Virus genome (UHGV): UHGV-0084588 | Reading direction: 5' to 3' (one strand) | Length of the DNA stretch: 64,000 bases | DNA from: a virus | Shown here: in pieces, positions 1 through 64,000 of the stretch | Numbering within the stretch: the first letter of the stretch is position 1 | Layout of the letters: the number at the start of each line of letters is the position of its first letter | Program-made: the position numbers and the translations under genes | The notes under the pieces: model-generated | What the model saw: the letters and a program-made list of their open reading frames with translations, nothing else | Database searches by the model: none | What the model was told of the DNA's origin: nothing

Positions 1-32
1 GCGGCTATTCTAATGATTAGGAGAATATAGAG

Positions 33-428
33 ATGACCGCAATATTAGGTATAATGTCAAGAAAAGCTGATGCCATTACGACATTTATTGACCAATATAA
101 CAACTCACCGTATACACGTCTTAGATTGCGTAAACCCCAGAATAGTACAGAATGGGTTCGCTGGTTTAATATTTGGGATAAAACAATAAGTAAAATCAAT
201 CCGTTATTCAGAATTAGGGTTGAGCCTGCTTATTGGATTGTAATGGAAATATCGCTATTACGTATTATCGAAAAACGTCCTATAGACGTAAAGACGATGT
301 TTGGGGTAGATACGTATAAAATGTTGAACAATGGTTTTGTGGGTAATGGGGAACACACGTTGTATCAAGCGATGCTGGAAATGTGTTTGTTCGATTTAGT
401 TACTTACGAATTGGGGATTTCAAAATGA
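33..428 (+). CDS. hypothetical protein
   Basis: 131-aa ORF; AGGAGA Shine-Dalgarno about 7 nt upstream of ATG; stop overlaps next start (ATGA). Confidence 0.6.
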   Translation: MTAILGIMSRKADAITTFIDQYNNSPYTRLRLRKPQNSTEWVRWFNIWDKTISKINPLFRIRVEPAYWIVMEISLLRIIEKRPIDVKTMFGVDTYKMLNNGFVGNGEHTLYQAMLEMCLFDLVTYELGISK

Positions 429-889
429 ATTGCTTCGAATCTAAAGAAATTGTTGAGTTGTTTAAGCAGCGTGAGAAAACCGCTTTCCGTGACCTGTACG
501 ATTCTGATTATCGTCCACTGTTTGCGGTATTAATGCGACTGGATAAAGAACCCGAAGTCGCGTTAGCAGAGGTACAGCACCACCACGTCAGTTTCGTATT
601 AACCGAAAACATGAGCCGGTGGGTAGATGCTATGCTGATCCGTATTGGGCTCTTGGAAACACCACACCGTTGGGAAGTGGTTATTCAGAAATCATTATTC
701 CCACGGGAAGACATTTTCAACAACTATCGTCCGAAACAGTATTACAACCACGACGGGTCGCCGAAACGTGCTTTTCTGGCACCGCAACACTTCGTAACCT
801 ACGTAACGTTGCGTTACAAAGACACCGTGGTGCCGTTTGACACCTACCTGGAAATGCGTGAGATAATTTTAGGGAAGAATCCGTCATGA
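425..889 (+). CDS. hypothetical protein
   Basis: Start moved from 383 to the in-frame ATG at 425, which overlaps the upstream stop (ATGA); translationally coupled chain of small genes. Confidence 0.55.
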   Translation: MNCFESKEIVELFKQREKTAFRDLYDSDYRPLFAVLMRLDKEPEVALAEVQHHHVSFVLTENMSRWVDAMLIRIGLLETPHRWEVVIQKSLFPREDIFNNYRPKQYYNHDGSPKRAFLAPQHFVTYVTLRYKDTVVPFDTYLEMREIILGKNPS

Positions 890-1368
890 TTCAATTTTCC
901 GTTGATGCAGAAAGATTGGCGTCATTTAAAGAGCGTGCTCAGCTTGCAATCAAAAACGGCTATATTGAAAAAGGAGTTCGTGACACCTGTAAGCTAATCA
1001 ACGACCATCCACATTTGGCGACAATGTGGAGTTGTGAAGGCCACGGTATGTATTCTAAGTCACCTGGAAATCTGCATATCGTTTTTGCAACAGACGCTAT
1101 TGGAAGTCAGATTCCAATGCAGATTATGTCTATACTTGCAAAATCGGATTTACCGAATTTCTGGAATCTTAGTTTGTGTCGTCTTTATATACCAGATGCG
1201 TACACGGATTTGGTATATCTTGAACCTGACTACGGATTAAATACCGACGACACTTCTTACTGGTCTTGGAAAATCGGATACATGTGCTTGATTAATCGCC
1301 CTGCGTTAGTTGAGACACGTCAAGCTCTTTATAAAGCATTTCACACAGTATTAGTTGAGAATAAATAA
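886..1368 (+). CDS. hypothetical protein
   Basis: 160-aa ORF; ATGA overlap with upstream gene; TAATG overlap with downstream gene. Confidence 0.6.
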   Translation: MIQFSVDAERLASFKERAQLAIKNGYIEKGVRDTCKLINDHPHLATMWSCEGHGMYSKSPGNLHIVFATDAIGSQIPMQIMSILAKSDLPNFWNLSLCRLYIPDAYTDLVYLEPDYGLNTDDTSYWSWKIGYMCLINRPALVETRQALYKAFHTVLVENK

Positions 1369-2060
1369 TGGCTACCAAACAAAAGAAACCTCGTAACAAA
1401 AAGTATAACCCGAAAGCAGCTGCTAACCGTACCGCGCACACCATCGCTGAAAATGCGTTAAACCGCATTACTTTCGTCGGTAGCTCTATTCGTCCTATCG
1501 GTCCGTACGCAGGTCGTGGTTTCCAGTTTACAACGTCACCGCGTATGCGCATGGCAGCGACTGATATGTTAATCGGTGGTCTGTTTGACGAACCGCGTAA
1601 CTGGAAACTTTGGGTTGCGCATCTCTACGAAACAGATAATGGTGTACAGGCAGAAACCATCGTTGCAACGCTTGACGACTACACGTTAAGTGATTTCTGT
1701 CAGCACGGTGACAAAATCATTAAATCGCTACGTGAGACAGAAGAAAACTACTTCGGTTACGCTTTCGTTGCTGCACCTAACGAACGTTATGATTTTGACC
1801 AGGGAGAAGAACGCTTACTGGAAAACTTCATGCATTCTGGACTGTTAGACAAATCCCTACACTTACCTGAAGAAGAACTGATGGTTACGCGTAAGGATAT
1901 GGTAACGTTGCTGTTAGCCGATCGTGGTCGTTTTGATGTTACCGAATCCCATGTACGTAAAGTACAGAAGCTCGTGGATAAGGTCGACGAAACTGACCTG
2001 GACACTAGTGAAGTCGCAACGCGTATCCAATCGGTAGTCAATCAGGAAGAGGATTACTAA
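1368..2060 (+). CDS. hypothetical protein with basic N-terminus
   Basis: 230-aa ORF; Lys/Arg-rich N-terminus (MATKQKKPRNKKYNPK); start overlaps upstream stop (TAATG). Confidence 0.6.
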   Translation: MATKQKKPRNKKYNPKAAANRTAHTIAENALNRITFVGSSIRPIGPYAGRGFQFTTSPRMRMAATDMLIGGLFDEPRNWKLWVAHLYETDNGVQAETIVATLDDYTLSDFCQHGDKIIKSLRETEENYFGYAFVAAPNERYDFDQGEERLLENFMHSGLLDKSLHLPEEELMVTRKDMVTLLLADRGRFDVTESHVRKVQKLVDKVDETDLDTSEVATRIQSVVNQEEDY

Positions 2061-2062
2061 AC

Positions 2063-2593
2063 GTGATAGCGCGACTTGCGAGTCGGTTTAAGCAACGTCG
2101 GGCAAAGGCGGTCGAATGGCCGCCTATTACGCATGACGAGAAAGTAGTTTCTTTTTTGGAATATAACAAAGACCTGAAAAGATTAGGTGAGTTAATGCAC
2201 TTAACGGAACGTCAGGTTTTTGCTAAGATTTCAAGTAGTGTTTTACGTAAACAGGTAATTCCACACCTATCCTTTTCAGGGCAGGTTTTTGCAATAGCGA
2301 CAGAGGAATTTTTATCGATAGCGGGGAATGAAACCCCACGTATACGGTACTCAGTTACAGGTTCATCAGATGCGGTTGGTACAGTTGATTTCGGACGGTT
2401 GTATCAGAGCATTAAAAGTACGGGCCATATACATGTTAAACGGGTATCAGAAACTTCTGTAGTGATTTATCACCGTACTGAGAATGATTTGTTCGGGCGT
2501 GTTATAAGGCTAACAAACTTACGCAGTTTTTACGTTGATTTGCTTACAGAGTTTTATCCAGAACCATGGTGCTTTATAGATGAAAATAAATGA
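2063..2593 (+). CDS. hypothetical protein
   Basis: 176-aa ORF with GTG start 2 nt after upstream stop; no strong RBS, so the start is uncertain. Confidence 0.45.
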   Translation: MIARLASRFKQRRAKAVEWPPITHDEKVVSFLEYNKDLKRLGELMHLTERQVFAKISSSVLRKQVIPHLSFSGQVFAIATEEFLSIAGNETPRIRYSVTGSSDAVGTVDFGRLYQSIKSTGHIHVKRVSETSVVIYHRTENDLFGRVIRLTNLRSFYVDLLTEFYPEPWCFIDENK

Positions 2594-2792
2594 CGGATAT
2601 ATCATCACGGCAATTGTTTCAACTGCGCTGATTGTAACAATGTTGATGTTCTACGTTAAGACTTCCGACGAATCACGTAAAGAATCTCTTTATCGTGAAT
2701 GTATGGCAGGTACTACGGTAGATAATCCACGCTACGCTGAATTGGTAATGGCGTGTACGGATTACGCTAAACGAATGGGAGGTGGAGGATGA
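2580..2792 (+). CDS. small membrane protein
   Basis: 70-aa ORF with one hydrophobic helix (YIITAIVSTALIVTMLMFYV); conserved Cys pair shared with the next gene. Confidence 0.5.
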   Translation: MKINDGYIITAIVSTALIVTMLMFYVKTSDESRKESLYRECMAGTTVDNPRYAELVMACTDYAKRMGGGG

Positions 2793-2986
2793 AAATTTGG
2801 TTACCGATTCTAGTTTTTATCCTTATCGCAGGAGCACTAGCAAGTGCTGAGTACGATAATCGTGTTCTAGAAACAAAGCGCGAACTGTATCAGGACTGTA
2901 TAAAGGATTACACACCGGGTACAGAGCTTCATGCACAGGCTGTAAAAAGTTGTGCACTGATGGCCGAATCGCAGACTCGTTCCTAA
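2789..2986 (+). CDS. small membrane/secreted protein
   Basis: 65-aa ORF; N-terminal hydrophobic segment (IWLPILVFILIAGALASA); similar layout to 2580..2792, likely a paralog. Confidence 0.5.
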   Translation: MKIWLPILVFILIAGALASAEYDNRVLETKRELYQDCIKDYTPGTELHAQAVKSCALMAESQTRS

Positions 2987-3360
2987 TGCGAATCTGGACG
3001 CTACAACTCGCTAAGTGGCGATTAGCTAAGCAGAAAGGATTTCGCGCAGTGGATATCACTGTGAAGTCAGGGCGAAAGGAACTCGCCCCAGACTGGGATT
3101 TCCTAATGGCGTATAAAAACTCTGCCCAAGACGCCGCCGCTGAGCGTGAATACACGATAAAGTATTTGTACAAACTCGAACGACTGTTAGATACCGATGC
3201 CGAAACGTTGGTCTCGTTGCTTAGACACGAAGATTTGGTTTTGATGTGCTATTGTCCCGCAGGTAAGTTTTGTCATCGTCACCTACTGGCGAACAAACTT
3301 CAAGAAGTGGGAATGACGTTCGGTATCGATGTTGAGTTATGTGGAGAACTAACGGTCTGA
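2986..3360 (+). CDS. hypothetical protein with Cys/His cluster
   Basis: Start set to the ATG at 2986 overlapping the upstream stop (TAATG); C-terminal CYCPAGKFCHRH motif suggests metal binding; followed by a strong terminator. Confidence 0.5.
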   Translation: MRIWTLQLAKWRLAKQKGFRAVDITVKSGRKELAPDWDFLMAYKNSAQDAAAEREYTIKYLYKLERLLDTDAETLVSLLRHEDLVLMCYCPAGKFCHRHLLANKLQEVGMTFGIDVELCGELTV

Positions 3361-3383
3361 TTTGATATTTAGCTGCAAAATGA

Positions 3384-3431
3384 CCGCCTACCGCCCGATT
3401 CTATGGGCGGTAGGTGTTTTTATTTTTTTTT
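3384..3431 (+). terminator. rho-independent terminator
   Basis: GC-rich inverted repeat CCGCCTACCGCCC...GGGCGGTAGGTG followed by a T-tract of about 14 nt. Confidence 0.75.
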
Positions 3432-3447
3432 GATCTGGGAGGTTTTA

Positions 3448-4008
3448 GTGACTGCTTACGTACCTGATTTAAGTTTGTCCTCAGCCGAACTAGTGGTCGC
3501 TTTAATCAACCACGATAACGGTTCACGGTTGTCTCTAAGCGAAATCCGTATTAGCAACACTACGGCAAACCCATCCCCGACCACTTCGCGTCGTAACACA
3601 CTGACAGAGATTACAAAAATCAGGAAACCTGATGGTGCTTCTGTAGTTGTTTATTACGACCGTTTGGATGCGGACGAAGTGTTAGCGTCTGAACCTATTT
3701 TGATTTCGTTAGATGGTACTGAAGACAACCTTCGTGACATTTTAGGTGTTGTAAATGAATTCTGCGGAACGAACTTACAACCCGAGGATTTACGTGCTTC
3801 AGATATCACCTTAGGTAAAGAACCCATTGCTGTCAACGTTGCTGACGATTCCCCTGCGTGGATGAATGCGTTTATGGTGACGTTATTTGATACAACCGAA
3901 CGGGCATTGGCAAACGAAGAAGATGCAATCTTCTGTATTGATGATGAGGCCGTTCTTACCTTTGAGGTTCCAGATGACGGTACGGCTGAAGAAAATCCGG
4001 CTATATGA
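3448..4008 (+). CDS. fibre-associated paralog-family protein (family A, copy 1)
   Basis: GTG start with GGGAGG RBS 5 nt upstream (the ATG at 3403 lies inside the terminator hairpin); paralogous to 10163..10678 (VPDLSL, LINHDNG, CG.NLQP.DL motifs) and more distantly to 18506, 19368, 22511 and 23107. Confidence 0.6.
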   Translation: MTAYVPDLSLSSAELVVALINHDNGSRLSLSEIRISNTTANPSPTTSRRNTLTEITKIRKPDGASVVVYYDRLDADEVLASEPILISLDGTEDNLRDILGVVNEFCGTNLQPEDLRASDITLGKEPIAVNVADDSPAWMNAFMVTLFDTTERALANEEDAIFCIDDEAVLTFEVPDDGTAEENPAI

Positions 4009-4078
4009 GCTTGACGCTTTTACTGGTAATGGAGGCCAAAGTAAACTTTTATCAAGACTTAGTAAACCCAGATCATGA
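3974..4078 (+). pseudogene. truncated remnant of a tail-fibre N-terminal anchor domain
   Basis: 34-codon ORF MTVRLKKIRLYELDAFTGNGGQSKLL... closely resembles the N-termini of the fibre at 4213 (MAKAVKKIRLHDLRPYTGDIGEGVLLF) and of 10678 (MAELVGKVRIHELETLSEDITGVVVLA); overlaps the end of 3448..4008 in another frame, as the intact pair does at 10678. Confidence 0.4.
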
Positions 4079-4157
4079 GAACGCGGAATTGGACATCACT
4101 TTCACGTTAGAAGTTGATGGATTAAAACCAGTATAATAATCCGCTTATAAAAATGTT

Positions 4158-4190
4158 GGGGAGGTGCTTTACCTCCCCAGATCTTTTAGC
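4158..4190 (+). promoter_or_regulatory. stem-loop upstream of the tail-fibre start
   Basis: Perfect 8-bp inverted repeat GGGGAGGT-gcttt-ACCTCCCC followed by a short T-rich stretch, after a TATAAAAA box; terminator or 5' UTR structure. Confidence 0.4.
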
Positions 4191-4212
4191 TCCAGATAGA
4201 GAATTAAATATC

Positions 4213-7200
4213 ATGGCTAAAGCGGTAAAGAAAATACGTTTACACGATTTGCGTCCATACACCGGGGATATCGGTGAAGGCGTTTTACTTTTTTCGAAAG
4301 ACGAAAAAGATTATAAGTTACCCGTCCGCGAAATCGTTGCGGATATTGACACCGTCAGAAACGCGGTTGCTGATGCACAAACAGCTGCAGCCAAATCGCA
4401 GCAGTCTGCAACAGAAGCTACGCAAGCAAAAAATTTAGCGGAAACCGCGAAGCAACAAACTGACACGTTAGCTTCCACAGTCAGTGAGCAAGCGGGAACC
4501 GTTGCCACTAAAACTGCTGAAGTTAACAAAAAACACGCTGAAGTTTTAGCAGCGAAAACTGCCGTAGATACTGTTTCACAATCAGTAAATGAGAAGGCTC
4601 AAGCTGTCGCCACATCCGAACAATCTGTGACGGCTACGGCGGCTGATGTAACTAAGAAAGCAGAAACGGTTACGCAACAGGCCGGACAAGTTCAACAGAC
4701 GGCTACCAGCGTTGAAAATACCGCAGCTTCAGTCGAGGCCAGTAAAGGTGCAGTGGAGAAAATCGCTGCACAGGTCGCGAAAGATAAAGAAAGCTCAGAA
4801 GGGGCAGCTACGCGTTCGGAGTCAGCTGCCCTACGTGCGGAGAAAATCGCTGCCCAAGGATTAGTTGACGCTACTACAACCGGTAAAGGTATTGTTAAAC
4901 TTAACGATACCCTGACAAGCGATTCCGTGACTGAGGCTGCTACACCGTCCACGGTTAAACAGCTGAACGACGATTTACAGTTAAAAGCCAATAAACATTC
5001 GCCGAATTTTACGGGTAACCCGACATCCCCAAAACCGCCGAAGGACTCGAATGACACGAGTATCTCCACAACGTCCTGGGTGCGTGACGCGATTGCGGAA
5101 TTGGTTGGTTCTTCACCCGAGACGCTAAATACCTTAGCGGAATTAGCTGAGGCGTTAGGTAATGACCCTAACTTCGCAACAACGATCACTGAGGAACTTG
5201 CGCAGAAACAACCTCTCAGCCCGTTACTCACCGCTATTGCCGCAGTCACCACAGCGGCAAACAAACTCATGTATTTCACCGGCAGTAATAAAGTCGGATT
5301 AACAGATTTTACAGAAACGGCCAGATCCTTGTTAGCGAAAGGGTCAACTGCGGATATCATTAACTTCCTGGGTTTGAAACCCACCGTTGATAAAGCAAAC
5401 GGCGCATTACAGAAAAACTCTAACGGTGCTGATATCCCAAATAAAGAAACTTTTGCTCGCAACATCGGCCTATCTCCTGATACCTATCTGCGTTTCCGTG
5501 GCGAAATGCCTGTAGATGCTGATATTAACACATTTGCTCCAGATGCTAATTACACAGGAACATGGTCCAAGTCGACATCAACCAATGCGTCGATGGCAAA
5601 ACACTTCCCAGAAGACGGTGCAGTCGGTTATCTGGAAGTGTATAAAGCGGGCAACTACAGTGGAGCGCAACGTTTTACCTGCCGTAATGGTAACGTGTAC
5701 AACCGTATGTTGTCAGGTGCGTGGAACGGAACTAATGGCCCGTGGTCACCGTGGAGAATGGTAACTACCGGTGTACGTCCGTTATCTACATCGATCGATC
5801 TGAACTCCTTAGGCGGCGCTGAGCACATGGGTAACTGGCGTAACTCGTCCAGTTCGTTAGCGGTGTTCGACAGACATTATCCTGAAGAGGGCGGTAATGC
5901 GCAAGGCGTATTAGAAGTCATGGAAGGCGGTCTTTATGGACGGTTGCAACGATACACCACACGACATGGTACGATGTATGTCCGTGGTTTGACTGCGACT
6001 TGGGATTCTTCTAATCCGCAGTGGGAAGATTGGATTCAGGTTGGGTATCAGGTAGACGGTGCCTACTATAAGGGTAGCTTTAACGACTTAACTAAACCGG
6101 GCCGCTTTAGTGTTACCGGTGAGGCTACAGACAGTCCGTTAACAGACTCTGCTGGCGCAACCTTGCTAGGTGTTTGCGAAGTTACCTTACGCTTAGACGG
6201 TTCAGGCGTTGAACAAAATTATACCACATACGGTACAGGCGCAACTTCGAAAGGTCGCAAGTTCCAACGAATTCGTACAGGAAACGCCTGGAGCGAATGG
6301 CGAGAGATTTTCACATCCTATTCACTCCCGTTGACTTTAGGGATCGGTGGGGTTGCTGCTAAGGTCGATCCGTTAGACTGGCAAACATTCGACTTCGTTC
6401 CTGGCCAGATGATAAGTACACCGTTGAATACCATGAAAAATATTCCTGCGGGAATGGATTGGGGTGTTATCGACGGTAACTTGGTCACTATTCTTGTAGG
6501 GGCGTCGGAGGACACCGGTACTGGCCGGAGTATGTTGGTCTGGCGTGGTACAGTGTCTACTGCTAACTATCGCTTCTTTGCTGTTCGCGTCGCTGGTGAA
6601 AAGGGTAAACGTACTATTACTAGCCGCCAGATGCCCGTATTGAATGCAGCGCATACGTGGGCAGAAAAACAGACCTTTGCAAAAGGGTTATCGGGCGAAT
6701 TGACAGGTAATGCGTCAACGGCAACAAAACTGAAAACAGCCCGTTTAATCGGCGGTGTAAGTTTCGACGGTAGCGGCGACATTAGCCTCCCTGGTGTGAA
6801 CCAACAGGGTAATCAAAACACCTCTGGGAACGCGGGAACCGCAACCAAATTACAAACGGCTCGAAACATCAACGGTGTGAAATTTGATGGGTCTAGAGAC
6901 ATCAATATCAACACGTTGGTAGGACGTGGACGTGTTACTGCACTGTCTGGTTCAAACAAAGGTACACCCGGTATTCAGATGTACGAAGTTTACAATAACG
7001 GTTATCCAACCGCTTATGGTAACTTACTGCATTTGGGTGGCGCTACTGCGCTAGGTGAAGGCGAGCTGTTAATCGGATGGCCGGGGACGAGCGGTGCGCA
7101 CGCGCCTGTTTATATTCGTAGTCGACGTGATACGGCTGATGCACCGTGGTCAGATTGGGCACAAGTTTACACTGCCCGTGACAGCATTCCTGGCGTAAAT

Positions 7201-8655
7201 GCCACCGGTAATCAAGATACTACCGGCAACGCCGCTACCGCGACGAAACTGAAAACCGCTCGCAGGATCGGAGGCGTTACCTTTGACGGTACAGGTGATA
7301 TCAATTTACCGGGCGTTAACCAGCAAGGCAACCAGAATACGACAGGTAATGCAGCGACCGCTACTAAGTTACAAACCGCACGTAAGATCGGCGGTGTGCT
7401 TTTCGATGGGACAAAAGACGTTAATCTTCCTGGCGTAAACCAAACCGGTAACCAATCGACTACGGGGAATGCGGCGACAGCGACTAAGCTCCAGACTGCG
7501 CGAAATATAGGTGGTGTAGCTTTTGATGGTACTAAAGACATCAGTTTACCTGGAGTAAACCAAACAGGTAATCAGGCGACTACCGGAAACGCAGCCACGG
7601 CAACAAAGTTGCAAACCGCAAGAACCATTAACGGTATCGCATTTGACGGCACTAGAAATATATCGTTAGGACCTGCCGATATAGGTTGTCCGGCATCGCC
7701 TAGTGGTTGGTTAGAAACTGGCAAAGATGGCGGCGCAATAACTACAGCACAGCTAGTGACGTTATTGAAAAATAACGGCGCATTTACCACAAGATCGTGG
7801 GTTGCTCGCTGTGCATGGGCTTATGCCGCTAGTGCGTCCATACCACACAGCGAGACGGGTTGTGGTGTTATTCCGTTAGCTGGGGCCGTTATAGAAGTGA
7901 TTAGTAACGGTAATAGCACAAACAACTACACGATCCGTATAACGACTGCCACAACGGCGAGCGTCGGTGGCGCACTCACTAATGCGGAGTTTATCTACGT
8001 ATTTAACGGCGATACATACTCACCAGGCTGGCGTCGTGCTTACAATACGAGAAACAAGCCAACTGCTGCAGAAGTGGGTGCACTACCTTCGGGGGGCGGT
8101 ACTATAGGCGGCGATTTAACCGTTAACGGTAAATTGGCCACTAAATACCCTGATTTTCGAATCGCTTACGGTACCTACGGTTTTATTTTACGTAACGACG
8201 GTGCCAATACCTATTTCTTAGTAACCGACGCCGGACAAGCCGCAACGGGTTCCTGGAACGGATTACGCCCGTTGTCTTTTAATAATTCTAACGGCCAAGT
8301 AAACTTTGGACATAACGTTACTGGCAACGGTAACGGTTCGTTTAACGACGTACAGATTCGTTCTGACCGTCGTAACAAACGTAATCTGGTGAAGCTGGAT
8401 AAAGCTTTGGATCGGTTAGAGTTACTAACCGGTTATTTGTACGAAATTCAGCATCCGGATGACGGCTGGCAGACTTCTGTAGGTCTAATTGCTCAGGACG
8501 CATTAGAAGCGTTACCTGAACTTGTGTCTGAGGATGATGATGCCATTTCAGGCGAAAAACGTTTACGTCTAAACTACAATGGCGTTATTGCGCTGTTAGT
8601 AGAGGGTATGAAAGCGTTGCGTCAAGAGGTTAACGAAATTAAAGGAAGATCCTAA
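4213..8655 (+). CDS. long tail fibre protein with C-terminal intramolecular chaperone (S74-like)
   Basis: 1480 aa from the ATG at 4213. N-terminal Ala/Gln/Thr-rich segment; four copies of a W-containing ~70-aa knob-like domain; six 40-aa repeats (GNQNTTGNAATATKLQTAR.IGGV.FDGT.D..LPGVNQ) of the phage tail-fibre repeat type; C-terminal ~97 aa (SDRRNKRNLVKLDKALDRLELLTGYLYE...) resembles the self-cleaving chaperone of T5 pb1 / K1F endosialidase. Confidence 0.85.
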   Translation: MAKAVKKIRLHDLRPYTGDIGEGVLLFSKDEKDYKLPVREIVADIDTVRNAVADAQTAAAKSQQSATEATQAKNLAETAKQQTDTLASTVSEQAGTVATKTAEVNKKHAEVLAAKTAVDTVSQSVNEKAQAVATSEQSVTATAADVTKKAETVTQQAGQVQQTATSVENTAASVEASKGAVEKIAAQVAKDKESSEGAATRSESAALRAEKIAAQGLVDATTTGKGIVKLNDTLTSDSVTEAATPSTVKQLNDDLQLKANKHSPNFTGNPTSPKPPKDSNDTSISTTSWVRDAIAELVGSSPETLNTLAELAEALGNDPNFATTITEELAQKQPLSPLLTAIAAVTTAANKLMYFTGSNKVGLTDFTETARSLLAKGSTADIINFLGLKPTVDKANGALQKNSNGADIPNKETFARNIGLSPDTYLRFRGEMPVDADINTFAPDANYTGTWSKSTSTNASMAKHFPEDGAVGYLEVYKAGNYSGAQRFTCRNGNVYNRMLSGAWNGTNGPWSPWRMVTTGVRPLSTSIDLNSLGGAEHMGNWRNSSSSLAVFDRHYPEEGGNAQGVLEVMEGGLYGRLQRYTTRHGTMYVRGLTATWDSSNPQWEDWIQVGYQVDGAYYKGSFNDLTKPGRFSVTGEATDSPLTDSAGATLLGVCEVTLRLDGSGVEQNYTTYGTGATSKGRKFQRIRTGNAWSEWREIFTSYSLPLTLGIGGVAAKVDPLDWQTFDFVPGQMISTPLNTMKNIPAGMDWGVIDGNLVTILVGASEDTGTGRSMLVWRGTVSTANYRFFAVRVAGEKGKRTITSRQMPVLNAAHTWAEKQTFAKGLSGELTGNASTATKLKTARLIGGVSFDGSGDISLPGVNQQGNQNTSGNAGTATKLQTARNINGVKFDGSRDININTLVGRGRVTALSGSNKGTPGIQMYEVYNNGYPTAYGNLLHLGGATALGEGELLIGWPGTSGAHAPVYIRSRRDTADAPWSDWAQVYTARDSIPGVNATGNQDTTGNAATATKLKTARRIGGVTFDGTGDINLPGVNQQGNQNTTGNAATATKLQTARKIGGVLFDGTKDVNLPGVNQTGNQSTTGNAATATKLQTARNIGGVAFDGTKDISLPGVNQTGNQATTGNAATATKLQTARTINGIAFDGTRNISLGPADIGCPASPSGWLETGKDGGAITTAQLVTLLKNNGAFTTRSWVARCAWAYAASASIPHSETGCGVIPLAGAVIEVISNGNSTNNYTIRITTATTASVGGALTNAEFIYVFNGDTYSPGWRRAYNTRNKPTAAEVGALPSGGGTIGGDLTVNGKLATKYPDFRIAYGTYGFILRNDGANTYFLVTDAGQAATGSWNGLRPLSFNNSNGQVNFGHNVTGNGNGSFNDVQIRSDRRNKRNLVKLDKALDRLELLTGYLYEIQHPDDGWQTSVGLIAQDALEALPELVSEDDDAISGEKRLRLNYNGVIALLVEGMKALRQEVNEIKGRS
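6689..6909 (+). repeat. tandem 120-nt coding repeats (block 1, about 2 units)
   Basis: Repeated nucleotide units encoding ...TGNASTATKLKTAR.IGGV.FDGS.DI.LPGVNQ...; the minus-strand ORF 6567..6782 is a shadow of these. Confidence 0.7.
7189..7669 (+). repeat. tandem 120-nt coding repeats (block 2, 4 units)
   Basis: Units begin at about 7189, 7309, 7429 and 7549 (CCTGGCGTAAAC / CCGGGCGTTAAC ... GGTAA.CA...AC.AC.GG.AA.GC.GC.AC.GC.AC.AA); the minus-strand ORF 7212..7541 is a shadow. Confidence 0.8.
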
Positions 8656-9437
8656 TGGCAGTTGTCGGCGTAGGTGGTTGGATTGGTTCTTCAGCAAAAG
8701 CTGAAGCTGGTAACGAATGGATGTCTGGCGCGATGCGCACACTTGGTGTGCCGGTTCCAGGCTGGATGTCGCAATTGGCGGGAAAATCAAAAGAGGTCCA
8801 TTATTCTATTGGTGCTAACCATAGCTATAATAAGGATACTCTTATTAACTATTTACGTTCTTTAGGCTCTACTGCTGTCGTTGTGACTATTACGGGGGAT
8901 TTAGTGTCCCATAGTAGCACGGTTCCTTGTTTAGAATTCCCTAGCAATCTTCCAAATTCGTATATTACCCTCATCATCAATCCTGGGGTTACAGTATACG
9001 GCAGAGGAGGCAACGGCGGTTCTAACTCACCAGGCGGTGCAGGTGGAACCGCAATACAGAACGGAATAGGAAACAGACTGCGTATAACCAACCGTGGCGC
9101 TATTGCCGGAGGCGGTGGCGGCGGTGGCGGCGGTAACAGGGGTAGACTAACATTTGGTGGTGGCGGTGGTCGCCCATTCGGTGCTGGTGGGTCTTCCTCT
9201 CATATGAGTTCCGGTGCGGCTGCTGGTACTATTTCCGCTCCTGGTAGAGGATCTGTTGGTGAGGGGTCTCTTAGTGCATATACAGGCGGTTCGGGTGGTA
9301 ATGTCGGTGCTGCTGGAGGAAGATGTAATACTCATGGTAACGGTACAGAATATAACGGCGGAGCAGCTGGTAAAGCTGTTACTGGTAATGCGCCAAGATG
9401 GGACGCAGTAGGTGCAATATATGGTTCACGTGTTTAA
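8655..9437 (+). CDS. gp38-like tail-fibre adhesin with glycine-rich motifs
   Basis: N-terminus MAVVGVGGWIGSSAKAEAGNEWMS and the YGRGGNGGSNSPGGAGG / GGGGGGGGG / GGGGGRPFGAGGS segments match, from memory, the T2/T6-type gp38 adhesin; start overlaps the fibre stop (TAATG). Confidence 0.75.
   Translation: MAVVGVGGWIGSSAKAEAGNEWMSGAMRTLGVPVPGWMSQLAGKSKEVHYSIGANHSYNKDTLINYLRSLGSTAVVVTITGDLVSHSSTVPCLEFPSNLPNSYITLIINPGVTVYGRGGNGGSNSPGGAGGTAIQNGIGNRLRITNRGAIAGGGGGGGGGNRGRLTFGGGGGRPFGAGGSSSHMSSGAAAGTISAPGRGSVGEGSLSAYTGGSGGNVGAAGGRCNTHGNGTEYNGGAAGKAVTGNAPRWDAVGAIYGSRV
9108..9170 (+). repeat. GGC/GGT codon run encoding poly-glycine
   Basis: ggaggcggtggcggcggtggcggcggt... low-complexity triplet repeat inside the gp38-like gene. 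Confidence 0.6.
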
Positions 9438-9497
9438 TTTGAAAAAGTATGGGGGTACTCACTCCCCTCCTCGCATCTTTCAAAAGGTGGGGGTAAA

Positions 9498-10010
9498 ATG
9501 GCGGTAGCATCAGGATGGGTCGGATCTTCAGCTAAGAATGAAACTGGCGAACAATGGATGAGCGCTGCGGGTAGTAAATTAGGATTGGGTAGACCATTTA
9601 TGATGAGTCAAATGGTGGGCCGATCTACGGGTTGTAAAATTGCGACCGCTTACTACAAAGGGAATCCTCCTGATAAAGTTGAAAACTGGGGGGCCGTAGG
9701 TTCAGATTGGCCATTGGCTGAAAAGAACAAAGGCACAATTACTGGTGCTTCGAGCTGTGGTTTAGGTCGTTTAGTGGGGATCGTACTTACGCAAGCTCAC
9801 TACATTTCTGGTGTTCCACCCACTGCGGCTTTATACATCGCAGGAGGAAGGGCAAGTAATATTACAGTAACAGTTGGTGGGGTCTCACAAGTTTTCACCT
9901 ATAATAGTGTTATTAACGGTTTTCACTATTACTGGCAAGGAACACCTAGTTCGGCCTTTATAGCAGCAATGAAGAGAACGGGTGTTACACAAGATTTGAA
10001 AATTAGTTAA
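9498..10010 (+). CDS. gp38-like adhesin paralog (no glycine-rich region)
   Basis: N-terminus MAVASGWVGSSAKNETGEQWMSAAG parallels 8655..9437, with a different C-terminal domain; GGGGGTAAAATG RBS. Confidence 0.6.
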   Translation: MAVASGWVGSSAKNETGEQWMSAAGSKLGLGRPFMMSQMVGRSTGCKIATAYYKGNPPDKVENWGAVGSDWPLAEKNKGTITGASSCGLGRLVGIVLTQAHYISGVPPTAALYIAGGRASNITVTVGGVSQVFTYNSVINGFHYYWQGTPSSAFIAAMKRTGVTQDLKIS

Positions 10011-10162
10011 CTAATTGGGGTAAAACGACAACTAATGCTAGTAAAATAAGAGTTAGTGAATTCGTAATTCAATAATTTTTTATAGAAAGGCTGATTTATT
10101 AGAATCGGAGGGGGTAAGATGTTGCTAGAAACATTTCACCCCCTACCATAGGGAGTAAGCTT

Positions 10163-10678
10163 ATGGGGCAATTCGTGCCGGATTTGTCGTTAACTTCACT
10201 TAACATGGTTATTTCACTGGTTAACCATGACCTCCAGCTCGACTTGCAAGAGAACGAGGTTGAAGTCAGCGACGTAAAGACCAGTAACGAAATGGATCGT
10301 GACACCACTGCTGTTGTAAAGATAAAACGTCCGGACAACAGAACGTTGCAGATATATTACAACCGTTTAACCGCAGAGCGGTGGTTAAACCAGCAACCTA
10401 TCCTAGTAAAGGTTTCCGGTAATGGCTTTACCGCACACGATCTAATCGACGGAATTAACGCGGCTTGTGGTTGTAATTTACAACCCGACGATCTTACCGA
10501 CGAATCATTTACCGTAGGGAAAGACGCTGTAACGTTACAGGTTTCACCCAACTCGTTAGGTTATAAAGGCCAATTCTCCGTTCTGGTTTTCGGTAACGAT
10601 GAAGAAGCTGCTGTAGTAAAAGACAACGATTTAATCGTTACCGCAGATAACCGTGTCTTAACATTCGGAGGCCGCTAA
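10163..10678 (+). CDS. fibre-associated paralog-family protein (family A, copy 2)
   Basis: Paralog of 3448..4008; AGGGAG RBS; stop overlaps the next start (TAATG). Confidence 0.6.
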   Translation: MGQFVPDLSLTSLNMVISLVNHDLQLDLQENEVEVSDVKTSNEMDRDTTAVVKIKRPDNRTLQIYYNRLTAERWLNQQPILVKVSGNGFTAHDLIDGINAACGCNLQPDDLTDESFTVGKDAVTLQVSPNSLGYKGQFSVLVFGNDEEAAVVKDNDLIVTADNRVLTFGGR

Positions 10679-11298
10679 TGGCTGAACTGGTAGGAAAGGT
10701 GCGCATTCATGAACTGGAGACACTTTCAGAAGACATCACGGGTGTAGTAGTCTTAGCGTCTAAGGAACAAACTGAATACCAACTCCCGATTGAGAAATTA
10801 GGGGGTACCGAGGTTACAGTGAGTCCGTCAGCGAATAACATCCTTAAGTCTAACAACGATGGGTTGTTTGTTGACGGCACTCATCCGATTATACCAAAAA
10901 TGGATGCAAAAACCTTATCGGGAAATATGGTGGTAGAAAAAACGTTGACAGGTGGTGCGGTAATCTGCAAAACAACAGTTGACGTTAATAATAGACTGGG
11001 GGTTTCGCAATTATCTGGAGTGTCAATTTATAGCCAGTGTCTGTTGGAAAATAAATTGGTTTATCTGGGAGAAGACGGCAGTATTATTGATGCGTACTTC
11101 TACATTAGTAATACAAAGACCACAGCCAGTACAATAACCCACACCATTCGTGTTGTTTTAGCGAAGATACCCTCTAAAGTTATCGATATCACCGATTTGT
11201 CTGAAACCGAAGTACAATACGAGAATAGTAATTTACCTGTTAAGATCGTTATTAAACATCTTGCAGGGACAACACTTTCCCAGAACGGAATGAAATAA
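10678..11298 (+). CDS. short fibre-like protein sharing the N-terminal anchor of the long tail fibre
   Basis: N-terminus MAELVGKVRIHELETLSEDITGVVVLASKEQTEYQLP aligns with the first ~40 aa of 4213..8655; followed by a strong terminator. Confidence 0.6.
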   Translation: MAELVGKVRIHELETLSEDITGVVVLASKEQTEYQLPIEKLGGTEVTVSPSANNILKSNNDGLFVDGTHPIIPKMDAKTLSGNMVVEKTLTGGAVICKTTVDVNNRLGVSQLSGVSIYSQCLLENKLVYLGEDGSIIDAYFYISNTKTTASTITHTIRVVLAKIPSKVIDITDLSETEVQYENSNLPVKIVIKHLAGTTLSQNGMK

Positions 11299-11303
11299 AT
11301 TTT

Positions 11304-11350
11304 AGGTAGTAGGGGCTTAAGCCCCTACTACCTTTTCTTTTTTTTATTTT
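11304..11350 (+). terminator. rho-independent terminator
   Basis: AGGTAGTAGGGGC-ttaa-GCCCCTACTACCT hairpin followed by a T-run. Confidence 0.8.
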
Positions 11351-11353
11351 TTC

Positions 11354-11379
11354 TCAGATATATATTACCTAGGGGAGAG
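11354..11379 (+). promoter_or_regulatory. conserved 26-bp promoter-like motif (copy 1) with downstream hairpin
   Basis: TCAGATATATATTACCTAGGGGAGAG, one of four near-identical copies; followed by a hairpin and about 70 nt upstream of the ATG at 11426. Confidence 0.5.
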
Positions 11380-11425
11380 TGAAATTTACATTCACTCCAT
11401 TAGTTATAGCCGAAAGGAGGATTAG

Positions 11426-12277
11426 ATGTATCACCCGTATTATCTCCCGCGTATTCTAGCAAATAGGGACCCTGGTTATTACTACGAACAAACAAAGGGG
11501 TCTTTTAATCGACTTTACATTCGTGAATTTAATACCGACGAAATGACCGATGACCAGTATCTGGAGTATCTAAAAGACCTTTACAGTTTTTCAAAATCGA
11601 ATAAAGATGGCTTTGGACGTTCCGCAGTCATTAGAGATGGTGAATATCGCCATTTGGCTAAGCCTGTTACGTACCCTATTGTTACGCGAGCTTATACGTC
11701 GGATAGGCAATATATTGCTGAACTAAAATTTCCTTTACGGATAGACGGGCCTCAAATTAGCGCTATAGAAGTAGAAATTCAACCAATTGCTGAAAACTAT
11801 ATTGAGGACTACTTCAAGAAAGCTAAAGACGTACTCGACGAGGGTTTAAGTTACTCTGAAGAAGGCACGATTTGTCTTCTCTCGTTACTCACGAAGACTT
11901 ACGTCACGGCAAATTTCCGTGTCTCTGATTCCAGTAACTACAATACACTTACTCCCTCTAAGACAAAATCGGTTTATTGGGACGATCGGTTAGTCGACAG
12001 ACAACGCTGGCTTACTATCTTAGATAGAGTAAAATTCGAACCCCCTAAACACACCGAAGACAATTTTATTTTATTGCACAACTTCGAACCAATTTATATT
12101 CCAACGCATTTTGATCAAGCCTTACGTCATCGGTTGAAGTATGTGTTGGAATTACGGTACGGAAAGATAAACGGACTAACCTGTTCCGGTGAATTGGGTG
12201 AAGAAGAACGCGAGAAGATAAAAATCGTGTTTGATAAGTTGGTTGAAGATTACATTAAGAAGGAAGGGCAATTATGA
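11426..12277 (+). CDS. hypothetical protein
   Basis: 283-aa ORF; AAAGGAGG RBS. Confidence 0.65.
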   Translation: MYHPYYLPRILANRDPGYYYEQTKGSFNRLYIREFNTDEMTDDQYLEYLKDLYSFSKSNKDGFGRSAVIRDGEYRHLAKPVTYPIVTRAYTSDRQYIAELKFPLRIDGPQISAIEVEIQPIAENYIEDYFKKAKDVLDEGLSYSEEGTICLLSLLTKTYVTANFRVSDSSNYNTLTPSKTKSVYWDDRLVDRQRWLTILDRVKFEPPKHTEDNFILLHNFEPIYIPTHFDQALRHRLKYVLELRYGKINGLTCSGELGEEEREKIKIVFDKLVEDYIKKEGQL

Positions 12278-12717
12278 AACCAAATACTACTAACGGCATT
12301 ATGCTACTTTGTGATTCTGAAACGTTAGCAAATCGCATTCGTGGTTTGATGCAAGTACGTTGGCGGCAGAAAGTTCTCGTGGATTACGATGCACCGTTTG
12401 TTCACATTACCTGGCTGCCAGAAGCTAGTGATTTCAAAGAACGTATAACCACGAGAAGAATTAAAGAATGGTTATCGGCAATCATTAATAAACAGATTAC
12501 CGTTATCAATTTCCAACTTTTCGGTACCGCTGAAGAACATGAAATCTTGAAGCAGTGTTTAAGAGACTTGGGTCTTTCCTCTTCTGTTCGTGGTAGCTGC
12601 TACACGGCTTACTTTATCGGTTCACTTGAACTGTTTAAGAATACACTAATGCTTCAACTAAAAGACGACTACAAACTTTTAGATAAAATCGATTTCGAAT
12701 TCCCAGGCATGATTTAA
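12274..12717 (+). CDS. hypothetical protein
   Basis: 147-aa ORF; ATGA overlap with the upstream gene. Confidence 0.6.
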   Translation: MKPNTTNGIMLLCDSETLANRIRGLMQVRWRQKVLVDYDAPFVHITWLPEASDFKERITTRRIKEWLSAIINKQITVINFQLFGTAEEHEILKQCLRDLGLSSSVRGSCYTAYFIGSLELFKNTLMLQLKDDYKLLDKIDFEFPGMI

Positions 12718-12763
12718 GGAATCATAGCTTAATCACCCCACCATTTACCTAAAGGAGCATTAA

Positions 12764-13279
12764 ATGTCAGTAAATATTAACATGAATCTTTATACTAAAC
12801 GTGAACGTCAGATTCTGGCGAATCAACCTGGTGTTACGACTATCGACGGTAAACCTATTGACCGTTTAAAAGTTATCGTTGCGCGAAATTGTCATGAACA
12901 CGATTGGGACATTACCTACTTCCGTTGTTGTTCGGTCGCAAATGCGCTTACTCAACTCTCTAACTACCACTCAGGACCGCTATTAAAAGACTGGGTTTGG
13001 TTAGTGCCAAGAACACCCACAGCAATTGAGTATCCCGCTGGACTAGTTTATATTCGACCTGTCGCTTATCCAGAGCGTCTGAAAGAATATCTTGAAGTTA
13101 TCTGGAACCGTCCTCGTAAAGAGCTGGTGACGATTATTAATTTACTGCAGCAGATCGAAATCCCCGGCGTTTCGAATTTGAAACTCACGTCTCGCGATAT
13201 TAACCAGGCTTACTGGGAACTGGAGTGGACAGAACCGAAATTCGAAAACACTAACCGTATTTTCTTGCACCGGGGGTAA
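12764..13279 (+). CDS. hypothetical protein
   Basis: 171-aa ORF preceded by the conserved TTTACCTAAAGGAGCATTAAATG initiation context. Confidence 0.65.
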   Translation: MSVNINMNLYTKRERQILANQPGVTTIDGKPIDRLKVIVARNCHEHDWDITYFRCCSVANALTQLSNYHSGPLLKDWVWLVPRTPTAIEYPAGLVYIRPVAYPERLKEYLEVIWNRPRKELVTIINLLQQIEIPGVSNLKLTSRDINQAYWELEWTEPKFENTNRIFLHRG

Positions 13280-13281
13280 AA

Positions 13282-13563
13282 ATGTTAGATTGGTTGTTGG
13301 GTTTAATTAACACACGTCAACAGGAGCTTTATAAAGAAAACACGCGATTACGGCAGGAGCTTAGTAACAATCGTCAGACCAAACGACAATTAATTCGGAT
13401 GGTAAAACAACAGGCGCGTTGTATACGTGATATCGATTATCAGTATCACCGTCTGAATACCTTAGACCCAACAACAAAAGCCCTCGGTGGGACAATCGGA
13501 CACGCACGTAAAGTCAGTCACGATGCGTTAGTTCGATTAGATACAATAGAAGAGAAACTGTGA
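13282..13563 (+). CDS. hypothetical coiled-coil protein
   Basis: 93-aa ORF; GGGGGTAAAA RBS; predicted helical (NTRQQELYKENTRLRQELSNNRQTKRQLIRMVKQQ). Confidence 0.55.
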   Translation: MLDWLLGLINTRQQELYKENTRLRQELSNNRQTKRQLIRMVKQQARCIRDIDYQYHRLNTLDPTTKALGGTIGHARKVSHDALVRLDTIEEKL

Positions 13564-13605
13564 TATAACCCCTCTCAGGAAATCCTGAGAGGGGGGAGTA
13601 ACGAT

Positions 13606-13980
13606 ATGTCATTACTGTTATACAAATTCAGATGTTGGCTAGACACTTCGTTTAAAACCTGGGCTTGCGGCAAGAATGTCACAACGGTAGTTAAATCGGG
13701 TGACTGGTATACGGAAATTATTACATTAGCAAATGGAGGATTGCAAAACGTACAAGTTCGTAACGTAGTTGTTAGAATAGGACGTGAAGGAGGTGCAATC
13801 TTCAACTCTGAATACTATCAAGTTTCTGCCCTGGAGTTAAAAAACGGTCCGATTTTATTTATCGGTACAGCACAACACCTTTACGATACAGTTGTTAAGT
13901 TTGCTGAAAGGGTAAAACGTTTAAATGATTCGCTTAGTAAGTTTATTAAAGAAACTGAACGAACTACGGTGGAGATTTAA
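13606..13980 (+). CDS. hypothetical protein (tandem paralog 1)
   Basis: 124 aa; shares WACGKNVTTVVKSGDWYTE...NG.L.NV.VR.V.V..GR.GG..F.SE and LF..TAQ..YD with 13984..14370. Confidence 0.6.
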   Translation: MSLLLYKFRCWLDTSFKTWACGKNVTTVVKSGDWYTEIITLANGGLQNVQVRNVVVRIGREGGAIFNSEYYQVSALELKNGPILFIGTAQHLYDTVVKFAERVKRLNDSLSKFIKETERTTVEI

Positions 13981-13983
13981 AAG

Positions 13984-14370
13984 ATGCGTTTATTTTACTT
14001 AAAAAGGCGTTTGTCATTAAAAGCCCAACTGTTTGTTAACGAGAAAGTTAAAAACTGGCTGTGCGGTAAAAGGGTACAATATGTCGTTAAAGAAGGAGAC
14101 TGGTATACGGAGGTTGTGACTTCCCCTAACGGTGAACTTATAAACGTTACTATTCGTGACGTTATGGTTAAGGTTGGTAGGGGTGGCGGTCGGTTGTTTG
14201 AATCGGAAACTATAAGAGTCGCTGCTAAACAATTGAAAGATGGTCGAGTTTTATTCAATGTTACCGCCCAGAAATACTACGACAATTTATTCGAGTGTCA
14301 ACGAGCAATGGACAGAATGACCCGTGAGATGCGAAGAATGCACATTACGGAGATCACAATAGGAGTTTAA
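13984..14370 (+). CDS. hypothetical protein (tandem paralog 2)
   Basis: 128 aa; paralog of 13606..13980. Confidence 0.6.
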   Translation: MRLFYLKRRLSLKAQLFVNEKVKNWLCGKRVQYVVKEGDWYTEVVTSPNGELINVTIRDVMVKVGRGGGRLFESETIRVAAKQLKDGRVLFNVTAQKYYDNLFECQRAMDRMTREMRRMHITEITIGV

Positions 14371-14681
14371 TGATGGAAAATAAAATCGCGAACACATCGG
14401 CACCTGAGAACATTGTCAATTATATTCTCAGAGGCGGGTTATTAGAAGACAACAAAGAAACGTGCGATAAACTCGTTTCTCAACTACTGCCTATTCGTTC
14501 AGAATACTGCGAAATCGTTATCTTAGGTTCCGAGTATTGTGTACGCTCTTACTGCCGACGTTTCGAAGCCCTACGTGTACCTCGTACGTTAGGTGGTGTG
14601 ATCTTACTGATCTCATCTTTTCAAGACGCCCATGTGCGTGTGGCGACCTGGATTGCCAGAGGAGGTAACAGTGGTTTTTAA
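14370..14681 (+). CDS. hypothetical protein
   Basis: 103-aa ORF; start overlaps the upstream stop (TAATG). Confidence 0.55.
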   Translation: MMENKIANTSAPENIVNYILRGGLLEDNKETCDKLVSQLLPIRSEYCEIVILGSEYCVRSYCRRFEALRVPRTLGGVILLISSFQDAHVRVATWIARGGNSGF

Positions 14682-14979
14682 ATTGCTAGGTTTCGGAAAA
14701 TGCAAAGAGTGCGCAAAGCACGAAGAATTTATCAAGCTATTAGAAGAAACAGTTGAAACACAACAAGAACTCATTTCTGAATACCGTGCGAAAACTGGTT
14801 CAGTAGAATATCTGACCATCCTTGTTTGTGCTATTGCTGAGTTGGGTTGTGAGGGGGAATTGCCTAAAGAGGAGATATTAAAACTATTAAAAGAAAAAAC
14901 GTCGTTTTACCGTAAAGATATTGAAGCGTGTAAACGTGAGGTTAAAAGAGCTAACTGGGAGGTTATCAATGAAGCGTGA
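14671..14979 (+). CDS. hypothetical protein
   Basis: GTG start with GGAGG RBS 5 nt upstream; the ATG at 14632 has no RBS; Lys/Glu-rich with a CKEC motif. Confidence 0.45.
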   Translation: MVFKLLGFGKCKECAKHEEFIKLLEETVETQQELISEYRAKTGSVEYLTILVCAIAELGCEGELPKEEILKLLKEKTSFYRKDIEACKREVKRANWEVINEA

Positions 14980-15250
14980 AACTATTGTATTTTGTCAAAA
15001 CGGTGATGTAAAACAATACCGGGGCAAGAAGTTAATTCGTACGTTAGATTATCGCGAAGCAAAACGTTTCGTTGAAGAGTGTGCGTGGTTAATGCATTAC
15101 GAAGGGAACTATCGCGCCATCTTAGAAGCACCGCGTTTAGAACGTGCAGTTGCGCAGATGGCAATAGGTAATCCTAAGAACTGTTACCTGGCCCGTAAGC
15201 CCAAATACCTACAGCGTGTCTCGCTAGGCAGTTTTATTGCGGGTTTTTAA
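14969..15250 (+). CDS. hypothetical protein
   Basis: Internal ATG at 14969 with GGGAGG RBS, overlapping the upstream stop, preferred over 14921. Confidence 0.5.
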   Translation: MKRETIVFCQNGDVKQYRGKKLIRTLDYREAKRFVEECAWLMHYEGNYRAILEAPRLERAVAQMAIGNPKNCYLARKPKYLQRVSLGSFIAGF

Positions 15251-15261
15251 TAAAAATATTT

Positions 15262-15287
15262 TCAGATATATATTACCTAGGTGAGAG
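15262..15287 (+). promoter_or_regulatory. conserved 26-bp promoter-like motif (copy 2) with downstream hairpin
   Basis: TCAGATATATATTACCTAGGTGAGAG followed by the perfect hairpin GTGAGAGT-tcagtt-ACTCTCAC; 70 nt upstream of the ATG at 15332. Confidence 0.5.
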
Positions 15288-15331
15288 TTCAGTTACTCTC
15301 ACTTAACGAAACCATTTTAGGAGAATATACC

Positions 15332-15826
15332 ATGAACTTCACTAGACTTGATTACACTAACGAATTAGTCGACAAAGAAAAATACAAATTCACGATTGAC
15401 TTGGGTTACGGGCTGTGGGACGTAGAAAAAGATATTCTACACAAAGAATTCCGTGAGCAATTCGGTGCATTATTCTGCGCAGGATTCCGTAGAAATTCTA
15501 TTGATATCGGTTATGGTGCAACACCGTATAGCGACGAAGAAATGTTTACGCTGATAACACAGATTATCGGAACTCGTGTGGCTAAACGTTTTAATTATTC
15601 TAACGAACTTGTTTCGAAAGAACATTACAAGTTCACTGTTAGACTACCTGTTCCTCTCTTTAAAGAAGATAAGAATAGACTCTATAAAGCCCTACAAACC
15701 GAATTCGGTAAAACGCTCAAAATAGGGTTCCGCAGTCGTAGTATCGATATCGGAATTAGCGTAGACGTGTGCAGTGACGATGACCTTTACGAATTAGTTT
15801 CGGAAGTTATCGGAAAACACCTCTAA
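15332..15826 (+). CDS. hypothetical protein with internal tandem duplication
   Basis: Start at the ATG at 15332 (TAGGAGAATATACC RBS). Two ~85-aa halves repeat (YTNELVDKEKYKFTIDLGYGLW vs YSNELVSKEHYKFTVRLPVPLF; GFRRNSIDIGYG vs GFRSRSIDIGIS). Confidence 0.6.
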   Translation: MNFTRLDYTNELVDKEKYKFTIDLGYGLWDVEKDILHKEFREQFGALFCAGFRRNSIDIGYGATPYSDEEMFTLITQIIGTRVAKRFNYSNELVSKEHYKFTVRLPVPLFKEDKNRLYKALQTEFGKTLKIGFRSRSIDIGISVDVCSDDDLYELVSEVIGKHL

Positions 15827-15870
15827 GCGTAAATTAACGCTTCAGCTTGTAAAACCAAAAGGAAAATAAA

Positions 15871-16647
15871 ATGAAAACTATCGAGTTTAAGAATAGTAGT
15901 CTTTGGGCATACACGCACATCATTACGAGTTTCCTGAGAAACGTTACTCCACATCTTGCTTATCAGATTTATGGGAATGAGCTCACTATCGGTGGTTTTA
16001 ACGAGGATGAATTAAAACGAGCAAAAGAGTTCATTGACGATGTTCTTCGTGGTGAAGCAACGTGTTTAGTTGCAAGTTACGTTGCTAAAGACAAAGGAAG
16101 ATTAAACGTCATGGCAATTTTCAGATCGTTCTCCGAAAAAGTATACGAAGTTGAGAAGATTAGTCATACCGTTTATATTGTTTACTTTAAACGTTCGGCG
16201 GAGAAAAACGCTGATAAAATTCTGGAGTATTTCGACTGTAACCCGGGGGAAGGTATGGATGTCTATACGCTCGGTTACGATGGGGTACCTCACCGGAATA
16301 ACCTTATTCGCATTGACGAACCTTTTTCAGTCAATGACGATTCCTCGCCTATAGAGATGGTTCTGGTACACAAAGATCGTTTCGCGCATTACGACTCTGA
16401 TACTATTCAACGTGTCCTGAACAACGTTAATATACAGTTTTCACAAACCGAGCACTTAGTACGTGCATGTCTTAGGTCTAATGGCACAACATCATTTTTC
16501 TTCGAACGTCAAACCGTTTGGCAAACTTATCTGGCTCTGATGGAAGAACTTGATAGGATCGAGCCAGTTCAGGTTGGTGCAAATTGCTTATATTGGATAA
16601 AAACAAAAGGGTTCATGAATGAAAACGCTCAATTCAGATTTGCGTGA
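15871..16647 (+). CDS. hypothetical protein
   Basis: 258-aa ORF; AAAAGGAAAATAAA-ATG context. Confidence 0.6.
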   Translation: MKTIEFKNSSLWAYTHIITSFLRNVTPHLAYQIYGNELTIGGFNEDELKRAKEFIDDVLRGEATCLVASYVAKDKGRLNVMAIFRSFSEKVYEVEKISHTVYIVYFKRSAEKNADKILEYFDCNPGEGMDVYTLGYDGVPHRNNLIRIDEPFSVNDDSSPIEMVLVHKDRFAHYDSDTIQRVLNNVNIQFSQTEHLVRACLRSNGTTSFFFERQTVWQTYLALMEELDRIEPVQVGANCLYWIKTKGFMNENAQFRFA

Positions 16648-17047
16648 TTACATCCGTCAGTACCCAGCCAGTATTCCTGTACTGGCTTCACTTACGCTTT
16701 CAGGTACTGACGTTAACATCTTAACGGTGGAACAGTTCCACGAGATAATAAAAACCGCCTATAACTCCATTACCGCAACGTCAGTACGTAAACGTTGCGA
16801 TTATCCCGACGGGGATTTCGGCACCGAGATGTTTACCGATTACGCAGTTGCGTTTCTGTTAGGACGACACTGCCTCGATAAACTTAACACTGCAGTAGAA
16901 GGGGAAACAGTGACGGAAATAGTCAACGCTTGGCAGCAACGTATTCTGAGCGACCCTTACTGCCGCCAGGCGTTAAAACGAATGTCCACAACGGCGATTA
17001 CAAACGACCAGCGTGCTTTAGAGTTCTTTAAGCACAACTACAGCTAA
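16619..17047 (+). CDS. hypothetical protein (paralog of 17908..18339)
   Basis: 142 aa; N-terminal LNSDLRDYIRQYP.SIPVLA parallels LNDEIRNYIRNNPIALGVLA of 17908. Confidence 0.55.
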   Translation: MKTLNSDLRDYIRQYPASIPVLASLTLSGTDVNILTVEQFHEIIKTAYNSITATSVRKRCDYPDGDFGTEMFTDYAVAFLLGRHCLDKLNTAVEGETVTEIVNAWQQRILSDPYCRQALKRMSTTAITNDQRALEFFKHNYS

Positions 17048-17069
17048 TTTACCAAAAGGAAAAAATGAC

Positions 17070-17831
17070 ATGTTTAATATCGAAATTACCCCGCTCGTTA
17101 AAACTGAAATCCGTCCGGTTCCTGAAGCACAGTTACTCGATCAACTTTATCGCATATTCCTGGATAAAGGTGTACATTTCCGTGTAGAGCAGGTCAACGA
17201 TGAAAGCATCGTATTCTACTGGACTCACTGCAACGATTATCTTTGCGACACTATTGCGAAAGAAATCGGTGAGTTACTCAACTCAGCAGAAGGTACCACG
17301 AACACTCGGGTGGAAACGACCGAGACTGAACAACCGAAAGTAGAAGAACAGCAGAAAGACGAACCACACGTCCTCTGGTACGAAGGTAAGAAGATTAAGG
17401 AAATTAAAGAAGCGTTAGAGACCCTCTATCCCGACGATTTAGGTATTTATTCGGATAACGATAAGATCGTCGTTCGATTGAAGAAAGACGATCGTAATCT
17501 CATGGAAGAAATTAGTTCCATCGCTGAGCTGATCGATAACGATGCCGTTCGACTTATTTCGATTCATGGTATCGGAAAAGATACCGCTGATGAACTCATG
17601 CGTGTGGCTGTGCACGAACACAAGGAGAAAATTCATCAATCCGTTTACAAAGGTGAAACACTCACCGTTTTGATCGACAACGATGTTGAGGTTTTCAAAT
17701 CATTAACGAACTTTTTGCGAATTGTTTCAACGGATTCTTATATCGAAAAAGCACGTGCCTTGGTTCTCGAAAAGCTTTTTAATATTTACAACAAAGATTG
17801 CGATTGTCCTAATTGTCAAAAACGTCGTTAA
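17070..17831 (+). CDS. hypothetical protein with helix-hairpin-helix-like motif and C-terminal Cys cluster
   Basis: 253 aa; LISIHGIGKDTADELM resembles an HhH DNA-binding motif; C-terminal CDCPNCQKRR. Confidence 0.5.
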   Translation: MFNIEITPLVKTEIRPVPEAQLLDQLYRIFLDKGVHFRVEQVNDESIVFYWTHCNDYLCDTIAKEIGELLNSAEGTTNTRVETTETEQPKVEEQQKDEPHVLWYEGKKIKEIKEALETLYPDDLGIYSDNDKIVVRLKKDDRNLMEEISSIAELIDNDAVRLISIHGIGKDTADELMRVAVHEHKEKIHQSVYKGETLTVLIDNDVEVFKSLTNFLRIVSTDSYIEKARALVLEKLFNIYNKDCDCPNCQKRR

Positions 17832-17854
17832 TTAACGACATTCTAAATTCAACC

Positions 17855-17885
17855 AAGGGGTGGTTTACCGCCCCTCTATTATTGT
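17855..17885 (+). terminator. rho-independent terminator
   Basis: AGGGGTGG-ttta-CCGCCCCT hairpin followed by a T-rich tract. Confidence 0.6.
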
Positions 17886-17907
17886 ATTTACCTAAAGGAG
17901 TATTAAA

Positions 17908-18339
17908 ATGTTTTTCGTATTAAATGATGAAATCCGTAACTACATTCGTAACAATCCGATTGCTCTGGGCGTTTTAGCAGGTTTCTGTCGCCCAAATACT
18001 GACTTCGATTTAGTTAAGTTAGAAGAATATCAGGAAATTGTGAATACTAACTACATGCACATCTGTAGCTGGGGTAAACGTCCTCGTGAAGAGTACCCTG
18101 TAGGTGAGTTAGGTGACACTATGCATCGTGACCAGAATCTGATGCACGAATTCGTTGAATACACACTGGAAAATCTTAACTATCCGCTTCTGGTCGACAC
18201 TGTACCAGAAATGGTTGACGAATGGTTAAGTCGTGTTTACAATGACCCTACTACCAACAAGTTACTGAGTCAGATGTCGCAAACTTCTCGTGATATCGAC
18301 ACTCGCACCCTAATGTACTTAGCACACAACGTTCGCTAA
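17908..18339 (+). CDS. hypothetical protein (paralog of 16619..17047)
   Basis: 143 aa; preceded by the conserved TTTACCTAAAGGAGTATTAAAATG context. Confidence 0.6.
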   Translation: MFFVLNDEIRNYIRNNPIALGVLAGFCRPNTDFDLVKLEEYQEIVNTNYMHICSWGKRPREEYPVGELGDTMHRDQNLMHEFVEYTLENLNYPLLVDTVPEMVDEWLSRVYNDPTTNKLLSQMSQTSRDIDTRTLMYLAHNVR

Positions 18340-18346
18340 CCTCACT

Positions 18347-18400
18347 CCGCTATAGACCGAAGTCTATAGCGGAATTAATTTTCTTTCCCTTTTCTTTTTT
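18347..18400 (+). terminator. rho-independent terminator
   Basis: CCGCTATAGAC-cgaa-GTCTATAGCGG hairpin followed by a long T-rich tract. Confidence 0.75.
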
Positions 18401-18505
18401 GTTATTTTGACGCTACGTTACTTACCTTCTACTCGGCTATTCCTATGCTGGCTGAGGGATGTAAAACGACCTCTTAAACCTTTTTACTTATTGTGAGTTA
18501 ACGCG

Positions 18506-19354
18506 ATGTCTCTTACGTCAAAACAGAAACTGCTAAAACTCATCAACACTGAAAACAATATTGTTCCGCCATTGACCTTCAGTGATGTTGATATCGGCGA
18601 ACCTACTGGTACTGGGGTTGATACCCAGGTGGTTCTGACTTCTAAACTCAAAGGCGATGAGTCTACTACTTTAACGGTGACTTACCATCGTCGTAATTTG
18701 CCAGAATACCTAACAGGCGAGTTGGTATTCGGTAACGACGGTGTTGTAACTGCTGCAGATTTGCTTAATGCAATCAACGCAAAATACGATTTAAATATTC
18801 TGCCGTCAGATATCGTTGATGCGAAAGTTGAAGGTAAAACCCACCAACTTGCCGCTAACGAGAAATCCTACGAGTGGTGTGGCGAAGTGACACTTACGCT
18901 ACGCGATCCTATTGATCTGGCTAAACTGCTACCTGTTACTCAATTAGAAAACCTGGTAGAGTATCCGTCCACCAAGAAAGGTAACGCTGCGGTTTATTCT
19001 TATCCGATTGACTTCACCGCAGAAAAAGATTACCTTGATCCGATTACCATTAACGACACCGTAGACTTAGTAGAGTTAGCTACTAAACTGACTAACGTTG
19101 TTGACGAGAAATGGGTAAGCGTACCTAAGAACGCTGCTAATAACTTGTTCGGTGCTAAGGTTATCTACGATGGCCCTACCGCAGGTTTCGAAGGCGCAAA
19201 TGCGAAGTACACGCGTGTGCTGGTACTCGCCCTAAGCGGTATGTGTTCTAACCTGACCGGTAAACTGTTAATTCACTTTAACGGAACCGATCGTCCGAAG
19301 TCGAAGATTGAATTAGCCAAGACTAATTCGGTCTTACCGGGATTCTTAGATTAA
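18506..19354 (+). CDS. paralog-family protein (family A-related)
   Basis: 282 aa; N-terminus LINTENN...FSDVDIGEPTG...TLTVTYHRRNL...DLLNAINAKYDLNILPSDI aligns with 3448, 10163, 19368, 22511 and 23107. Confidence 0.6.
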   Translation: MSLTSKQKLLKLINTENNIVPPLTFSDVDIGEPTGTGVDTQVVLTSKLKGDESTTLTVTYHRRNLPEYLTGELVFGNDGVVTAADLLNAINAKYDLNILPSDIVDAKVEGKTHQLAANEKSYEWCGEVTLTLRDPIDLAKLLPVTQLENLVEYPSTKKGNAAVYSYPIDFTAEKDYLDPITINDTVDLVELATKLTNVVDEKWVSVPKNAANNLFGAKVIYDGPTAGFEGANAKYTRVLVLALSGMCSNLTGKLLIHFNGTDRPKSKIELAKTNSVLPGFLD

Positions 19355-19367
19355 GAGGATTACAGTA

Positions 19368-19844
19368 ATGACCAGTCAAGAAACTATCTTCGACCTTATT
19401 AAAAAGGCTAACCCAGACGCCGAGCTCGACACCGCCAAAGTCACATTGGGTGAGCCCGTCGTAAGTACCGGTACGTACAACACCGAAATTACGGTTGCGC
19501 CGGTGAAGAATCTCGGTTATGTTAATAAGCAAACGTTCCAGTATAACCGCATTGATGCAGGTTTGTATTTCCTCAACGTATTGCCGAAACTGTTAGTTGA
19601 AACAGCCACCACGACTGCGGACTTGCTGCCTGTAATTAACGAGCAGTATGGCTTAACCCTTACCGAAGACGATGTGTGGGTAGAGCAGGTTGGTGCGTTA
19701 CCGCTAGACGGCAGTGCAATCGAGCACGGTATTTTCTTCCGCCCAGAGTGTCTAACCTGGGTCGGTGGTTTTACAGTGCGTGTTGCGCGTAAACCGTCTG
19801 TCGAGACACCGCCAGCTAAGCCATCGCGCGCTAAGAAGAAATAA
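19368..19844 (+). CDS. paralog-family protein (family A-related)
   Basis: 158 aa; same motif series (DLIKKANPD...VTLGEP...QYNRID...ADLLPVINEQYGLTLTEDDV). Confidence 0.6.
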   Translation: MTSQETIFDLIKKANPDAELDTAKVTLGEPVVSTGTYNTEITVAPVKNLGYVNKQTFQYNRIDAGLYFLNVLPKLLVETATTTADLLPVINEQYGLTLTEDDVWVEQVGALPLDGSAIEHGIFFRPECLTWVGGFTVRVARKPSVETPPAKPSRAKKK

Positions 19845-19848
19845 CTAC

Positions 19849-19882
19849 AGGGTGGGGTAATCCCACCCTCTTTTCTTTTTTT
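19849..19882 (+). terminator. rho-independent terminator
   Basis: AGGGTGGGG-taat-CCCACCCT hairpin followed by a T-run. Confidence 0.8.
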
Positions 19883-19906
19883 GTGTAAAAAGAGGAGTTA
19901 AACAAA

Positions 19907-20497
19907 ATGGCCGAACGTTGGACTAAAGAAGGTATTATTGAATCAAAAACAGATTTAGAGGGTGGGTACGTGAACGACCCTGACGATAAAGGTGGGGAAA
20001 CCTGTCACGGGGTAACACTGACAACTGCACGCGAATACGGGTACAAAGGAAGAATGAAAGATCTGACCCGTGCGCAAGCGTTTGATATTTACGATCGTGG
20101 TTGGTGGAAGAAACTTAAACTCGATGAGATTTTCGCTATCTCGCCGATACTCGCAGACCGGATGTTTGATTTTGGTATTAACTCTGGCCGTGTTAACTGT
20201 GTGAAATCATTACAACGTATTCTCAACGTTTTAAATAACGAAGGGAAACTTTACGCAGATATTGACACCGACGGTGGCATGGGCCCTAAAACGCTAGGTG
20301 CCCTGAATGCTTATCTGAATTACCGTAAAGGCGAGGGATTAGGCATCTTAATCTTTGCGTTAATCTCACACCAGGTAACCTACTACACGGAAATCTCCGA
20401 AAAGCGTAAGAAGAATGAAAAATTCGCTTACGGCTGGTACGGACGCGTGTACAGGGAAATGCCGGATTATGTAGTGAAGGCGGGGTTAGTAAAATGA
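19907..20497 (+). CDS. GH108-type lysozyme with peptidoglycan-binding domain (putative endolysin)
   Basis: N-terminal EGGYVNDPDDKGGETCHGVT matches the GH108 signature; C-terminal part resembles PG_binding_3; AGAGGAG RBS. Confidence 0.7.
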   Translation: MAERWTKEGIIESKTDLEGGYVNDPDDKGGETCHGVTLTTAREYGYKGRMKDLTRAQAFDIYDRGWWKKLKLDEIFAISPILADRMFDFGINSGRVNCVKSLQRILNVLNNEGKLYADIDTDGGMGPKTLGALNAYLNYRKGEGLGILIFALISHQVTYYTEISEKRKKNEKFAYGWYGRVYREMPDYVVKAGLVK

Positions 20498-20598
20498 ATT
20501 GGTTTGCTAAACTCTTAGCACTATTGTGGAAAGCGTTAACGTCTGGACGGAAACGTAAAGACGAAAAGCGTGGGTACGAATTTTTCTGGTTTCTATAA
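20494..20598 (+). CDS. small amphipathic peptide (34 aa), possible lysis accessory
   Basis: ATG overlaps the lysozyme stop (ATGA); MNWFAKLLALLWKALTSGRKRKDEKRGYEFFWFL; absent from the ORF track because it is under 60 aa. Confidence 0.3.
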   Translation: MNWFAKLLALLWKALTSGRKRKDEKRGYEFFWFL

Positions 20599-20613
20599 GG
20601 GAAGGTGTGGGTA

Positions 20614-21279
20614 ATGGAGAAGCTTCAATATAAACGTTTAGACAATAAGTGGTTTGTATTAACGGAGGATTACCATTATCCGTTTACGTTACGCGAGATT
20701 TATCACGACCACGTACACTTAGACCGTGCGGTTTATTTAACGGGTGTATTGCCTGACACGCAACTGTGGTTAACAGCACCGAAAGGGTTCGTTACCGATT
20801 TAGCGTCAATTCCTGATCACCTCCAGGGAATTTTCCATCCTGACGGACCGTGGGCACCTGCGGCCTGTATTCACGACTTACTCTATCAAAAATGCAACAC
20901 AGAGCGTAGCTATCCCATGACACCGGGTGGTAACGTTTCGCGTTTTATCGATAAAGAGTTCTCTGACTTAACTTTCCTGCGTATTATGCAGTCGTTGGAA
21001 ATCTCGCCTTATATCTGCCAAACATTTTATAAGGCTGTTGTTGAATTCGGCTGGGATGCCTACGTAGATCCTAATGCAAAGCCATCCTACAACACTAACG
21101 CGTTTCGTACGTTAGATTACAATCGAAACTATTTATTCGTTCGCGAGTTTAAGGAACCTGCAATCCCTGACCACGAACGTATTGATATCACCACAGATTG
21201 TCCCGTTAATGTCAAATACCTGAACATCAAACGGGCATTTCTGTCTGGGAGGGAAGATGTTTCATCCAAATCCGAGTAA
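20614..21279 (+). CDS. DUF1353-like protein
   Basis: Start at the ATG at 20614 (AGGGAAGG RBS); GFVTDLASIPDHLQGIF...AACIHDLLYQ resembles the DUF1353 motif as recalled. Confidence 0.45.
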   Translation: MEKLQYKRLDNKWFVLTEDYHYPFTLREIYHDHVHLDRAVYLTGVLPDTQLWLTAPKGFVTDLASIPDHLQGIFHPDGPWAPAACIHDLLYQKCNTERSYPMTPGGNVSRFIDKEFSDLTFLRIMQSLEISPYICQTFYKAVVEFGWDAYVDPNAKPSYNTNAFRTLDYNRNYLFVREFKEPAIPDHERIDITTDCPVNVKYLNIKRAFLSGREDVSSKSE

Positions 21280-21772
21280 CTTTAAACTCAGAGAGTTAGT
21301 ACCACAGTCCTATATTGCCAAATACGGTGATTCCGCAATTCGGTTTATGAATCCGTTGTTAATGATTTCCCTACAACAGATTCGTAACCGTTTCGGTAGA
21401 ATGGTGATTAACTCAACTGCCGCACAACAGCGCGGACTAAGAACCTTAGATTTCTTTATTAATCAAGAAAAGCCTAAGGGTGGTAGTTATAAACAACGTG
21501 CGTTGCAGCTTTACGCCGATTCAGGAAGTCAACACAAATTCGGTAACGCTATTGATGCAACGTTGTTGGATAGCACCGTAAAACAGGTTCACGACTATAT
21601 CGCTGCTAACCCTGACGAGTTTCCGTTCATTCACTTTATTGAATGTGATATCAGTTGGTTACACATCGACGTTCGTAACCAACCTAACATTACTTTCTGG
21701 TCACCAAACCGTGGCACTGTGAAGGTTGTTAAGCAAAAGCCAATCGATTGGAGCGCCTTAGTCGAGATTTAA
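21257..21772 (+). CDS. peptidase M15 family (LAS superfamily) peptidoglycan hydrolase
   Basis: GSQHKFGNAIDA fits the S-x-H-x-x-G-x-A-x-D zinc-binding signature, with a downstream WLHIDVR histidine. Confidence 0.6.
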   Translation: MFHPNPSNFKLRELVPQSYIAKYGDSAIRFMNPLLMISLQQIRNRFGRMVINSTAAQQRGLRTLDFFINQEKPKGGSYKQRALQLYADSGSQHKFGNAIDATLLDSTVKQVHDYIAANPDEFPFIHFIECDISWLHIDVRNQPNITFWSPNRGTVKVVKQKPIDWSALVEI

Positions 21773-21855
21773 CTATTTCTAAGGTGTTTATACCTTATTT
21801 TGTATAAAGACGCTTAGAATGCGTTTTACGCACGATTTGGCGGTTAAAATGAATA

Positions 21856-21890
21856 TACCCTACTCCCGTTAAGGAGTAGGGTACTTTTTA
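21856..21890. terminator. bidirectional terminator between convergent genes
   Basis: TACCCTACTCC-cgttaa-GGAGTAGGGTA hairpin flanked by A/T-rich runs, between the plus gene ending at 21772 and the minus gene ending at 21888. Confidence 0.7.
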
Positions 21891-22370
21891 TTGTTCCGCA
21901 GGATGGAGCATTGTTCCAGTGTCAGGCGCTACACCTTCTATACAGCGGAAGAAAGTAATGCCTTTACCATCGCCCGTTTTATATTCTAAAGTAGAATACG
22001 CAAATGTTGGTGTTTTTGAAAGCAAACCATTTACACGGTAGTAACGTTGTCCCGTGATAGGATCAATATTCCCATTAACTTTACCTAATAAATCTTTATA
22101 AAGTTGGGGCGACTCAATCTTACCATTTGGCCAAGTGGCTACCCAATTAGCACCAGTATCGACTACGGTTACTGAGCCTAACATTAGATTAGTCGAGCTG
22201 ACGACAGGTTTGTAATTTGCAAAATCTTGCTCTACACCCATGCAGGTGTAAATAACCATGTCGTGTGGCTCCACCGGCACAGTCGAGAATTGGCCGTTAC
22301 CATTTGGTTGTAAGGCACATCCTGCTAATGAAAAAACACCAAGCATAACGATAAGAAAACGCTTTATCAT
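21888..22370 (-). CDS. lipoprotein
   Basis: Start taken at the ATG at 22370 (AAGGTG RBS); MIKRFLIVMLGVFSLAGC carries a lipobox before the Cys; convergent with the lysis-like block. Confidence 0.6.
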   Translation of the reverse strand: MIKRFLIVMLGVFSLAGCALQPNGNGQFSTVPVEPHDMVIYTCMGVEQDFANYKPVVSSTNLMLGSVTVVDTGANWVATWPNGKIESPQLYKDLLGKVNGNIDPITGQRYYRVNGLLSKTPTFAYSTLEYKTGDGKGITFFRCIEGVAPDTGTMLHPAEQ

Positions 22371-22433
22371 ACTTTTCACCTTTTTTATAAAAAGTTAAAA
22401 AAAATATTTTTACAGACAACCCTTACTGCCGAC

Positions 22434-22463
22434 TGTCATAACAATTAACACCACTTCTATAAT
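22434..22463 (+). promoter_or_regulatory. possible sigma70-type promoter (perfect -10)
   Basis: TATAAT at 22458..22463 about 47 nt upstream of the ATG at 22511; the -35 region matches poorly. Confidence 0.3.
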
Positions 22464-22510
22464 CCGAACAATACTATGCAATCCACCCTGCCAACCACGA
22501 GGTAAATACG

Positions 22511-23041
22511 ATGGCTAAAACCTTCCAACAGCAACTTATTGACGCTGTTAATACCAAAAACAGTACCCTGGACCCCGCACTCACCGTAGCTGATGTTGAC
22601 TTTGGTGCTGTTGCTGAGTTCACCGGAGAAGCTGGCCGCAACACTAAAATTACCCTGACCGCCAAGGAAGAAAGCCAGCACTTCAAGGGCGAGAAAGAAT
22701 TCCACTATACTCGTCTTTCATGCGACATCGTTGGTGAAGTTGAAGTAACTGCACCTGCTACCGATTTCGATTCAGCAGCGAAAATCCTGGCGAAAGTTAA
22801 CGCAGCCATGGCTGAGAAAGGGTACACCGATGACGAGTTCGGTGAAAACGACCTGCAAAGTATTTCTCGTGAAGAAGAAGGCAAAACCATTTACGTAGTA
22901 ACTGTTGTGGCCGGACACCTGAAGTTCCTGCCAGGCACTGTTGCAACGTATAAAGTTACTCCTCCGGCTCCTGAGAAAGTAGCACTGGACGGTCTGGAAG
23001 GTGAACTGGATAGCTTCACTGCACCGCTTCCTAAAGAGTAA
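22511..23041 (+). CDS. paralog-family protein (family A-related)
   Basis: 176 aa; paralog of 23107..23637 and of the 18506/19368/3448/10163 family. Confidence 0.6.
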   Translation: MAKTFQQQLIDAVNTKNSTLDPALTVADVDFGAVAEFTGEAGRNTKITLTAKEESQHFKGEKEFHYTRLSCDIVGEVEVTAPATDFDSAAKILAKVNAAMAEKGYTDDEFGENDLQSISREEEGKTIYVVTVVAGHLKFLPGTVATYKVTPPAPEKVALDGLEGELDSFTAPLPKE

Positions 23042-23046
23042 TTGAA

Positions 23047-23080
23047 CCGGGGGGGGGGTAACCTCCCCCGATATTTCTTT
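23047..23080 (+). terminator. hairpin terminator containing a G10 homopolymer
   Basis: CCGGGGGGGGGG-taa-CCTCCCCCG followed by a T-rich stretch. Confidence 0.5.
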
Positions 23081-23106
23081 AACCCGCATTTTAAGGATTT
23101 AAGATA

Positions 23107-23637
23107 ATGGCCGCTACTAACCAGATGATGTTGGTCGCGCTTTATAATGCTGCTAACACTGAGCTACCACATCAGATTACTGATAAAGAAGTGTCCTTTG
23201 GTCTCCCTACTGCGCTGGAAGGCAAAAGTAAGAATACCAAAGTTACCATGACTGCACTACCGGGTTCTGAGAATTTCAAAGGCGCAATCGAGCTGCATTA
23301 CGATCGTCTGGAGCCGGGTGTTGTAGGACGTATTGAACTAACTGACGATTTGTCTCGTTGGGAAGATCAAAACGAATTGCGCGCATGGTTACAATATTAC
23401 ATCAACAAAGTAAAACCTGACGACGCTATCGCACCTGGTGACGTTGTGTACAGCACCGAAGACCAGAAAGACGAACATGATAACGTCACACTGCGTACGG
23501 TAACGTGCACCGTTACTGAAAAGAACCTCCGTTATAAACCGGGTGTAATGGCAACTTTCGTAATTACGCCGAAAGTTGTTGACAATCGTATTGACCTGGC
23601 CACTACCAACGGCGAGCTGGACGGCTTTACGTCCTAA
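23107..23637 (+). CDS. paralog-family protein (family A-related)
   Basis: 176 aa; TAAGGATTTAAGATAATG context. Confidence 0.6.
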   Translation: MAATNQMMLVALYNAANTELPHQITDKEVSFGLPTALEGKSKNTKVTMTALPGSENFKGAIELHYDRLEPGVVGRIELTDDLSRWEDQNELRAWLQYYINKVKPDDAIAPGDVVYSTEDQKDEHDNVTLRTVTCTVTEKNLRYKPGVMATFVITPKVVDNRIDLATTNGELDGFTS

Positions 23638-23639
23638 GA

Positions 23640-23692
23640 AAAATAAAAAAATACCTACCTCCCGTAATAGGAGGTAGGTATATCTTTTTTTC
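23640..23692. terminator. bidirectional terminator
   Basis: A-run, then ATACCTACCTCC-cgtaata-GGAGGTAGGTAT, then T-run, between convergent genes. Confidence 0.8.
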
Positions 23693-23700
23693 ACTGTCGA

Positions 23701-24372
23701 TTACAGCCCTTGCTCTAACGCAAACGCTTTTATCGAATCGTAATCACGCGCCTCAGCCCAAGCCCTGACTTCTTTTTTCTGCTCAGACATTGCGTGGTGT
23801 AGTCTTTGATCACGCGCAACGATTGCTGCCATCAGCGCTTTGCACTGCTCTAACGAAAAAGGTTCGATGCGGGTGTTAGCCGTGTCCAACCAATAACTCG
23901 GTGCTGTTTCAGACTGGATATACTGGCCCAACATTTGACGAGACGTTTCGTCCGCTTGGAAGTAGCGACCATCGACTTCAATATATCCGTGGCGCTGATC
24001 TTCATAACGGTGTTCCATCTCCAACATGATTTTCTGGATATCGAGATAGATGTAACGCGCCGTCGAACGCATATTCGTTCGAATCTCTTCCAGGTTAATC
24101 TCCAGAACGTCAGTAATGAATTCTTTTGCTTTGTTCAGTGTAAACTTCGACTCGATAGGAGACATTTCGTAAGTTTTCATCTGGGCTAAAGCTTCTTCAT
24201 CACTCATCCCTTCAATCAACTTGTAGTGCAGTAATGCACAGAACCCCGTACGTCCACGGTCTTCGTTACCTACACGTTCCATGTAGTTACCATGGCGGTC
24301 AATTGGTAGATCGTGCGCGAAATAACGTGCGCGAATCTCTTCTTTCGTTAAGCTTTTGTTAGAAGCAGACAT
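23701..24372 (-). CDS. hypothetical protein (last gene of the radical SAM block)
   Basis: 223-aa ORF overlapping the upstream gene by about 25 nt. Confidence 0.55.
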   Translation of the reverse strand: MSASNKSLTKEEIRARYFAHDLPIDRHGNYMERVGNEDRGRTGFCALLHYKLIEGMSDEEALAQMKTYEMSPIESKFTLNKAKEFITDVLEINLEEIRTNMRSTARYIYLDIQKIMLEMEHRYEDQRHGYIEVDGRYFQADETSRQMLGQYIQSETAPSYWLDTANTRIEPFSLEQCKALMAAIVARDQRLHHAMSEQKKEVRAWAEARDYDSIKAFALEQGL

Positions 24373-24914
24373 TCTTCTTCTCCAACCATACCTAATTCTT
24401 GCAGCAAGCCAAAATCAATCAACTGGAAGGTTTCAGAGAGATCGTTTGACCACACCACGTTTGCAATGTCGCGTTCTTCATCGGATAATTGCGGTAACAC
24501 ATTTTCGTTGAACGTCTGATGCTCTACGTAATAAGCATCGTAGATAGACGTAGAACGCAAGCAACGGATTGGCAGTCTTGGGAAAGACACCGCTAATGCA
24601 GCAATAGATGCGCTGCTCGGATTCTCCGCAGAATAGCGAAGCAATTCGATTTTGTGGCGCGGATAGTCCAGTACGCGTTGCTCGAAACCCGGATTACGTT
24701 TTTCGATTTCAACAACGGACTCATGACCTGTTTCTGTACAGTAAACGGGAATCATCACGTTTAGCCCGTACTTAATTAACAGAGGTTTAATCTCATCTGT
24801 AAAGTCTTCGCCAGGGATAATGGCGTGAACGTTATAGAGTTTATGTTTGCGCAGAAAACGCTCAACCAGATGGAGTTTACGCTTCGTAAAATTGTGGATC
24901 AGAATTGATTTCAT
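24348..24914 (-). CDS. hypothetical protein
   Basis: Start taken at the internal ATG at 24914 (GAGG about 9 nt upstream); overlaps the 3' end of the radical SAM gene. Confidence 0.45.
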   Translation of the reverse strand: MKSILIHNFTKRKLHLVERFLRKHKLYNVHAIIPGEDFTDEIKPLLIKYGLNVMIPVYCTETGHESVVEIEKRNPGFEQRVLDYPRHKIELLRYSAENPSSASIAALAVSFPRLPIRCLRSTSIYDAYYVEHQTFNENVLPQLSDEERDIANVVWSNDLSETFQLIDFGLLQELGMVGEEECLLLTKA

Positions 24915-26211
24915 TATTTGCCTCAGTAGGTTGTGCATTTAAAGCACGTTTAGCTTGCTCACGCTCACGCGTACATTTCGGACAGTAACAAACAGACGAA
25001 TCGTGCAGTGACGATGCGTGGACGGTACCCGTACGTTGACGCCAGTATTCTGCTGCCATCAGTTTTGCGGTCGTCCAGCCACATTGACGACGTTCAGCGT
25101 GGTACGCCTTACGGTCTTCCAGTGTCCCTTCACCGTTTTCGTAGGAAGCAGCTGCACAGCTGCCACAACCGTGTTTCATCGGACAGCCTAAGCACGTTTC
25201 AGGGTAGTTAGTATATTGCGTCTGAATCTCTTCCAGCAGCTTCCCGTCATCTAAACTAACGAACTCGCGACCAACTAATTCAAACACCGCAGAACGTGAC
25301 GTTACCGTTGACATAAAACGGTTACAACCGTATACCTTGCGGTCAAAACCTAAACAGGTCATGAACGTTAACGTACCACAGAACGGACGTAGGCGATCTG
25401 GGTTATAACGATGCGTGTCGTCATACAGCAGCTTATCGCGCCAATCTGGGTCCCAAATCTGACGGAAATCCAGACCTTCGGGAATGATATGTGACAACAC
25501 GTTACGTGGATTGGTGTGCAACCCTTTCTCAATCCAATAATCCATCACGTCGATCATCTGCAACGCAATATCCGTTGCCATGCTCCGTGGAAGAATATCT
25601 TCGTACGTAACGTTACCTGAAATCGTACCGCCACCGGCAACATCGATTAGCGATTTCATACTCGCTGCATAATGCGGTAACGTTTCGGTCGTAAAGGTTG
25701 CCTTGATACCCAGTTCAGCAATACCGACTTCTTTTAAGTAGTTATAGCCACGAACAGCGGCTTCGTAAGAACCTTGACGCGTCGTGGTAAAGATACGATA
25801 GCGGTCATGGACTTCTGGTAAACCGTCGATAGAAACACCGATGGAGAGTTTGTCTTTCCAACGCTCAACAATCTCACGGTTTAACGGGCGATCTAACAAC
25901 GTACCGTTAGTTGAGATACTGAACATATACGGGCGATTGTGCTCCTTACACAACTGTTCTGCGGTTTCGAACGCCGCTAACAGCAGTTTCGGTTGCATAA
26001 AAGGCTCACCGCCGATGATATCAATAATGACGTCGATGTTCGGAATATCTTTATCGCGCTCAAAACACGCGTGTAAGAAATCCACGATATCCGCCGCTTT
26101 GTTATTACGCGGATACTTACGTTCGTAACAATACTCACAGTCTAAGTTACAAGACAGATTCGTTACCACCTGGTAAGTACGTTGAGAACGTGGTGCTTCA
26201 TTATTGCTCAT
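24877..26211 (-). CDS. radical SAM enzyme with C-terminal SPASM-like Cys cluster
   Basis: CNLDCEYC (CxxxCxxC) at residues 21-28, GGEPF SAM-binding motif, and C-terminal CLGCPMKHGCGSC plus additional Cys, as in SPASM maturases. Confidence 0.75.
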   Translation of the reverse strand: MSNNEAPRSQRTYQVVTNLSCNLDCEYCYERKYPRNNKAADIVDFLHACFERDKDIPNIDVIIDIIGGEPFMQPKLLLAAFETAEQLCKEHNRPYMFSISTNGTLLDRPLNREIVERWKDKLSIGVSIDGLPEVHDRYRIFTTTRQGSYEAAVRGYNYLKEVGIAELGIKATFTTETLPHYAASMKSLIDVAGGGTISGNVTYEDILPRSMATDIALQMIDVMDYWIEKGLHTNPRNVLSHIIPEGLDFRQIWDPDWRDKLLYDDTHRYNPDRLRPFCGTLTFMTCLGFDRKVYGCNRFMSTVTSRSAVFELVGREFVSLDDGKLLEEIQTQYTNYPETCLGCPMKHGCGSCAAASYENGEGTLEDRKAYHAERRQCGWTTAKLMAAEYWRQRTGTVHASSLHDSSVCYCPKCTREREQAKRALNAQPTEANNEINSDPQFYEA

Positions 26212-27118
26212 CTTTGCTTATCCTTTTACGCTCTGCATAAATCACGCGTTTAATGTACTCGTAAGCACCTACTCCAATAGAGCAAGCGAGCTGATTGCAG
26301 CCACCGTTTAAGATAGCTGGGGCATTCTGAAGCTGATGTTCTGTTCCATCTGCGTTCAAATACAACTCTTCGCTACAAACATTACACTCGTTTTCGAAAA
26401 TCTTGCTGACAGACACGCCGCACGATTCTCCAGTTTGGACGTTCAACCGTTCCATATTCTCCTGAATTTTTAAATAGCCATAAACGAAGTTCATGACGTG
26501 ATCAGGAGACAATGGTTTTGGCATCTGCGCATCAAACATTAGAGAAAACGCACGGGGACGATAGTGGTACATCGCACGATGCAAATCCACAATATCTTCA
26601 TACCAGCGCTTATCCGCTAACTGGTCACGCGTAATCACAGCCCAGGTTTGGAAATTATCGAGTTCGTATAACGCTTCCAATGCTTCGTGGCTATCCTCTT
26701 CAATAAAGCGCATAAAAGGGCGCTCAGAACGCTTGTAGCCATCAATTGATACAAACACATGCTCAAAGTCTTTTAGCAGCGTAAGATGCGATTTACGCAG
26801 TTTTAAGCCGTTGGTATACAAGTGATGCTCAAGGTGCGGATGAGACACTTTCAATTCGTTAACGAAATCCTCAATCTTACGTTGGACGAGTAGCGGCTCG
26901 CCACCGGTCCAATGTATTTCCTTAATAGCCGGATTCTCTTGTAGTAATTCCAGGATACGTTCGCGTTGAAAAGCACGAGACGAATCTTCACGATTCATGT
27001 AGTAGGCTCCACCGCAGAAACTACAATCTAGGTTACACTTAGACGTCGTAACTACGGACAATATAGTGGGTTTATCGTACAACTTCGTCGAGATCCTGGA
27101 TTCCACATTGTCTATCAT
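26201..27118 (-). CDS. radical SAM enzyme (second, shorter)
   Basis: CNLDCSFC (CxxxCxxC) near the N-terminus, GGEPLL motif, and a C-terminal Cys cluster (CNVCSEE...GGCNQLACS); overlaps the downstream gene by 11 nt. Confidence 0.7.
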   Translation of the reverse strand: MIDNVESRISTKLYDKPTILSVVTTSKCNLDCSFCGGAYYMNREDSSRAFQRERILELLQENPAIKEIHWTGGEPLLVQRKIEDFVNELKVSHPHLEHHLYTNGLKLRKSHLTLLKDFEHVFVSIDGYKRSERPFMRFIEEDSHEALEALYELDNFQTWAVITRDQLADKRWYEDIVDLHRAMYHYRPRAFSLMFDAQMPKPLSPDHVMNFVYGYLKIQENMERLNVQTGESCGVSVSKIFENECNVCSEELYLNADGTEHQLQNAPAILNGGCNQLACSIGVGAYEYIKRVIYAERKRISKDEQ

Positions 27119-27138
27119 TGCAGGTTGCTCCAGTATTT

Positions 27139-28026
27139 TTAAATATAATCGATGGCGAATAAAGGATCTTCGTCGAAGTTAACACCTGGTTTTAAAATCA
27201 GTGGTGAATTATACGCTTCCAGTAAACGGTTAAGTTCGTTGTAGCGGCTATTCATCCGTTTGAGGTCTTCTAAGGTTACAACACGGTCCAGCATCGGTTT
27301 AACCGCTGCGGCTTCCTCGTCAGTCAATTTAACTTTCGACAACAGGAAACTGACGAGTTTAGAAATGTCCGCTTCGGTGGCTGGACTCTGACCGAAACGT
27401 ACCTGAACCATGTGCTGCATCCACGGTTTACGAATGCGTTTCGTAATCACGTGTTCGTCAGTAATGGCTTTCCAAACCGAACGCTCACGAATCCATTCAA
27501 ACTTATAGCTGTACGCCATTAAGTCAGCCAGATGCGTAATTCCGAGTTCTTGATAACCTTCAATATCGATATACGGTTCCGTATCAAAATACTCTTTGGT
27601 ATCCTTTTCAACCAAAGCGTAGTAGTTAGGGAACGCACCCAGGTAGTCTGGGCTCCACCAACGACGGGCCATCGGTTTAGCATCGAGTTCTTCAAACGGC
27701 GTGAACATAAGTTCTAAGTCAACTGTATTATTTAACACACCGTCGCTAAAGAAATATTTGCCGTCGATAAGTTTACCGCGTTGTGAGTTATCACCGGTAA
27801 AGACAACAATGCTTTCGCCAACCATATCACGAATTTTAAACGTGTTCTCAACCGTAAAGTTGTCACGATTAGCGATATGACGGCCGCGCACTTTCGGCCA
27901 TTCCCCAGGAATCATGGCAATTAAACGTACGTCGTCGGCAAGATGGTGACGTACCGAATCAGGGGAAGAGATGTGAAGTGGATGATTGAACGTTGTCGTA
28001 TATGCAAGATGTAGATCGTTCTTCAT
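27139..28026 (-). CDS. hypothetical protein
   Basis: 295-aa ORF between the Cys-rich genes and the radical SAM genes. Confidence 0.55.
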   Translation of the reverse strand: MKNDLHLAYTTTFNHPLHISSPDSVRHHLADDVRLIAMIPGEWPKVRGRHIANRDNFTVENTFKIRDMVGESIVVFTGDNSQRGKLIDGKYFFSDGVLNNTVDLELMFTPFEELDAKPMARRWWSPDYLGAFPNYYALVEKDTKEYFDTEPYIDIEGYQELGITHLADLMAYSYKFEWIRERSVWKAITDEHVITKRIRKPWMQHMVQVRFGQSPATEADISKLVSFLLSKVKLTDEEAAAVKPMLDRVVTLEDLKRMNSRYNELNRLLEAYNSPLILKPGVNFDEDPLFAIDYI

Positions 28027-28094
28027 TGATTACTCCAATTATTTCACGGTCAAACGGTCATTCAGGCTATAGAGTCTACCACTGGAGGGTTTAC

Positions 28095-28301
28095 TTACCT
28101 TCCCCCCGCACCTTTACTACAGCTACCACTGCACGCCCAGCTACAACTGCCGTTACAGTTATAGTGGGTTAATGGTAATCCTGCCAAGTTATTCGTCGTG
28201 GACACCGTACCTTGGTTAGCGATGTAGTTATTCGCGTCTGAGGTTTTGATGTAGCCTTCAACCTGACCGATTCTGTCTCGAATATTTTTGAGGGAAATCA
28301 C
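28095..28301 (-). CDS. Cys-rich leader/core small protein 3 (short core)
   Basis: GTG start with AGGAGGTGA RBS; leader MISLKNIRDRIGQVEGYIK..., then HYNCNGSCSWACSGSCSKGAGGR. Confidence 0.6.
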   Translation of the reverse strand: MISLKNIRDRIGQVEGYIKTSDANNYIANQGTVSTTNNLAGLPLTHYNCNGSCSWACSGSCSKGAGGR

Positions 28302-28311
28302 TTCTCACCTC

Positions 28312-28707
28312 CTATCGTCCTGTACACGCTGAGCAACCGCCAGTACAGCTACTGGAACACGATGCTGTGCACCCGCCAGAACAAGTGCCTGAGCACAGGT
28401 TAGCACACCCACCTGAACAACTCCCCGAGCACCCTGAACACGAAGTGGAACACCCTGACGTACAGTTTGCAGAACATGAGGAACCACAACCGCCGGACGC
28501 GTTCCCAGTACACCCACCAGAACAACTCGAACAGGTAAACGAACACGTACCCGCACAGTCGTAATGCGCACGATTCTGACCGCCGAACAGGTCTGCGTTA
28601 TTCGTACCTTTATTGCGGATATAGTTCTGTACACCCGTGGTATTTTTCAGTGCGATACTATCGACGTTATTAAGACGTCTTACTAATTCAGATAAACCGA
28701 CTGCCAT
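28312..28707 (-). CDS. Cys-rich leader/core small protein 2
   Basis: Leader MAVGLSELVRRLNNVDS... then an ~80-aa core of C-[ST]-x-x-C repeats (HYDCAGTCSFTCSSCSGGCTGN...); GGGGGAAG RBS. Confidence 0.65.
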   Translation of the reverse strand: MAVGLSELVRRLNNVDSIALKNTTGVQNYIRNKGTNNADLFGGQNRAHYDCAGTCSFTCSSCSGGCTGNASGGCGSSCSANCTSGCSTSCSGCSGSCSGGCANLCSGTCSGGCTASCSSSCTGGCSACTGR

Positions 28708-28716
28708 TTCTTCCCC

Positions 28717-29109
28717 CTATCGTCCAGAGCATCCGCCGGAGCAAGCACCCGAACAGTTATGCGAACAACGTCCAGTACAACTTCCGGTACAGGTACTTGT
28801 ACAACTGCTAGAACAACCGCCAGAACAGCCAGAGCATCCTGAACAGTTACCCCCACAGGACGAAGAACAGCTACCCACACAAGCGGCTGAACAGTTACCT
28901 GAACAGCTAGAGCAACCGTGACTACATCCGTTAGAACATGTCCACGAACACGTTCCTCCGCAGTCTAAACGTGAAGGTGTCCAACCAGAAAACGAATCTG
29001 CCGCGTTATGCGCTTTCGATGCGACCTGCGCATCGACACGAGGGCCGGTAGCGACTGTATTTTCTACTACGGTTAACCGATCGCGCATTTGTTTAACACT
29101 AATCGCCAT
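28717..29109 (-). CDS. Cys-rich leader/core small protein 1
   Basis: Leader MAISVKQMRDRLTVVEN... then SRLDCGGTCSWTCSNGCSHGCSSCSGNCS... ending GCSGR; AAGGAAG RBS. Confidence 0.65.
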   Translation of the reverse strand: MAISVKQMRDRLTVVENTVATGPRVDAQVASKAHNAADSFSGWTPSRLDCGGTCSWTCSNGCSHGCSSCSGNCSAACVGSCSSSCGGNCSGCSGCSGGCSSSCTSTCTGSCTGRCSHNCSGACSGGCSGR

Positions 29110-29113
29110 TACG

Positions 29114-29164
29114 CTTCCTTAAAATTAAAATAGAGGAGGAACCAGCCATAAGCATAGTTCCTCC
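29114..29164 (-). terminator. hairpin/terminator between the fibre genes and the Cys-rich cluster
   Basis: 8-bp stem GGAGGAAC/GTTCCTCC with a 14-nt loop; on the minus strand it is followed by TCTATTTTAATTTT. Confidence 0.5.
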
Positions 29165-29174
29165 TGTAATAAAA

Positions 29175-30374
29175 TTATCTCGTACCTGCTTCTGCCTGAA
29201 CGTCATCACGGGACGTCAAGTTAGCGTTAACGTGCACTGAAGCCTGAACCACACCGCCGTATTTCTTGTGCAGGTAACCTGTGTGTGGGTTATCCGCCGC
29301 AATATGGTTTTGTAGGTTCTGATTCGCCTGACTGATTGCGTTCGTGTTATTCGCAACCTGTTGTTTAAGCGCATCCAAGTTTTGTTGCAGATTATCAATT
29401 TTCTGATCGGTCTCATTACCCCGCTGTTCTAACGCAGCAATGCGCTGAATCGCTTGGTTGAGCTTGGTGTTCAGATCGTTGATATTTTTCTGTAACTGTA
29501 ACACTAACGAGTTTAGGTTCGCCAGTGCCAGTGCCATTTTCTGGTAGTTTTGTGCAACGACGTTAAGTTGGTCGTTCCACGCTTCCAGAGATTTGACAAC
29601 AGCATCAATACGTTTTCCTAACGCTTCGTCCGCTTTCTTCAATGCGTTGATTTCAGTAATCGTTGCATCAATGGCAGACTGCACGTCGCGGATAAGCGCA
29701 CGGATTTCCGTTTCCGTTAACCCGTTAACCTGATGAATATCCAGATGGTGGACATTACCAGTGGAGTTAATGTGCGCGTTCAGCGCGTCCAGGAAATCGT
29801 TTTTCAGGCTATCGAGAATCGCTTTGATGTTCTCAAGCTGTACAGCATCGCCCGCAGTTATCGCATCTTTAATACCGGCGAGCACTGTAATGATGTATTC
29901 GAAGCCGTAGATATCGCCGACGTCTTTATACGTTGGTGCCGAAGGAAACGTGTCCGGCACATTTCGCAAGTCTTTAAAGCCAACAGTTCGATTATCGAGA
30001 TTCAACTCGGCAATCGCTTGCTCAATCGCGGTCACAACTGCAGACTGTGGACCACCAACTACTTGCGCCGATACCGTGATATCGGTCGGAATCGCGGTGT
30101 TCGTTACAACAACCGCCATTACTACTTCCCGGTTCTTCGTCAATTTCTCGTAAGCCGGGTGTGCAAAAATCAGCTCATAGTCCGTTCCACGCTCATACGT
30201 CGCTCCAGGTCGATTGGCAACCCGCAAGCGGAACGTATCGGCATAAAACGGGCCATCAGGGAAAGCAAACGCACGGTTAACTTTACCTGTACCTAACGTA
30301 ATCTGACGCTCCACGGCGTTAGAGGTTAGGGTTCCCGTTAAATCTAAAGGGTATTGGTATACAATGGAGGCCAT
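29175..30374 (-). CDS. fibre-like protein with N-terminal anchor motif and coiled-coil shaft
   Basis: Start at the ATG at 30374 (AAGGAGAG RBS); N-terminal FAFPDGPFYADTFRLRV...GTDYELIF shared with the three giant tailspikes; long heptad-like region. Confidence 0.6.
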   Translation of the reverse strand: MASIVYQYPLDLTGTLTSNAVERQITLGTGKVNRAFAFPDGPFYADTFRLRVANRPGATYERGTDYELIFAHPAYEKLTKNREVVMAVVVTNTAIPTDITVSAQVVGGPQSAVVTAIEQAIAELNLDNRTVGFKDLRNVPDTFPSAPTYKDVGDIYGFEYIITVLAGIKDAITAGDAVQLENIKAILDSLKNDFLDALNAHINSTGNVHHLDIHQVNGLTETEIRALIRDVQSAIDATITEINALKKADEALGKRIDAVVKSLEAWNDQLNVVAQNYQKMALALANLNSLVLQLQKNINDLNTKLNQAIQRIAALEQRGNETDQKIDNLQQNLDALKQQVANNTNAISQANQNLQNHIAADNPHTGYLHKKYGGVVQASVHVNANLTSRDDVQAEAGTR

Positions 30375-30414
30375 GGCCACTCTCCTTAATCCGAGACGTC
30401 CTTGTCTCGTGGCG

Positions 30415-33400
30415 TTAAGATGTAAACATAAGATTGAACTGGAGCTTATCGATATCGCGAGTTTGTGCTGGGTTAACCGCATCGTACGTGGTTGCCACGT
30501 AGACCGTTAACGTGCCGTCAGAAAACGCGGTTTTCACCGGTGGTGTAGTCCCTGTCTGTCCATCAGTTACAATGACGACAGGTTGAGCCGGGAGTTGACG
30601 AAACTGACTCTTAACCGCTTTATACACCAAACCAGATTGTGCCGCTTGCTCTGTGGCGGTGTACACGATAAACGGTGTGTCGATATCTGTCTGTTTAATG
30701 ACAGTGTTCGTCTCAACGTCAATCAGCTGAACAGCACCAAATTTGGTCCGGTAACTATCGTATTCATTTTTTGGAATGACAAACGTAGCATGAAGGCGGA
30801 CTTCGGCGGCTGGCTTAAATCCCGCGTGTTCTTTTTCCAGGTAACTGTTAGCAGTTAGCGTTACTGTCTGTTCAGTCATCGTACCGCCAGACTGATTTAG
30901 CCCGTAACGAACTTGAGTTATACCTGTCGGGGCCGCAAGCCTGATTTTCAGTCGACGATTAGTAGTACCAGGATCGCCAGGTACTTTAACACGCAGACTC
31001 AATGCCAGATATGCATACTCGCCGGTAGTCGGTTTCGTATACGCACCCAACCACTTCATGTTCGCGGTTGCTGCTTGTTTGTTCTCAGAAGCAGTAGCCG
31101 CTGCAACGTTCGCAGCAACCGCTTTCTGCCAGAACTGGTCAGCGCAGTTCTCATACGCCACCCTGCTGATACTTTTATAACCTGAATAGGTTTCCTGTAC
31201 CGGCAACCTGGGCCGCGTTGCAATCCCGGACAACGTATTCCATTTCTGGCCATCGACATACCCAGCACCCTTGCTCGCAGATGCTGTAATGGCTTTAACG
31301 GGTTTATTAACCACTGTTAATAGTGGACCAGTTTTCCTGTCGAACGCCTGCGCCACATCGTGCTGATCAACAACCGAGGCATGATTTTCCAGCTCTTTTA
31401 CACGACCTAACCGTTTTACTTTATCGATACTGATATCCGTAATACGGTTCGAATCAGTGGTTACTGTCCCAACAAACAGTCTCGACGAGGTATCAGCTAA
31501 CTGCTCTAAACCGATGCGGTATTGGGCAGTAGAACCGACCACTTCAGCATAAACGTAGAATGTCTGGTTAGCGTGATTAGTCGGGAATTCATCGCTTAAA
31601 TCAACGGACCATCTTGGAACGGTATATCTTTTATTTCCAAAACTTAACTCGGTTTCCTCCGTCAGATAGAAATTCCAACCGCTCTGTGTTTGTACGCCGC
31701 CAATAATAATCTTATCGATAACAGTATATTTTTTGTTAAACAAATCAGAGATTCTATACTGTTCGCCACCGAGATACAACTCGTTTAAATCTTCCGAGTT
31801 ACAAGTCAATAGCGCGATGCCCGAGAGATCGGGTATATAGACTTCAGATGTATTATTCAGCGTATACGTATAGCCCCACGCCCGATGAATTTCGCCGGTA
31901 AACCATTCTCCTTTTTTAGTCAAGTTTATCCCAAAAGCAAAAGAAATCTCTGATCCTACAAGATTCCCGCCAACCAGGTTATGTATTGAGAATCTGAACT
32001 TTTGTCCGTCTTGCGAATAAAGGAAAACTTGACCGGAGCGTTGTTTAAGTTCACCATTAAAAGCTGTGGGTGAGAGATTAATGGCGTTACTGGCCACTTT
32101 TTCCCTGAACGTCATCATTCTCGCTTCCGAACTAACGAACCTTATGACCCCGTTGGTTATAGTCGGTTTTACCTGAAAGAAGTAAAAAGCAAACTTATTT
32201 ACCCCGTCAGTGTCTTTATAGATAAGACTCACTATCGCGATACAAAGCGGACCACCAGACATCGTTTGACCAAGCACCCAAAAGGACAAACTGTAGTTGT
32301 TCTTTTTGGTCTTAGCTACGCTAATCCGCTCATAGGCGTTGCCGTTAGAAGCCCCAGAGAACTGGCTGGACTGAACAATATTAGTCAACTTCGCCCATTC
32401 TGCCGCATCGATAGACAACCGATCACTAGCCACCGTAGTGGTACCGTAAACAACTTTACATGGTTTACTTTCAGCACCGATAAAGTAAGCCCCATCTAGT
32501 AGACCTTTCGGTATGTCTGGCGTAACAACCAGCGGTATATTTGTCAATACGCCGTATTCGTTCGCTTTTTTTTCAACACGGCGGGATGTTGGTCCAAACC
32601 CGCCGTATCCAGGATAACCATAAGTCGTATCTTTATCATATTCGGCTTCAATGAAATAAGCCGTTTTTTGATGTTTAAGCCATACTTTGTTTGTTCCTGG
32701 GAAGAACAATGGGAAGGTCATAGACGGTTTCCACACCGAACCCACCACAGGGTTTATCCGATTTTCAAACGTAGATTGCCCCTCATACCCCGCACTCAAC
32801 TTAACATAGTCCAGATAACTAACTCCTTCTGGGAGTTTCTGGTAATGGAGAGATGGTGCAAGTTGTTTTTCTGTCGAACAGCAGCAAGAATAAACCATAT
32901 CACCGACACAGATTCTATTGTCGGCCATATAGCCAGAACTTCGAGTAGCCCATTTCCATTTCAGCTCTATTTTTGTTCCGTCTTTTAAGTAGCAACCTGT
33001 AGTATCGATTTTGATTGGGAAGATGTTAGTTGTCTCTAACCCAACCTCCCCGGTTAATAGGTCGAGACGATAAGCACCATTCCATGGCCCGAATGTGGTA
33101 CCTTTCGTTGAAGAAAAACCAAGACAAACGCCAGACACGCCGACGGTTAACAAGTGACCGTCCTTAACAACGGGCGTTATCCATCTTGACACCCCTCTAG
33201 TTAATTGTAAATTCACTGTCCACAACGCTTTGCCTTCCGCAGTGAAGTAGGCAAGACGCTTCGTATTCGGATTATCTACATCGAACGCGCCAGGTTCAAC
33301 CAAATCGGCACACTTACCGATTTTTCGTGTAGAGCTTAAATCAACCTGTTCAAACCGATCGGTTTTATTAAGCCGCAATAACCCAACACGGAACATAGGT

Positions 33401-35601
33401 TGCGGAGTATCCTTAATGTAGTCCACCAGACTATTGTTTTTCAGATCGGCCATTAGCATCGTACGCAAAACATAAACGCCATTATCGGCTATGACCACAC
33501 GATCCATGAACATATTCGGCACAAATTCCCATGTTGTTTCTGAAACAAATTCTGAGAAAGTTACCAACCTGACATCGGTATGTTTGGTGTAATCCATTGA
33601 ACCGTTCAGTTTAACTAAATAATAATTATCGTCGCTGCCCTTCGCTATAAATGCTTCGGTACCAGTAACGGTAATTTCTTTTAGTTCCACCCCCGGATAA
33701 TTCGTCTCTAACCCTTTCGGCTTATAACGGAAAGTTGTTTTGTAAATTTCACCGAGACTTTTGTCGTTTTTTAACCCAGCAACAGCGTAATAAATACCCT
33801 CAGTTCCCGGAAGGGCAGATTTAGAACTAATTAAAGCATAAAGCTTACCTTGTTGTACCCCTATAACCATCTGGAGCGCATCCATGTTTTTACCATAACC
33901 TTCGTAATTACCCATCGACAAGATCGGCAATATCGAATTGTTGGTATATTTGCTCCCGGCCGTTGTCCATGCGGGCAAGAGGGTATTCAGTTTATCAGAG
34001 ACCTTCTTAATCTCTTTTGCGAACAACCACCCTTGGCGTGATGTGACGGCTTTATCATTCGTGGTATCAATCGCATCCCACAGCTGTAAGATACCGTCCA
34101 CTGTTGCGCTACCGATCGGGACATTATCCAAATCAGCGGTAGTGTGCGTGTGTACCTTCAAACTTTTATTTTTCAGCACGTTCGCTAATGCTTTTGTTAC
34201 CGGTTTAGCGATGGGTGTGGTGTTATTCATCTTATCGATACCGAAATCGGCCTTCGTTAAGGTTAACACCATGTTGTCGCCTGTCTTAACAAACCCTTTA
34301 CCGTTAACCGTGTAGTCGTCGTCAACGTACAAGTCCAACCGGTCTTTTAATTCGGTCACAGCCTTTTGGGAAATAGCAGTGCCTAGCGCTACAGAGGTTG
34401 CGATATTCGTAATCGAAAACACCCCATAAACCGACTCGGTTGCTGTGGGAATATTCGCATTCAACGTTAGTGGGTTAGACTGCTTCGCTGTACCGTACGG
34501 TTTTACGGTGTCAGACGATTTGAAATAGGCGTTCGCTTCAAGTAACGTTACAGACGTCAGGTACATGTTCACCATTTCTGGTGTAACCAAATACACAGAG
34601 TTATAGACCGGTGCTAATACATCCTGTTCTGACCCAGAATGTACCCAAAGCGTATTCAGCCCCGCACTAAACTCAACCGCCAAACCGGATTCGTTGTTGT
34701 CTTGGTCTGCTTTAATCACTAACGGTTGTGGTGAAGTAATTAACCACTTATCACCACGGATGCTGATGATGTGTCCACCCGGTGTTTTAAACGTTAGTTC
34801 ATTACCGTTCGTGGTACCCCAACGACCGTAAACGGTACCGAGGGCTTCGCCCATTAACTGTTCAACGTCTGATTGCTCAATGCCCGCCGAACCCATCAGC
34901 GTAGCCAGTTGGTCAATTGTCAACCCAAACGCTTTTGTAGCGTCAACAGCACGTCCTAAAACCGGAAGGGCCCCAACGTCATTGGTCGTATACTGGTGAG
35001 CGTTAGGATTAAGGTGGTGTTGGTATAGTTCTTCATCGAAAATCTTTTTACCGTTCTCGTAAATCAGGTTAGTGACTTCGGTGAAGGCCGCATCTAACTC
35101 TGTTGAACGCTGAATGATTTTCTTGCGGATATCGTTCAACGCTTTAACGACCTCGTCCCTCAGAATCGCTTCTTCTAAGTTAGCAGGGGGGTCGATTGGT
35201 TGAATAACCGGCGCGTACGCCATTAACTCCGACCAGTCCACGTTACGTGGGTCTTTCAGGTCAGTACGAACTAAGAACTTCCCGATTTCAGATTGCGGTA
35301 CACGGTATTGACGTGCTACCCCTAAAATCTCATATTCGATTTCTGTTGCAGTAAGCAACATAAACCCGCCATAAATCTGATCTTGTTCAGCTTCTGCGAG
35401 TTCTTTAAAGTAATAGCCTAAATAGTAGTCCAACCCCTCAATCAGAGTACGACGTCCGTTAGGCGCGGTATCGTCGGCTACTGTGAGTTTTAATCCGATA
35501 CGATAAAAAGGTCCTTCAGGCGGAATGACCACGTTAAATCGGTTAGGGTACGTCGTTGTGCTTAGCGTACCGTTAAACTGCGCCGCGTCTTCTCTCGGCA
35601 T
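30415..35601 (-). CDS. giant tailspike/tail-fibre protein (1728 aa)
   Basis: N-terminal VIPPEGPFYRIGLKLTV...LIEGLDYYL anchor motif (T7 gp17 / T4 gp10-like as recalled); a tail-fibre-type segment with KVHTHTTADL; AGGAG RBS. Confidence 0.75.
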   Translation of the reverse strand: MPREDAAQFNGTLSTTTYPNRFNVVIPPEGPFYRIGLKLTVADDTAPNGRRTLIEGLDYYLGYYFKELAEAEQDQIYGGFMLLTATEIEYEILGVARQYRVPQSEIGKFLVRTDLKDPRNVDWSELMAYAPVIQPIDPPANLEEAILRDEVVKALNDIRKKIIQRSTELDAAFTEVTNLIYENGKKIFDEELYQHHLNPNAHQYTTNDVGALPVLGRAVDATKAFGLTIDQLATLMGSAGIEQSDVEQLMGEALGTVYGRWGTTNGNELTFKTPGGHIISIRGDKWLITSPQPLVIKADQDNNESGLAVEFSAGLNTLWVHSGSEQDVLAPVYNSVYLVTPEMVNMYLTSVTLLEANAYFKSSDTVKPYGTAKQSNPLTLNANIPTATESVYGVFSITNIATSVALGTAISQKAVTELKDRLDLYVDDDYTVNGKGFVKTGDNMVLTLTKADFGIDKMNNTTPIAKPVTKALANVLKNKSLKVHTHTTADLDNVPIGSATVDGILQLWDAIDTTNDKAVTSRQGWLFAKEIKKVSDKLNTLLPAWTTAGSKYTNNSILPILSMGNYEGYGKNMDALQMVIGVQQGKLYALISSKSALPGTEGIYYAVAGLKNDKSLGEIYKTTFRYKPKGLETNYPGVELKEITVTGTEAFIAKGSDDNYYLVKLNGSMDYTKHTDVRLVTFSEFVSETTWEFVPNMFMDRVVIADNGVYVLRTMLMADLKNNSLVDYIKDTPQPMFRVGLLRLNKTDRFEQVDLSSTRKIGKCADLVEPGAFDVDNPNTKRLAYFTAEGKALWTVNLQLTRGVSRWITPVVKDGHLLTVGVSGVCLGFSSTKGTTFGPWNGAYRLDLLTGEVGLETTNIFPIKIDTTGCYLKDGTKIELKWKWATRSSGYMADNRICVGDMVYSCCCSTEKQLAPSLHYQKLPEGVSYLDYVKLSAGYEGQSTFENRINPVVGSVWKPSMTFPLFFPGTNKVWLKHQKTAYFIEAEYDKDTTYGYPGYGGFGPTSRRVEKKANEYGVLTNIPLVVTPDIPKGLLDGAYFIGAESKPCKVVYGTTTVASDRLSIDAAEWAKLTNIVQSSQFSGASNGNAYERISVAKTKKNNYSLSFWVLGQTMSGGPLCIAIVSLIYKDTDGVNKFAFYFFQVKPTITNGVIRFVSSEARMMTFREKVASNAINLSPTAFNGELKQRSGQVFLYSQDGQKFRFSIHNLVGGNLVGSEISFAFGINLTKKGEWFTGEIHRAWGYTYTLNNTSEVYIPDLSGIALLTCNSEDLNELYLGGEQYRISDLFNKKYTVIDKIIIGGVQTQSGWNFYLTEETELSFGNKRYTVPRWSVDLSDEFPTNHANQTFYVYAEVVGSTAQYRIGLEQLADTSSRLFVGTVTTDSNRITDISIDKVKRLGRVKELENHASVVDQHDVAQAFDRKTGPLLTVVNKPVKAITASASKGAGYVDGQKWNTLSGIATRPRLPVQETYSGYKSISRVAYENCADQFWQKAVAANVAAATASENKQAATANMKWLGAYTKPTTGEYAYLALSLRVKVPGDPGTTNRRLKIRLAAPTGITQVRYGLNQSGGTMTEQTVTLTANSYLEKEHAGFKPAAEVRLHATFVIPKNEYDSYRTKFGAVQLIDVETNTVIKQTDIDTPFIVYTATEQAAQSGLVYKAVKSQFRQLPAQPVVIVTDGQTGTTPPVKTAFSDGTLTVYVATTYDAVNPAQTRDIDKLQFNLMFTS

Positions 35602-35619
35602 CGTAAAGACTCCTACTTT

Positions 35620-35658
35620 TAAATAAAATGGATACCCCTCCCCATTACAGGGAGGGGT
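35620..35658 (-). terminator. hairpin between tailspike genes
   Basis: ACCCCTCC-ccattacag-GGAGGGGT, followed on the minus strand by a U-rich stretch and the RBS of the next gene. Confidence 0.5.
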
Positions 35659-35695
35659 TACCTACGGACACACAACTGCCCGCAGGCAGTCTGTC

Positions 35696-38600
35696 CTAAG
35701 TACGATCCCCTAACTGCTTCCCGTTAAGTTCTCGTTTCAGTACAGCCAGAATCCACTTCCACGCTTTACTCGTGATGTGGTACGGGTTGCGTTTCTCCAT
35801 TAAGAACTGACTTTCGCCGCTACGGAGTTCGAAACTCTGTGCATTGAGTTGATCTTGACGGACGCTTTTCTCGTCAGTGACATCTAACGAACAAGCGAAG
35901 TTAAGTTCATAACCTTCTGGATTATTGCCGGGTGGTTCTAAGACAATATAAATGTCCTGACCTACACGTAAGTCCTTTGGCGTAAGAGTAATCGCTTTAC
36001 CTGTATCAGAGGCGGTCGAAAGCGCAAAAGATACGCTATCAATAGCCGATACATACGGGTCCTTCCCGGCATCACCGATAATCACTTTACCCGGCCAGTT
36101 AGACTTCACCGTCCCGGCCACTTTTGCAACGCGATACTGCTGTTTATCAGCACCTTGTGCAAAGCGTAAAATGAGTTTATGGCGATAACGACTCGCAGCA
36201 GCTTTAGTCGTGCTCCACTCATTATTCCAGGAAGCGTTGAGTTCACCTTTCTTGGCCATCAAGGCACCACGAGACAGCTTACGGTCAAAGAACTGCGCAG
36301 GCAACTGACCGTCATGGGAAACAGCAACACTTCCCTGTCCGGTTGGCAGCGCGATGCTTTCTGTAACGCGGTATTTTTGACTAACCTCATAAGTCGCAGG
36401 GTCAATCACAGACTGACTAAAATCAACGTCTTTGGTATCAGCCAAATACCCAACGGACGAATCCAGATACGATTCGAACAACGAACGTAAGTAATGGTAC
36501 TTATCAATGTCGACGTTACTCGTAGCCGGATCAATCAGCGCGTGACTAATCGTTACACGGCATTTCGCAGACAGTTCTTTAAACGACAATCCCACACCGT
36601 CGCCAGTGAAATAATCCACTAAATCGAACGGGAATTGAATCTCCAGCTGTCGATGTTTAACTGTTGTCGTTCCGAACTGTGAGAACGTCAGTGCTAAACG
36701 TAATACCCGACTGTTTACGTTGTAACGATAGCGAATCATGCCACGAGGTGCATGGTTTGCAGAAATTTTATCTCGACCGGCACCCCAACCTATCAAGTCG
36801 AGCGTCGCCGCGTTGGTTTCCTCACCGTTGAACAACACATCCTTAAACGTTGCGGCCACTGCCGTTTCCCCAGACTCCTCCATCACTAACGGAATATCCG
36901 TAACAGCAGAATCTGAACGGGAACCAATCCCCAACTTACAGGTTTTGGTAGTTAGGTCAATGCGCAGATAGCGACGTTTAACGCTGCTACCTTGCGTTGA
37001 CGTGCATAGAACCAAATCCGGCGCAGCAGCAAGGGCTTGCGTTCCACCAACATCGTCAACATCGAACGCAAACGAGCCTTCGAATGTCGGTGCGTTGTTT
37101 TCTTTCGGGTTAAATGGTGTAAACCAACAATACGGCGTAGCACCTTCAGGTATCACAACGTATTGAAGACTCGACTTCACGTTTTGGTTGTGTGCGTAGG
37201 TATAAAGGCCGCGACTGACAAGATGGAAAACATCCCCTGTAGCGGTTGCTAACGGTTTCCTAAAGATACACGCTCTTGGTTCAGCAATAGCACGGTTTAA
37301 TAACGGCAGCCGTGGGTTATCCGTTAACGCCCAGTCAACAGCGCTGAGTCCGTGTGCCTTACGAGTGCTGATGTGCTCGCTAACTTCCGCACTTTTCCCG
37401 AAATCAAACGTGGTTTCAAACCCCACAGTTTTATTCGCGTAAGACTGACCAGGAACGATATCAACATATCCGATATAACCGCGCTCTGGGTCAACGGCAA
37501 TACTCTGAATCGGTTCAGCACGCGAATACAGAGAGCCTGTGAGCATGTTAACGTATAAATAGTGACGAACCCCTACGTGCGTTGTAACAAACTCCTGGAG
37601 AAGCTCTACGCGCGTTTCAGGACCACTGAAATAAACGGGGTAATCACCATCGTAAACTTCGAACTGTACCGCTGCGGATTTAGTCGTGTCGCTACACTCG
37701 GCTTTAACCGCCACTGTGTAATTTTCAACGTCTGCTGACGTTTCATACACCGCGACGAGTGGAGACTCGCCTGAAGCGGCCTGGATACCGTTAATGTAAA
37801 CCGTAACCTGACCACCCCCAGCAGCATAAACCCAGAGCTTCGGTTGGTATGCTTTTACACGCGTTTTTGCCAATACAGTAATAACTGACTGGTCACCCAT
37901 CTGTGTAGCAGTCTTACCTACCGGGACAGACTGGAACCCCATCAATGGCGGTTCTTCAATACCCGTCCAGTTGATCCCCGTACCGTTACTCACCTTACCC
38001 GTAGCCCAAGTCAGCTCAAGTTGGTTATTCGGTGAGAACCAGTTAAACATCGGGGTGGTTTGCAGGTCAATCGCACCGGTAACGGTACTGTCACCTTTCG
38101 TGCCGTCCAGCAAATAGAAATATTTCAAATCCTGAACGGAGATTGCCGTACCCTGGCTATTAAATCGCCAGTCTGCGCCTTTTACAGCAGCGAAATCCGT
38201 GACTGTTCCTTCTTTCGCATTTGCAATTGCCGCAGCGACCACACTTAAACGTGCCGAAAGCTCTTTTAAGATGTTCGGTACCACTGCACGGTTTTCAACC
38301 AAACCGTTCTGGTTAGTTGCATAACGACCAATACCGTAAACAGATTGAGAAGCTTTATAAATGCCTAACTCCGACCAATCGTGATGATGGCCTACATCTG
38401 CTAGACCGCTAACCGCCTTAGTTAACTCGGTTGACAACGGTTTGTCAAGGTCTGCGGTGTTATCCGCTTGCCCTAACCCCAGGTCAGCTTTCGTGATTGT
38501 CCTGGAGCCGTCATTCATTGGCTTACCGTTAATCATGGTCGTTTTAGCCACATACCCTGATAGGTCGGTCGAATAAGGTGTTAATGACGCTGGCGTTGCT

Positions 38601-39880
38601 GCAACCCCAACCGTTTCTGTACCTTTACCAGTTTTAAGCTTAACAACACCTTTTTCAGCGGTTGTCGCTTTCGTCGGGTCGATAGTACCCACGATAGGAT
38701 CGGTCCGAGAGCCTTTACCGGTGAAGCTAATCCCATTACGGCCTTCGATGTACACCTTCGAGTCATCAGGGTCACCGCCGCCGCTCCCGCCAGCATCAGG
38801 ATCTTGTTGGTATTCCATCAACGCCGTGGTAGTCAGTAACGGGTTACCATTCAGGGTGAGTTTGTTCATCCCTAAAGCATCGCCGGTTGACTCGATACGT
38901 AAGGTGTTTTTACCAGCACGCCAGTTAATGTAACGTCCTGCACCCGTTCCCTCCAGATGCCCTACCGCCAACACCACAGAACCGTTGGATTTTAACGTAA
39001 AGCCATCATTCGCAAAAATGATTTCTGACTCACCGTTTTTTGAGCGGAATTGTGCACGGTTTCCTGACACCGTACAGTTAAACACACCCCGTACTTCTGA
39101 AGAAATCCAGTGGGAGATATACGTGTCAATAACTGACTGTGGTAAACGAAACGCTTTCAGTTCATCCGTCAGTGCTTTCAACTTTAACCCGTACGCCATA
39201 AAGGTGTCGGGTGTTTTCAAGTTAACAGGATGTGCGCTAATCTGTGCAGAAGTAGTTTGGTGCGGGTTGGTTTCCGCGATGTGTGCCGGGTAGTTAAATG
39301 CTTCGATTTCTTTACCCAGAGCGGTGACTAACGCTTTAACTTCGGCTAATTTATCTTTAATTAGTTGGTTAGCGTCGTCGGTTTTCAATTCAACATCGTG
39401 GACCGCTGACGCTAAATATTTTTTGTTCAGCAAATCCGCCCAGGACGTTGCCGCAGGCGTAGCCGGGTATAACGACGGTCTGCCTTCTAATAACAGCCAA
39501 TCAGCGCTGACTGGGTTATTCAAATATTTCACCAGCTCATCGAGAATGTCAACAAACGGGTCGTAGAACGTACCACCGAGCATTTGTCCTTCAAAGGTTA
39601 CGATGCCCTTGATGGATGGGTTGATAAGGTGTACCCCACAATACACGTTGGCTGCTACCGAGTCATCCAGTTCTGTCAGTTGGTATTGCAGTTCGTAGTC
39701 CACCCCACGACTCAGTGGGGTGGTTGAACCTGGTTGTCTGACGACTAAATCTTCAAAGAACGGGCGATGGTCTAAAATCACCACCCGATCGTTGTTGTTT
39801 TCTGACCCGATGATACGCTCCTCTAAGAAGTGATTCTCGGTTTTCGTCCCCCGAGGATCGTAAGGATACGCTTTCATCAA
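35696..39880 (-). CDS. giant tailspike/tail-fibre protein (1394 aa)
   Basis: N-terminal RVVILDHRPFFEDLVVRQPG...GVDYELQY anchor motif; internal tail-fibre-repeat-like segment (ATTAEKGVVKLKT...TKADLGLGQADNTADLDKPLS) with VGHHHDW. Confidence 0.75.
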   Translation of the reverse strand: MMKAYPYDPRGTKTENHFLEERIIGSENNNDRVVILDHRPFFEDLVVRQPGSTTPLSRGVDYELQYQLTELDDSVAANVYCGVHLINPSIKGIVTFEGQMLGGTFYDPFVDILDELVKYLNNPVSADWLLLEGRPSLYPATPAATSWADLLNKKYLASAVHDVELKTDDANQLIKDKLAEVKALVTALGKEIEAFNYPAHIAETNPHQTTSAQISAHPVNLKTPDTFMAYGLKLKALTDELKAFRLPQSVIDTYISHWISSEVRGVFNCTVSGNRAQFRSKNGESEIIFANDGFTLKSNGSVVLAVGHLEGTGAGRYINWRAGKNTLRIESTGDALGMNKLTLNGNPLLTTTALMEYQQDPDAGGSGGGDPDDSKVYIEGRNGISFTGKGSRTDPIVGTIDPTKATTAEKGVVKLKTGKGTETVGVAATPASLTPYSTDLSGYVAKTTMINGKPMNDGSRTITKADLGLGQADNTADLDKPLSTELTKAVSGLADVGHHHDWSELGIYKASQSVYGIGRYATNQNGLVENRAVVPNILKELSARLSVVAAAIANAKEGTVTDFAAVKGADWRFNSQGTAISVQDLKYFYLLDGTKGDSTVTGAIDLQTTPMFNWFSPNNQLELTWATGKVSNGTGINWTGIEEPPLMGFQSVPVGKTATQMGDQSVITVLAKTRVKAYQPKLWVYAAGGGQVTVYINGIQAASGESPLVAVYETSADVENYTVAVKAECSDTTKSAAVQFEVYDGDYPVYFSGPETRVELLQEFVTTHVGVRHYLYVNMLTGSLYSRAEPIQSIAVDPERGYIGYVDIVPGQSYANKTVGFETTFDFGKSAEVSEHISTRKAHGLSAVDWALTDNPRLPLLNRAIAEPRACIFRKPLATATGDVFHLVSRGLYTYAHNQNVKSSLQYVVIPEGATPYCWFTPFNPKENNAPTFEGSFAFDVDDVGGTQALAAAPDLVLCTSTQGSSVKRRYLRIDLTTKTCKLGIGSRSDSAVTDIPLVMEESGETAVAATFKDVLFNGEETNAATLDLIGWGAGRDKISANHAPRGMIRYRYNVNSRVLRLALTFSQFGTTTVKHRQLEIQFPFDLVDYFTGDGVGLSFKELSAKCRVTISHALIDPATSNVDIDKYHYLRSLFESYLDSSVGYLADTKDVDFSQSVIDPATYEVSQKYRVTESIALPTGQGSVAVSHDGQLPAQFFDRKLSRGALMAKKGELNASWNNEWSTTKAAASRYRHKLILRFAQGADKQQYRVAKVAGTVKSNWPGKVIIGDAGKDPYVSAIDSVSFALSTASDTGKAITLTPKDLRVGQDIYIVLEPPGNNPEGYELNFACSLDVTDEKSVRQDQLNAQSFELRSGESQFLMEKRNPYHITSKAWKWILAVLKRELNGKQLGDRT

Positions 39881-39890
39881 AAAATTCTCC

Positions 39891-42800
39891 TTAATCGCGA
39901 ATGATTACCGCCTGCACTTTATTGTTGGTGTCGATAAACGACATTACGCGCTCCTTGTTAAGATAAGGAGGTATCGGTAACGCAGCGTAATCCGCCAGGC
40001 TGTTATTAAATTCAGTTGCCACTAACGCATTAAGCGTTTCGGGGTCTGAGCTGACACCGGCCAATTCCATGACGCGTACTCGATTTAATGAGGAATAGTT
40101 GCTAATATAGTCCAACAACGTACCGTAGACTTTATTCGCAGTTGCGCTGTCTGCTGTAGAGCGGATGTTGGCACGAACCTCATCCTCATAAAGTCCCCCT
40201 AAACCGTAGTAAATAGGGGTATACGGATCATTAACAATAGGTTCGATATTGAACCCGGTTAAACGGTCGACTAATGGGATTTTCTGCGTAGTTCCCCCTG
40301 CTGCCGTACAGCTTACGTATTTATCTGTCGTGGATAAAAACACCACGATAGTATACACAGTGCCAGCTAAAGTCAGCGATGCATTAAACGTTATTGCGTT
40401 GTTTGCACCACGGGTGTGGGTAAACGTTACGTCAGGTTGTAATGAACTCCACGGTGCAGCTGTAACACGCTTCGTTGGTGTGAAACCTACCACTACCGAT
40501 TTCCCGCTACCGAAGTTCAAACCGAACCCTGCGTAACAATATTCACCGTTACTGTCAGTTAAACGATAACCGCGAGTGATGAGTAATGACAACCGCATAA
40601 ACTCGCCGTCGGTGTTCTTCCAACAACCTAAAACAGTTTCTAACACTGTTCCGGTTTTTGCGTTGCTTTCTGTTTCCCAACTTACCCGCATTCCTGCGTT
40701 TTTGAAAGTCGGGAATAAGTTGTGAATAAAACCATGAAGGTTATCACTTACCCCTTTCGCATCGAAAACCCACTTTGATGCGAGCTGGTCGTATTTCACC
40801 CCGTCTAAGGCTCTATACTGTCCACCGACGACATAACGCCAATCTGCTTCACCACGTACTACTGCCTGGAGTCCCGAAGCCCAGCAGGGCGCACCTACCG
40901 TTAAGTTAGCTAACCCAAGCACTGCACGTGTCGTGGAGCGGTGAATATGCGCGTTATCGTCAGCAGCGTGATCTTTCAGTTCACGGAAATCGTCCAGCCG
41001 TGTGACGTTACGCATCTCTGTAACGAACACTTCAGAAAGGTCATTGACGCCGATTAATCCCACACGCGTCATGGTATCCGTTTCAGCCTGACTGTAGCTG
41101 TCGTGAATAATGTACTTCGCTTTGTTGTCAACAATATCAACAAAAATCCCCGCGTAGATTTCTGTATTCAACTTCGGAAAACGTTCACTGACGTTAATCG
41201 TCGTCAACGGCACGGTGTATGTTTCGCCACCGATAAAATACGTTGATGCTGGAAGTGTAACCAGTATTTTGTCTTTGACCGTAACATCAATTAAGTCGTT
41301 ACCAGACTTACCAAAACGTATAATGTCGAGACGTGCCTCCGAGTCAACACCCCCGACAGCACTTTCCAATTTTTCAATCTGGGTAGTCTGCGCCATTACC
41401 ACACTGCCATCGAGTGCTAAAGTCGCGTCGTCCACATCCAGACCAAATTTAATCAAGCCACGTTTCGCGGTGGTTGCGTTCCCGGTACCAAATGCGGTAA
41501 ATGGGTGGTGGTGTACTTTAGGCGAATATTTATCTAACTCCGCCTGCTGTGCTGTGGAGATCGGCAAATCGACATCGGGTGTATTCGCAACGTTACCCAA
41601 ACCAAAGGTAATTTTGTCGATAGTAACTGAGCTGGTAAGTTGCATGTCGTTAATGTACGATTTAGCTGCAACTAGTTTACCGGTAAACTCAGCGTCCAGT
41701 TTTTCAATCAATGCGGGGGTTGCTGCGAGATTTTCAGCCGTACCGAATTCGTCCGTTAACTGCCAACACGCTAACGTAGTAACGTCTTCGGCAACCGGAA
41801 GAATAAACGTTGCTACGAATGGCGATGCTTTAATCCCACTACCGGTAAGTTCCACCGTAGCTGTAGATGCACCGTAGAATAATCCCGTACCACCTGCAGT
41901 ATTGCCCGGCAAATACGGCGCTACCGTGGTGGGGTCTAAGAGCTTCTTACCACGCCACAGTAATCCTCGGTCATCGGGATATAGCACAAGCTGGTTGTCG
42001 CCCGCTTGCAACGTTACCGGGTTGTTACCCACGTTAACATCAGTAGAACCTTGGCCGATGAACTTAATGGATTTCGGGTCAACGACAAACTGGGCACCTA
42101 AACGGGTCCCGTCAACGACATCGGGCGCTTTCTTAATGGTAACCGTGTTACCTTTATTCCCCGAGCTAATAGTGACGTTGTCAGCAACATTACCGATCAA
42201 TGATTTAAAGTGGTGGCTATTCTCCAATGCTTCTAGTGCAGCGTCCATGTTAGTGAAGTTAACACGTGCACTATATGTCTTGCCGTTTATGGTAATAACG
42301 ACATCAAACACGTTCCCTGTGCGTTTCAGTTGAAAACGCAGCGTAAAATCCCCATCCGGTATTGCTGGATTAGGAGCTTGGGAAAGATACTGAACTTCCG
42401 GTGTGGGATTCGAAAAACCGTTCAGTTCCAACTTAACGCCGACTTTACCCGCAGAAATTTCACCTGTAAGCTGGATAAATTTTCCAGAGTTAGTACCAGG
42501 TTTCTGATAGAAACGTAGGCTAACCGTACCGACGGCTTCATTACCAGACGCTGTTTTACGTCCGGTAACAATAAAGTCAATATCTTGCAGGTTAGCAGGT
42601 ACCGCATTAAAAGAAGTGGTGAATCCACTCTTCGTTCCTGTGTAACGAAGCGCACCGTGATACCTGTGACCATTACTAACGTAGCTTTCGCTAAAACGAG
42701 GACTCACGTATTTCGACATTGACACCGGGTCAACTTCCGTCGTGAACGAAGTAAAACCGGGCAGCGTTCCAATAGTTCCGTTAGCCGTTTTCGTAGCTGA

Positions 42801-44213
42801 CGTGCGTAATAGTTTCTTTTGTGCTGTCAACGTCGCTTGTGTTGGATACTTAGCATTAACATAGTCCGTTAACTGCGGCTTCGTTTTTCCGTAAGCTAAT
42901 GCTGCATCCGACGCAATGCCGTTCAACTCTAACGCACGGATCGGACCCCACGTATCTGTGTGTGGGTTGTCCTTACGTGTAACGTGTTCGTGCGCAGGCG
43001 CATTACGATACAGCTGCTCAACTAACTGATGATACTTAACTATTAACTGGTAAACATCGTTATCGACGTCGGGCTCCGGCGCACCGGGTAAAGAACGAAT
43101 TTGAACATAATCGTTTTCAGCCGCATACCAGTTCAGGTTAATGTTCGTTTTAGACTTCAACCATTTGGCTACATTCGTTTTCGAATACCCTGCCGAGAAC
43201 TCATCAGGCGGCGTATCGACGTTGAATGTATAATCCATGGTCTGTTTATTTGTTTTTACTACGATTACGTAAACGCCGTTTCCGGGCTGACGGGTTACAC
43301 TAAAATCGATATCGTTTTTTAACTCATCGTCAGTTAAACCGTTGATTAAAGTATAATCGTAGTTTGTTGAACCACTGCCAATAGCGACAGTTAAGACCAG
43401 TGAGATTTTGCGCTGTTTTAGCTGTAACCGTAGAATGCTTGCACCGCCGTTGGCATAACAGAGCATCCAATCGATCTGCTCGTTCGGATTCAACTTTGTC
43501 ATGTCTGGCAGAATAGCAGGAATTCTGTGTTTCACCGACAGGGAATAGTCGTTAAAGGTTGTCGCGTTATAACTCAGGCTATAACGGTGGCGAGCTGTGT
43601 TGTAGGTGAAACCGCCTTTATTATCGTACGCGGCATACTGCTCGGAAGTGATAACCTTGCTATTAGCACGATATTCCAAATCCAGTGTGTTGCGTGCGAT
43701 TGGGTTAAGCCGACTCACGACTTCCCCTAACGAATCGCCTACCCCAGCAATGGCCTGCATTAGCTCCAGTTCACCTTTCCAATTCTCCCAATCGAACTGG
43801 ATATCGACCGGTGGAAAGTAAACGTCTCCGATAACGGTGTCCCACTGACACGCGGAAGGGTATTTACCTTTATTAAGCTCGCGCTCTGCGGTAATCTGCT
43901 CTTGGGTTGCTTCACCGCAACCAACGGCATGGTAATCTACAGTAAAGTTCGATTTGTATTTGTCATTAACAATCCAAATCATCCCGTGAATGAGATAGGC
44001 TGTGCGCAACATACCAGTCTCGTACGGGTGTGTAATAACGTAATCGTCGCCTAAGGTCAGTATTTTGCCGCCGCTCTTGACCACCAGGGATGTGGTGAAA
44101 AAAGGGGCGTGGGCAGGTACCAACATTCGGTATTTCGTACCAATGACGGCGACCGCTTCACCGGTTATTTTATTCCCCGGTTTTTTGAAGTGTGGGTCTA
44201 AGACGACAGCCAT
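39891..44213 (-). CDS. giant tailspike/tail-fibre protein (1440 aa)
   Basis: N-terminal YRMLVPAHAPFFTTSLVVKSGGKILTLGDDYVITHPY anchor motif; FGLGNVANTPDVDLPIS and KVHHHPF segments. Confidence 0.75.
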   Translation of the reverse strand: MAVVLDPHFKKPGNKITGEAVAVIGTKYRMLVPAHAPFFTTSLVVKSGGKILTLGDDYVITHPYETGMLRTAYLIHGMIWIVNDKYKSNFTVDYHAVGCGEATQEQITAERELNKGKYPSACQWDTVIGDVYFPPVDIQFDWENWKGELELMQAIAGVGDSLGEVVSRLNPIARNTLDLEYRANSKVITSEQYAAYDNKGGFTYNTARHRYSLSYNATTFNDYSLSVKHRIPAILPDMTKLNPNEQIDWMLCYANGGASILRLQLKQRKISLVLTVAIGSGSTNYDYTLINGLTDDELKNDIDFSVTRQPGNGVYVIVVKTNKQTMDYTFNVDTPPDEFSAGYSKTNVAKWLKSKTNINLNWYAAENDYVQIRSLPGAPEPDVDNDVYQLIVKYHQLVEQLYRNAPAHEHVTRKDNPHTDTWGPIRALELNGIASDAALAYGKTKPQLTDYVNAKYPTQATLTAQKKLLRTSATKTANGTIGTLPGFTSFTTEVDPVSMSKYVSPRFSESYVSNGHRYHGALRYTGTKSGFTTSFNAVPANLQDIDFIVTGRKTASGNEAVGTVSLRFYQKPGTNSGKFIQLTGEISAGKVGVKLELNGFSNPTPEVQYLSQAPNPAIPDGDFTLRFQLKRTGNVFDVVITINGKTYSARVNFTNMDAALEALENSHHFKSLIGNVADNVTISSGNKGNTVTIKKAPDVVDGTRLGAQFVVDPKSIKFIGQGSTDVNVGNNPVTLQAGDNQLVLYPDDRGLLWRGKKLLDPTTVAPYLPGNTAGGTGLFYGASTATVELTGSGIKASPFVATFILPVAEDVTTLACWQLTDEFGTAENLAATPALIEKLDAEFTGKLVAAKSYINDMQLTSSVTIDKITFGLGNVANTPDVDLPISTAQQAELDKYSPKVHHHPFTAFGTGNATTAKRGLIKFGLDVDDATLALDGSVVMAQTTQIEKLESAVGGVDSEARLDIIRFGKSGNDLIDVTVKDKILVTLPASTYFIGGETYTVPLTTINVSERFPKLNTEIYAGIFVDIVDNKAKYIIHDSYSQAETDTMTRVGLIGVNDLSEVFVTEMRNVTRLDDFRELKDHAADDNAHIHRSTTRAVLGLANLTVGAPCWASGLQAVVRGEADWRYVVGGQYRALDGVKYDQLASKWVFDAKGVSDNLHGFIHNLFPTFKNAGMRVSWETESNAKTGTVLETVLGCWKNTDGEFMRLSLLITRGYRLTDSNGEYCYAGFGLNFGSGKSVVVGFTPTKRVTAAPWSSLQPDVTFTHTRGANNAITFNASLTLAGTVYTIVVFLSTTDKYVSCTAAGGTTQKIPLVDRLTGFNIEPIVNDPYTPIYYGLGGLYEDEVRANIRSTADSATANKVYGTLLDYISNYSSLNRVRVMELAGVSSDPETLNALVATEFNNSLADYAALPIPPYLNKERVMSFIDTNNKVQAVIIRD

Positions 44214-44282
44214 TATCTACTCCTATAGTCCGTGGGCGTCGAAGTTCATACTATGACTTGAATCTATAGAGGAAAAAGAGCT

Positions 44283-45545
44283 GTGACTACTGCTTATCAA
44301 GTGCGGCCCGACAGCGCTTTTGGCTTCTCTCGAGAGTCCCGTACCTGGGGAGCCATCGATGTCACGCAACCCTTAACTACGTTGTGTTCAGACTACCACA
44401 CCTTTGAGATCGGTTTAAGTGCACTTGGTAAAGACTATACGTTAATCAGTCAATACCATCTTGCTGAACTACAAAACCGAACAGACACTTTACAAGATTG
44501 GTTAAATGAAAAGGCCGGAAACGTCATTCCCACTCTAAAAGCCGGATTGCCGAAACTGGAATTCAGTTGGGCACATTACCAATCAATTAATGCCGATGTA
44601 CCTGTCGAAACATATCTGTGTCCACCAGGGTACCACCACAGTCAAGATTTCAGCCTAGACGATGCTGATGACGTTGTCGTCGTTTGTGAGGACAAGTGGA
44701 AAGACAAATACCGTAATAGTGTGCTGTACAACATTAACGGTCAATGGGTACCGCACCAGACGGATACCGTAGGTGTGCGATTGCCTGGGGCCGGTAAAAT
44801 CGTACGGAGAGCATGTACGCCAGATATTGGCTGTATGGTTTTTGGTCAGCTAGGGAATGTTAAAACCTATCCAATCGCCAACCTTACGCTAAACAAGCTC
44901 GACACTACACGCGACTATTACTCCACGTTAATGATATCGCTGCCTGAGTCTATTACGGGGAAAACCGTGGGTTTCGTCATAGGCGGATTGTTACGTTGGT
45001 TGCCCCCGGACGGTTATTTCTCTGACCGTGCGATCATGATTTCTTTACCGAATTTTGATCTTGCACGGACCGTTCTGGAAACCCGCCGTTATTACGACTG
45101 GGATAGCATCGGTGTAGGGGATTTATCATCGCCTACCAACGTTCAACGTATTCGTAACCCTGAAACACTGAAGGCGCTTTTACTCCACGAATCCTCTTTT
45201 ATCTTTACGGTAGATAATCCGTATTTAGAAGAAGAAGTTGTGGGTGTTTCGCATAACGCCGTTTGGGGACGCTGTTACCTCAAGGACCCCAACGATCCTG
45301 ATTCTGAAAAACCATTAGGGTACTTAAATAATCGATTTGGTAAGACGGTAGGTTATTGGCCTACGTGGGAGGAAGGTGAGTGGGTATTTAACACTACCGA
45401 ATTCGACAGTCAAAACTACGTCTTTCGTGAAGCCCGGTGGTATAATCAGAAGAAGATTAACGATGCTCAAGCAATCGTTGGTCCATTCGGTCCCTGGGAA
45501 AAAGTGTATTTAGAAATGCATCGCTTTAAAGCACGAAAAAAATAA
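44283..45545 (+). CDS. hypothetical protein
   Basis: 420-aa ORF with GTG start (GAGGAAAAAGAG upstream); divergent from the tailspike block; followed by a strong terminator. Confidence 0.5.
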   Translation: MTTAYQVRPDSAFGFSRESRTWGAIDVTQPLTTLCSDYHTFEIGLSALGKDYTLISQYHLAELQNRTDTLQDWLNEKAGNVIPTLKAGLPKLEFSWAHYQSINADVPVETYLCPPGYHHSQDFSLDDADDVVVVCEDKWKDKYRNSVLYNINGQWVPHQTDTVGVRLPGAGKIVRRACTPDIGCMVFGQLGNVKTYPIANLTLNKLDTTRDYYSTLMISLPESITGKTVGFVIGGLLRWLPPDGYFSDRAIMISLPNFDLARTVLETRRYYDWDSIGVGDLSSPTNVQRIRNPETLKALLLHESSFIFTVDNPYLEEEVVGVSHNAVWGRCYLKDPNDPDSEKPLGYLNNRFGKTVGYWPTWEEGEWVFNTTEFDSQNYVFREARWYNQKKINDAQAIVGPFGPWEKVYLEMHRFKARKK

Positions 45546-45550
45546 AGTAA

Positions 45551-45593
45551 CCTCCTACCCTCTAAGAGGGTAGGAGTAGCACGTTTTTTTTTT
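45551..45593 (+). terminator. rho-independent terminator
   Basis: CTCCTACCCTC-taag-AGGGTAGGAG hairpin followed by a T-run of about 11 nt. Confidence 0.8.
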
Positions 45594-45597
45594 TCGC

Positions 45598-45807
45598 TTA
45601 GTCTTTTTTGTAGACAATCGCGTTACCGTGCAGTTTGTTGTTGCCGGAAATACCGATAACTTTGAATGCGTCGCCGCCAATTTTTTCGGCTTCAGCAGCC
45701 AGTTTACCAGTTACATGATCAACGGTATCGCCGAAAGCGCTGACGTTACCGATTTTCTTAAACTCTTCTGGAATATGCTCAGCAGAAGAGAACTCTTTAA
45801 TAGACAT
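45598..45807 (-). CDS. DUF1471 (BhsA/McbA/YdgH-like) domain protein lacking a signal peptide
   Basis: Start at the ATG at 45807 (GGAGAG RBS); C-terminal ...GDAFKVIGISGNNKLHGNAIVYKKD parallels the BhsA C-terminus (...SFRITSVTGPNTLHGTAVIYK) as recalled. Confidence 0.55.
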   Translation of the reverse strand: MSIKEFSSAEHIPEEFKKIGNVSAFGDTVDHVTGKLAAEAEKIGGDAFKVIGISGNNKLHGNAIVYKKD

Positions 45808-46013
45808 AACAGCTCTCCATTTCAAAAGGTTAGTGGTCTAAGACCGACGTGTGTTACAACCGAAGCATAAGATAGCTCCTCCCCGTAGGGAGGAGTAGAG
45901 TGCGCGAAAAAAGTGGCCTGCTTAACTAAACGATGGGTTTAAGAAAAGTGTTGATAAAAAGTTTTACCAACGTCAGGTCACAATATATAAAAACAACGTA
46001 AGAAAAAGGGGAA

Positions 46014-46979
46014 TTATTGCGGAGGTGATGTCGGGCCATGTTTACCTTGGTGAATGTGAACGCTAAAGGTAATACCAGAAATAACGGCATCTTTAACCGT
46101 AAAGACACCGACGCCTTTGCCAGTACCGCCGTATTTGAAGTTCTTAGCGATTTCCAGATTACCGGTGAACATCGCTTCATTCCCTTCTTGTTTAAAGTTC
46201 GGCGTTTTAAATGTTGTCGAACTCCCTGCTTCCGTTAACCAGGTTTGTGTTTTAAACGTAACGGATTTCGCTGCTTCCGTATTGCGAACTTCGCATTTTT
46301 CATTAATTGTTTTCGTTTCCAGGTTAATAGAACGCTTTGAATAAATGAACGCATCTTCTTTGTTGATGTTCACTTTTGAAAGCATCGCATTCTCAAAACC
46401 TAAATCGTCTTCCACCGAGTTAATGTAATACTTATTCCCTTTGTGGTCAACACACTGCCACGTGCCATTTGCATTATCAAACTGAAATAACCACGCCGCT
46501 TTCTCGCCGTTCACCATACTTGTTCTTAGCGTGATATGTTTGTCAATCGTCGAGATATTCAACACATACGCATTGGACAGGTCATCCGCCATCTGGTTTT
46601 CAGGGTCAGCAGACCACGCGTAAACCGCATCCTCTAATCGCTTAACGTTAGCGAAGTTCAGATCAATCCAAAAATAAATATCGGTTTTCCCCAAACGTAA
46701 CAAGATAACGTAATCTTCTCGTTTAACGTCAGGGGAATTAATTCGGTTGGAGTTAAACTTCCACCACTTTGCTGTTATCGTGTTACCCGTCTTAATGGTT
46801 AGGTTATCTGTTGCACCAGACGTTTCATGCGTCTTTTCAGTTGCTGAAGAAACAGATTGCACCACGGTAGGGTTAGCAAAGTTGGTTTCAATTGGTATCA
46901 CTTTTACCCGATCTGTACCACGGGGTTTGTCTTCCGCGACGATACCAATTGAGAAAAAATCAACACTGGATTTCTCCAT
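46014..46979 (-). CDS. possible baseplate central spike protein (gpV/gp138-like)
   Basis: 321 aa; N-terminal GIVAEDKPRGTDRVKVIPIE resembles the OB-fold start of spike proteins; C-terminal SVHIHQGKHG His cluster as at spike tips. Confidence 0.4.
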   Translation of the reverse strand: MEKSSVDFFSIGIVAEDKPRGTDRVKVIPIETNFANPTVVQSVSSATEKTHETSGATDNLTIKTGNTITAKWWKFNSNRINSPDVKREDYVILLRLGKTDIYFWIDLNFANVKRLEDAVYAWSADPENQMADDLSNAYVLNISTIDKHITLRTSMVNGEKAAWLFQFDNANGTWQCVDHKGNKYYINSVEDDLGFENAMLSKVNINKEDAFIYSKRSINLETKTINEKCEVRNTEAAKSVTFKTQTWLTEAGSSTTFKTPNFKQEGNEAMFTGNLEIAKNFKYGGTGKGVGVFTVKDAVISGITFSVHIHQGKHGPTSPPQ

Positions 46980-47007
46980 CGGGACGTTCCTTAGATCGGA
47001 ATTGAAT

Positions 47008-47033
47008 TCAGATATATATTACTTAAGTGAATA
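47008..47033 (+). promoter_or_regulatory. conserved 26-bp promoter-like motif (copy 3) with downstream hairpin
   Basis: TCAGATATATATTACTTAAGTGAATA followed by an 11-bp stem (TAGGGACTGAA/TTCAGTCCCTA); unlike the other copies it lies about 390 nt upstream of the next ATG. Confidence 0.45.
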
Positions 47034-47398
47034 GGGACTGAAGTACCAGTTCAGTCCCTACGGACACGTTTCATTCGAAACGGATTGATTAAACCATTTG
47101 GGGAGACAGATCATGTCTACTAAAAAAAGAAAGTCTCAATGAGCTGCTCAAACGTCTTAAAGACTACACTCCATTTAGTACCTTCCGATAACAGGTACTA
47201 AAATTTTACAGTCTGCCCCTTTATTCTGCTACTCGGGATACCGGTAGGGGGTAGGGGGCATTATGTATACGGATATAAATAGCGGAGGTATACGTAGTAT
47301 ACCGACATACTCTTCCCAGAGGAACGTAGTGACTTCCTTATTCCTCTTCTGCAATCCATAATAATAGACTCCCCTTTATTGAGATTAGCGAGTAAATC

Positions 47399-48136
47399 AT
47401 GAGAGAATTATTAGACGATATCTTTACTAACACCAGTTTAGAACTTTCTTCTACCGTTGTTAACGAACTATTAAAACAATCGCAACCTGCTAAGTTAATC
47501 GATGCTGGAACAATTAAACCTGAAGATTATCCAGACAGTGACGTTATCGACTGTATGATTGACGAATACGTGATAGGCAGTTACGCCAACCGCGTCTTCT
47601 TCGTTATTAATACCGAAACCAGTGTCATGTTAATCTATAAGTTGATCAGTGATGCCGAACTTGAAGTTGTGGCTGACCACATTCGTCTTCTTGCGAACAC
47701 GCCTACTAGTATCGATGATGTGCTTATTGGGAACGGTTGGGCTTTACCACCACTATTCTCTTACTTCCCTCTGTTTAGAAATGGGATAGGGTTACTCCGA
47801 AATGCAGAAAAGCTTCCCGATAACGTCGAGTTATCACTGCTTGGACCCGGCATCGATCTTTGTCCATTAGAAGACGAGGGCACGCTATATGGTTTGCGCA
47901 TCTATGTTTCTGTGTTAAAGGGTTACCGCGTTATTGAACTGATTGCATCCGACTTAGCAAAACAGATCCCAGATGTGGAAACGATTTCTAAAGCCACCCA
48001 CCTGGTTGAGATTAACTCAGACGATCCCTTATTGAAATATCACGAGAAAATTGATCTTCGTAAAATCGCCACGATGAGAGGGTGGAGTTGTGCTGAGATT
48101 ACGAAGGACTATCTGCTGTTAATTAAAACCGCGTAA
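47399..48136 (+). CDS. hypothetical protein (paralog array member 1)
   Basis: 245 aa; C-terminal ...RGWSCAEITKDYLLLIKTA is related to the GW...QLLF.AD ends of the next three genes. Confidence 0.55.
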   Translation: MRELLDDIFTNTSLELSSTVVNELLKQSQPAKLIDAGTIKPEDYPDSDVIDCMIDEYVIGSYANRVFFVINTETSVMLIYKLISDAELEVVADHIRLLANTPTSIDDVLIGNGWALPPLFSYFPLFRNGIGLLRNAEKLPDNVELSLLGPGIDLCPLEDEGTLYGLRIYVSVLKGYRVIELIASDLAKQIPDVETISKATHLVEINSDDPLLKYHEKIDLRKIATMRGWSCAEITKDYLLLIKTA

Positions 48137-48166
48137 TTAAGAAAACCGAAAAAAGGAGAATATACC

Positions 48167-48721
48167 ATGTTTCAAACTGAACTGAAAAATGAAATTATCC
48201 AAACCCTTGAAAAAGGCGTAGGCGAACATTTCTTTGTCCGTCCTTATACCGTACTGACCAATACCATTATCCAGCCAGGTGCGATGATAGTAGGGGTAAG
48301 TGTACAAGCTGTAGAGGAAGCCCCGCTGCGTCGTAACATCACACGTAAAAACCATATTCCATTTAGAACGGGTTTTACAAATTACTTTCAGAGCTTACTG
48401 AAAGATAGCGTTTGGAAAACAGGCAGCTTCTTCCACGAAGGGAAGACTTCCACGCTGGTTTATAAAGAGAACACCAAGTATCTGGTTGATTTTCTCTTAG
48501 CGCGTCAATACGATTTCTTTCCTTCACCCACCGGTCTCACCCCAGACAATCCGAGTAAGCTGTTAAACCAAGACGAAGCTGAAGCACTGCGTGCACAACT
48601 GAGAAAAGAAGGTTGTGATGTCGATGACCATGAAACCTTAATCGGGGTTGCTAAAGCACACGGTTGGTATACCGTGCGTGTATTTGGGCGTCAGATGTTG
48701 TTCTTAGCTTATAACGTTTAA
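48167..48721 (+). CDS. hypothetical protein (paralog array member 2)
   Basis: 184 aa; AAAAGGAGAATATACC-ATG; C-terminal AHGWYTVRVFGRQMLFLAYNV. Confidence 0.6.
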   Translation: MFQTELKNEIIQTLEKGVGEHFFVRPYTVLTNTIIQPGAMIVGVSVQAVEEAPLRRNITRKNHIPFRTGFTNYFQSLLKDSVWKTGSFFHEGKTSTLVYKENTKYLVDFLLARQYDFFPSPTGLTPDNPSKLLNQDEAEALRAQLRKEGCDVDDHETLIGVAKAHGWYTVRVFGRQMLFLAYNV

Positions 48722-48732
48722 AGGATGGTATC

Positions 48733-49860
48733 ATGCATATCTGTCATAACGCACCGTCGCACAAACTTTATCTTGAATTGCTTTTCGAGGACTACAAGAA
48801 AGGGGTGCCGAAAATATTACTTAGCATCCCGCCTGATACGCAAACTGAATTGTTCGGTCGCGTTTTTGGTTGTACCGTTAACGCTTTGCCAGAACCAATC
48901 TGTGCGCCTGTGGATAATTGTGTTTTCGACGAACGAATTGAGGATTTTCAATTCACCTTTTACGTAAACGATTCTTTACTGTACGATAAACTCTATGTTC
49001 GTGAGTTGAAATCAAATCAGCGGTTAATGTACCGCGTCTATCCGCCCCACAGAGGGTCGATACTAGAGTATAAAATCAGACGGCTACCTTACGAGGGTGT
49101 GAATTTACTCGACCAGCAGGATATGGCTTTTCTGGAAGAACTCTGTGGATTTGAAATTGAGAAGATTCACGTAACCCAGGAAATATCCCGAAACGTACCT
49201 AGTCGTCATACCCCTTACGGTGGGTTTCCGTACGAGTTCACCGACACAGGACTAAGGCTCGTAACCGAATTTAACGACGTAATGTATTACGCAGTGTGTA
49301 TTGAACGTAAAGTAGTGGAGAAAGAAATGACAAGTACATTGAAAGAAGAATTAGCCCAATTCATTCGTGATGTTGAAGAGAAAAGCAAGAGCGATCACAT
49401 TTTCTCACAACGTTATCCTGAACTTATTGACGAAACCACCGATAGTGTCGTCGATGGTATACGCATTTTCCCAAGTGGTCTTGCAATTTACCGACTGCCT
49501 AGTGTTAATCAGCTTAAAGTCATGGAAATGCTAAAAGACGTTTTAGCAGAAGCAGGTTGGGAATATCGTTTCGATTGCAATTTCGAAGGGATGGCGTTAT
49601 TCGTTACAAAGAAAAATTATACGTTGTCAATCGATCTGCCCAAAAGTCAATATTACAGTTTCTTCCCGAAAGCGGATGACCGCACTGAAAAAGAACCTGC
49701 GATGTTACTTGATGCGGCAGAGTCCAATACGCTAATGATACATCTGCGGACGATTGATAAAGAGTTAACTACCAGTCATTTAACGACGATCGGTAAAGAT
49801 TACGGTTGGAAATCTGTCGAACCGTATGGCAGTCAGCTACTGTTTGTTGCTGACCTCTAA
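48733..49860 (+). CDS. hypothetical protein (paralog array member 3)
   Basis: 375 aa; C-terminal DYGWKSVEPYGSQLLFVADL. Confidence 0.6.
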   Translation: MHICHNAPSHKLYLELLFEDYKKGVPKILLSIPPDTQTELFGRVFGCTVNALPEPICAPVDNCVFDERIEDFQFTFYVNDSLLYDKLYVRELKSNQRLMYRVYPPHRGSILEYKIRRLPYEGVNLLDQQDMAFLEELCGFEIEKIHVTQEISRNVPSRHTPYGGFPYEFTDTGLRLVTEFNDVMYYAVCIERKVVEKEMTSTLKEELAQFIRDVEEKSKSDHIFSQRYPELIDETTDSVVDGIRIFPSGLAIYRLPSVNQLKVMEMLKDVLAEAGWEYRFDCNFEGMALFVTKKNYTLSIDLPKSQYYSFFPKADDRTEKEPAMLLDAAESNTLMIHLRTIDKELTTSHLTTIGKDYGWKSVEPYGSQLLFVADL

Positions 49861-49886
49861 TAAGTGAAACTACACTTTCTCTAACT

Positions 49887-49910
49887 GCCGCGCTTTAGTC
49901 GCGGCTTTTG
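49887..49910 (+). terminator. weak hairpin terminator
   Basis: GCCGCG-cttta-gtCGCGGC followed by TTTTGTT. Confidence 0.4.
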
Positions 49911-49928
49911 TTAAGAAGGAAAAAAGAA

Positions 49929-50708
49929 ATGAAAATCCATTTAGACGACCTCTTTAAAACTGAACCGTACATGGTTAAAGGTTCGCTGGCTTCATTGTTG
50001 CTAGACGATAGATACCATCGAACGCTACAATTACAATCGGTAGAAACCGCGCCAACGGGAATTGAAGACGTGGGTCTTTACCAACGTATCACTCACACAC
50101 GTGGAGAATATCGTCGATATAAACCCGATACACTGACCGTTAAGCTTTGGCAAGTGGGCACAGGCAAGGTATTAAGTTATCGCGCCGTTGGTCTGTACCA
50201 CGTTGAACGTGCTTACACATGGTTAGAAGAAGTTAAAGAAATGGATTACGACCAGCTAAGCAAAAGACTTCGTGACCATAACGCCAGTTTACCGTTACGT
50301 AATTATTTCTCCACAGTTGAAAATAGTCGTTGTTTCGTTTCTCGCGAATCCATGATATTACCTGGAACTGACGTTCAGACGACGCTAAAAGACGTGGTTG
50401 TAAAGAAAGTCTTTCATGAGTCTGAACACGTTGGGTTTCGTATCTATTTAACCCACAAGAGACCATTTACCGTGATTCATGTTGTTACCGTACCCGAAGG
50501 ATCAGCAGTCTCTCGGGAACTTCCTGATGCTCGCGACCGTTGCCCTAATGAGCCGCTCTACTTAATGTCAGGAACAAAATCAACCGCGTTGATGTCTCGT
50601 TACAGCATGATAGATGTTGTTGACGCTGCTATGAAGCTAGGTTGGAAAGAAGTGCAGCAACACGGTAAACAGTTGCTGTTTATTGCCGATGTAAAACTTA
50701 ATTATTAG
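49929..50708 (+). CDS. hypothetical protein (paralog array member 4)
   Basis: Start at the ATG at 49929 (AAGGA RBS); C-terminal KLGWKEVQQHGKQLLFIADV. Confidence 0.55.
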   Translation: MKIHLDDLFKTEPYMVKGSLASLLLDDRYHRTLQLQSVETAPTGIEDVGLYQRITHTRGEYRRYKPDTLTVKLWQVGTGKVLSYRAVGLYHVERAYTWLEEVKEMDYDQLSKRLRDHNASLPLRNYFSTVENSRCFVSRESMILPGTDVQTTLKDVVVKKVFHESEHVGFRIYLTHKRPFTVIHVVTVPEGSAVSRELPDARDRCPNEPLYLMSGTKSTALMSRYSMIDVVDAAMKLGWKEVQQHGKQLLFIADVKLNY

Positions 50709-50720
50709 TGAGGTGGAACC

Positions 50721-51299
50721 GTGTACCGATTAATAGAAATGCGAAAAGACGTTTGGTTGGAAAATCTCGTCGATGGGGAGCTTGAGGGAGTTGGGCTTTC
50801 CTTACCAGAAAGGGCGGACACGGTATTAGCCTTTCTGATAAAGCGGGCAGCGAATGAACCTGTGGGGATTTTCGACGTGGATTACAAAGAACCGCGCGGA
50901 ATTCGTTTACGTAACATCTGTTGTGGTTTAGAGAACTTGACGGCAAGTCCTTTCGTAAACTACGCAAAACGTAAACTCCAGCCAGGGCAACATCTCTGGG
51001 TAGTTCTAGCGCCAGATATTCGCATTATGCGAGACGACCTGACTGCGTTTGTGCAAGCAACGAAAGTCAGTTTGTACAATCCTAATGCGGAACGTACCGA
51101 TATGCCGTTTACAATCACCTTAGAAGACGATGGAACGCAAGAGGGCATTGAGGCGATTACGGAATTAGTAAACTCTTATCCGGTTGCATCTATCGAGTTA
51201 GAAAACCCAAACCGATTACCGTTGGGGGATTTACTCGAATGGATTGAGCTGAATACTGAGTTCCTCATTAACTCCCGACAATATCGGTTCGATGTATAA
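50721..51299 (+). CDS. hypothetical protein
   Basis: 192-aa ORF with GTG start (GAGGTGG RBS). Confidence 0.5.
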   Translation: MYRLIEMRKDVWLENLVDGELEGVGLSLPERADTVLAFLIKRAANEPVGIFDVDYKEPRGIRLRNICCGLENLTASPFVNYAKRKLQPGQHLWVVLAPDIRIMRDDLTAFVQATKVSLYNPNAERTDMPFTITLEDDGTQEGIEAITELVNSYPVASIELENPNRLPLGDLLEWIELNTEFLINSRQYRFDV

Positions 51300-51303
51300 C
51301 GTC

Positions 51304-51336
51304 GGTGGGGGTAAACCCCCACCTTTTATTTTTTGT
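51304..51336 (+). terminator. rho-independent terminator
   Basis: GGTGGGGG-taaa-CCCCCACC followed by TTTTATTTTTTG. Confidence 0.8.
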
Positions 51337-51357
51337 TCGTCAACATTAAAAATAATT

Positions 51358-51383
51358 TCAGATATATATTACTTAGGTGAGAG
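51358..51383 (+). promoter_or_regulatory. conserved 26-bp promoter-like motif (copy 4) with downstream hairpin
   Basis: TCAGATATATATTACTTAGGTGAGAG followed by GAGTTA-tgat-TAACTC; 72 nt upstream of the ATG at 51430. Confidence 0.5.
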
Positions 51384-51429
51384 TTATGATTAACTCATTT
51401 ATACATTAACGCCTTAAAGGAGCAAAACA

Positions 51430-51891
51430 ATGAAATTTTTTACTTCCTTTTTAACCATCCTCTTAACGCTGGGTCTCAATACTGCACACGCAGCAATCAA
51501 TAGCTGGGAACAAATCCAGTCTCCAGACCAAGCCATCTACGAAATCGAAGACACTGAAGGCAACAGCCTCTCTATCAATTGCAGTACAGAAACCGCCAAT
51601 CGTAAATTTTACGGGCACAATGTTTGGTATTACGGAGAACCTGCAGGGGCAACAAACGCTGAGGATAACGCGCTCGATATTGTCGTAAATGGTAAAAAAT
51701 ACCGTATCCCTACCATCGACGGTAGCGACCGTTCAGAACAAGCCTGGGCGGATTTCATTAAAGCGGTCGGTGGGGCAAACCATTTTAGCTTGCTTATTAA
51801 CGATAACGTGGCAGCAGGGTTTACCGTAGAAGGCGAACGCCTTAACGAAACGTTTTTCCAGAACTGTGGACACAGCCGTCCTAACAAATAA
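51430..51891 (+). CDS. secreted protein (signal peptide)
   Basis: MKFFTSFLTILLTLGLNTAHA-AINSW is a typical Sec signal peptide with an AHA cleavage site; AAAGGAG RBS. Confidence 0.65.
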   Translation: MKFFTSFLTILLTLGLNTAHAAINSWEQIQSPDQAIYEIEDTEGNSLSINCSTETANRKFYGHNVWYYGEPAGATNAEDNALDIVVNGKKYRIPTIDGSDRSEQAWADFIKAVGGANHFSLLINDNVAAGFTVEGERLNETFFQNCGHSRPNK

Positions 51892-51919
51892 ATATTAATC
51901 TTTTTTAGAGTGCGTGAAA

Positions 51920-52306
51920 ATGAATATCAGAACTATACTTTATACTATCATTATTTTCTGTGCGGTCGGAATTACTGGCACTTATGCTTTCGGTGATTCG
52001 GATGTCCGCTATTACGAACCGGCTCCTGACTCACCCATTATCAACCCGGATGAGTCCCCTACGTTAATGCGCAGTTTCGGTAAACTGCAAGTTTATCGTT
52101 TAGTGCGTGGTGAAACGTGTACGGGATTACTCATTGCTGACACCCGTGCACAAGTCTACCAACGTCTAACCGATATTGCTTGCGAACAACCGAAAGTAAT
52201 GTCAGTTAGTATCCATCCGCTATCAGTTGGTAACTATACCGCTGTGGACTTCTTTCATAACGCCGAATTAATTGGCCGTGTTACTTTAAATCGTCCTGCT
52301 GAATAA
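51920..52306 (+). CDS. secreted/membrane-anchored small protein
   Basis: MNIRTILYTIIIFCAVGITGTYAFG N-terminal hydrophobic segment; an alternative GTG start exists at 51914. Confidence 0.5.
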   Translation: MNIRTILYTIIIFCAVGITGTYAFGDSDVRYYEPAPDSPIINPDESPTLMRSFGKLQVYRLVRGETCTGLLIADTRAQVYQRLTDIACEQPKVMSVSIHPLSVGNYTAVDFFHNAELIGRVTLNRPAE

Positions 52307-52324
52307 TCTAAAGGAGTAGTTGCA

Positions 52325-52810
52325 ATGAAACGTTTACATACGCTGATGTTCTTTCTGGTTTTCTTGTTTATCGGTGCCACACCAACTGTAGATGCGGCCT
52401 CCGTAGACGAATTACTTACCTGTGATGGAAACGCTTGGGAAGGTCAGCCAAATGCGTGCCCGAACATCAACGACTTGTACGATACCGATAAGTCATTTAA
52501 AGCTGTTGTTGATAAAACACTAGACCCGGTGGGACTGGATGGTATGTTCGGCTCTAAAGGTTACATGGATGGTCCTGGCGGTAACATGTATCCGGTAAAC
52601 ATCAACAACAAAATCTGGATTGAAAGTGGTGGTTGTAAAGCTAATGCTTGTGGCTGGGAATACATCGTAACGCTATACAACCCACACACCAAGAAACTCG
52701 TCGGTTATTACTACAACATCGACCCCGGTTATCTGATTTGGTTCGGTGATATCGGTGTTGCTGAATTCGCTTACCTGGTTAAGAAATACGCGGAACAATC
52801 TAAATACTAA
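52325..52810 (+). CDS. secreted protein (signal peptide)
   Basis: MKRLHTLMFFLVFLFIGATPTVDA-ASV; AAGGAG RBS; several Cys in the mature part. Confidence 0.65.
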   Translation: MKRLHTLMFFLVFLFIGATPTVDAASVDELLTCDGNAWEGQPNACPNINDLYDTDKSFKAVVDKTLDPVGLDGMFGSKGYMDGPGGNMYPVNINNKIWIESGGCKANACGWEYIVTLYNPHTKKLVGYYYNIDPGYLIWFGDIGVAEFAYLVKKYAEQSKY

Positions 52811-52821
52811 GGACTTTTATC

Positions 52822-53232
52822 ATGAAAACTATCATCAACACTCTTCTCATTGCAATTGCTATTCTGTTCTCTGTTAACGTATCAGCAAAAACAATACAGT
52901 TGCCAGACGGTATTAAGTACGTCAATAGCACCGACGATTTCTACTGTACGGAAATTGACGGTCTGTACTGCCAGGCGAAGAACCTGTTTAAATACAAAGG
53001 TAGCAGATACGTGTTCATCGTTGAGCAAGGTGGTGCCTGGTGCTACGACAGCCCAATGTCTGTACTCAACCTCGAAACGTGGAAGGCACAACGTCTTGAA
53101 TACAACGACAAACATTTGTGCTCAGGCAACAACAAACCATTCTTCAAAGTCGTAGATGGTGTACCGATGGTAGGGATATTAGACACTTCGGAAAAACCTA
53201 TCGTTGTAGCTATGGATAAACTTAAAATTTAA
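52822..53232 (+). CDS. secreted protein (signal peptide)
   Basis: MKTIINTLLIAIAILFSVNVSA-KTIQ; Cys-containing mature part. Confidence 0.65.
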   Translation: MKTIINTLLIAIAILFSVNVSAKTIQLPDGIKYVNSTDDFYCTEIDGLYCQAKNLFKYKGSRYVFIVEQGGAWCYDSPMSVLNLETWKAQRLEYNDKHLCSGNNKPFFKVVDGVPMVGILDTSEKPIVVAMDKLKI

Positions 53233-53242
53233 GGAGTAACTC

Positions 53243-53632
53243 ATGCGTCTCATCTGCGCTTTAGCATTCTTCTTCTCCCTGGGTGTAGCGGCATCTACTC
53301 AAGTTAACGATTTACTGCTAACCCCAAACAACAATACCGATTACCAGTACAATCCTCCGGGGTTTGAAGTTTGTGAAGTCGGTGAAACAATCTGCCAAGA
53401 AGTCGGCGCAGACGGGCGCTATATTCTGGTAAAAGCTGATGGTGGCACAATGTGTCCCGCAGGTTATTACTTTCTTCTCGATTCCGTTGCAAGAGAGGTT
53501 CTTCCTATCACCACGAAAACGTGCGACCCTACTGTTGTCTTAACTCTCGCTAAAAGCAAATCTCGCGACCGTTATCTGATCGTTATCGAAGAACGGGGCA
53601 AGATGGCTGGCGCTATCGAATTAGATCATTGA
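53243..53632 (+). CDS. secreted protein (signal peptide)
   Basis: MRLICALAFFFSLGVAAS-TQV; AAGGAG RBS; followed by a terminator. Confidence 0.65.
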   Translation: MRLICALAFFFSLGVAASTQVNDLLLTPNNNTDYQYNPPGFEVCEVGETICQEVGADGRYILVKADGGTMCPAGYYFLLDSVAREVLPITTKTCDPTVVLTLAKSKSRDRYLIVIEERGKMAGAIELDH

Positions 53633-53642
53633 GTGTAGTCTT

Positions 53643-53670
53643 GGCCCCGGAATGTCCGGGGTCCTTTTTT
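53643..53670 (+). terminator. rho-independent terminator
   Basis: GCCCCGG-aatgt-CCGGGGT followed by CCTTTTTT. Confidence 0.75.
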
Positions 53671-53700
53671 ACGACATGTTTTACCTAAAGGAGTATTAAA

Positions 53701-54177
53701 ATGCAATTATCTAACGTCTATCAAGCTGCGCAATTTCATCATGACCTGTCGGCTAAACCTGAACAAATTCGCCACAACTTAACGGTGGCCTGGAAACTGC
53801 TGCGCATCGCAGAAGCCGCACGCCTTAACGATCAGTCAACGATTATCGACACTGTGCGCACATTACATCCAGTTGACCTGGAAACAATCTGGACATTTGA
53901 TTTAACCCGAATTTATCATCGCCGTTTTAATGCGGCGGTTGACGCAATCCGGCCTTACTTTCACCACCTGCGGACAACACGCGAAAATGACACCGCGCTC
54001 GAATGGGTATTGGTACAAAGCGTATGGAGCGACTACATTTATCTCCTTTCTTTAGAGACGGGTGAATGTATCGTTGCTAACGAAGTTTTTTCAAGTAACG
54101 CAGAAATGTATCGTTCCTTCGCGACGATTAAAGGTGAAACACAGCCTATTTTATCACTCACGCACTTAGGGCTATAA
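53701..54177 (+). CDS. hypothetical protein
   Basis: 158-aa ORF preceded by the conserved TTTTACCTAAAGGAGTATTAAAATG context. Confidence 0.6.
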   Translation: MQLSNVYQAAQFHHDLSAKPEQIRHNLTVAWKLLRIAEAARLNDQSTIIDTVRTLHPVDLETIWTFDLTRIYHRRFNAAVDAIRPYFHHLRTTRENDTALEWVLVQSVWSDYIYLLSLETGECIVANEVFSSNAEMYRSFATIKGETQPILSLTHLGL

Positions 54178-54180
54178 TTA

Positions 54181-54213
54181 GCCCGGCCCCGTTTATTCGG
54201 GGCTTCTTTTTTT
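54181..54213 (+). terminator. rho-independent terminator
   Basis: GCCCCG-tttattc-GGGGC followed by a T-run. Confidence 0.75.
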
Positions 54214-54233
54214 GATCTAAAAGGAAAGACCAG

Positions 54234-54842
54234 ATGAACGAAATTACCTTAGTTCGTTTTCTTGAAGCGATGCAAAATGCAGAGCGTTTTTCGCATACGC
54301 CTTTATTCATCGACTTAATGGAAGAGGAAGTAGAGGGCTTCCTGGCGTATCCACGCTTACGGGAGTATTTTAAACGTAAAACGCCGAATGCTTACGAAAA
54401 ATTGGTTTACGCACTTGAGAACAGTTCAACATTGTTAACGACGCCTTTCAAGGCGTTGGAGGCTTTAGACCCGGCTGGTACCACAAGTATCCCACAACGT
54501 GTTGTGTTCTACTATATCGACCACGATCGAATTAAAGCCGATGTTGTTAACTGGATCTCTGAAAACGCAGTTCCAGAAACACGCACTTTTAATCTCTGTC
54601 CTGTAGAAGAAGGGTGGAAGGTCGGCAATCACTATTCTTATCCATACCAATCCATTAAATCACCGTTTTTATACCCGGTTTATCTGGACGACGTTACGCC
54701 AGGAAATTGCATTCCGGTAACAAACCTGATCTGTGCACTGACAATGGAAGTCTTAGCCACAAAGGCGGGACAGGTTTGGGTAGAAAACGCGAAGAACATC
54801 GATTATTGGACTTCAATGGGTTATCACCCATATACCAAATAA
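54234..54842 (+). CDS. hypothetical protein
   Basis: 202-aa ORF; AAAGGAAAGACCAG-ATG. Confidence 0.6.
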   Translation: MNEITLVRFLEAMQNAERFSHTPLFIDLMEEEVEGFLAYPRLREYFKRKTPNAYEKLVYALENSSTLLTTPFKALEALDPAGTTSIPQRVVFYYIDHDRIKADVVNWISENAVPETRTFNLCPVEEGWKVGNHYSYPYQSIKSPFLYPVYLDDVTPGNCIPVTNLICALTMEVLATKAGQVWVENAKNIDYWTSMGYHPYTK

Positions 54843-54847
54843 CGTTT

Positions 54848-54890
54848 GGGAGAACCTTCGGGTTCTCCCTTCTCTGTTTTTTTTTCTTTT
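54848..54890 (+). terminator. rho-independent terminator
   Basis: GGGAGAACC-ttcg-GGTTCTCCC followed by a long T-tract. Confidence 0.8.
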
Positions 54891-54921
54891 TACACCACAC
54901 TCCGTCTTTATGGAGGTGGGT

Positions 54922-57426
54922 ATGCTAAAAGTTGAACGCATTATACTCAAAGGTTTTACGGGGATGGGATTACATGAAATTGAAACTTTCGATTTCACTA
55001 TCCAGTCTCCAACAACAATTATCCTGGGTGGGAACGGTTGCGGGAAAACCAGTCTACTGTCTGTATTCTTACCCTTAGCACCGGCTAAAACTGAATTCAG
55101 AGACGGCGGTTCTTACACGAACTACTGTTTAGTTGGTGATCAACGGTATCGATTCAAAGTTGCCCGTAAAGGTAACTCTTTGGTTTGCGATATTGAAAAT
55201 CTGACCACGGGAGCAAAGATCGTCGAGCAAGGTAATGCGAAGGTCTACAACTCCCGTGTTGAAGAAATCACGGGTATTACGAAAGAAATTAAAGAACTAT
55301 TAAATGGTGATGTTTTGTTAACCGATGCGGGAACCGAATTACGCCGTAAATGGTTTTACCGTTTAAGTACCTCTGATCTCACATACGCGTTAGGGTTTTA
55401 TCAACGTTTGCGTAAAAACCTTACCGCCTTAAATGGGGGTATTGAAATCACCAGTCGCAAGATTGCCGAATTACGGACGCGTGTTATTGAGAACGAGGAA
55501 GAACGACAACAATTAGCAACGAGATTAAAAGGTCTGGAATCGGATTTACGTGAACTGAACCGAGAAATCGAACAGTTGCCAGGATTAAATCGTGCTGTCA
55601 CGATCGAAACAATCCAAGCGTTATTAAACGGTTTGGGTCCAACCATCGACGCAATATTACAACATCGTGGTGGGTTGCCTACTGATGAACAGATACTGGT
55701 CGCCCGACAAAATGAAGCGACAGCCCGCGAAGCCGTCGTTTCTACCGAAACAGAGGTATCGATGTTGAATAAAGATTTATCGCTATTGATGGATGAGTCA
55801 ACACGACAAGACTACCTGATGCGGAATCACGAAGGTCTCAAGAATACACTGGCACGTTTACGTGAGTTACTTACCAAGTGGGACACCGAACATCTCTTTC
55901 CAGGTTTATTTAACGATAACGTTAATTTAGACCAACTTCGTGCGGCTACCGATGCGCGTGTTTGGGGACAACGGTTGGGGACAACACTGGACGCTATTCA
56001 TTCAACCGAGAAACTCAATGTTTTGGAAGAACGTCTTCTGGTGATGGATCAAAAAACCGCAGGATTACGGGATAGACTCCAGCGAGTGGAGAACGTTTTA
56101 CAGAATTTAAATCACGAGCGTAACCACTACTTAGAAACGGCAGAAGTGGATTGTCCGCAGTGTCGGTTTAAGTTTCGGCCAGGTGTTACGCGTTCTTTAC
56201 CTGAACTCGAGTCATCGATTCGTGGACAACAACAGCAGCGGACGGAACTGCAAACGCAGTTAGAGACTTTATTACGCGATCGTGTTGAATTAGAATCTGA
56301 TGTAACTTATATGCGGCAGGTTCGTGAGATTGTACTGACGTATTCAAAAGACCCTGTATTGAGCATGTTCTTTAAGCGTTTGCAAGAACGTAACGTTTTC
56401 ACAGAGTCTCGCGAGCAGTTCGGGAGTCTATGCGCAGCGTTTGACGGTGAGTTGTACTCTGCTATTGAGTACCATGAAACCCGACAACGGTTAGTGAAAG
56501 CGGAAAAAGAATGGCAGGATGCCGTGGCGGCCGTTGGTAACGTCGATGGTGCTTTACAACAAAAGATCGCCTTCCAACAGTCACGGTTAGGTAAAGCCAC
56601 AGAGATGCTCTCAATGCGTCGTAGAGAGCACGAACTGGCTAACACGACACTTACCTATCTAGTGAATGTTAAACGTGCTGTAGATGATTTCAGTGCGTTA
56701 TTCGAACGGTTAGAGAGTGATGTTAAGGTTACTTTGACAAATACGGTCGTCGAGGAGCTCTTACGAGTGCGGGAAGGGAAGCTGGATGCTTTTACAACTG
56801 CACGCGAACGTTATCGTCAGATGGAAAACGAATTGAATCAGCTCAACAGTTTGGAGCGCGAACTTACAGACTTACAAGCCCAACAGTTCAATAACAAACT
56901 GATGATTCAAGCCTTCTCGCCAGAAAAGGGTGTACTTAGAAAGTATTTTTACAACGCTATCGTTAGAATCACAGAGTTAATGACGCGTTATATCGAACAG
57001 GTCTGGACGTACCCCATGCGCGTTATGCCCTGTGATCTCACTGACGGTGATTTGGATTATACTTTTCCTGTCCAGCTAAAAACGCACCCTGAGCCTGTTC
57101 CTGACGTGCGTAAAGGGTCTAAGGCACAGCGTGCTATATTTAATCTGATGTTCAGACTGACTGCGTACAAAGCGTTGAAGTTGCATCAGTTTCCGTTGCT
57201 TTTGGATGAGCCTTCGGAAGGCATGGACGAGGAGCACCGTAATAACCTGGTCGGCTTTATTAAAACGTTAGCAAACTCGGGAGAATTTTCACAGCTGTTG
57301 GTAGTCTCCCACGAAGCCGAGGTTCATTCTAAACTTAATGAAGCATCGTACTGTGTCATCGAACCGGAAGGAGTGACATTGCCTGCGGTGTATAACGAAG
57401 GAGTAAAAATTGTTTATGCAAACTGA
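54922..57426 (+). CDS. SMC/Rad50/RecN-like ABC-type ATPase with long coiled-coil
   Basis: Start at the ATG at 54922 (GGAGGTGGG RBS). N-terminal Walker A ILGGNGCGKTSLLSVF; about 550 aa of Glu/Leu/Arg/Gln-rich coiled-coil with a central CPQC hook-like motif; C-terminal Walker B LLLDEPSEGMD and VVSHEAEV. Confidence 0.65.
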   Translation: MLKVERIILKGFTGMGLHEIETFDFTIQSPTTIILGGNGCGKTSLLSVFLPLAPAKTEFRDGGSYTNYCLVGDQRYRFKVARKGNSLVCDIENLTTGAKIVEQGNAKVYNSRVEEITGITKEIKELLNGDVLLTDAGTELRRKWFYRLSTSDLTYALGFYQRLRKNLTALNGGIEITSRKIAELRTRVIENEEERQQLATRLKGLESDLRELNREIEQLPGLNRAVTIETIQALLNGLGPTIDAILQHRGGLPTDEQILVARQNEATAREAVVSTETEVSMLNKDLSLLMDESTRQDYLMRNHEGLKNTLARLRELLTKWDTEHLFPGLFNDNVNLDQLRAATDARVWGQRLGTTLDAIHSTEKLNVLEERLLVMDQKTAGLRDRLQRVENVLQNLNHERNHYLETAEVDCPQCRFKFRPGVTRSLPELESSIRGQQQQRTELQTQLETLLRDRVELESDVTYMRQVREIVLTYSKDPVLSMFFKRLQERNVFTESREQFGSLCAAFDGELYSAIEYHETRQRLVKAEKEWQDAVAAVGNVDGALQQKIAFQQSRLGKATEMLSMRRREHELANTTLTYLVNVKRAVDDFSALFERLESDVKVTLTNTVVEELLRVREGKLDAFTTARERYRQMENELNQLNSLERELTDLQAQQFNNKLMIQAFSPEKGVLRKYFYNAIVRITELMTRYIEQVWTYPMRVMPCDLTDGDLDYTFPVQLKTHPEPVPDVRKGSKAQRAIFNLMFRLTAYKALKLHQFPLLLDEPSEGMDEEHRNNLVGFIKTLANSGEFSQLLVVSHEAEVHSKLNEASYCVIEPEGVTLPAVYNEGVKIVYAN

Positions 57427-57595
57427 TTGGTTCCGTCGTTTTATGGACGCGGCGGGGTTTGGTTTCATGTCCATTCTAGCGGTTCTTTATGTCATGTTTT
57501 GCGTGGTGATGATTTTATGGGTAGTTTCATCTTATCTGATTAAACTATCGTGGGGTTCAATTTGGCGTCAACGTGAATGCGAATGGCGGAATTAG
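57410..57595 (+). CDS. small membrane protein
   Basis: 61 aa with a hydrophobic core (FGFMSILAVLYVMFCVVMILWVVSSYLI); TTG at 57410 or ATG at 57416 as start; overlaps the end of the ATPase gene. Confidence 0.45.
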   Translation: MFMQTDWFRRFMDAAGFGFMSILAVLYVMFCVVMILWVVSSYLIKLSWGSIWRQRECEWRN

Positions 57596-57606
57596 GAGAA
57601 GGGAAT

Positions 57607-57705
57607 ATGGTTGAAGGGGTTCTGTTAACACTTGGTGCGATGTGGTTAATCGGTAAAGGTTTAAACTTGCTGGTTAAACAACACAGATGGGCGTTTGAAG
57701 ATTAA
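57607..57705 (+). CDS. small membrane peptide (32 aa)
   Basis: AGGAGAAGGG RBS then ATG; MVEGVLLTLGAMWLIGKGLNLLVKQHRWAFED; under 60 aa, so not in the ORF track. Confidence 0.35.
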   Translation: MVEGVLLTLGAMWLIGKGLNLLVKQHRWAFED

Positions 57706-57762
57706 ACGCCCAAATAATCCGGAAAATACCCTCCGGCGTGAGGGTATTACTAGGAGCAGAAA

Positions 57763-57891
57763 ATGACCTCGATAAACACTACGAATGTAGCGATATCCGC
57801 ATTATACGATGCGGAACTTTCATGGGGTGGATTAATAATCACCACGGCCATATTAGCCGCAGCGGCATTCGTCATCGCGCGTTGGTTTTAA
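57763..57891 (+). CDS. small membrane peptide (42 aa)
   Basis: TAGGAGCAG RBS then ATG; MTSINTTNVAISALYDAELSWGGLIITTAILAAAAFVIARWF; preferred over the overlapping 57738..57941 track ORF, which has no RBS. Confidence 0.35.
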   Translation: MTSINTTNVAISALYDAELSWGGLIITTAILAAAAFVIARWF

Positions 57892-57922
57892 TTTTACTTT
57901 TTTGCGTCTCTAAGGTTTGCAA

Positions 57923-58366
57923 ATGGAAATTTATTTGTTGAACGCATCTTCTAAAGTCGGCGAACGACAAGCTGCCGATTTACTCAAACTACACTACCGT
58001 TACTTGGACCACCAGGCTACATTACTAAAAATCAAAACGTCGGTACCGAAATTAAAAGCTCGACAACTGATCGAAGGTAACTGCATAGTTCTGGTGTATC
58101 AGGATGATGTCGCGGTAGGATACTGTAGTTATCGGAATCGTAACGGTTCACTTAAGATACGTTCGGTATACGTGCTCCCAGACTATCGTCAGCGGGGTGT
58201 AATGAAAGAGATTTTCAAAGCAATTGCCGCCGATGAAGTTTTCGGTGAAATTGTTACTGGCATGTATGCGAAATGTAAAGAAGCAAAAGAGTATTTCATC
58301 CGACGCGGTTATCAGGCGGTTTACTCACACGATCGTGAGTGGGTCGATTTTAGCAAAACATTCTAA
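57923..58366 (+). CDS. GNAT-family acetyltransferase-like protein
   Basis: SVYVLPDYRQRGVMKEIFKAI resembles GNAT motif A (acetyl-CoA binding, Q/R-x-x-G-x-G/A); 148 aa from the ATG at 57923. Confidence 0.45.
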   Translation: MEIYLLNASSKVGERQAADLLKLHYRYLDHQATLLKIKTSVPKLKARQLIEGNCIVLVYQDDVAVGYCSYRNRNGSLKIRSVYVLPDYRQRGVMKEIFKAIAADEVFGEIVTGMYAKCKEAKEYFIRRGYQAVYSHDREWVDFSKTF

Positions 58367-58432
58367 AACAATAAAAGCTCTCTTGGCGTACCTCACTATG
58401 AGTGTGAGAAATTTACGTCAGGAGAGCTAATT

Positions 58433-58678
58433 ATGTTAAAATCGTACGGAGTGGGTGGTTTGGATACGAGTATTTGTTGGAAAGAATACGAACGTGCAAA
58501 AGCGTTCTTACAACATCCCAATGTAGGGACAATAGGTAAGGTCTGTTTCGGCAAACCTACGTTGACAGCTTGTATCCAAGGGGCTTTAGGAACGTTGCCA
58601 CCCGAAACACATTTCGAGCCTGAGGAGAATACGAATGTTCACAGAGAACCCATCAATTTACGGCATACCGTTGAATGA
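58433..58678 (+). CDS. hypothetical protein
   Basis: 81-aa ORF; GGAGAG RBS. Confidence 0.5.
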   Translation: MLKSYGVGGLDTSICWKEYERAKAFLQHPNVGTIGKVCFGKPTLTACIQGALGTLPPETHFEPEENTNVHREPINLRHTVE

Positions 58679-59003
58679 AATTGACATTCTACAAATTTGT
58701 TATCAGTGCGACGACTTTGGTAACACGCAGGTAACAGAGCTAGTTAAGCTTTTAGGTTACTTACCTGAAATCGAGCTACCTTTTGTTAAACCCAGCTTGG
58801 TTCGTCGTGCATCGTGTCGCGAAGCTTATTTGTTGTGGAAACACAATATTTCAGTAGAGAAGGTCTGGGACCGCATGAACGATCATCAGTTCCGTGAACA
58901 GGTTGTGCACACGCTCAATTTGGCACTGACTATGCAACGGCTGGGCTTACAACACGAAGGTTTAGAAGCGGCGGTCAAACAATGGATTACAAAAAATCGC
59001 TAA
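58635..59003 (+). CDS. hypothetical protein
   Basis: 122-aa ORF; GAGGAG RBS; overlaps the upstream gene. Confidence 0.55.
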   Translation: MFTENPSIYGIPLNEIDILQICYQCDDFGNTQVTELVKLLGYLPEIELPFVKPSLVRRASCREAYLLWKHNISVEKVWDRMNDHQFREQVVHTLNLALTMQRLGLQHEGLEAAVKQWITKNR

Positions 59004-59090
59004 TGGGTAAAACATATATCGCTATACTTGTCGAGCTATCAATCGGCGGTACACGTTTTAATACTACACATCAACTACGGCCGATTCGTT

Positions 59091-59588
59091 ATGTTAACGG
59101 TACGTAAAGAATCTGAAATTGGTAACGATCTTTTTAATGCGCCCGAAGACTATAAAGTCGTTACCATTAACTGTGTAGGAGCAATGGGTCGCGGTATTGC
59201 GCTGGCGTGCCGTGAACGCTACCCCAACCTTTATCAAGATTACCGTAAGCGGTGTCGCGAAGACGAAATTAAGATTGGAAGTGTTTACGTTTACCCTGAT
59301 GAAAAGTGCATCTTGCTCCCCACGAAAACACATTGGCGTTTAAAGTCCCAGGTTTCTTATGTTACTGCGGGCATTACCGCATTAGCAGATTGTATTGAAG
59401 AACTGGATACCAGCGTTGCTATCCCTCCACTGGGAATGGCAAATGGGTGGTTAGATTCCTGGGAAAGACAAGAAATCTTCTTGTGGCTTTACAAAAAACT
59501 TGAACCGAGGAGGCAACGCTACACGTTATACTTACCCGATAAGCTGTACCGAGAAGCAGAGTCATTAATTCCAAACTCTTTTAAATAG
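59091..59588 (+). CDS. macrodomain protein (TARG1/OARD1-like ADP-ribose hydrolase)
   Basis: From the ATG at 59091: GNDLFNAPEDYKVVTINCVGAMGRGIALACRERY...AIPPLGMANGWLDSWERQ parallels human TARG1 ([34 protein letters not shown]...SMPRIGCGLDRLQWENV) as recalled; no clear RBS, so the start is uncertain. Confidence 0.55.
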   Translation: MLTVRKESEIGNDLFNAPEDYKVVTINCVGAMGRGIALACRERYPNLYQDYRKRCREDEIKIGSVYVYPDEKCILLPTKTHWRLKSQVSYVTAGITALADCIEELDTSVAIPPLGMANGWLDSWERQEIFLWLYKKLEPRRQRYTLYLPDKLYREAESLIPNSFK

Positions 59589-59688
59589 ATATTATCATTA
59601 GGGCACACAACAAAGGAGTATTAGCTGTCCGCGCCGTCATTTCGTCTTACGGAATACGGAAATGTATAAATCCAACTGGAGAAACAAA

Positions 59689-60387
59689 ATGTTTCGTATC
59701 TTCTTTCTTTTACTGGTAACACTTTTCGCGTTTAACGCACAGGCGTCAACGTCAACGCCGCAAACTAAACATCAGCGTGAATTTACACAAATCCAACATC
59801 GGTTCGAAAAGGTCAGTCCGTTAATTGTGGAAATCTCACGAAAGCAAGGCGTTGATCCTAAGCTGATGATTACGCTGATTTATCGCGAATCGCGTTTTGA
59901 TCCCAAGGCTTACAACAAAAGCACACGAGCGCACAGCCTAGTACAGATGCTTCCAAGTACCAAGCGCAATCTGCTAAAGCTTTATGGAAAAGAATTAGGT
60001 CTTAGTCAGAACGCTGATTTGTATAATCCGCGTAACGCTGTTTTGCTGGCTACCGCGTATGTTAAACATCTTGAGAAGGGGTTAACCAAACGACTCAAAC
60101 GCAAGCCCACCATGGCTGAAGTTGCGTTAGCTTACCACTGGGGTGAAAGTGGCGCTCACACGCGAATCAAAAGCAAATCTCGAGCAGCACAACGAGAAAT
60201 GGCAGGCTTTATGAAAGACGCCGCGTTCTATAGCGCGAAAATCGATGTGCCTGTTGTTGTGGGCTCGGCCCCACGTCAGCTTGCGTTTGCGAAGAAAACA
60301 CCACGTCAGATTCAATTGGCGGAAGTTAGTAAAATTTGGGATACGATAAACACGAGTTTTCCAATCAATAGAGGAGTTACCCTTTGA
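59689..60387 (+). CDS. secreted lytic transglycosylase (SLT domain)
   Basis: Start at the ATG at 59689: signal peptide MFRIFFLLLVTLFAFNAQA, then ESRFDPKAYNKSTRAHSLVQMLPST matching the SLT catalytic motif (E-S...GLMQ-x-MP-x-T). Confidence 0.65.
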   Translation: MFRIFFLLLVTLFAFNAQASTSTPQTKHQREFTQIQHRFEKVSPLIVEISRKQGVDPKLMITLIYRESRFDPKAYNKSTRAHSLVQMLPSTKRNLLKLYGKELGLSQNADLYNPRNAVLLATAYVKHLEKGLTKRLKRKPTMAEVALAYHWGESGAHTRIKSKSRAAQREMAGFMKDAAFYSAKIDVPVVVGSAPRQLAFAKKTPRQIQLAEVSKIWDTINTSFPINRGVTL

Positions 60388-60893
60388 GCATCGTTGTAAC
60401 CGATTGGTATAAAGGCATTACAAAAGCCGCACAACTAACCGCGAAAGATATTTACGGTATCGTCCGAAGCAGCATCGAAGACGAGATTAAATCGGATGAA
60501 GAATTCGCAGAGAAACACGAATTTTACGATGCTTTACCTACAGCATTCGGTGATGACGAAGAAGAAGGTTTAGAGTTTGACTGGAATGTCAACCTTGCCT
60601 TGCTGTGGATTTGTGGTTTACGTCCAACGGTAAAAGAAACCGAAGAAGGGAAAGTCTTGCTTTGGAATTTTACCGGACAGTATAACCGTAGCCTAGTCTT
60701 TAAACAGGCGTATATGGACGCTACTGTAGAACTTCAGAAACTGCTACTTGGCGAAAACACATACTGCCAGCGTAGTTTTCTAACGATTCTGGAAAAACTT
60801 GTGTTAACACACAAAGTCTGGCGTAAAGAAGACGCCCCAGAGCACATGTTCATTTTAGAGTACGCTGTCATTCCAAATCAGCCGTTCTTCTAA
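60384..60893 (+). CDS. hypothetical acidic protein
   Basis: 169-aa ORF with TTG start (AGAGGAG upstream); overlaps the upstream stop. Confidence 0.45.
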   Translation: MSIVVTDWYKGITKAAQLTAKDIYGIVRSSIEDEIKSDEEFAEKHEFYDALPTAFGDDEEEGLEFDWNVNLALLWICGLRPTVKETEEGKVLLWNFTGQYNRSLVFKQAYMDATVELQKLLLGENTYCQRSFLTILEKLVLTHKVWRKEDAPEHMFILEYAVIPNQPFF

Positions 60894-60898
60894 TCTCT

Positions 60899-60937
60899 AC
60901 CCCTTACCCTTTACGGAGTAAGGGGTAATTTTATTTT
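60899..60937 (+). terminator. rho-independent terminator
   Basis: CCCCTTAC-cctttacgga-GTAAGGGG followed by TAATTTTATTTT. Confidence 0.7.
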
Positions 60938-60959
60938 CATTCCCTAAAGGAACAGAGAT

Positions 60960-61439
60960 ATGATAAAATTCATTTGGCGTTACCCAACACGTTTTTGGTT
61001 TGTGGTGCTTGAACTGTGTATGGTTCTTGTAGCGGTTACTTTTATCGATGCACCTGCCTCACAGTTGACCATTTTCTGTCTTTTCGTGGCAGTTCCTGTA
61101 TGGGTTATTGCGAAGGCTATTAAGTTCGCCATGGTGAGTTGGGCGAATTATACGTGTCCGTATAAACCTAGACAAATCATGAACTGGTTAATGTTTATTG
61201 AAGAACGTTTACCGGCGCAACGTAAATTACTGGGCTGGTCGTCAATGTTAGATATTGCGCTAGAAACCAATGCAAAGTTCCCCGGCGCGAAAAACCCGTA
61301 TTTGCTGTTGGCGGTAATTGTTGCGCAACAAAAACTGGTAGGCGATCGTTGGTTGCCAGAAGAAGCGAAAGCGTATATCCGTAAACATCCAAAAGCTTTT
61401 TACTCGGTAGGTCAATGGCGTAACTTACCACTATTTTAA
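60960..61439 (+). CDS. membrane protein
   Basis: 159 aa; two N-terminal hydrophobic helices (FWFVVLELCMVLVAVTFI; IFCLFVAVPVWVIAKAI). Confidence 0.6.
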   Translation: MIKFIWRYPTRFWFVVLELCMVLVAVTFIDAPASQLTIFCLFVAVPVWVIAKAIKFAMVSWANYTCPYKPRQIMNWLMFIEERLPAQRKLLGWSSMLDIALETNAKFPGAKNPYLLLAVIVAQQKLVGDRWLPEEAKAYIRKHPKAFYSVGQWRNLPLF

Positions 61440-61492
61440 CTTTTTACATAACCCTTAGTTGATTTGAACAAACCTAAAAGAGGACTATTAAA

Positions 61493-62425
61493 ATGACTTT
61501 TCCATCTGAAGTAATTTACGAACTGGCTAACACTCTACGTCGTCGTTATAGCTACCATATGCTGCAAACCAGCGTAGGTCCAACCGCTGCTTTTCTGCGT
61601 AACCATTTCCTAGGCAGCAATCAGTCTTCAATTACGCAGGAAACGATTTTCTCTATCGATCGTACCACCGATATTCTTCCGATTGACTGTGCAATTGCGG
61701 TTCAAAATGGGGATACGTTCAACTTCGCCATGGGAATGCGCCATACAACCGTTACTGTTGACCCAAGCGTGGGGATCGAACATTCTTTCATGCGTAATCC
61801 GTATCCACTGTCGGATAACTGGTTCGTTGTTGTAGAACAAGGCGTGAATAAGTACGAAGTTGTTGCGGCGCACGACGAATCTTTCTTTGGTTTGGGGGAG
61901 ATTTCACGTCCCCTGGAAATTGCTCTCGAACTTCGACAGGGTAATATCGGATTAAATGGGGGTGTTGTCTACTTCATCCTGAGCAACTGGGCGCATGTGA
62001 GCCACGTCCTGAGAAAAGCTGACGCAACGTTCCATGCAACAAAAGTAAGTTACTTCTCCGCTGAGAATAAAGTTCAAGACGAAGAAGAAACAGTACCTGG
62101 CACAGAAGTCGCCGTTTGTGAAAACTACGACGATCTGAAATCTGTACTCGTTAAGCGTGATGTTTTCGAATCGTTAAACCTGGATTTCCCTGGTGACGAA
62201 AATGAAATATCCGTAGCTGATCTGGTAGAAGCATTGTGTCAGAAAGACCAAGCTAACGAAATTAGCGACGAAGAAGCGGAACTCTTCCAAGTTCAACAAC
62301 TCGTCAGCAAGGTTATCGGTGGCCAGGAAATCGTTGACACCCTTATGGCTTTACCGCCGAAGAAACGTACTCAAAAGTACATTCGTGAACTGGTTCTTGA
62401 CAAGCTGGGCCAAACCAAAAAATAA
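61493..62425 (+). CDS. hypothetical protein (paralog of 62487..63035)
   Basis: 310 aa; N-terminal FPSEVIYELANTLRRR...FLRNHFLG parallels the next gene; acidic C-terminal tail. Confidence 0.6.
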   Translation: MTFPSEVIYELANTLRRRYSYHMLQTSVGPTAAFLRNHFLGSNQSSITQETIFSIDRTTDILPIDCAIAVQNGDTFNFAMGMRHTTVTVDPSVGIEHSFMRNPYPLSDNWFVVVEQGVNKYEVVAAHDESFFGLGEISRPLEIALELRQGNIGLNGGVVYFILSNWAHVSHVLRKADATFHATKVSYFSAENKVQDEEETVPGTEVAVCENYDDLKSVLVKRDVFESLNLDFPGDENEISVADLVEALCQKDQANEISDEEAELFQVQQLVSKVIGGQEIVDTLMALPPKKRTQKYIRELVLDKLGQTKK

Positions 62426-62431
62426 TCTAAG

Positions 62432-62468
62432 ACCCCTACTCCTCCGGGAGTAGGGTTAATTCTTTTTC
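62432..62468 (+). terminator. rho-independent terminator
   Basis: CCCTACTC-ctccgg-GAGTAGGG followed by TTAATTCTTTTT. Confidence 0.8.
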
Positions 62469-62486
62469 CATCTTAGGAGTATTAAA

Positions 62487-63035
62487 ATGTTTCCATCGTC
62501 TGAATATTTAACTCATCTGGCTTACGGTATTCGCCGTGGTTCTGTTTTCCGCACACGTTTAAAGGATATAAATTTCCTGGCTAATTTCTTATATAACCAT
62601 TTTGGTGATGGAACTAACGTTTACAAAAAGATCACCTCAACACAACTTTATTCCCTTATAGCGGCGTCTGAAATCGTACCTACAGATATTTGGCGATTCA
62701 AACGTTATAACGGAGATATTACAATCAGTTTTCTTGATCATTCCCCTATTACCGTTGAAATCGCCGATCGTATTGACATTAATAGTGAAATGTCTGGTTG
62801 GAAGATTCTGTTTGATTGTGGCAATCGTTATGCGGTACTTGGCTCCTCTGATGAACGTGACTTCCCATTCGACAGGCCCTACTATTACCTTAGCGAAGAT
62901 GATTTCCCGGATAAAGAATCCAATATCTATTTAAACGGGGATACCGTTTACTTCATTTTTCGTACTTGGAACGACGTTGCTGCTATGATTGCTCAAGGCG
63001 TCATCGATTACCGTAAGCTAGAAGTCGACATTTAA
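62487..63035 (+). CDS. hypothetical protein (paralog of 61493..62425)
   Basis: 182 aa; TAGGAGTATTAAAATG context. Confidence 0.6.
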   Translation: MFPSSEYLTHLAYGIRRGSVFRTRLKDINFLANFLYNHFGDGTNVYKKITSTQLYSLIAASEIVPTDIWRFKRYNGDITISFLDHSPITVEIADRIDINSEMSGWKILFDCGNRYAVLGSSDERDFPFDRPYYYLSEDDFPDKESNIYLNGDTVYFIFRTWNDVAAMIAQGVIDYRKLEVDI

Positions 63036-63078
63036 AATAAAAGCTACCCTACTCCTTCTGGAGTAGGGTAATCTTTTT
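63036..63078. terminator. bidirectional terminator between convergent genes
   Basis: A-run, then TACCCTACTCC-ttct-GGAGTAGGGTA, then T-run; same stem sequence as the hairpin at 21856. Confidence 0.8.
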
Positions 63079-63700
63079 AGTTAACTAACCCGTTAGCTTT
63101 AAGAATCTCTAACATTTGGTTGTTTAACTCTTTTAATTTTTTGTTTTCTTCTGTCAACGCAGCAACTTTCTCGCCTAACGGAATAGACTCACGAATTTTA
63201 TTTTTTCGTGCCGCTTCCATCTGCAAGTGTTGTTCCTCCGTTACCTTCCCCTCATACTCGAGAGTTGTAATTTCAACTTTCGGTTCAATCCCCAGAGTAT
63301 GCGTGAGAATATCTGAAACGTCTTTTGTTATAGACGACACTTTCACGTAATCCGGTACTAGTGCCAAATCTACCACTAACACATTTCGTTGATACGTGAT
63401 CCCGGATAAACCTGGGTACGATTCCAGGTAGGTGTCAGGTATGTATACAACTTGACCATCACGAGATTTAAATGTCAAAATCGACGCACTAACATTCGCA
63501 TCTGCTAAATATTCTTCACGCCCTAGCCCTGCTGGCTGGTAATACGAATTATAAACGTCGATATTCTGACGTACTAAATCTGGGAAGGTACGCGATGCCT
63601 CTACCGTATAAATGACTGTCTCGGCTAAAGTAAATGGTGTTTTTACTTTAAACAGACCCGTGGTGTTGACTGGTACCTGTAGTGGTAAACGCGTAGCCAT
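63077..63700 (-). CDS. hypothetical protein
   Basis: 207-aa ORF with a C-terminal coiled-coil-like tail (EKVAALTEENKKLKELNNQMLEILK). Confidence 0.6.
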   Translation of the reverse strand: MATRLPLQVPVNTTGLFKVKTPFTLAETVIYTVEASRTFPDLVRQNIDVYNSYYQPAGLGREEYLADANVSASILTFKSRDGQVVYIPDTYLESYPGLSGITYQRNVLVVDLALVPDYVKVSSITKDVSDILTHTLGIEPKVEITTLEYEGKVTEEQHLQMEAARKNKIRESIPLGEKVAALTEENKKLKELNNQMLEILKANGLVN

Positions 63701-63703
63701 TCA

Positions 63704-63916
63704 TTACTCCTCGTCTAACTCGCTGTACCATTTCGCTTTCCGAGACAGGATTCGATATTCCACATTATCGTACTCAAATACCCAGAAATAGTTATCGGGG
63801 TCTGCCTCATCGACCAGTTTTACAATGTCTAAGCTGGTTTGATACGGGTGGTATTCTTCCGCAGCAATAAGTGCCTGGAAGAATAACGCCAACCATTCGG
63901 TCGTTGTTTTCGACAT
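63704..63916 (-). CDS. hypothetical small acidic protein
   Basis: 70-aa ORF immediately upstream of 63077..63700 on the minus strand. Confidence 0.5.
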   Translation of the reverse strand: MSKTTTEWLALFFQALIAAEEYHPYQTSLDIVKLVDEADPDNYFWVFEYDNVEYRILSRKAKWYSELDEE

Positions 63917-64000
63917 ACGTGCAATATCAGGGTTAGTCGTCGCAATTAACGCATAATCCGGGATAGTTTCGTGTAAGGTCGCTTTCCGCGTATCATTTTC

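What the first reader, a model, noticed from the sequence alone, without database searches (positions are those of the whole stretch)
24877..29109. Phage-borne RiPP-like cluster: three Cys-rich leader/core peptides next to two radical SAM enzymes, downstream of the tail-fibre operon
On the minus strand, right after the fibre genes, lie three paralogous small proteins (130, 131 and 68 aa) with a conserved N-terminal leader and a Cys/Gly/Ser-rich core. Two radical SAM enzymes follow (CNLDCSFC at 26201..27118; CNLDCEYC plus a SPASM-like C-terminal Cys cluster at 24877..26211), with three uncharacterised genes around them. Precursor peptides plus a radical SAM/SPASM maturase is the architecture of sactipeptide/ranthipeptide pathways. 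In a virulent phage, beside receptor-binding genes, the products could be cross-linked virion or fibre-associated proteins, or a secreted modified peptide. I know of no described phage system with this composition.
Basis: partly seen in the sequence, partly recalled or inferred. Interest (0 to 1): 0.92.

Follow-up and report, generated by a model that had tools for sequence, protein, structure and literature searches.

The report
Radical-SAM-matured cysteine-repeat phage fibre proteins
Inside its tail-fibre operon, this giant Salmonella-type phage encodes three small proteins with a cysteine at every fourth residue, plus two radical SAM enzymes of the kind that cross-link cysteines; the same pairing recurs in the tail-fibre modules of many unrelated phages, pointing to an unrecognised enzymatic maturation step for phage fibres.

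Summary
On the minus strand lie three paralogous CXXX-repeat proteins (130, 131 and 68 aa), an unknown 295-aa gene, a small radical SAM enzyme and a radical SAM/SPASM enzyme. They are packed into one unit with the tail-fibre genes. The SPASM enzyme is most similar to NCBIfam's "CXXX-repeat target" peptide maturase, then to the thioether-forming PapB and CteB.

The enzyme–substrate pairing is not accidental:
- 62 of 62 distant viral relatives (25–32% identical) have a same-strand CXXX-repeat ORF adjacent.
- 41 of 45 bacterial loci with a full-length match have one, against 0 of 35 loci that match only the generic radical SAM domain.

The viral modules sit among baseplate and tail-fibre genes. 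In a Campylobacter P2-like prophage and in another jumbo phage, the CXXX core is the C-terminus of a bona fide tail-fibre protein. A four-gene core (substrate, ORF295 family, small rSAM, SPASM rSAM) is shared with λ-like and P2-like prophages.

Best reading: enzymatically cross-linked fibre or fibre-tip proteins, not a secreted peptide. The chemistry and presence in virions are untested. I found no published description. SPN3US carries the module, with mis-annotated genes, so it is directly testable.

The parts
30415..35601 (-). Giant baseplate/fibre protein (1728 aa), first gene of the unit
   Evidence: ORF. It is the homolog of SPN3US gp168, which PMC5105663 calls a baseplate/fibre protein of the phiKZ gp131 paralog family. 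An AGGAG Shine-Dalgarno motif lies 8 nt upstream. No Pfam hit.
29175..30374 (-). Coiled-coil virion/fibre protein (400 aa from Met37; the mechanical ORF runs to 30482)
   Evidence: ORF. It is the homolog of SPN3US gp167, 'putative virion structural protein 20'. Pfam gives only coiled-coil-type hits, over residues ~214-395. The TAAGGAG Shine-Dalgarno motif precedes Met37, not the first ATG.
28717..29109 (-). CysA: 49-aa helical/junction N-region plus an 81-aa CXXX-repeat core (21 Cys)
   Evidence: phrog_6085, 2.7e-37. TIGR04114, 15.9 bits, below the cutoff of 20. Codon-position test 27/16/72. Shine-Dalgarno-like motif.
28312..28707 (-). CysB: paralog with junction motif NNADLFGGQNRAHYDC and a CXXX core (20 Cys)
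   Evidence: phrog_6085, 8.6e-43. Homologs P0046-P0055 include 206-212-aa proteins with fibre-like N-domains. phmmer against the Deferribacter prophage CXXX protein gives 2.7e-13.
28095..28301 (-). CysC: short paralog (68 aa, GTG start) that keeps only the conserved first three CXXX units (CNGSCSWACSGSC)
   Evidence: phrog_6085, 1.2e-25. Conserved as a 68-aa ORF in SPN3US and pEa_SNUABM_29, and present as annotated genes of about 69 aa in Wellington, CR5 and phiEaH2. An AGGAGGTG Shine-Dalgarno motif lies upstream.
27139..28026 (-). ORF295: conserved accessory protein of unknown fold; it occupies the slot between substrate and enzymes
26201..27118 (-). rSAM-1: small radical SAM enzyme (CX3CX2C, GGEP) with three conserved C-terminal Cys (CNxC...GC)
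   Evidence: Pfam PF04055, 8.5e-15. Alignment A4. The motif is intact across the clade. Homologs sit next to the SPASM enzyme in the Deferribacter (3.7e-13) and Campylobacter (1.8e-8) prophages, and it is fused to the SPASM enzyme in L049 (1e-8).
24877..26211 (-). rSAM-2: radical SAM/SPASM maturase with no N-terminal RRE domain and a clade-specific C-terminal CxCxxC extension
   Evidence: PF04055, 5e-14. TIGR04115, 124.7 bits; PapB, 111.7 bits. CteB 5WGG, 7.7e-13. Invariant Cys set. It overlaps rSAM-1 by 11 nt.
24348..24938 (-). ORF196: uncharacterised; overlaps rSAM-2 by 62 nt and the next gene by 25 nt
   Evidence: phrog_7988, 1.2e-77; no Pfam or NCBIfam hit. Overlaps measured. Conserved in SPN3US (gp162), Wellington, CR5 and phiEaH2.
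23701..24372 (-). DUF4376 protein (223 aa), last gene of the unit; the domain is typical of tail or tail-fibre proteins
   Evidence: PF14301, 3.9e-10. phrog_8169, plus weak hits to tail and tail-fibre PHROGs.
23651..23681 (-). Terminator-like hairpin (13-bp stem plus a T run) closing the unit
   Evidence: A matching hairpin at 35658-35634 lies just upstream of the giant fibre gene, and no comparable hairpin lies between them.

Best explanation
This is a tail-fibre maturation module.

Proposed steps:
1. CysA, CysB and CysC are small fibre or fibre-tip proteins. Each has a short N-terminal helix, a conserved junction motif (N-x3-[FL]-x-G-x5-[HY]-Y-x-C-x-G-x-C-S-W-[TS]-C) and a rod of CXXX repeats.
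2. They are made late, from the same transcript as the two large fibre/baseplate proteins.
3. In the infected cytoplasm, the radical SAM/SPASM enzyme rSAM-2 uses its three [4Fe-4S] clusters and SAM to abstract hydrogen atoms from the core. It joins the regularly spaced cysteine thiols to nearby carbon atoms as thioether (sactionine- or ranthionine-type) links. This turns an otherwise unstructured Gly/Ser/Cys chain into a covalently laddered rod that resists reduction and proteases.
4. The small rSAM-1 carries out a second, coupled step on the same substrate.
5. ORF295 acts as a substrate-handling or assembly partner, in the gene slot where P2 encodes its fibre chaperone.
6. The product stays a protein and is built into the baseplate/fibre apparatus.

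What is shown: gene content, family assignment, the conserved enzyme-substrate pairing, the tail-fibre context, and fusion of the core to fibre proteins in relatives.

What is inferred: that rSAM-2 acts on CysA-C (about 0.85), that the links are thioethers (about 0.6), that the product is in the virion (about 0.65), and the roles of rSAM-1 and ORF295 (weak).
For: 1. Enzyme family.
- rSAM-2's best NCBIfam hits are TIGR04115 (CXXX-repeat target maturase, 6e-36) and PapB (4e-32). Next come the SCIFF, QhpD and CcpM maturases, all annotated as maturases of Cys-rich or Cys-cross-linked substrates.
- Its closest solved relative is the thioether synthase CteB.
- It has a full seven-Cys SPASM set.

2. 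Substrate family.
- CysA-C weakly hit TIGR04114.
- The gut-phage locus L008 bridges the two. Its enzyme scores 300.6 bits full-length on TIGR04115, and its CXXX protein passes the TIGR04114 cutoff.

3. Pairing.
- 62 of 62 distant viral loci, in 16 enzyme clusters at 70% identity, have an adjacent same-strand CXXX ORF.
- In bacterial genomes the figure is 41 of 45 full-length matches, against 0 of 35 generic rSAM matches.

4. Fibre context.
- Neighbours in 14 representative viral loci are dominated by baseplate-wedge, tail-fibre and tail-collar PHROGs.
- In L048/L191 (a Campylobacter P2-like prophage) the CXXX core is the C-terminus of a PF12571 tail-collar fibre protein (138.8 bits). The enzymes lie between that fibre gene and the sheath gene, which is P2's H/G slot.
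- In L049, a tail-fibre protein carries a C-terminal segment matching phrog_6085, the CysA-C family.
- In Deferribacter the module follows a lambda-J-like tail tip protein.

5. The 'leader' aligns to internal segments of larger proteins (P0050 residues 95-206, L050 residues 55-169).

6. Two-enzyme coupling.
- rSAM-1 and SPASM domains are fused in L049.
- Both enzymes, plus an ORF295 homolog, are conserved in the Deferribacter and Campylobacter prophages.

7. Operon structure.
- Gaps are 9-68 nt or the genes overlap, and terminator-like hairpins occur only at the two ends.

8. Purifying selection acts on the Cys ORFs.

9. No protease or exporter family was detected in the unit.
Against: - No chemical or proteomic evidence exists. 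The modification, its type and presence in virions are all inferred.
- rSAM-2 and CysA-C score well below the curated cutoffs of TIGR04115 (124.7 against 350 bits) and TIGR04114 (at most 15.9 against 20 bits).
- The jumbo-phage cores contain no Asp or Glu, so the one well-characterised acceptor type of the nearest studied enzyme (PapB) is absent and the acceptor is unknown.
- In this clade the CXXX proteins are free-standing and lack a recognisable fibre-anchoring domain.
- AF2 gives no confident structure for CysB (pLDDT 43.6).
- ORF295 has no recognisable fold relative, so its role is a guess.
- The same enzyme family also serves TAT-exported bacterial proteins and short peptides, so a fibre role does not follow from the family alone.
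- The SPN3US papers I could read do not mention these genes. However, the ORFs are unannotated or called in the wrong frame there, and the cores have almost no Lys or Arg for tryptic detection.
Confidence: 0.6

Rival explanations
1. Classical RiPP. The N-terminal ~49 residues are a leader that is removed after modification. The cross-linked cores are released as bioactive peptides, for example to act on competing bacteria or phages, or on the host.
For: - The architecture of small paralogous precursors plus a rSAM/SPASM enzyme is that of ranthipeptide and sactipeptide clusters, and the family hits are to peptide maturases.
- A Bacillota locus (L112) pairs a related enzyme with three 58-75-aa peptides that look like ordinary precursors.
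- The leader is helical, as many RiPP leaders are.
Against: - No protease, transporter or immunity family was detected in the unit.
- The genes are embedded in the fibre transcription unit.
- The 'leader plus core' unit is an internal or C-terminal part of tail-fibre proteins in relatives.
- The viral modules sit in baseplate/fibre regions.
- Cores of ~80 uncharged residues, and up to ~90 units in other phages, are unlike known bioactive RiPPs.
Confidence: 0.12
2. Assembly factor, not a virion component. The modified CXXX proteins act transiently as a scaffold, template or chaperone for folding or trimerising the large fibre proteins, and are absent from the finished particle.
For: - The module occupies the gene slot of the P2 fibre-assembly chaperone.
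- CysA-C lack an obvious anchoring domain.
- They are not mentioned in the SPN3US virion studies I could read.
Against: - In L048/L191 and L049 the core is covalently part of the fibre protein itself.
- The lack of mention in the SPN3US studies has other explanations: the ORFs were not annotated and the cores lack tryptic sites.
Confidence: 0.12
3. The Cys repeats are metal-binding, Fe-S-binding or disulfide-rich structural elements that need no enzymatic cross-linking. The two radical SAM enzymes act on something else, such as another fibre protein, a sugar or a nucleotide.
For: - Regular Cys arrays can bind metals.
- From my own knowledge, metal ions stabilise the tip of the T4 long tail fibre.
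- rSAM-1's best hits are to cofactor-type enzymes (tungsten-cofactor maturase, MoaA), not peptide maturases.
Against: - The co-occurrence is strict and specific: 62/62 viral loci and 41/45 bacterial loci, against 0/35 for generic rSAM matches.
- The enzyme's closest families are all maturases of Cys-rich or Cys-cross-linked peptide or protein substrates.
- The bacterial partners use TAT signals, which fits modification or folding before export.
Confidence: 0.1
4. Same substrates and fibre role, but the chemistry is not thioether formation. Alternatives include Cys or Ser oxidation to formylglycine (anSME-like), epimerisation, C-C cross-links, or S-S/S-C chemistry unique to CXXX repeats. This rival concerns chemistry only and is compatible with the structural reading.
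For: - The chemistry of the TIGR04115 family appears to be uncharacterised; no paper in the held library mentions it.
- rSAM-2 also hits anSME, cyclophane-forming and other SPASM families at 1e-14 to 1e-16.
- There is no Asp or Glu acceptor in the cores.
- A second rSAM implies more than one reaction.
- PapB itself shows substrate-dependent regiochemistry (PMC12373016).
Against: The top-scoring characterised relatives (PapB 111.7 bits, CteB, SCIFF maturase, QhpD) all make Cys thioethers. The invariant feature of the substrates is the Cys itself.
Confidence: 0.3

Closest known systems
NCBIfam 'CXXX-repeat' system: TIGR04115 (radical SAM peptide maturase, CXXX-repeat target family) with TIGR04114/TIGR04117/TIGR04118 Cys-rich repeat targets
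   Same: - A radical SAM/SPASM enzyme with the CX3CX2C motif at the extreme N-terminus and no RRE domain.
- It sits next to proteins made of tandem Cys-Xaa-Xaa-Xaa repeats.
- These are the best HMM hits for both the enzyme and the substrates.
- The family is bridged by phage locus L008, which scores 300.6 and 21.3 bits.
   Different: - Scores are far below the curated cutoffs (124.7 against 350; at most 15.9 against 20).
- rSAM-2 is longer, with a clade-specific C-terminal CxCxxC extension.
- The module has a second rSAM and an ORF295-family gene.
- It is embedded in a phage tail-fibre operon.
- The family is a database definition, and I found no experimental paper on it.
PapB/PapA (freyrasin) and CteB/CteA (SCIFF, thermocellin) ranthipeptide maturases
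   Same: - SPASM radical SAM enzymes that join Cys sulfur to a side-chain carbon. PMC12373016 describes the alpha-carbon (sactipeptide) versus beta/gamma-carbon (ranthipeptide) distinction.
- PapB is the second-best HMM hit, and CteB is the best PDB hit.
- From my own knowledge, PapA also has regularly spaced Cys, as repeated CX3D.
   Different: - There is no Asp or Glu in the jumbo-phage cores.
- rSAM-2 has no N-terminal RRE of the CteB type, since its rSAM motif is at residue 21 against ~106 in CteB.
- The substrates have 15-17 repeats, and up to ~90 in other phages.
- They are probably retained as proteins.
- HMM scores are below the cutoffs.
QhpD/QhpC (quinohemoprotein amine dehydrogenase gamma-subunit maturation)
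   Same: From my own knowledge, this is a SPASM radical SAM enzyme that installs several Cys thioether cross-links into a protein subunit that then serves a structural role in a larger complex. It is the best precedent for rSAM cross-links in a structural protein rather than a peptide. The family is among the hits, at 3.7e-15.
   Different: The hit is distant (55.5 bits against a cutoff of 453). QhpC links Cys to Asp or Glu. The system is bacterial and periplasmic, with no repeat architecture.
P2-type tail fibre plus fibre-assembly chaperone cassette (gpH/gpG) and other phage fibre maturation aids
   Same: - Gene position. In the Campylobacter P2-like prophage, the fibre carrying the CXXX tip is followed by the ORF295-family gene and the two rSAMs. 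All lie between baseplate gene I and the sheath gene.
- The idea of dedicated factors that act on the distal end of a fibre.
   Different: From my own knowledge, known fibre chaperones are non-enzymatic. Here the accessory genes are iron-sulfur radical enzymes. ORF295 shows no detectable sequence or structural similarity to known chaperones.
HxsB/HxsC paired radical SAM maturases (His-Xaa-Ser system)
   Same: A SPASM enzyme is paired with a smaller non-SPASM radical SAM enzyme next to a short-period repeat substrate. rSAM-2 hits HxsB (5.9e-21) and rSAM-1 hits HxsC (1.3e-12).
   Different: Scores are far below the cutoffs, and there are no His-Xaa-Ser repeats. The resemblance lies in the architecture only.

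Membership tests
Radical SAM superfamily (both enzymes) | CX3CX2C cluster motif, GGEP-type SAM-binding motif, and a Pfam PF04055 score above gathering | tested here: met
   rSAM-2 has C21/C25/C28 and scores 53.3 bits. rSAM-1 has C28/C32/C35 and scores 55.8 bits. The cutoff is 29.5.
SPASM-domain radical SAM enzymes (rSAM-2) | C-terminal seven-Cys pattern (C...C...CX2CX5CX2-3C...C) for two auxiliary [4Fe-4S] clusters | tested here: met
   C278, C296, C340, C343, C349 and C352 are invariant in A1, and C373 lies downstream. The motif aligns with CteB's SPASM motif. JGI names homologs 'radical SAM protein with 4Fe4S-binding SPASM domain'. No Pfam SPASM hit was found at E<=0.1. Cluster binding itself cannot be tested here.
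NCBIfam TIGR04115 CXXX-repeat-target maturase | Whole-protein score at or above the curated cutoff (350 bits) | tested here: not met
   124.7 bits, in two stretches. It is the best-scoring family, but rSAM-2 is a divergent relative rather than a member. L008's enzyme scores 300.6 bits full-length.
NCBIfam TIGR04115/TIGR04114 system | An adjacent substrate made of tandem CXXX repeats | tested here: met
   There are 17, 15 and 3 CXXX units in CysA, CysB and CysC. They lie 0.9-1.9 kb upstream of rSAM-1's start codon on the same strand. TIGR04114 scores are 15.9, 13.2 and 11.3 bits, below the cutoff of 20.
PapB-type ranthipeptide (freyrasin) system | PapB HMM at or above 340 bits, and a substrate with Cys-X3-Asp/Glu acceptor motifs | tested here: not met
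   111.7 bits. The D+E fraction of the jumbo-clade cores is 0.0.
Ranthipeptide/sactipeptide class in general | Cys S-C(alpha/beta/gamma) thioether bonds in the mature product | not testable with these tools
   This needs MS/MS or NMR of the modified protein. The expected signature is -2 Da per link and loss of alkylatable thiols (PMC12373016, describes how to read the fragmentation).
RiPP pathway in the strict sense | A leader peptide bound by an RRE and removed by a protease, followed by export of the core | tested here: not met
   - rSAM-2 has no N-terminal RRE, since its motif is at residue 21.
- No protease or transporter family was found in the unit.
- The 'leader' is internal in larger homologs.
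- Cleavage itself was not tested.
Phage tail-fibre module | Encoded within the tail-fibre/baseplate gene block and co-transcribed with it | tested here: met
   The genes lie directly after the homologs of SPN3US gp168 and gp167. Gaps are 9-68 nt or the genes overlap, and terminator-like hairpins occur only at the two ends. The last gene carries DUF4376.
Phage tail-fibre module | Homology of the CXXX unit to parts of recognised tail-fibre proteins | tested here: met
   - L049's 451-aa protein matches tail-fibre PHROGs (2.7e-32) and also phrog_6085 over residues 356-444.
- The L048/L191 384-aa protein matches PF12571 at 138.8 bits and has a C-terminal CXXX core.
- P0053 has a tail-fibre PHROG N-terminus.
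Phage tail-fibre module | Physical presence of the proteins in the virion | not testable with these tools
   No proteomic data were found. The ORFs are unannotated or called in the wrong frame in SPN3US.
HxsB/HxsC paired maturases | HMM scores above the cutoffs and a His-Xaa-Ser repeat substrate | tested here: not met
   74.8 bits against a cutoff of 370, and 47.2 bits against 267.9. The substrate repeats are CXXX.

The most novel reading that the evidence does not exclude
Phage tail fibres across myovirus-like (P2-type), lambda-like, gut-phage and nucleus-forming jumbo lineages carry a previously unrecognised post-translational modification. A dedicated radical SAM/SPASM enzyme, here with a second rSAM and a novel-fold partner, converts a Cys-every-fourth-residue repeat into a covalently laddered rod or tip. 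If so, the 'CXXX-repeat RiPP' family catalogued in silico is largely a structural-protein maturation system, serving phage fibres and TAT-exported bacterial proteins rather than producing secreted natural products.
Probability: 0.45. Interest if true: 0.9.

Novelty: new variant of a known kind. Interest (0 to 1): 0.8.

Why it matters
**For phage biology.** Enzymatic covalent cross-linking of virion fibres by iron-sulfur radical enzymes would be a new type of virion maturation. Known aids to fibre assembly are chaperones, autoproteolysis and metal binding. It would explain why 60-70 sequenced enterobacterial jumbo phages, and at least 352 viral contigs, carry radical SAM genes that are currently annotated without function or as 'antibiotic synthesis'.

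**For RiPP enzymology.**
- It assigns a biological context to an uncharacterised SPASM family.
- It offers substrates with up to ~90 repeats.
- It offers a two-enzyme variant backed by a natural fusion.

**Testability.** It can be tested immediately. SPN3US carries the module, and PMC5105663 describes amber-mutant genetics and virion proteomics for that phage. The relevant ORFs are mis-annotated or missing in its records, and the same is true in other records of the clade.

**Applications.** Redox- and protease-resistant fibres could matter for phage stability in the gut and for engineered receptor-binding proteins.

Tried and rejected
1. Structure prediction of CysB with an 11-sequence alignment gave pLDDT 43.6, with only the N-terminal helix. 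It gives no information about the core.

2. ORF295 function.
- The AF2 model is confident.
- BFVD returned only its own ortholog.
- AFDB50 was unavailable.
- No Pfam or NCBIfam hit was found.

3. Literature.
- Ten searches were attempted (nine ran; one search failed on a formatting error), and several papers were read.
- None described a phage CXXX/rSAM fibre system, TIGR04115 or CXXX repeats.
- Haft & Basu 2011, Hudson et al. 2019 and Precord et al. 2019 are not held. What I say about them rests on my own knowledge.

4. SPN3US proteome papers. Neither the text nor the held supplements mention gp161-167 or radical SAM.

5. Pfam PF27846, which is precomputed on some CysB homologs, is not in the local Pfam copy, so its name is unknown.

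6. I tested whether the 435-aa fibre protein, ORF196 or the DUF4376 protein have homologs in the distant modules. None was found, so they are clade-specific additions.

7. I considered and rejected the idea that the Cys ORFs are artefacts of open low-complexity frames. The codon-position test, cross-genus conservation and Shine-Dalgarno motifs argue against it.

8. I considered anSME-like formylglycine chemistry. The family scores lower (57 bits) and there is no C/S-x-P/A-x-R motif. It is kept only as part of the chemistry rival.

Full report
**What the window is.**
The region is about 74% identical at the DNA level to Salmonella phage SPN3US and its relatives. These are Seoulvirus-like, phiKZ-related jumbo phages. 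The window matches IMG/VR contig UViG_3300045988_113438 (220,786 bp) with 100% identity over rSAM-2. A protein 99% identical to rSAM-2 occurs on a 226-kb contig in NCBI Salmonella enterica assemblies, so the host is probably Salmonella.

**The observation.**
On the minus strand the gene order is as follows:
- a 1728-aa baseplate/fibre protein, homolog of SPN3US gp168;
- a coiled-coil virion protein, homolog of gp167;
- CysA (130 aa), CysB (131 aa) and CysC (68 aa);
- ORF295;
- rSAM-1 (305 aa, CNLDCSFC);
- rSAM-2 (444 aa, CNLDCEYC);
- ORF196;
- a DUF4376 protein.

Spacers are 9-68 nt, and the last four genes overlap. Every gene except ORF196 has a Shine-Dalgarno-like motif. Strong terminator-like hairpins occur only before the first gene and after the last. 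The cluster is therefore part of the fibre transcription unit rather than downstream of it.

CysA has 21 Cys with 17 of 20 spacings equal to 4. CysB has 20 Cys with 15 of 19 spacings equal to 4. CysC has 4 Cys, all with spacing 4. The unit consensus is C-S-G-[G/S/T].

The DNA is low-complexity and several frames are open, so I tested the reading frame. Between the window and SPN3US, CysA differs at 27, 16 and 72 sites at codon positions 1, 2 and 3. The same bias holds in the leader and the core. The three ORFs are conserved across four genera. Nothing similar occurs elsewhere in the window or in shuffled sequence.

**The enzymes.**
Both pass Pfam Radical_SAM.

*rSAM-2.*
- Its best NCBIfam hit is TIGR04115, 'radical SAM peptide maturase, CXXX-repeat target family' (6e-36, 124.7 bits). 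Next come the PapB ranthipeptide maturase (4e-32) and then a series of SPASM peptide and protein maturases, including HxsB, SCIFF, QhpD and CcpM. All are below their curated cutoffs.
- Its closest solved relative is CteB, the SCIFF thioether synthase (7.7e-13), and the C-terminal Cys motif aligns with CteB's SPASM motif.
- I aligned it with homologs 23-73% identical. The three radical SAM Cys and six SPASM Cys are invariant, and a seventh Cys (C373) lies downstream.
- The radical SAM motif begins at residue 21, so there is no N-terminal RRE domain.
- A CxCxxC extension is specific to the jumbo clade.

*rSAM-1.*
- It is a smaller enzyme with three conserved C-terminal Cys (CNxC...GC), which might hold one auxiliary cluster.
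- Its nearest families are cofactor-type enzymes and HxsC, all with weak scores.

**Is the enzyme really tied to the Cys-repeat proteins?**
Within the jumbo clade the two always co-occur, but that could simply reflect shared descent. I therefore looked outside the clade.
- *Viral contigs:* a profile search found 352 relatives. Of the best 80, 62 were distant (25-32% identical), forming 16 clusters at 70% identity. All 62 had a same-strand CXXX-repeat ORF adjacent, 54 upstream and 8 downstream.
- *Bacterial genomes:* 41 of 45 loci matching the full length of the enzyme had such an ORF. None of the 35 loci matching only the generic N-terminal radical SAM domain did.
- *Bridge to the curated family:* in gut-phage locus L008 the enzyme aligns full-length to TIGR04115 (300.6 bits), and its partner passes the TIGR04114 cutoff.

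The enzyme-substrate assignment is therefore well supported.

**What kind of substrates are these?**
Three partner classes appear:
1. Bacteroidales proteins of 87-206 aa, with a twin-arginine signal followed directly by the core.
2. Short peptides in a Bacillota genome.
3. Phage or prophage proteins with larger N-terminal domains.

The phage class is consistently in tail regions:
- Among 127 neighbours in 14 representative viral loci, the commonest annotated PHROGs are baseplate wedge, many tail-fibre families and tail-collar fibre.
- In the closest outgroups, the core is part of a fibre protein.
  - The 384-aa protein of L048/L191 is a PF12571 tail-collar fibre protein (138.8 bits) ending in a CXXX core.
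  - L049's 451-aa protein matches tail-fibre PHROGs N-terminally, and phrog_6085 (the CysA-C family) over residues 356-444.
- L191 is a Campylobacter pinnipediorum P2-like prophage. Its gene order is capsid, gpW, baseplate J, gpI, the fibre with its CXXX tip, a 250-aa ORF, the SPASM rSAM, the small rSAM, DUF1353, sheath, tube. This places the module in P2's fibre/fibre-chaperone slot.
- In a Deferribacter abyssi prophage the same genes follow a lambda-J-like tail tip protein.
- Larger homologs of CysB (P0050, P0052, P0053) have fibre-like N-termini, then a coiled coil, then the junction motif that forms the end of the window's 'leaders'. The phrog_6085 profile aligns its 'leader' positions to internal segments of these proteins.

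The N-terminal ~49 residues are therefore better read as a minimal helix-plus-junction domain than as a disposable leader.

**A conserved four-gene core.**
ORF295 has positional homologs in L049 (2.4e-8), in Deferribacter (5e-11) and, transitively, in the Campylobacter prophage. rSAM-1 has homologs next to the SPASM enzyme in Deferribacter (3.7e-13) and Campylobacter (1.8e-8). In L049 it is fused to the N-terminus of the SPASM enzyme, in the same order as the two genes here.

The core set is thus the CXXX substrate, an ORF295-family protein, the small rSAM and the SPASM rSAM. ORF295 gives a confident AF2 model (pLDDT 86.9) with no structural neighbour. Its role is unknown, and I suggest substrate handling only because of its position. 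ORF196 and the DUF4376 protein have no counterparts outside the clade.

**Mechanism proposed.**
1. CysA-C are translated late together with the fibre proteins.
2. rSAM-2 recognises the junction and the first repeat units. These are the only part kept in the short CysC, and they are the most conserved part overall: C51, C55, C59, S60, C62 and G65 are invariant, and Y49 is nearly so.
3. rSAM-2 cross-links the regularly spaced Cys to nearby carbons.
4. rSAM-1 adds a coupled step.
5. The rigid product joins the baseplate/fibre apparatus.

Thioether formation is inferred from the nearest characterised relatives, PapB and CteB. However, the jumbo cores contain no Asp or Glu. PapB's acceptor type is therefore absent, and the acceptor must be Ser, Gly, Thr, Asn or Ala. 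The unmodified monomer has no predicted structure. That fits a chain that needs cross-links or partners to fold, but it proves nothing.

**Rivals.**
- *A classical secreted RiPP* is disfavoured. No protease or exporter families were detected, the genes lie in the fibre operon, and the core is fused to fibre proteins in relatives.
- *A transient assembly-factor role* remains possible.
- *Metal-binding repeats with unrelated enzymes* is hard to reconcile with the co-occurrence statistics.
- *Non-thioether chemistry* is a live alternative, because the TIGR04115 family appears uncharacterised.

**Comparison with what is known.**
The kind of system, a rSAM/SPASM maturase with CXXX-repeat targets, is catalogued in NCBIfam. 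From my own knowledge it derives from in-silico work by Haft and Basu; that paper was not available here.

The window's proteins fail the curated cutoffs, so I file them as divergent relatives rather than members. They also fail the defining features of PapB-type systems. I found no paper describing radical SAM maturation of phage fibre proteins, or discussing these genes in SPN3US-like phages beyond the label 'radical SAM'. Absence from the held library is not proof of absence.

**Verdict.**
- Novelty: a new variant of a known kind. It comprises a fibre-embedded, two-enzyme, four-gene version of the CXXX/rSAM system, with a generalisation to many phage lineages.
- Interest is high because it is surprising to both phage structural biologists and RiPP enzymologists, and because it can be tested at once in SPN3US.

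Noticed in passing
L001/L003 (SPN3US NC_027402/JN641803) locus 9408-10437; L002 (pEa_SNUABM_29) 9413-10435: Public annotations miss or mis-frame the Cys-repeat genes. SPN3US gp166 (RefSeq gp100) is called in the wrong frame over CysB, and CysA and CysC are not annotated. In pEa_SNUABM_29, two opposite-strand ORFs are annotated over CysA and CysB.
   Followed up: yes
L001 7562-8356 (SPN3US gp164); L006 5702-6481 (CR5_154): The annotated starts of the small radical SAM gene fall at an internal Met and cut off the CX3CX2C motif. The full-length ORF with an intact motif exists in both phages and across the clade.
   Followed up: yes
L012 and L022, 3551-4471: Two related metagenomic jumbo phages carry an extra rSAM-1 paralog inserted between CysA and CysB. 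It has the CX3CX2C motif but lacks the C-terminal GCN motif.
   Followed up: partly
L114-L153 (Bacteroidales/Prevotellaceae genomes), e.g. L124 6486-7496: Related maturases in Bacteroidales sit next to one to three small proteins with a twin-arginine signal (SRREFFKKAAKGALPILGAIAL) followed directly by a CXXX core. These appear to be exported bacterial CXXX proteins, a separate context for the same enzyme family.
   Followed up: partly
L023 4075-5686 and L024: A temperate phage contig (with a serine recombinase and an amidase) has two small proteins with period-3 CxxC repeats, placed between a fibre-like gene and a rSAM/SPASM enzyme. That enzyme scores best on PapB (208.6 bits). This is a period-3 variant of the module.
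   Followed up: partly
A2 neighbour set (L048-L100 representatives): Three of the 127 neighbouring proteins match the reverse-transcriptase PHROG 1423. This suggests diversity-generating retroelements near some CXXX/rSAM fibre modules.
   Followed up: no
window 22511-23041 and 23107-23637 (+ strand): Two tandem paralogous 176-aa genes (31% identical, E=4e-23) run convergently to the fibre/maturase unit. They are separated by a poly-G hairpin at 23048-23070. SPN3US has one copy and pEa_SNUABM_29 has three at this position. Their function is unknown.
   Followed up: partly
window 21888-22379 (- strand): A 163-aa ORF has a lipoprotein-type signal (…VFSLAGC, a lipobox) and is followed by a strong hairpin at 21884-21855. 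It may be a phage-encoded lipoprotein and is conserved in SPN3US (gp159).
   Followed up: no
window 24877-25080 (C-terminus of rSAM-2, residues ~400-444): rSAM-2 has a jumbo-clade-specific C-terminal extension with a conserved CxCxxC triad and a conserved QFYEA end. Both are absent from the gut-phage and P2-like enzymes. It may be an extra metal site or a docking tail.
   Followed up: partly
P0056, P0077: Proteins of these jumbo phages are deposited as 'Salmonella enterica' or 'Escherichia coli' proteins on contigs of about 220-245 kb. The SPN3US-type protein is on 598 contigs. Whole phage genomes therefore seem to be common in isolate assemblies, from carrier state or contamination.
   Followed up: no
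window 29175-30482: The mechanical ORF of the gp167 homolog starts 36 codons too early and overlaps the giant fibre gene. The Shine-Dalgarno motif and the SPN3US annotation indicate a start at Met37 (30374).
   Followed up: yes
P0157: One 634-aa relative of rSAM-2 also carries Pfam PF02348, a non-radical-SAM family I did not look up, fused to the radical SAM domains. I did not examine it.
   Followed up: no

What the first reader, a model, noticed from the sequence alone, without database searches (positions are those of the whole stretch)
28095..29109. Triplicated peptide genes with conserved leader, conserved leader-core junction and variable-length cysteine-repeat cores
The three ORFs share a leader with [IL]-x-x-x-R-x-R-[LI]-x-x-V-[ED], a near-identical junction ([LY]-[DN]-C-x-G-[TS]-C-S-[WF]-[TA]-C-S) and a Gly-Arg C-terminus. 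The cores are about 80, 80 and 18 residues of C-[ST]-x-x-C repeats. Each has its own RBS and they are separated by only about 10 nt. Leader conservation with core diversification is what leader-guided modification predicts. The GC-rich, codon-repetitive DNA also makes a likely site of expansion and contraction.
Basis: seen in the sequence. Interest (0 to 1): 0.8.

Follow-up and report, generated by a model that had tools for sequence, protein, structure and literature searches.

The report
Radical-SAM-matured cysteine-repeat phage fibre proteins
Three small, mostly unannotated genes in a giant (SPN3US-like) phage encode proteins with a cysteine at every fourth residue. They sit in the tail-fibre gene block directly upstream of two radical-SAM enzymes, so they look like enzyme-crosslinked virus fibre parts rather than free bioactive peptides.

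Summary
Three tandem minus-strand genes exist: A 28717-29109 (130 aa), B 28312-28707 (131 aa) and C 28095-28301 (68 aa). They share an N-terminal part, a junction (C-x-G-x-C-S-[WF]-x-C-S) and C-[ST]-G-x repeats. Each has its own RBS, with 9-10 nt gaps. They are under strong purifying selection (dN/dS about 0.1).

A modification cassette lies directly downstream: a 295-aa accessory protein, a 305-aa radical-SAM enzyme and a 444-aa radical-SAM/SPASM enzyme. The last one's best family match is the CXXX-repeat maturase TIGR04115.

Two parts of the interpretation fail:
- "Conserved leader, diversified core" is reversed: the core is more conserved than the N-terminus.
- Core size is fixed. A has 21 Cys in every one of about 25 related jumbo-phage loci checked, across five genera. 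Expansion and contraction are not supported.

The same junction plus CXXX repeats forms the C-terminus of 200-500 aa tail-fibre proteins in unrelated phages, followed by the same enzyme cassette.

Best reading (about 0.55): these are fibre or baseplate-associated proteins whose cysteine rods are covalently crosslinked, probably by thioethers, by the phage's radical-SAM pair. No publication on this was found. In SPN3US itself the genes are missing or called in the wrong frame.

The parts
28717..29109 (-). Gene A: 130 aa. N-terminal heptad helix, then the neck (NAADSFSGWTPSRLDC), then an 81-residue C-[ST]-G-x repeat domain with 21 Cys.
   Evidence: ORF. phrog_6085 E 2.7e-37. dN/dS 0.08 against SPN3US. 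21 Cys and no acidic residue in the core in 17/17 IMG/VR loci and in the GenBank loci.
28312..28707 (-). Gene B: 131 aa paralog with 20 Cys. One repeat cysteine is replaced by Ala (CTGNASGGC) in most orthologs.
   Evidence: E 8.6e-43; dN/dS 0.12. GenBank SPN3US_0166/gp100 is an off-frame call over this gene.
28095..28301 (-). Gene C: 68 aa short paralog (GTG start). Same N-terminal part and junction, only 4 Cys, ending GAGGR. In a contig about 98% identical over gene C it carries an extra 142-aa C-terminal domain.
   Evidence: E 1.2e-25; dN/dS 0.09. Extended variants: P0055/L017 and P0063.
29115..29120 (-). RBS of A (AAGGAA, 5 nt before the ATG).
   Evidence: Read from the sequence. The same AAGGAA(A/G)CGUA-AUG is seen in five genera.
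28708..28716 (-). 9-nt A-B spacer containing RBS-like GGGGAAG.
   Evidence: Sequence.
28302..28311 (-). 10-nt B-C spacer containing RBS GAGGTGA.
   Evidence: Sequence.
29123..29176 (-). Terminator-like hairpin with a U-rich tail, between the 435-aa structural gene and gene A.
   Evidence: Inverted repeat. Centroid hairpin -19.8 kcal/mol (MFE -21.3), z -2.6. A hairpin at the same place with different sequence occurs in five genera.
27139..28026 (-). 295-aa accessory protein (SPN3US gp165 ortholog) of unknown fold. Its C-terminal helical part is conserved in the accessory proteins of fibre-type cassettes.
26201..27118 (-). 305-aa radical-SAM enzyme (short partner). It has CX3CX2C at residues 28-35 and partly conserved C-terminal Cys (245, 248, 274).
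   Evidence: PF04055 E 8.5e-15. Weak best hits are the W-cofactor maturase, MoaA and HxsC. Conserved Cys. Homolog of L018 rSAM273, E 3e-9.
24877..26211 (-). 444-aa radical-SAM/SPASM enzyme (long partner), the likely crosslinking maturase.
   Evidence: TIGR04115 124.7 bits (cutoff 350) and PapB 111.7 bits are the best hits. CX3CX2C plus seven invariant SPASM Cys. Nearest solved structure is CteB 5WGG, E 7.7e-13, aligned from CteB residue 106. 34% identical to the long rSAMs of L018 and L019.
24348..24938 (-). 196-aa protein of unknown function, always the next gene in the cassette.
   Evidence: phrog_7988. Present in all 18 jumbo-phage IMG/VR loci.
23701..24372 (-). 223-aa DUF4376 protein with weak tail and tail-fibre matches. 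Last gene before the terminator.
   Evidence: PF14301 E 3.9e-10. Tail PHROGs. Hairpin terminator at 23651-23681.
29175..30482 (-). Upstream neighbour: coiled-coil virion structural protein (SPN3US gp167 ortholog). The true start is probably internal, giving about 401 aa.
   Evidence: phrog_2163 E 5e-104. Annotated 'virion structural protein' in relatives. 399-412 aa in relatives.
30415..35601 (-). 1728-aa baseplate/fibre protein (SPN3US gp168 ortholog).
   Evidence: Synteny. gp168 is described as a baseplate/fiber tail protein similar to phiKZ gp131 in PMC5105663.

Best explanation
A, B and C are real genes for small fibre-type proteins of a SPN3US-like jumbo phage.

Anatomy. Each protein has three parts:
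- a short amphipathic heptad helix (residues about 3-20);
- a neck motif (N-A-x-x-[FL]-x-G-x5-[YL]-x-C), which in many other phages connects a tail-fibre shaft to its distal domain;
- a domain with cysteine at every fourth residue (C-[ST]-G-x), with 21, 20 and 4 Cys in A, B and C.

Proposed mechanism. The three genes directly downstream form a maturation cassette: a 295-aa accessory protein, a 305-aa radical-SAM enzyme and a 444-aa radical-SAM/SPASM enzyme. This cassette acts on the cysteine repeats. The SPASM enzyme most likely joins each Cys sulfur to a carbon of a nearby residue, giving thioether rings. The conserved Ser/Thr three residues before each Cys is the most plausible acceptor. The result would be a flexible Gly/Ser chain turned into a covalently laddered, reduction-proof rod. 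The finished proteins would stay attached, through their N-terminal helices, to the baseplate or fibre apparatus encoded by the upstream genes. They would not be cleaved and released.

Shown: gene reality and selection; paralogy; fixed Cys architecture; strict co-occurrence with the enzyme cassette; the same module at the C-terminus of bona fide tail-fibre proteins; SPASM cluster cysteines.

Inferred: that the enzymes modify these proteins; that the chemistry is thioether formation on Ser/Thr; virion location; any A/B/C hetero-oligomer.
For: 1. Real genes. dN/dS is 0.08-0.12 with saturated synonymous sites. The trio is intact and in the same order in 9 GenBank loci, 18 IMG/VR jumbo-phage loci and L017, across five genera.

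2. Enzyme linkage.
- The order fibre-1728aa / structural-435aa / A / B / C / acc295 / rSAM305 / rSAM444 / p196 / DUF4376 is invariant in those loci.
- The long enzyme's best families are TIGR04115 (CXXX-repeat maturase) and PapB.
- It has CX3CX2C plus seven invariant SPASM Cys.
- Its nearest solved structure is the thioether-forming CteB.
- Distant homologs of A (P0006, P0007) carry PF27846/TIGR04114-type repeats. They sit next to rSAMs scoring 463 and 335 bits on TIGR04115.

3. Fibre nature.
- A profile of the N-terminal part plus junction finds 47 proteins. Many are 200-500 aa with collagen-like, 'KKLDGI' or coiled-coil tail-fibre N-terminal parts, and carry the module 'YYRCxNGCSWTCSS' plus CXXX repeats at the C-terminus.
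- Residues 1-125 of P0087 match the epsilon15/phiV10 tailspike N-terminal domain.
- These fibre genes are followed by the same cassette (accessory + short rSAM + long rSAM) in L018, L019, L020, L039 and L042. L014 and L015 have tail-fibre genes beside the CXXX gene and an rSAM.

4. Paralog C carries a 142-aa (L017) or about 80-aa (P0063) globular C-terminal extension in some phages. This modular behaviour is typical of fibre or adaptor proteins.

5. Heptad pattern. Hydrophobic residues sit at positions 5, 8, 12, 15 and 19/20 in at least 94% of A and B orthologs.

6. Fixed Cys number and spacing argue for a defined structure.

7. The whole block ends at one terminator (23651-23681), downstream of virion structural genes.
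Against: - There is no direct evidence of modification, of the crosslink chemistry or of virion incorporation.
- Published SPN3US virion proteomes could not have detected these proteins, because the ORFs are not annotated. Their absence from those lists is uninformative.
- The 444-aa enzyme scores far below the curated TIGR04115 cutoff (124.7 against 350). A and B score below the TIGR04114 cutoff (15.9 and 13.2 against 20).
- AF2 gives no confident fold for the repeat domain (pLDDT about 50).
- A, B and C are much shorter than fibre-type homologs and lack a shaft, so they could be free-standing.
- One lineage (L041) has CXXX proteins with no rSAM within 6 kb.
- The role of the second, short rSAM and of the 295-aa protein is unknown.
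- A terminator-like hairpin separates the trio from the upstream structural genes.
Confidence: 0.55

Rival explanations
1. Classical RiPP precursors. The N-terminal 50 residues are a leader that guides the radical-SAM enzymes and is then cut off. The Cys-rich cores are released as diffusible or intracellular bioactive peptides, for example a bacteriocin-like or host- or defence-targeting product.
For: - The enzyme family (TIGR04115, PapB, SCIFF-type SPASM maturases) is otherwise known from RiPP pathways.
- The conserved junction could be a cleavage or recognition site.
- The bacterial CXXX target models are short, 46-98 positions (TIGR04117 and TIGR04118).
- A, B and C are small and lack a fibre shaft.
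Against: - There is no protease, transporter or immunity gene in the conserved cassette.
- The N-terminus is less conserved than the core.
- The same 'leader' segment is an internal neck in tail-fibre proteins of 200-500 aa.
- Paralog C has almost no core but is equally conserved, and can carry a globular domain.
- The genes sit inside the late structural block.
- The enzyme lacks an RRE domain.
Confidence: 0.2
2. The cysteine repeats are not radical-SAM substrates. They bind metal or iron-sulfur clusters, or form disulfides after lysis, as a structural or cofactor-handling element. The radical-SAM enzymes modify something else, such as the large fibre proteins or a small molecule.
For: - Cys-X3 arrays resemble metal-binding sequences.
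- The repeat domain has no predicted fold on its own.
- Both curated CXXX family models are missed at their cutoffs.
- L041 has CXXX proteins with no nearby rSAM.
Against: - CXXX protein and rSAM are adjacent in 8 of 9 independent non-jumbo lineages with enough flank, and in every jumbo locus.
- This co-occurrence is the definition of the TIGR04114/TIGR04115 pair.
- In L019 and L042 the cassette occupies the slot right after the CXXX fibre gene.
Confidence: 0.15
3. The ORFs are not genes. They would be chance open frames in GC-rich repetitive DNA, with the true genes being the alternative frames or strand annotated in GenBank.
For: GenBank records annotate other frames or the opposite strand here (SPN3US gp100, pEa_SNUABM_29 00267/00268).
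Against: - dN/dS is about 0.1 in this frame with saturated synonymous change.
- Starts, stops, RBSs and Cys positions are conserved across five genera.
- PHROG and profile homologs exist.
- The opposite-strand 'PEQ' ORFs are the mirror image of Cys/Ser/Gly codons.
Confidence: 0.01

Closest known systems
CXXX-repeat radical-SAM target/maturase pair (NCBIfam TIGR04114 / TIGR04115; Pfam PF27846 tSAM_targ_Cxxx_rpt). This is a bioinformatically defined RiPP-like system. I know of no experimental characterisation, and none was found.
   Same: - Cys at every fourth residue.
- A SPASM radical-SAM gene lies next to the target.
- TIGR04115 is the best family hit of the 444-aa enzyme.
- Intermediate phage homologs (L015, L011) meet or nearly meet the curated cutoff and sit beside homologs of A.
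   Different: - Both window proteins score below the curated cutoffs.
- There are two radical-SAM enzymes plus a 295-aa accessory protein instead of one enzyme.
- The targets carry a tail-fibre neck and lie in a virion structural block.
- There are three paralogous targets with fixed Cys counts.
PapB / freyrasin (ranthipeptide; Cys-Asp thioethers in CX3D motifs)
   Same: - PapB is the second-best family hit of the long enzyme (111.7 bits).
- Tandem short Cys-containing repeats are each expected to give a small ring.
- The SPASM architecture is shared.
   Different: - PapB needs a carboxylate acceptor (PMC10739248). The cores of A and B contain no Asp or Glu in any ortholog.
- The score is far below the cutoff of 340.
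- The product here is probably a protein domain, not a peptide.
SCIFF maturase CteB (PDB 5WGG) and other thioether-forming SPASM enzymes
   Same: - CteB is the nearest solved structure (E 7.7e-13).
- The radical-SAM core plus two auxiliary-cluster cysteine sets are shared.
   Different: - The phage enzyme starts at the radical-SAM motif (Cys21) and lacks the roughly 100-residue N-terminal peptide-binding (RRE) domain.
- The substrate is not a 45-residue six-Cys peptide.
His-Xaa-Ser system (HxsA repeat peptide, HxsB long rSAM/SPASM, HxsC short rSAM, HxsD)
   Same: The four-part layout is shared: repeat-bearing target, unknown accessory protein, short radical-SAM enzyme and long SPASM radical-SAM enzyme. 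HxsB and HxsC are among the better hits of the two enzymes (74.8 and 47.2 bits).
   Different: The scores are far below the cutoffs (370 and 267.9). The repeat is C-[ST]-G-x, not H-x-S. No HxsD match was found.
QhpD/QhpC (radical-SAM crosslinking of an enzyme subunit)
   Same: This is a precedent, from general knowledge, for a SPASM enzyme installing Cys thioethers in a protein that remains a structural subunit rather than a released peptide. The QhpD model is among the hits (55.5 bits).
   Different: The acceptors are Asp/Glu. The system is not phage-borne, has no repeats, and shows only weak similarity.
Metal-stabilised phage fibre tips (e.g. T4 gp37 His-x-His iron sites)
   Same: The concept is the same: a short-period repeat with a reactive side chain stabilises a thin fibre segment near the distal end (general knowledge).
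   Different: That stabilisation is non-enzymatic and uses histidine. No sequence relationship was tested or expected.

Membership tests
CXXX-repeat rSAM system (TIGR04114/TIGR04115, PF27846) | Target has tandem repeats with Cys at every fourth residue | tested here: met
   Cys spacing strings are 33332333332233333333 (A) and 3323733332333333332 (B).
CXXX-repeat rSAM system (TIGR04114/TIGR04115, PF27846) | Target reaches the curated score of TIGR04114 (20 bits) | tested here: not met
   A 15.9 bits, B 13.2 bits, C no hit. The local Pfam scan gave no hit for the targets.
CXXX-repeat rSAM system (TIGR04114/TIGR04115, PF27846) | Adjacent radical-SAM/SPASM enzyme reaches the curated score of TIGR04115 (350 bits) | tested here: not met
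   124.7 bits. It is the best hit but far below the cutoff. The related phage enzymes L015 (463 bits) and L011 (335 bits) bridge the gap.
CXXX-repeat rSAM system (TIGR04114/TIGR04115, PF27846) | Enzyme has CX3CX2C and the SPASM auxiliary-cluster cysteines | tested here: met
   C21/C25/C28 plus C278, C296, C340, C343, C349, C352 and C377 are invariant in 10 sequences.
PapB-type ranthipeptide | Cys-X3-Asp/Glu motifs in the core (carboxylate acceptor) | tested here: not met
   There are zero Asp or Glu residues in the cores of A, B and C in 17 loci. The requirement is described in PMC10739248.
PapB-type ranthipeptide | Maturase reaches the NF047865 cutoff (340 bits) | tested here: not met
   111.7 bits.
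SCIFF / sactipeptide-type systems | Maturase with an N-terminal RRE domain, and a short precursor matching SCIFF | tested here: not met
   The alignment to CteB starts at its residue 106, and the phage enzyme's radical-SAM motif starts at residue 21. TIGR03974 scores 56 bits against a cutoff of 425. No SCIFF model hit for A, B or C.
His-Xaa-Ser system | HxsB/HxsC equivalogs and a His-x-Ser repeat peptide | tested here: not met
   74.8 against 370 bits and 47.2 against 267.9 bits. The repeat is C-[ST]-G-x.
RiPP precursor (general sense) | Leader more conserved than core, and recognised by an RRE | tested here: not met
   N-terminus 27-74% identical against core 57-86%. No RRE in the long enzyme.
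RiPP precursor (general sense) | Leader removed by a protease; product released | not testable with these tools
   No protease or exporter is recognisable in the cassette. Cleavage itself needs mass spectrometry.
RiPP precursor (general sense) | Post-translational modification of the core by the neighbouring enzyme | not testable with these tools
   This is inferred only from invariant gene linkage.
Phage tail-fibre / fibre-associated protein | Encoded in the tail-fibre or baseplate gene block | tested here: met
   The trio lies between gp167/gp168 orthologs and a DUF4376 tail-type protein.
Phage tail-fibre / fibre-associated protein | Sequence homology to recognised tail-fibre proteins | tested here: met
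   The module is homologous to the C-terminal part of proteins with tail-fibre N-terminal domains. The N-terminus of P0087 matches the epsilon15/phiV10 tailspike N-terminal domain.
Phage tail-fibre / fibre-associated protein | Physically present in the virion | not testable with these tools
   The ORFs are not annotated in SPN3US, so published proteomes are uninformative. The SPN3US paper text has no mention of gp161-167.

The most novel reading that the evidence does not exclude
Phages use RiPP-type radical-SAM chemistry to build part of the virion. A pair of radical-SAM enzymes plus an accessory protein would convert C-[ST]-G-x repeats at the distal end of tail fibres into a ladder of thioether rings, giving a covalently stiffened, reduction-proof rod made in the cytoplasm. 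In the SPN3US clade the repeats sit on three small stand-alone paralogs. There, A, B and C would assemble through their heptad helices, possibly as a 1:1:1 heterotrimer. Chain C would be the carrier of exchangeable receptor-binding domains.
Probability: 0.4. Interest if true: 0.88.

Novelty: new variant of a known kind. Interest (0 to 1): 0.72.

Why it matters
If the reading is right, this would be an enzymatically crosslinked structural protein in a phage particle. It would also give the CXXX-repeat radical-SAM family, which has no assigned chemistry or role, a biological function.

It is directly testable. SPN3US is an established genetic model, and both the enzymes (gp163, gp164) and the substrates are defined here.

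It has three practical consequences:
- It fixes an annotation gap. Three conserved genes are missing or mis-called in SPN3US and in many of the 56 related phage records.
- It identifies a compact cassette (target module + accessory protein + two radical-SAM enzymes) that recurs in jumbo, T4-like and temperate phages.
- That cassette could be of use for making multiply crosslinked peptide rods.

Tried and rejected
- Pfam on A, B and C: no hit.
- AF2 of A with a 26-sequence alignment: pLDDT 55.7, with only the N-terminal helix confident, so there is no structural inference for the repeats.
- PDB sequence search with the family profile: nothing.
- Tandem or direct DNA repeats as a driver of length change: weak, and rejected given the fixed Cys counts.
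- A remnant of the L017 C-terminal domain in the window or other loci: none.
- Literature. Searches were SPN3US + radical SAM; CXXX repeat; TIGR/PF accession numbers; radical SAM + tail fiber; ranthipeptide + bacteriophage; SPASM + phage + thioether. Nothing describes these genes or radical-SAM-modified fibres.
- PapB-like Cys-Asp chemistry: rejected because the cores have no acidic residues.
- NCBIfam and PADLOC-type roles for the accessory genes: no NCBIfam hit for the 295-aa, 196-aa or C proteins. PADLOC was not run.
Full report
**1. What is there**

The window is part of a jumbo phage of the SPN3US group. It is 100% identical over the 14 kb of IMG/VR contig IMGVR_UViG_3300045988_113438 (220,786 bp) fetched around the trio, and about 75% identical in DNA to SPN3US and Erwinia phage pEa_SNUABM_29.

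The finding's three ORFs lie on the minus strand:
- A: 28717-29109, 130 aa.
- B: 28312-28707, 131 aa.
- C: 28095-28301, 68 aa, GTG start.

They are separated by 9 and 10 nt that contain GGGGAAG and GAGGTGA. A has AAGGAA 5 nt before its ATG.

The protein alignment confirms the following:
- The N-terminal part is shared.
- The junction is nearly identical (LDCGGTCSWTCS / YDCAGTCSFTCS / YNCNGSCSWACS).
- The cores are C-[ST]-G-x repeats of 81, 81 and 20 residues, with 21, 20 and 4 Cys.
- The residue after Cys is Ser or Thr in 81% of cases.

**2. They are genes**

All three match phrog_6085, a family of unknown function (E 1e-25 to 1e-43). Against the SPN3US orthologs, synonymous sites are saturated (pS about 0.7) while pN is 0.15-0.22. 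This gives dN/dS of 0.08-0.12.

The trio is present, intact and in the order A-B-C in every relative examined:
- nine GenBank loci;
- 18 IMG/VR jumbo-phage loci;
- contig L017.

These span Seoulvirus, Erskinevirus, Machinavirus, Derbicusvirus and Wellingtonvirus.

Public annotation is poor. In SPN3US, gp100/SPN3US_0166 is an off-frame call over B, and A and C are missing. In pEa_SNUABM_29 the opposite-strand 'PEQ'-repeat ORFs were annotated instead.

**3.

The 'leader' is less conserved than the 'core':
- A, window against SPN3US: 67% in the N-terminal part, 86% in the core.
- A against B: 27% in the N-terminal part, 57% in the core.

The Cys spacing string of A is kept across genera. A has exactly 21 Cys and no acidic residue in its core in 17 of 17 IMG/VR loci and in all GenBank loci. 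B has 20-23 Cys.

The DNA is only weakly repetitive (best TRF score 73; no long exact repeats), although it is GC-enriched at 0.51-0.57 against about 0.45. The cores are therefore a fixed architecture, not an expanding and contracting array. The Gly-Arg end is not conserved in relatives.

**4. The neighbours**

Directly downstream on the same strand are:
- a 295-aa protein (27139-28026);
- a 305-aa radical-SAM protein (26201-27118);
- a 444-aa radical-SAM protein (24877-26211);
- a 196-aa protein and a 223-aa DUF4376 protein;
- a strong hairpin terminator at 23651-23681.

Upstream are orthologs of SPN3US gp167 (coiled-coil virion structural protein) and gp168. gp168 is a baseplate/fibre tail protein similar to phiKZ gp131 according to PMC5105663. 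Two more large paralogous virion structural proteins lie beyond them. This ten-gene order is invariant in all 18 jumbo-phage IMG/VR loci.

*The 444-aa enzyme:*
- Its best family hits are TIGR04115, 'radical SAM peptide maturase, CXXX-repeat target family' (124.7 bits, curated cutoff 350), and PapB (111.7 bits).
- It has CX3CX2C at residues 21-28 and seven SPASM cysteines that are invariant across ten homologs.
- Its nearest solved structure is the thioether-forming CteB (5WGG, E 7.7e-13). The alignment starts at CteB residue 106, so the phage enzyme lacks the N-terminal peptide-recognition domain.

*The 305-aa enzyme:*
- It has the radical-SAM triad and two or three partly conserved C-terminal cysteines.
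- It has only weak family hits: W-cofactor maturase, MoaA and HxsC.

*The 295-aa protein:*
- It occurs only in this phage clade.
- It folds confidently in AF2 (pLDDT 86.9).
- It has no structural neighbour.

A and B weakly hit the CXXX target model TIGR04114 (15.9 and 13.2 bits against a cutoff of 20).

**5. Evidence from elsewhere**

A word-indexed search with A found few relatives. They include 200-aa proteins carrying Pfam PF27846 (tSAM_targ_Cxxx_rpt) in phage-like contigs. These sit beside radical-SAM genes scoring 463 (L015) and 335 (L011) bits on TIGR04115, and beside tail-fibre genes.

An exhaustive profile search with the N-terminal part plus junction found 47 proteins. Many are 200-500 aa and have unmistakable tail-fibre N-terminal parts:
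- collagen-like GPAGADG;
- 'KKLDGI';
- 'ATEVEAAAGVLTNKAVTP';
- long coiled coils.

All of these end in '...NAxxLxGxxxxxYYRCxNGCSWTCSSxC' followed by 60-170 residues of CXXX repeats. Residues 1-125 of P0087 match the particle-binding N-terminal domain of the epsilon15/phiV10 tailspikes.

In five further lineages the fibre-CXXX gene is followed by the same cassette of accessory protein (about 240 aa), short rSAM (about 270 aa) and long rSAM (about 370-400 aa):
- L018, a 228-kb contig with a T4 gp13-like gene;
- L019, a temperate phage with an integrase and an M15 endolysin;
- L020;
- L039;
- L042.

Their components are homologous to the window's:
- long rSAM: 34% identity, E 1e-55 to 1e-61;
- short rSAM: E 3e-9;
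- accessory protein: E 2e-7.

One lineage (L041) has two CXXX proteins and no rSAM within 6 kb.

Among isolated phages, this rSAM family occurs only in the SPN3US, Erwinia jumbo-phage and Cronobacter CR5 group.

**6. Paralog C**

C keeps the N-terminal part and junction, but has only 2-4 Cys.

In L017, which is about 98% identical over gene C, it is 210 aa long, with an extra 142-aa beta-rich domain. The two sequences diverge exactly at a G-run (G6 in the window, G11 in L017). One G fewer in L017 would restore the short form. P0063 is another extended C-type protein.

This is how modular fibre or adaptor proteins behave, not how RiPP precursors behave.

**7. Mechanism proposed**

*Shown:*
- a fixed three-gene set of CXXX proteins;
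- invariant linkage to a two-rSAM-plus-accessory cassette;
- homology of the module to the distal end of tail fibres;
- a heptad pattern (hydrophobic at 5, 8, 12, 15, 19/20) in the N-terminal helix.

*Inferred:*
- The SPASM enzyme crosslinks the cysteines. By analogy with its nearest characterised relatives (PapB, CteB), the links would be thioethers.
- Because the cores contain no Asp or Glu, the PapB carboxylate-acceptor chemistry (PMC10739248) cannot apply.
- The conserved Ser/Thr three residues before each Cys is the most plausible acceptor. From my own knowledge, this is an S/T-x-x-C analogue of the N-x-x-C ranthipeptide motif.
- A chain of about 20 such small rings would give a rigid, reduction-insensitive rod made in the cytoplasm.
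- The N-terminal helices would anchor A, B and C, possibly as a heterotrimer, to the gp167/gp168 fibre apparatus.

The roles of the short rSAM and the 295-aa protein are unknown. The accessory protein may replace the missing RRE.

**8. Rivals**

- Classical leader-cleaved RiPPs (0.2).
- Metal-, cluster- or disulfide-binding proteins not modified by the rSAMs (0.15).
- Non-genes (0.01; refuted).

**9. Relation to known systems**

The trio works like, and is distantly related to, the CXXX-repeat rSAM system (TIGR04114/TIGR04115). It fails both curated cutoffs. It also differs in having paired rSAMs plus an accessory protein, a layout like the His-Xaa-Ser system, and in its fibre context. It is not a PapB, SCIFF or Hxs member (see the membership tests).

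No paper on these genes or on radical-SAM-modified phage fibres was found in the searchable library. That library omits most subscription journals.

**10. Verdict**

This is a new variant of a known kind. It is of high interest because it suggests radical-SAM maturation of virion fibres and is testable in an existing genetic model.

Noticed in passing
L002 (SPN3US NC_027402) 9015-10044; L001 (pEa_SNUABM_29) 9016-10038: Public records mis-annotate the trio. SPN3US gp100/SPN3US_0166 is an off-frame ORF over gene B, and A and C are absent. pEa_SNUABM_29 annotates opposite-strand 'PEQ'-repeat ORFs. Virion proteomics against these annotations could not detect the proteins.
   Followed up: yes
window 28098-28110 (C-run 28102-28107 on + strand); L017 8190-8633: In a contig about 98% identical over gene C, paralog C continues into a 142-aa beta-rich domain. 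Divergence begins at a homopolymer G-run (G6 here, G11 there). One G fewer in L017 gives the short form. This could be a slippage switch, a module swap or an assembly error.
   Followed up: partly
L023 7418-8329 and L024 7418-8329: Two IMG/VR jumbo phages carry a third radical-SAM gene (303 aa, 51% identical to the 305-aa enzyme), inserted between genes A and B.
   Followed up: partly
window 29123-29176 (minus strand): A terminator-like hairpin with a U-rich tail lies between the 435-aa structural gene and gene A. A hairpin occurs at the same place in five genera with different stem sequences. Every loop contains UAUGG or UAUGC. It could be a terminator, a processing site or a phage-polymerase promoter element.
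   Followed up: partly
L011/L012 6677-7465: A called gene in these 175-179 kb phage-like contigs has three in-frame stop codons under table 11. This suggests a recoded (alternative genetic code) phage that also carries a CXXX protein and a TIGR04115-like rSAM.
   Followed up: no
L041 4964-7053: Two divergently oriented CXXX-repeat proteins (286 and 350 aa) lie next to a resolvase and a TnpB-like gene, with no radical-SAM gene within 6 kb. This is the only context found without an adjacent rSAM.
   Followed up: no
window 29175-30482: The 435-aa ORF probably starts at an internal codon, giving about 401 aa (MAMASIVYQYPL...). Orthologs are 399-412 aa. The longest-ORF start overlaps the end of the 1728-aa gene.
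   Followed up: partly
window 29175-44213 (minus strand): Four consecutive virion structural proteins (1440, 1394, 1728 and 435 aa). Three of them (1440, 1394 and 435 aa) match the phrog_2163 profile: the two large ones through their N-termini, the 435-aa one over nearly its full length. The 1728-aa protein was not scanned. They appear to belong to the phiKZ gp131/gp145-type paralog family described for SPN3US.
   Followed up: partly
window 23651-23681: A perfect 13-bp-stem bidirectional terminator-like hairpin marks the end of the minus-strand structural/maturation block. It faces the plus-strand genes that end at 23637.
   Followed up: no

What the first reader, a model, noticed from the sequence alone, without database searches (positions are those of the whole stretch)
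29114..29164. Hairpin/terminator separating the tail-fibre genes from the Cys-rich/radical SAM cluster
An 8-bp GC-rich stem (GGAGGAAC/GTTCCTCC) followed on the minus strand by a U-rich tract lies between the last fibre gene and the first Cys-rich peptide gene. It may attenuate read-through and set the ratio of fibre to peptide or enzyme transcripts, or mark a separately regulated unit.
Basis: seen in the sequence. Interest (0 to 1): 0.4.

Follow-up and report, generated by a model that had tools for sequence, protein, structure and literature searches.

The report
Conserved hairpin nested in phage promoter
The hairpin is real and conserved in every related giant phage found, but it sits inside a promoter-like signal (TTAC, 15 bases, TATG), so it probably both ends tail-fibre transcripts and restarts transcription for the next gene cluster; this is an unusual layout of two ordinary signals.

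Summary
The hairpin is real and larger than described. On the gene (minus) strand it spans 29165-29134: a 9-bp perfect stem that extends to 11+3 bp, about -19.8 kcal/mol. It lies in the 65-nt gap between the fibre-gene stop codon and the first Cys-rich ORF.

The window is a new relative of SPN3US-like jumbo phages. All 22 distinct versions of this gap, from at least five genera, have a hairpin at the same place. The arms differ between lineages but co-evolve, and G.U pairs favour the sense strand.

As a canonical terminator it is weak. The U tail is interrupted in the window (score below threshold), and it is absent in Derbicusvirus.

The invariant parts are a TATG at the loop apex and a TTAC/WWAC box exactly 15 nt upstream. 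This is the same spacing as the mapped phiKZ middle promoter P78M. The same TTAC-N15-TATG unit is conserved upstream of the SbcC-like gene in these phages.

Best reading: a terminator-promoter junction. The stem acts on read-through fibre transcripts, and new transcripts start at G 29147 in the loop. No transcript data exist, so this is inferred. It is a new variant of known kinds and of moderate interest.

The parts
29175..29177 (-). TAA stop codon of the 399-aa coiled-coil fibre-like gene, the homologue of SPN3US gp167 ('virion structural protein 20')
29166..29169 (-). TTAC box, at -22..-19 relative to the loop TATG G. It is a WWAC box in all 22 homologous gaps: at -22..-19 in 19 and at -23..-20 in 3.
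   Evidence: same spacing in phiKZ P78M
29134..29165 (-). RNA hairpin. The 5' arm is AGGAGGAACUA (29165-29155), followed by bulge U 29154. The inner helix pairs GCU (29153-29151) with GGC (29147-29145), and the loop is UAU (29150-29148). The 3' arm is UGGUUCCUCCU (29144-29134). About -19.8 kcal/mol.
29147..29150 (-). TATG at the hairpin apex, invariant in 22 of 22 gaps. The predicted non-virion RNA polymerase (nvRNAP) start site is G 29147, by analogy with phiKZ T(-3)ATG(+1).
   Evidence: PMC4666361
29153..29156 (-). A second, upstream TATG (ACTATG) inside the 5' arm. It is present only in the Seoulvirus-like clade and is not at the class spacing.
29120..29133 (-). Interrupted U-rich tail, CUAUUUUAAUUUUA. 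It would be the terminator tail for read-through RNA, or the 5' UTR for transcripts started at 29147.
29107..29120 (-). SD AAGGAAG (29120-29114) and start ATG (29109-29107) of the first Cys-rich ORF (130 aa)

Best explanation
The 65-nt gap is a compact terminator-promoter junction for the phage's own multisubunit RNA polymerase.

(1) Shown. A hairpin whose arms co-evolve forms in RNA of the fibre-gene strand, directly after the fibre stop codon.

Inferred. In transcripts reading through from the fibre operon, the hairpin, together with the U-rich/TTAT tail, ends or attenuates them, or at least caps their 3' end.

(2) Shown. The unit TTAC-N15-TATG is superimposed on the hairpin. The 15-nt spacer is the 5' arm, the TATG is the loop apex, and the 3' arm lies at +2..+14.

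Inferred. This unit is a phiKZ-type 'middle' promoter used by the non-virion RNA polymerase (nvRNAP), starting at G 29147. Transcripts started there lack the 5' arm, cannot form the hairpin and so escape it. They carry a 38-nt leader with the SD of the first Cys-rich gene.

Net effect. The Cys-rich/radical-SAM module is expressed as its own unit, probably earlier than or independently of the late fibre genes, and is insulated from fibre-operon read-through.
For: Hairpin:
- It is present at the same place in 22 distinct homologous gaps from Seoul-, Erskine-, Machina-, Wellington- and Derbicusvirus, IMG/VR and metagenomes.
- Each version folds with z = -2.8 to -5.2.
- The arm-swap test gives native -20.1 against chimeric -10.5 kcal/mol, with 1 of 20000 permutations as good.
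- Close relatives show C-G to U-A double changes: L074 against L016, and Phobos against EarlPhillipIV.
- The sense strand is favoured, -19.2 against -16.2 kcal/mol and 19 against 3 G.U pairs.
- TTAT follows the stem in 9 of 13 lineages (my reading of the sequences), as in the phiKZ terminator motif (PMC10914365).

Promoter:
- TATG is invariant, and the WWAC box is at a fixed distance, while the stems change.
- In phiKZ the late and middle start sites are T(-3)ATG(+1), with AAanTTACc upstream for middle promoters (PMC4666361).
- In phiKZ P78M, TTAC lies at exactly -22..-19 from the TATG G. It is the only TTAC-N15-TATG in 40 kb of phiKZ.
- The same TTAC-N15-TATG precedes the SbcC-like gene in the window (54890-54912) and in SaP7, Stratton, Huxley and Kwan, with unrelated spacers.
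- Of 14 TTAC-N15-TATG hits in 147 kb of these phages, 9 are intergenic by my reading of their positions.
- The divergent gap that heads the fibre operon holds an invariant back-to-back TATG palindrome in five genera.
- All four divergent gene starts in the window have a TATG 31-61 nt upstream.
Against: - No transcript 5' or 3' ends are available for any SPN3US-like phage.
- The window's tail scores below the classical terminator threshold (d=-26.6). Only Stratton, Huxley and L016 score positive, and Derbicusvirus has no U tract, yet it keeps the hairpin.
- Column-wise covariation on one consensus structure is inconclusive: 67.9% of cells pair, and 47 of 500 shuffles reach the covariation score. 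The cause is that lineages pair in different registers. RNAalifold found no consensus structure.
- Purified phiKZ nvRNAP does not use middle promoters in vitro, so an unknown factor would be needed (PMC4666361; PMC10612078).
- TATG is not enriched in hairpin loops window-wide. The SbcC-locus promoter has its terminator upstream rather than nested. The nesting is therefore specific to this locus and remains unexplained.
- The gene order is fixed in every contig found, so the element cannot be assigned to the upstream or the downstream gene by synteny breaks.
Confidence: 0.45

Rival explanations
1. Plain intrinsic terminator or attenuator. The hairpin and U-rich tail reduce read-through from the fibre genes into the Cys-rich/radical-SAM genes. 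The conserved loop TATG and the TTAC box have no promoter role.
For: - The hairpin lies directly after the stop codon on the sense strand. Its arms co-evolve and G.U pairs favour the sense strand.
- Good U tracts follow in Stratton, Huxley, L016 and L017.
- phiKZ-like phages use many hairpin+TTAT terminators (PMC10914365; PMC11512511).
Against: - This reading does not explain why TATG and WWAC stay invariant at a fixed 15-16-nt spacing while the stems turn over.
- It does not explain the identical architecture at P78M and at the SbcC locus.
- The tail is weak in the window and absent in Derbicusvirus.
- The phage's usual terminators have 3-7-nt loops without TATG.
Confidence: 0.17
2. Promoter only. 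The inverted repeat works at the DNA level. Either it extrudes so that the non-template TATG is presented single-stranded to nvRNAP, or it is an operator for a dimeric regulator that overlaps the start site.
For: - phiKZ nvRNAP binds the TATG of the non-template strand with the bases splayed into a pocket (PMC12809450).
- Sequences around TATG affect promoter strength without any visible consensus (PMC4666361).
- The TATG is always at the apex.
- The hairpin persists in Derbicusvirus without a U tract.
Against: - phiKZ p119L has no inverted repeat around its TATG, and neither does the SbcC-locus promoter.
- TATG is not enriched in hairpin loops.
- G.U pairs, bulges and shifting registers are typical of RNA stems, not of protein-binding palindromes.
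Confidence: 0.13
3. Post-transcriptional element. The hairpin is an RNA processing or stability site, or it couples translation through the small ORF that starts at the loop AUG. Under the processing version, cleavage in the UAU|G loop would give the fibre mRNA a stable 3' end and give the downstream mRNA its 5' end.
For: - The structure is on the sense-strand RNA.
- Processing has been raised as an alternative origin of phiKZ 'middle' 5' ends (PMC10612078).
- An AUG is always in the loop, and an SD-like GAGG lies in the 5' arm in most lineages.
Against: - The small ORF is 8-28 aa, with varying frame, end point and sequence. The SD-like motif is missing in Wellington- and Derbicusvirus.
- The T before ATG and the TTAC box are invariant, which a start codon does not require.
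- The phiKZ study that selects primary 5' ends (ONT-cappable-seq) recovered 33 start sites with the middle-promoter motif (PMC10914365).
- The stem is too short for RNase III (my knowledge).
Confidence: 0.1

Closest known systems
phiKZ middle promoters that also carry TATG (P78M, P62M; Ceyssens 2014, as described in Yakunina 2015, PMC4666361)
   Same: TTAC box and TATG with the same 15-nt spacing. TTAC lies at -22..-19 from the TATG G, verified on the phiKZ sequence for P78M. The surroundings are AT-rich. The phage belongs to the phiKZ-like group: it is related to SPN3US, and the early-promoter core ATATATTAC is also present.
   Different: The upstream part is T-rich (TTTTATTAC) rather than AAAATTACC. 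The spacer and the first transcribed bases form a conserved GC-containing hairpin, which P78M lacks. No start site has been mapped in any SPN3US-like phage.
Intrinsic terminators of phiKZ and 201phi2-1 (motif CCYCCCC-HWWD-GGGRRGG followed by TTAT; PMC10914365, PMC11512511)
   Same: A stable hairpin directly after a gene on the sense strand, followed by a U-rich or TTAT stretch in most lineages. The same phage group uses such terminators widely. In the window they occur at 21859, 23651, 35634, 45552, 62435 and 63048.
   Different: The stem sequence is unrelated: purine-rich GGAGG is in the 5' arm. The loop region is longer and carries an invariant TATG. The tail is weak in the window and absent in Derbicusvirus.
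Hairpin promoters of coliphage N4 virion RNA polymerase (my knowledge; N4 is mentioned in PMC10612078)
   Same: A conserved inverted repeat at a phage promoter that could expose promoter bases as single strands.
   Different: N4 uses a single-subunit polymerase, a 5-7-bp stem with a 3-nt loop on the template strand, and host SSB. Here the polymerase is multisubunit, the asymmetry favours the non-template (RNA-sense) strand, and other promoters of the same class have no hairpin.

Membership tests
Canonical intrinsic (rho-independent) terminator | Stable G+C-containing hairpin on the sense strand just downstream of a stop codon | tested here: met
   -19.8 kcal/mol, 9 nt after the TAA. Conserved in 22 of 22 gaps.
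Canonical intrinsic (rho-independent) terminator | Uninterrupted U tract directly after the stem (d'Aubenton-Carafa-type score d>0) | tested here: not met
   Window T=1.78, d=-26.6. The score is positive only in Stratton, Huxley and L016, and there is no U tract in Derbicusvirus. The score was calibrated on E. coli RNAP, not on phage nvRNAP.
Canonical intrinsic (rho-independent) terminator | Transcript 3' ends map in the tail | not testable with these tools
   No transcriptome of an SPN3US-like phage was found.
phiKZ-type conserved terminator motif | Stem CCYCCCC ... GGGRRGG with a 4-nt AT-rich loop | tested here: not met
   The stem is AGGAGGAACUA/UGGUUCCUCCU and the loop region contains TATG.
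phiKZ-type conserved terminator motif | TTAT directly after the stem | tested here: inconclusive
   The window has CTATTTTA, with no TTAT. TTAT is present in 9 of 13 lineage versions (my reading).
phiKZ-type middle promoter (nvRNAP-dependent) | TTAC-containing box upstream of the start site (AAanTTACc, centred about -24) | tested here: met
   TTAC at -22..-19, as in phiKZ P78M. The A-rich part is replaced by a T-rich one.
phiKZ-type middle promoter (nvRNAP-dependent) | TATG at the start site (present in P62M and P78M, and the defining motif of late promoters) | tested here: met
   Invariant in 22 of 22 gaps.
phiKZ-type middle promoter (nvRNAP-dependent) | A primary transcript starts at the G, and the promoter is used by nvRNAP at middle times | not testable with these tools
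   Needs 5'-end mapping or in vitro transcription.
N4-type hairpin promoter | Short hairpin on the template strand, recognised by a single-subunit virion RNAP | tested here: not met
   The G.U asymmetry favours the non-template/sense strand. These phages use multisubunit RNAPs (PMC7598289).
Curated RNA families (Rfam 15) | Match to any covariance model | tested here: not met
   No match at E<=1 in 28000-30500.

The most novel reading that the evidence does not exclude
The hairpin is part of the promoter mechanism. The inverted repeat extrudes, or breathes, so that the non-template TATG is offered ready-melted at a loop apex to the beta-lobe pocket of the non-virion RNA polymerase. This would be a structure-assisted promoter for a multisubunit phage polymerase, analogous in logic to N4 hairpin promoters. 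It would give a concrete answer to why a 4-base TATG can be specific.
Probability: 0.1. Interest if true: 0.7.

Novelty: new variant of a known kind. Interest (0 to 1): 0.4.

Why it matters
Reviews state that middle and late promoters of polymerase-encoding jumbo phages cannot be predicted from sequence (PMC7598289). Here, comparison across genera recovers a TTAC-N15-TATG unit at two independent loci, with the same spacing as an experimentally mapped phiKZ middle promoter. This gives a testable promoter model for SPN3US-like phages.

The model predicts that the Cys-rich/radical-SAM module next to the tail fibres is a separately timed transcription unit.

The nesting of a co-evolving hairpin inside that promoter is an economical way to end one transcript and start the next within about 45 nt. 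It also provides a natural test case for how these polymerases terminate and initiate.

Tried and rejected
- Sigma-70 promoter and simple terminator scan. Nothing significant was found and the hairpin was not listed, because its loop exceeds 8 nt. These phages do not use the host RNAP in any case.
- RNAalifold on a MAFFT alignment gave no consensus structure. A covariance-model alignment with pair counting was inconclusive, because lineages pair in different registers. I replaced these with an arm-swap energy test.
- A general class of 'TATG in hairpin loop' elements. Rejected: TATG is no more frequent in loops than other permutations of T, A, T, G.
- Hairpin as a general feature of TATG promoters. 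Rejected: phiKZ p119L and the SbcC-locus promoter have none.
- Small ORF from the loop ATG as a coding gene. Rejected: length, frame and sequence are not conserved.
- Early (virion RNAP) promoter. The window's early core CAGATATATATTAC occurs four times elsewhere. This site shares only ATTAC, and the upstream part is not conserved in relatives.
- Terminator for the + strand. No + strand gene is nearby and no U tract follows on that strand.
- Dissociating the hairpin from its neighbours by synteny breaks. All contigs found keep the same gene order.
- Conservation of the second TATG-loop hairpin at 3381-3416. There are no homologous loci in the phage collection.
- Supplementary start-site and terminator tables for phiKZ and 201phi2-1 are not held.
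- Rfam gave no match.

Full report
**What is there.** The genes around the finding lie on the minus strand. A 399-aa coiled-coil 'fibre' gene, the homologue of SPN3US gp167, ends with TAA at 29177-29175. The first of three Cys-rich ORFs starts at 29109.

The 65-nt gap, read on the minus strand, is UUUUAUUAC-AGGAGGAACUAUGCUUAUGGCUGGUUCCUCCU-CUAUUUUAAUUUUAAGGAAGCGUA-AUG.

In RNA it extends to 11 bp, then a bulge, then a 3-bp inner helix with a UAU loop, at -19.8 kcal/mol. The tail is U-rich but interrupted.

The simple terminator scan missed it because of the nominal 14-nt loop.

**Is it more than chance?** The gap folds better than 299 of 300 dinucleotide shuffles (z=-3.3). However, stems of at least 11 bp occur about 21 times per shuffled window, against 72 observed, 27 of them in the 5.7% of the window that is intergenic. 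The single sequence is therefore only suggestive, and the decisive evidence is comparative.

**Where the window comes from.** It is a new relative of the SPN3US-like jumbo phages, which carry phiKZ-type multisubunit RNA polymerases. The nearest GenBank phages are about 70% identical. IMG/VR and metagenome contigs encode fibre or 295-aa proteins 93-100% identical to those of the window.

**Conservation.** I collected the homologous gap from Seoulvirus, Erskinevirus, Machinavirus, Wellingtonvirus and Derbicusvirus, from IMG/VR and from metagenomes. This gave 22 distinct sequences.
- Every one has a hairpin at the same place, -13 to -26 kcal/mol for the hairpin itself, with z = -2.8 to -5.2 for the whole gap.
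- The stems differ between lineages. Examples are AGGAGGAACUA/UGGUUCCUCCU, GAGCCGGACUAUG/CAUAGUCCGCUC, GAGGACCUGUC/GGCAGUGUCCUC, CACGGGCCUCGUC/GGCGAGUGCCCGUG and GGGCG..ACUC/GAGU.CGCCC.
- Column-wise covariation on one consensus structure failed, because the lineages pair in different registers. RNAalifold found nothing. On the covariance-model alignment 67.9% of cells pair, which is inconclusive.
- A register-free test was clear. Native 5'/3' arm pairs average -20.1 kcal/mol and chimeras between lineages average -10.5 (sd 3.2). Only 1 of 20000 permutations of the arms was as stable as the native set.
- Close relatives show clean C-G to U-A double changes.
- The sense strand folds better than the antisense strand (-19.2 against -16.2 kcal/mol) and uses 19 G.U pairs against 3.

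The selected structure is therefore in RNA, or in single-stranded DNA, of the gene strand.

**How good a terminator is it?** Measured by a d'Aubenton-Carafa-type score, it is poor in the window (T=1.78, d=-26.6). The score is positive only in Stratton, Huxley and L016. The Derbicusvirus versions go straight from the stem into the SD.

TTAT follows the stem in 9 of 13 lineages, by my reading of the sequences. This recalls the phiKZ terminator motif (PMC10914365). The stem itself does not match that motif.

The phage's usual terminators have 3-7-nt loops. Examples are the CCTACTCC...GGAGTAGG family at 21859, 62435 and 63048, and the hairpin at 35634-35658. Termination or attenuation is plausible, but it cannot be the whole reason for the conservation.

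**What is most conserved.** Apart from the stop codon, the SD and the start codon, the invariant block is TATG at the hairpin apex, present in all 22 sequences. An upstream WWAC box, mostly TTAC, lies at -22..-19 from the TATG G in 19 sequences and at -23..-20 in 3.

In phiKZ, late promoters are T(-3)ATG(+1). Middle promoters carry AAanTTACc upstream, and P62M and P78M also have the TATG (PMC4666361). nvRNAP reads the TATG of the non-template strand (PMC12809450).

I fetched the phiKZ sequence. P78M reads AAAATTACC-N14-TATG, with TTAC at exactly -22..-19. It is the only TTAC-N15-TATG in 40 kb of phiKZ.

**A second locus.** In the window the same unit lies at 54890-54912, upstream of the SbcC-like gene. 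Homology to relatives begins at the ATG at 54922. TTAC-N15-TATG is kept there in SaP7, Stratton, Huxley and Kwan with unrelated spacers; Phobos has TATA.

Of 14 TTAC-N15-TATG hits in 147 kb of these phages, 9 are intergenic by my reading of their positions.

**TATG as an initiator in this phage group.** The 69-nt divergent gap that heads the fibre operon has a back-to-back TATG palindrome, CATACTATG at 44247-44255, inside a core that is invariant in five genera. All four divergent gene starts in the window have a TATG 31-61 nt upstream. The early-promoter core ATATATTAC is also shared with phiKZ.

**Mechanism proposed.** The gap holds two overlapping signals.
- Read-through RNA from the fibre operon forms the hairpin and is ended, attenuated or 3'-capped there.
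- nvRNAP, with whatever factor middle promoters need, starts at G 29147 in the loop. Those transcripts lack the 5' arm, so they cannot form the hairpin. They carry a 38-nt leader with the SD; in relatives the leader is 26-41 nt.

What is shown: the structure, its co-evolution, the strand asymmetry, and the invariance and spacing of the motifs. What is inferred: termination, initiation and timing.

**Rivals.**
- A plain terminator does not explain the invariant TATG/TTAC spacing.
- A DNA-level hairpin promoter or an operator is disfavoured by the hairpin-free p119L and SbcC-locus promoters, and by the G.U pairs and bulges.
- A general TATG-loop class was tested and rejected.
- A coding small ORF was rejected.
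- RNA processing at the loop remains possible (PMC10612078). The phiKZ study that selects primary 5' ends nevertheless recovered start sites with the middle motif.

**Limits.** No transcriptome of an SPN3US-like phage was found. The gene order is fixed in all contigs, so the element cannot be tied to one neighbour. It is unexplained why the hairpin is nested inside the promoter here, whereas it lies upstream of the promoter at the SbcC locus.

**Verdict.** This is a real, conserved regulatory element built from two known kinds of signal in an unusual overlapping arrangement. It is a new variant of a known kind and of moderate interest.

Noticed in passing
window 23701-29109 (minus strand): The module has three Cys-rich ORFs of 130, 131 and 68 aa, each with a non-Cys N-terminal part followed by dense CxxxC/GCS repeats. 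They are followed by a 295-aa ORF, two Radical_SAM ORFs, a 196-aa ORF and a DUF4376 ORF. The order is the same in every relative found. It looks like a peptide/protein maturation module attached to the tail-fibre operon, and I found no paper on it. In several GenBank records the Cys-rich ORFs are missing or called on the opposite strand.
   Followed up: partly
window 44214-44282: The divergent 69-nt gap lies between the 1440-aa fibre-operon gene and a 420-aa virion gene. It holds the palindrome CATACTATG (44247-44255), a TATG on each strand, inside a core CGTCGA(A)GTTCATACTATGAC that is invariant in Seoul-, Erskine-, Machina- and Wellingtonvirus. It is probably a bidirectional late promoter.
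   Followed up: partly
window 54843-54922: An ordinary terminator hairpin with a T-run is followed by TTAC-N15-TATG (54890-54912) upstream of the SbcC-like gene. Homology to relatives starts at ATG 54922, so the longest-ORF start at 54910 is probably wrong and the leader would be only about 10 nt.
   Followed up: yes
window 3381-3430: The hairpin CGCCTACCGCC/GGCGGTAGGTG has a 10-nt loop ending in TATG and is followed by TTTTTATTTTTTTTT. The next gene probably starts at GTG 3449 (SD GGGAGG), not at the ATG in the loop. This would be a second hairpin with TATG in its loop, but no homologous loci were found to test conservation.
   Followed up: partly
window 11355, 15263, 47009, 51359 (+ strand): There are four exact copies of CAGATATATATTAC in intergenic gaps. 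They match the phiKZ early (virion RNAP) promoter core TATATTAC.
   Followed up: no
window 21859-21880, 62435-62454, 63048-63067; also 23651-23681, 35634-35658, 45552, 45875, 60898: A family of similar terminator hairpins, CC(C/T)ACTCC-loop-GGAGT(A/G)GG, several of them at convergent gene ends and readable on both strands. In the 35602-35695 gap inside the fibre operon two hairpins are conserved across genera and no TATG is present, so the 1728-aa gene must depend on read-through.
   Followed up: partly
window 12744, 17887, 53680 (+ strand): TTTACCTAAAGGAG is repeated three times just before start codons, in the form TTAC-N15-AATG. It is unclear whether this is only a shared ribosome-binding region or also a promoter element.
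   Followed up: no
L025 (Huxley) 9535, 9723, 10828; L026 (Kwan) 9999: Further intergenic TTAC-N15-TATG units lie near the baseplate and BhsA-like genes. In two of them the TATG sits in the 5' arm of a small hairpin (TATGAC-AAAC-GTCATA; CGTATGGC-ATTGA-GCCATACG).
   Followed up: no
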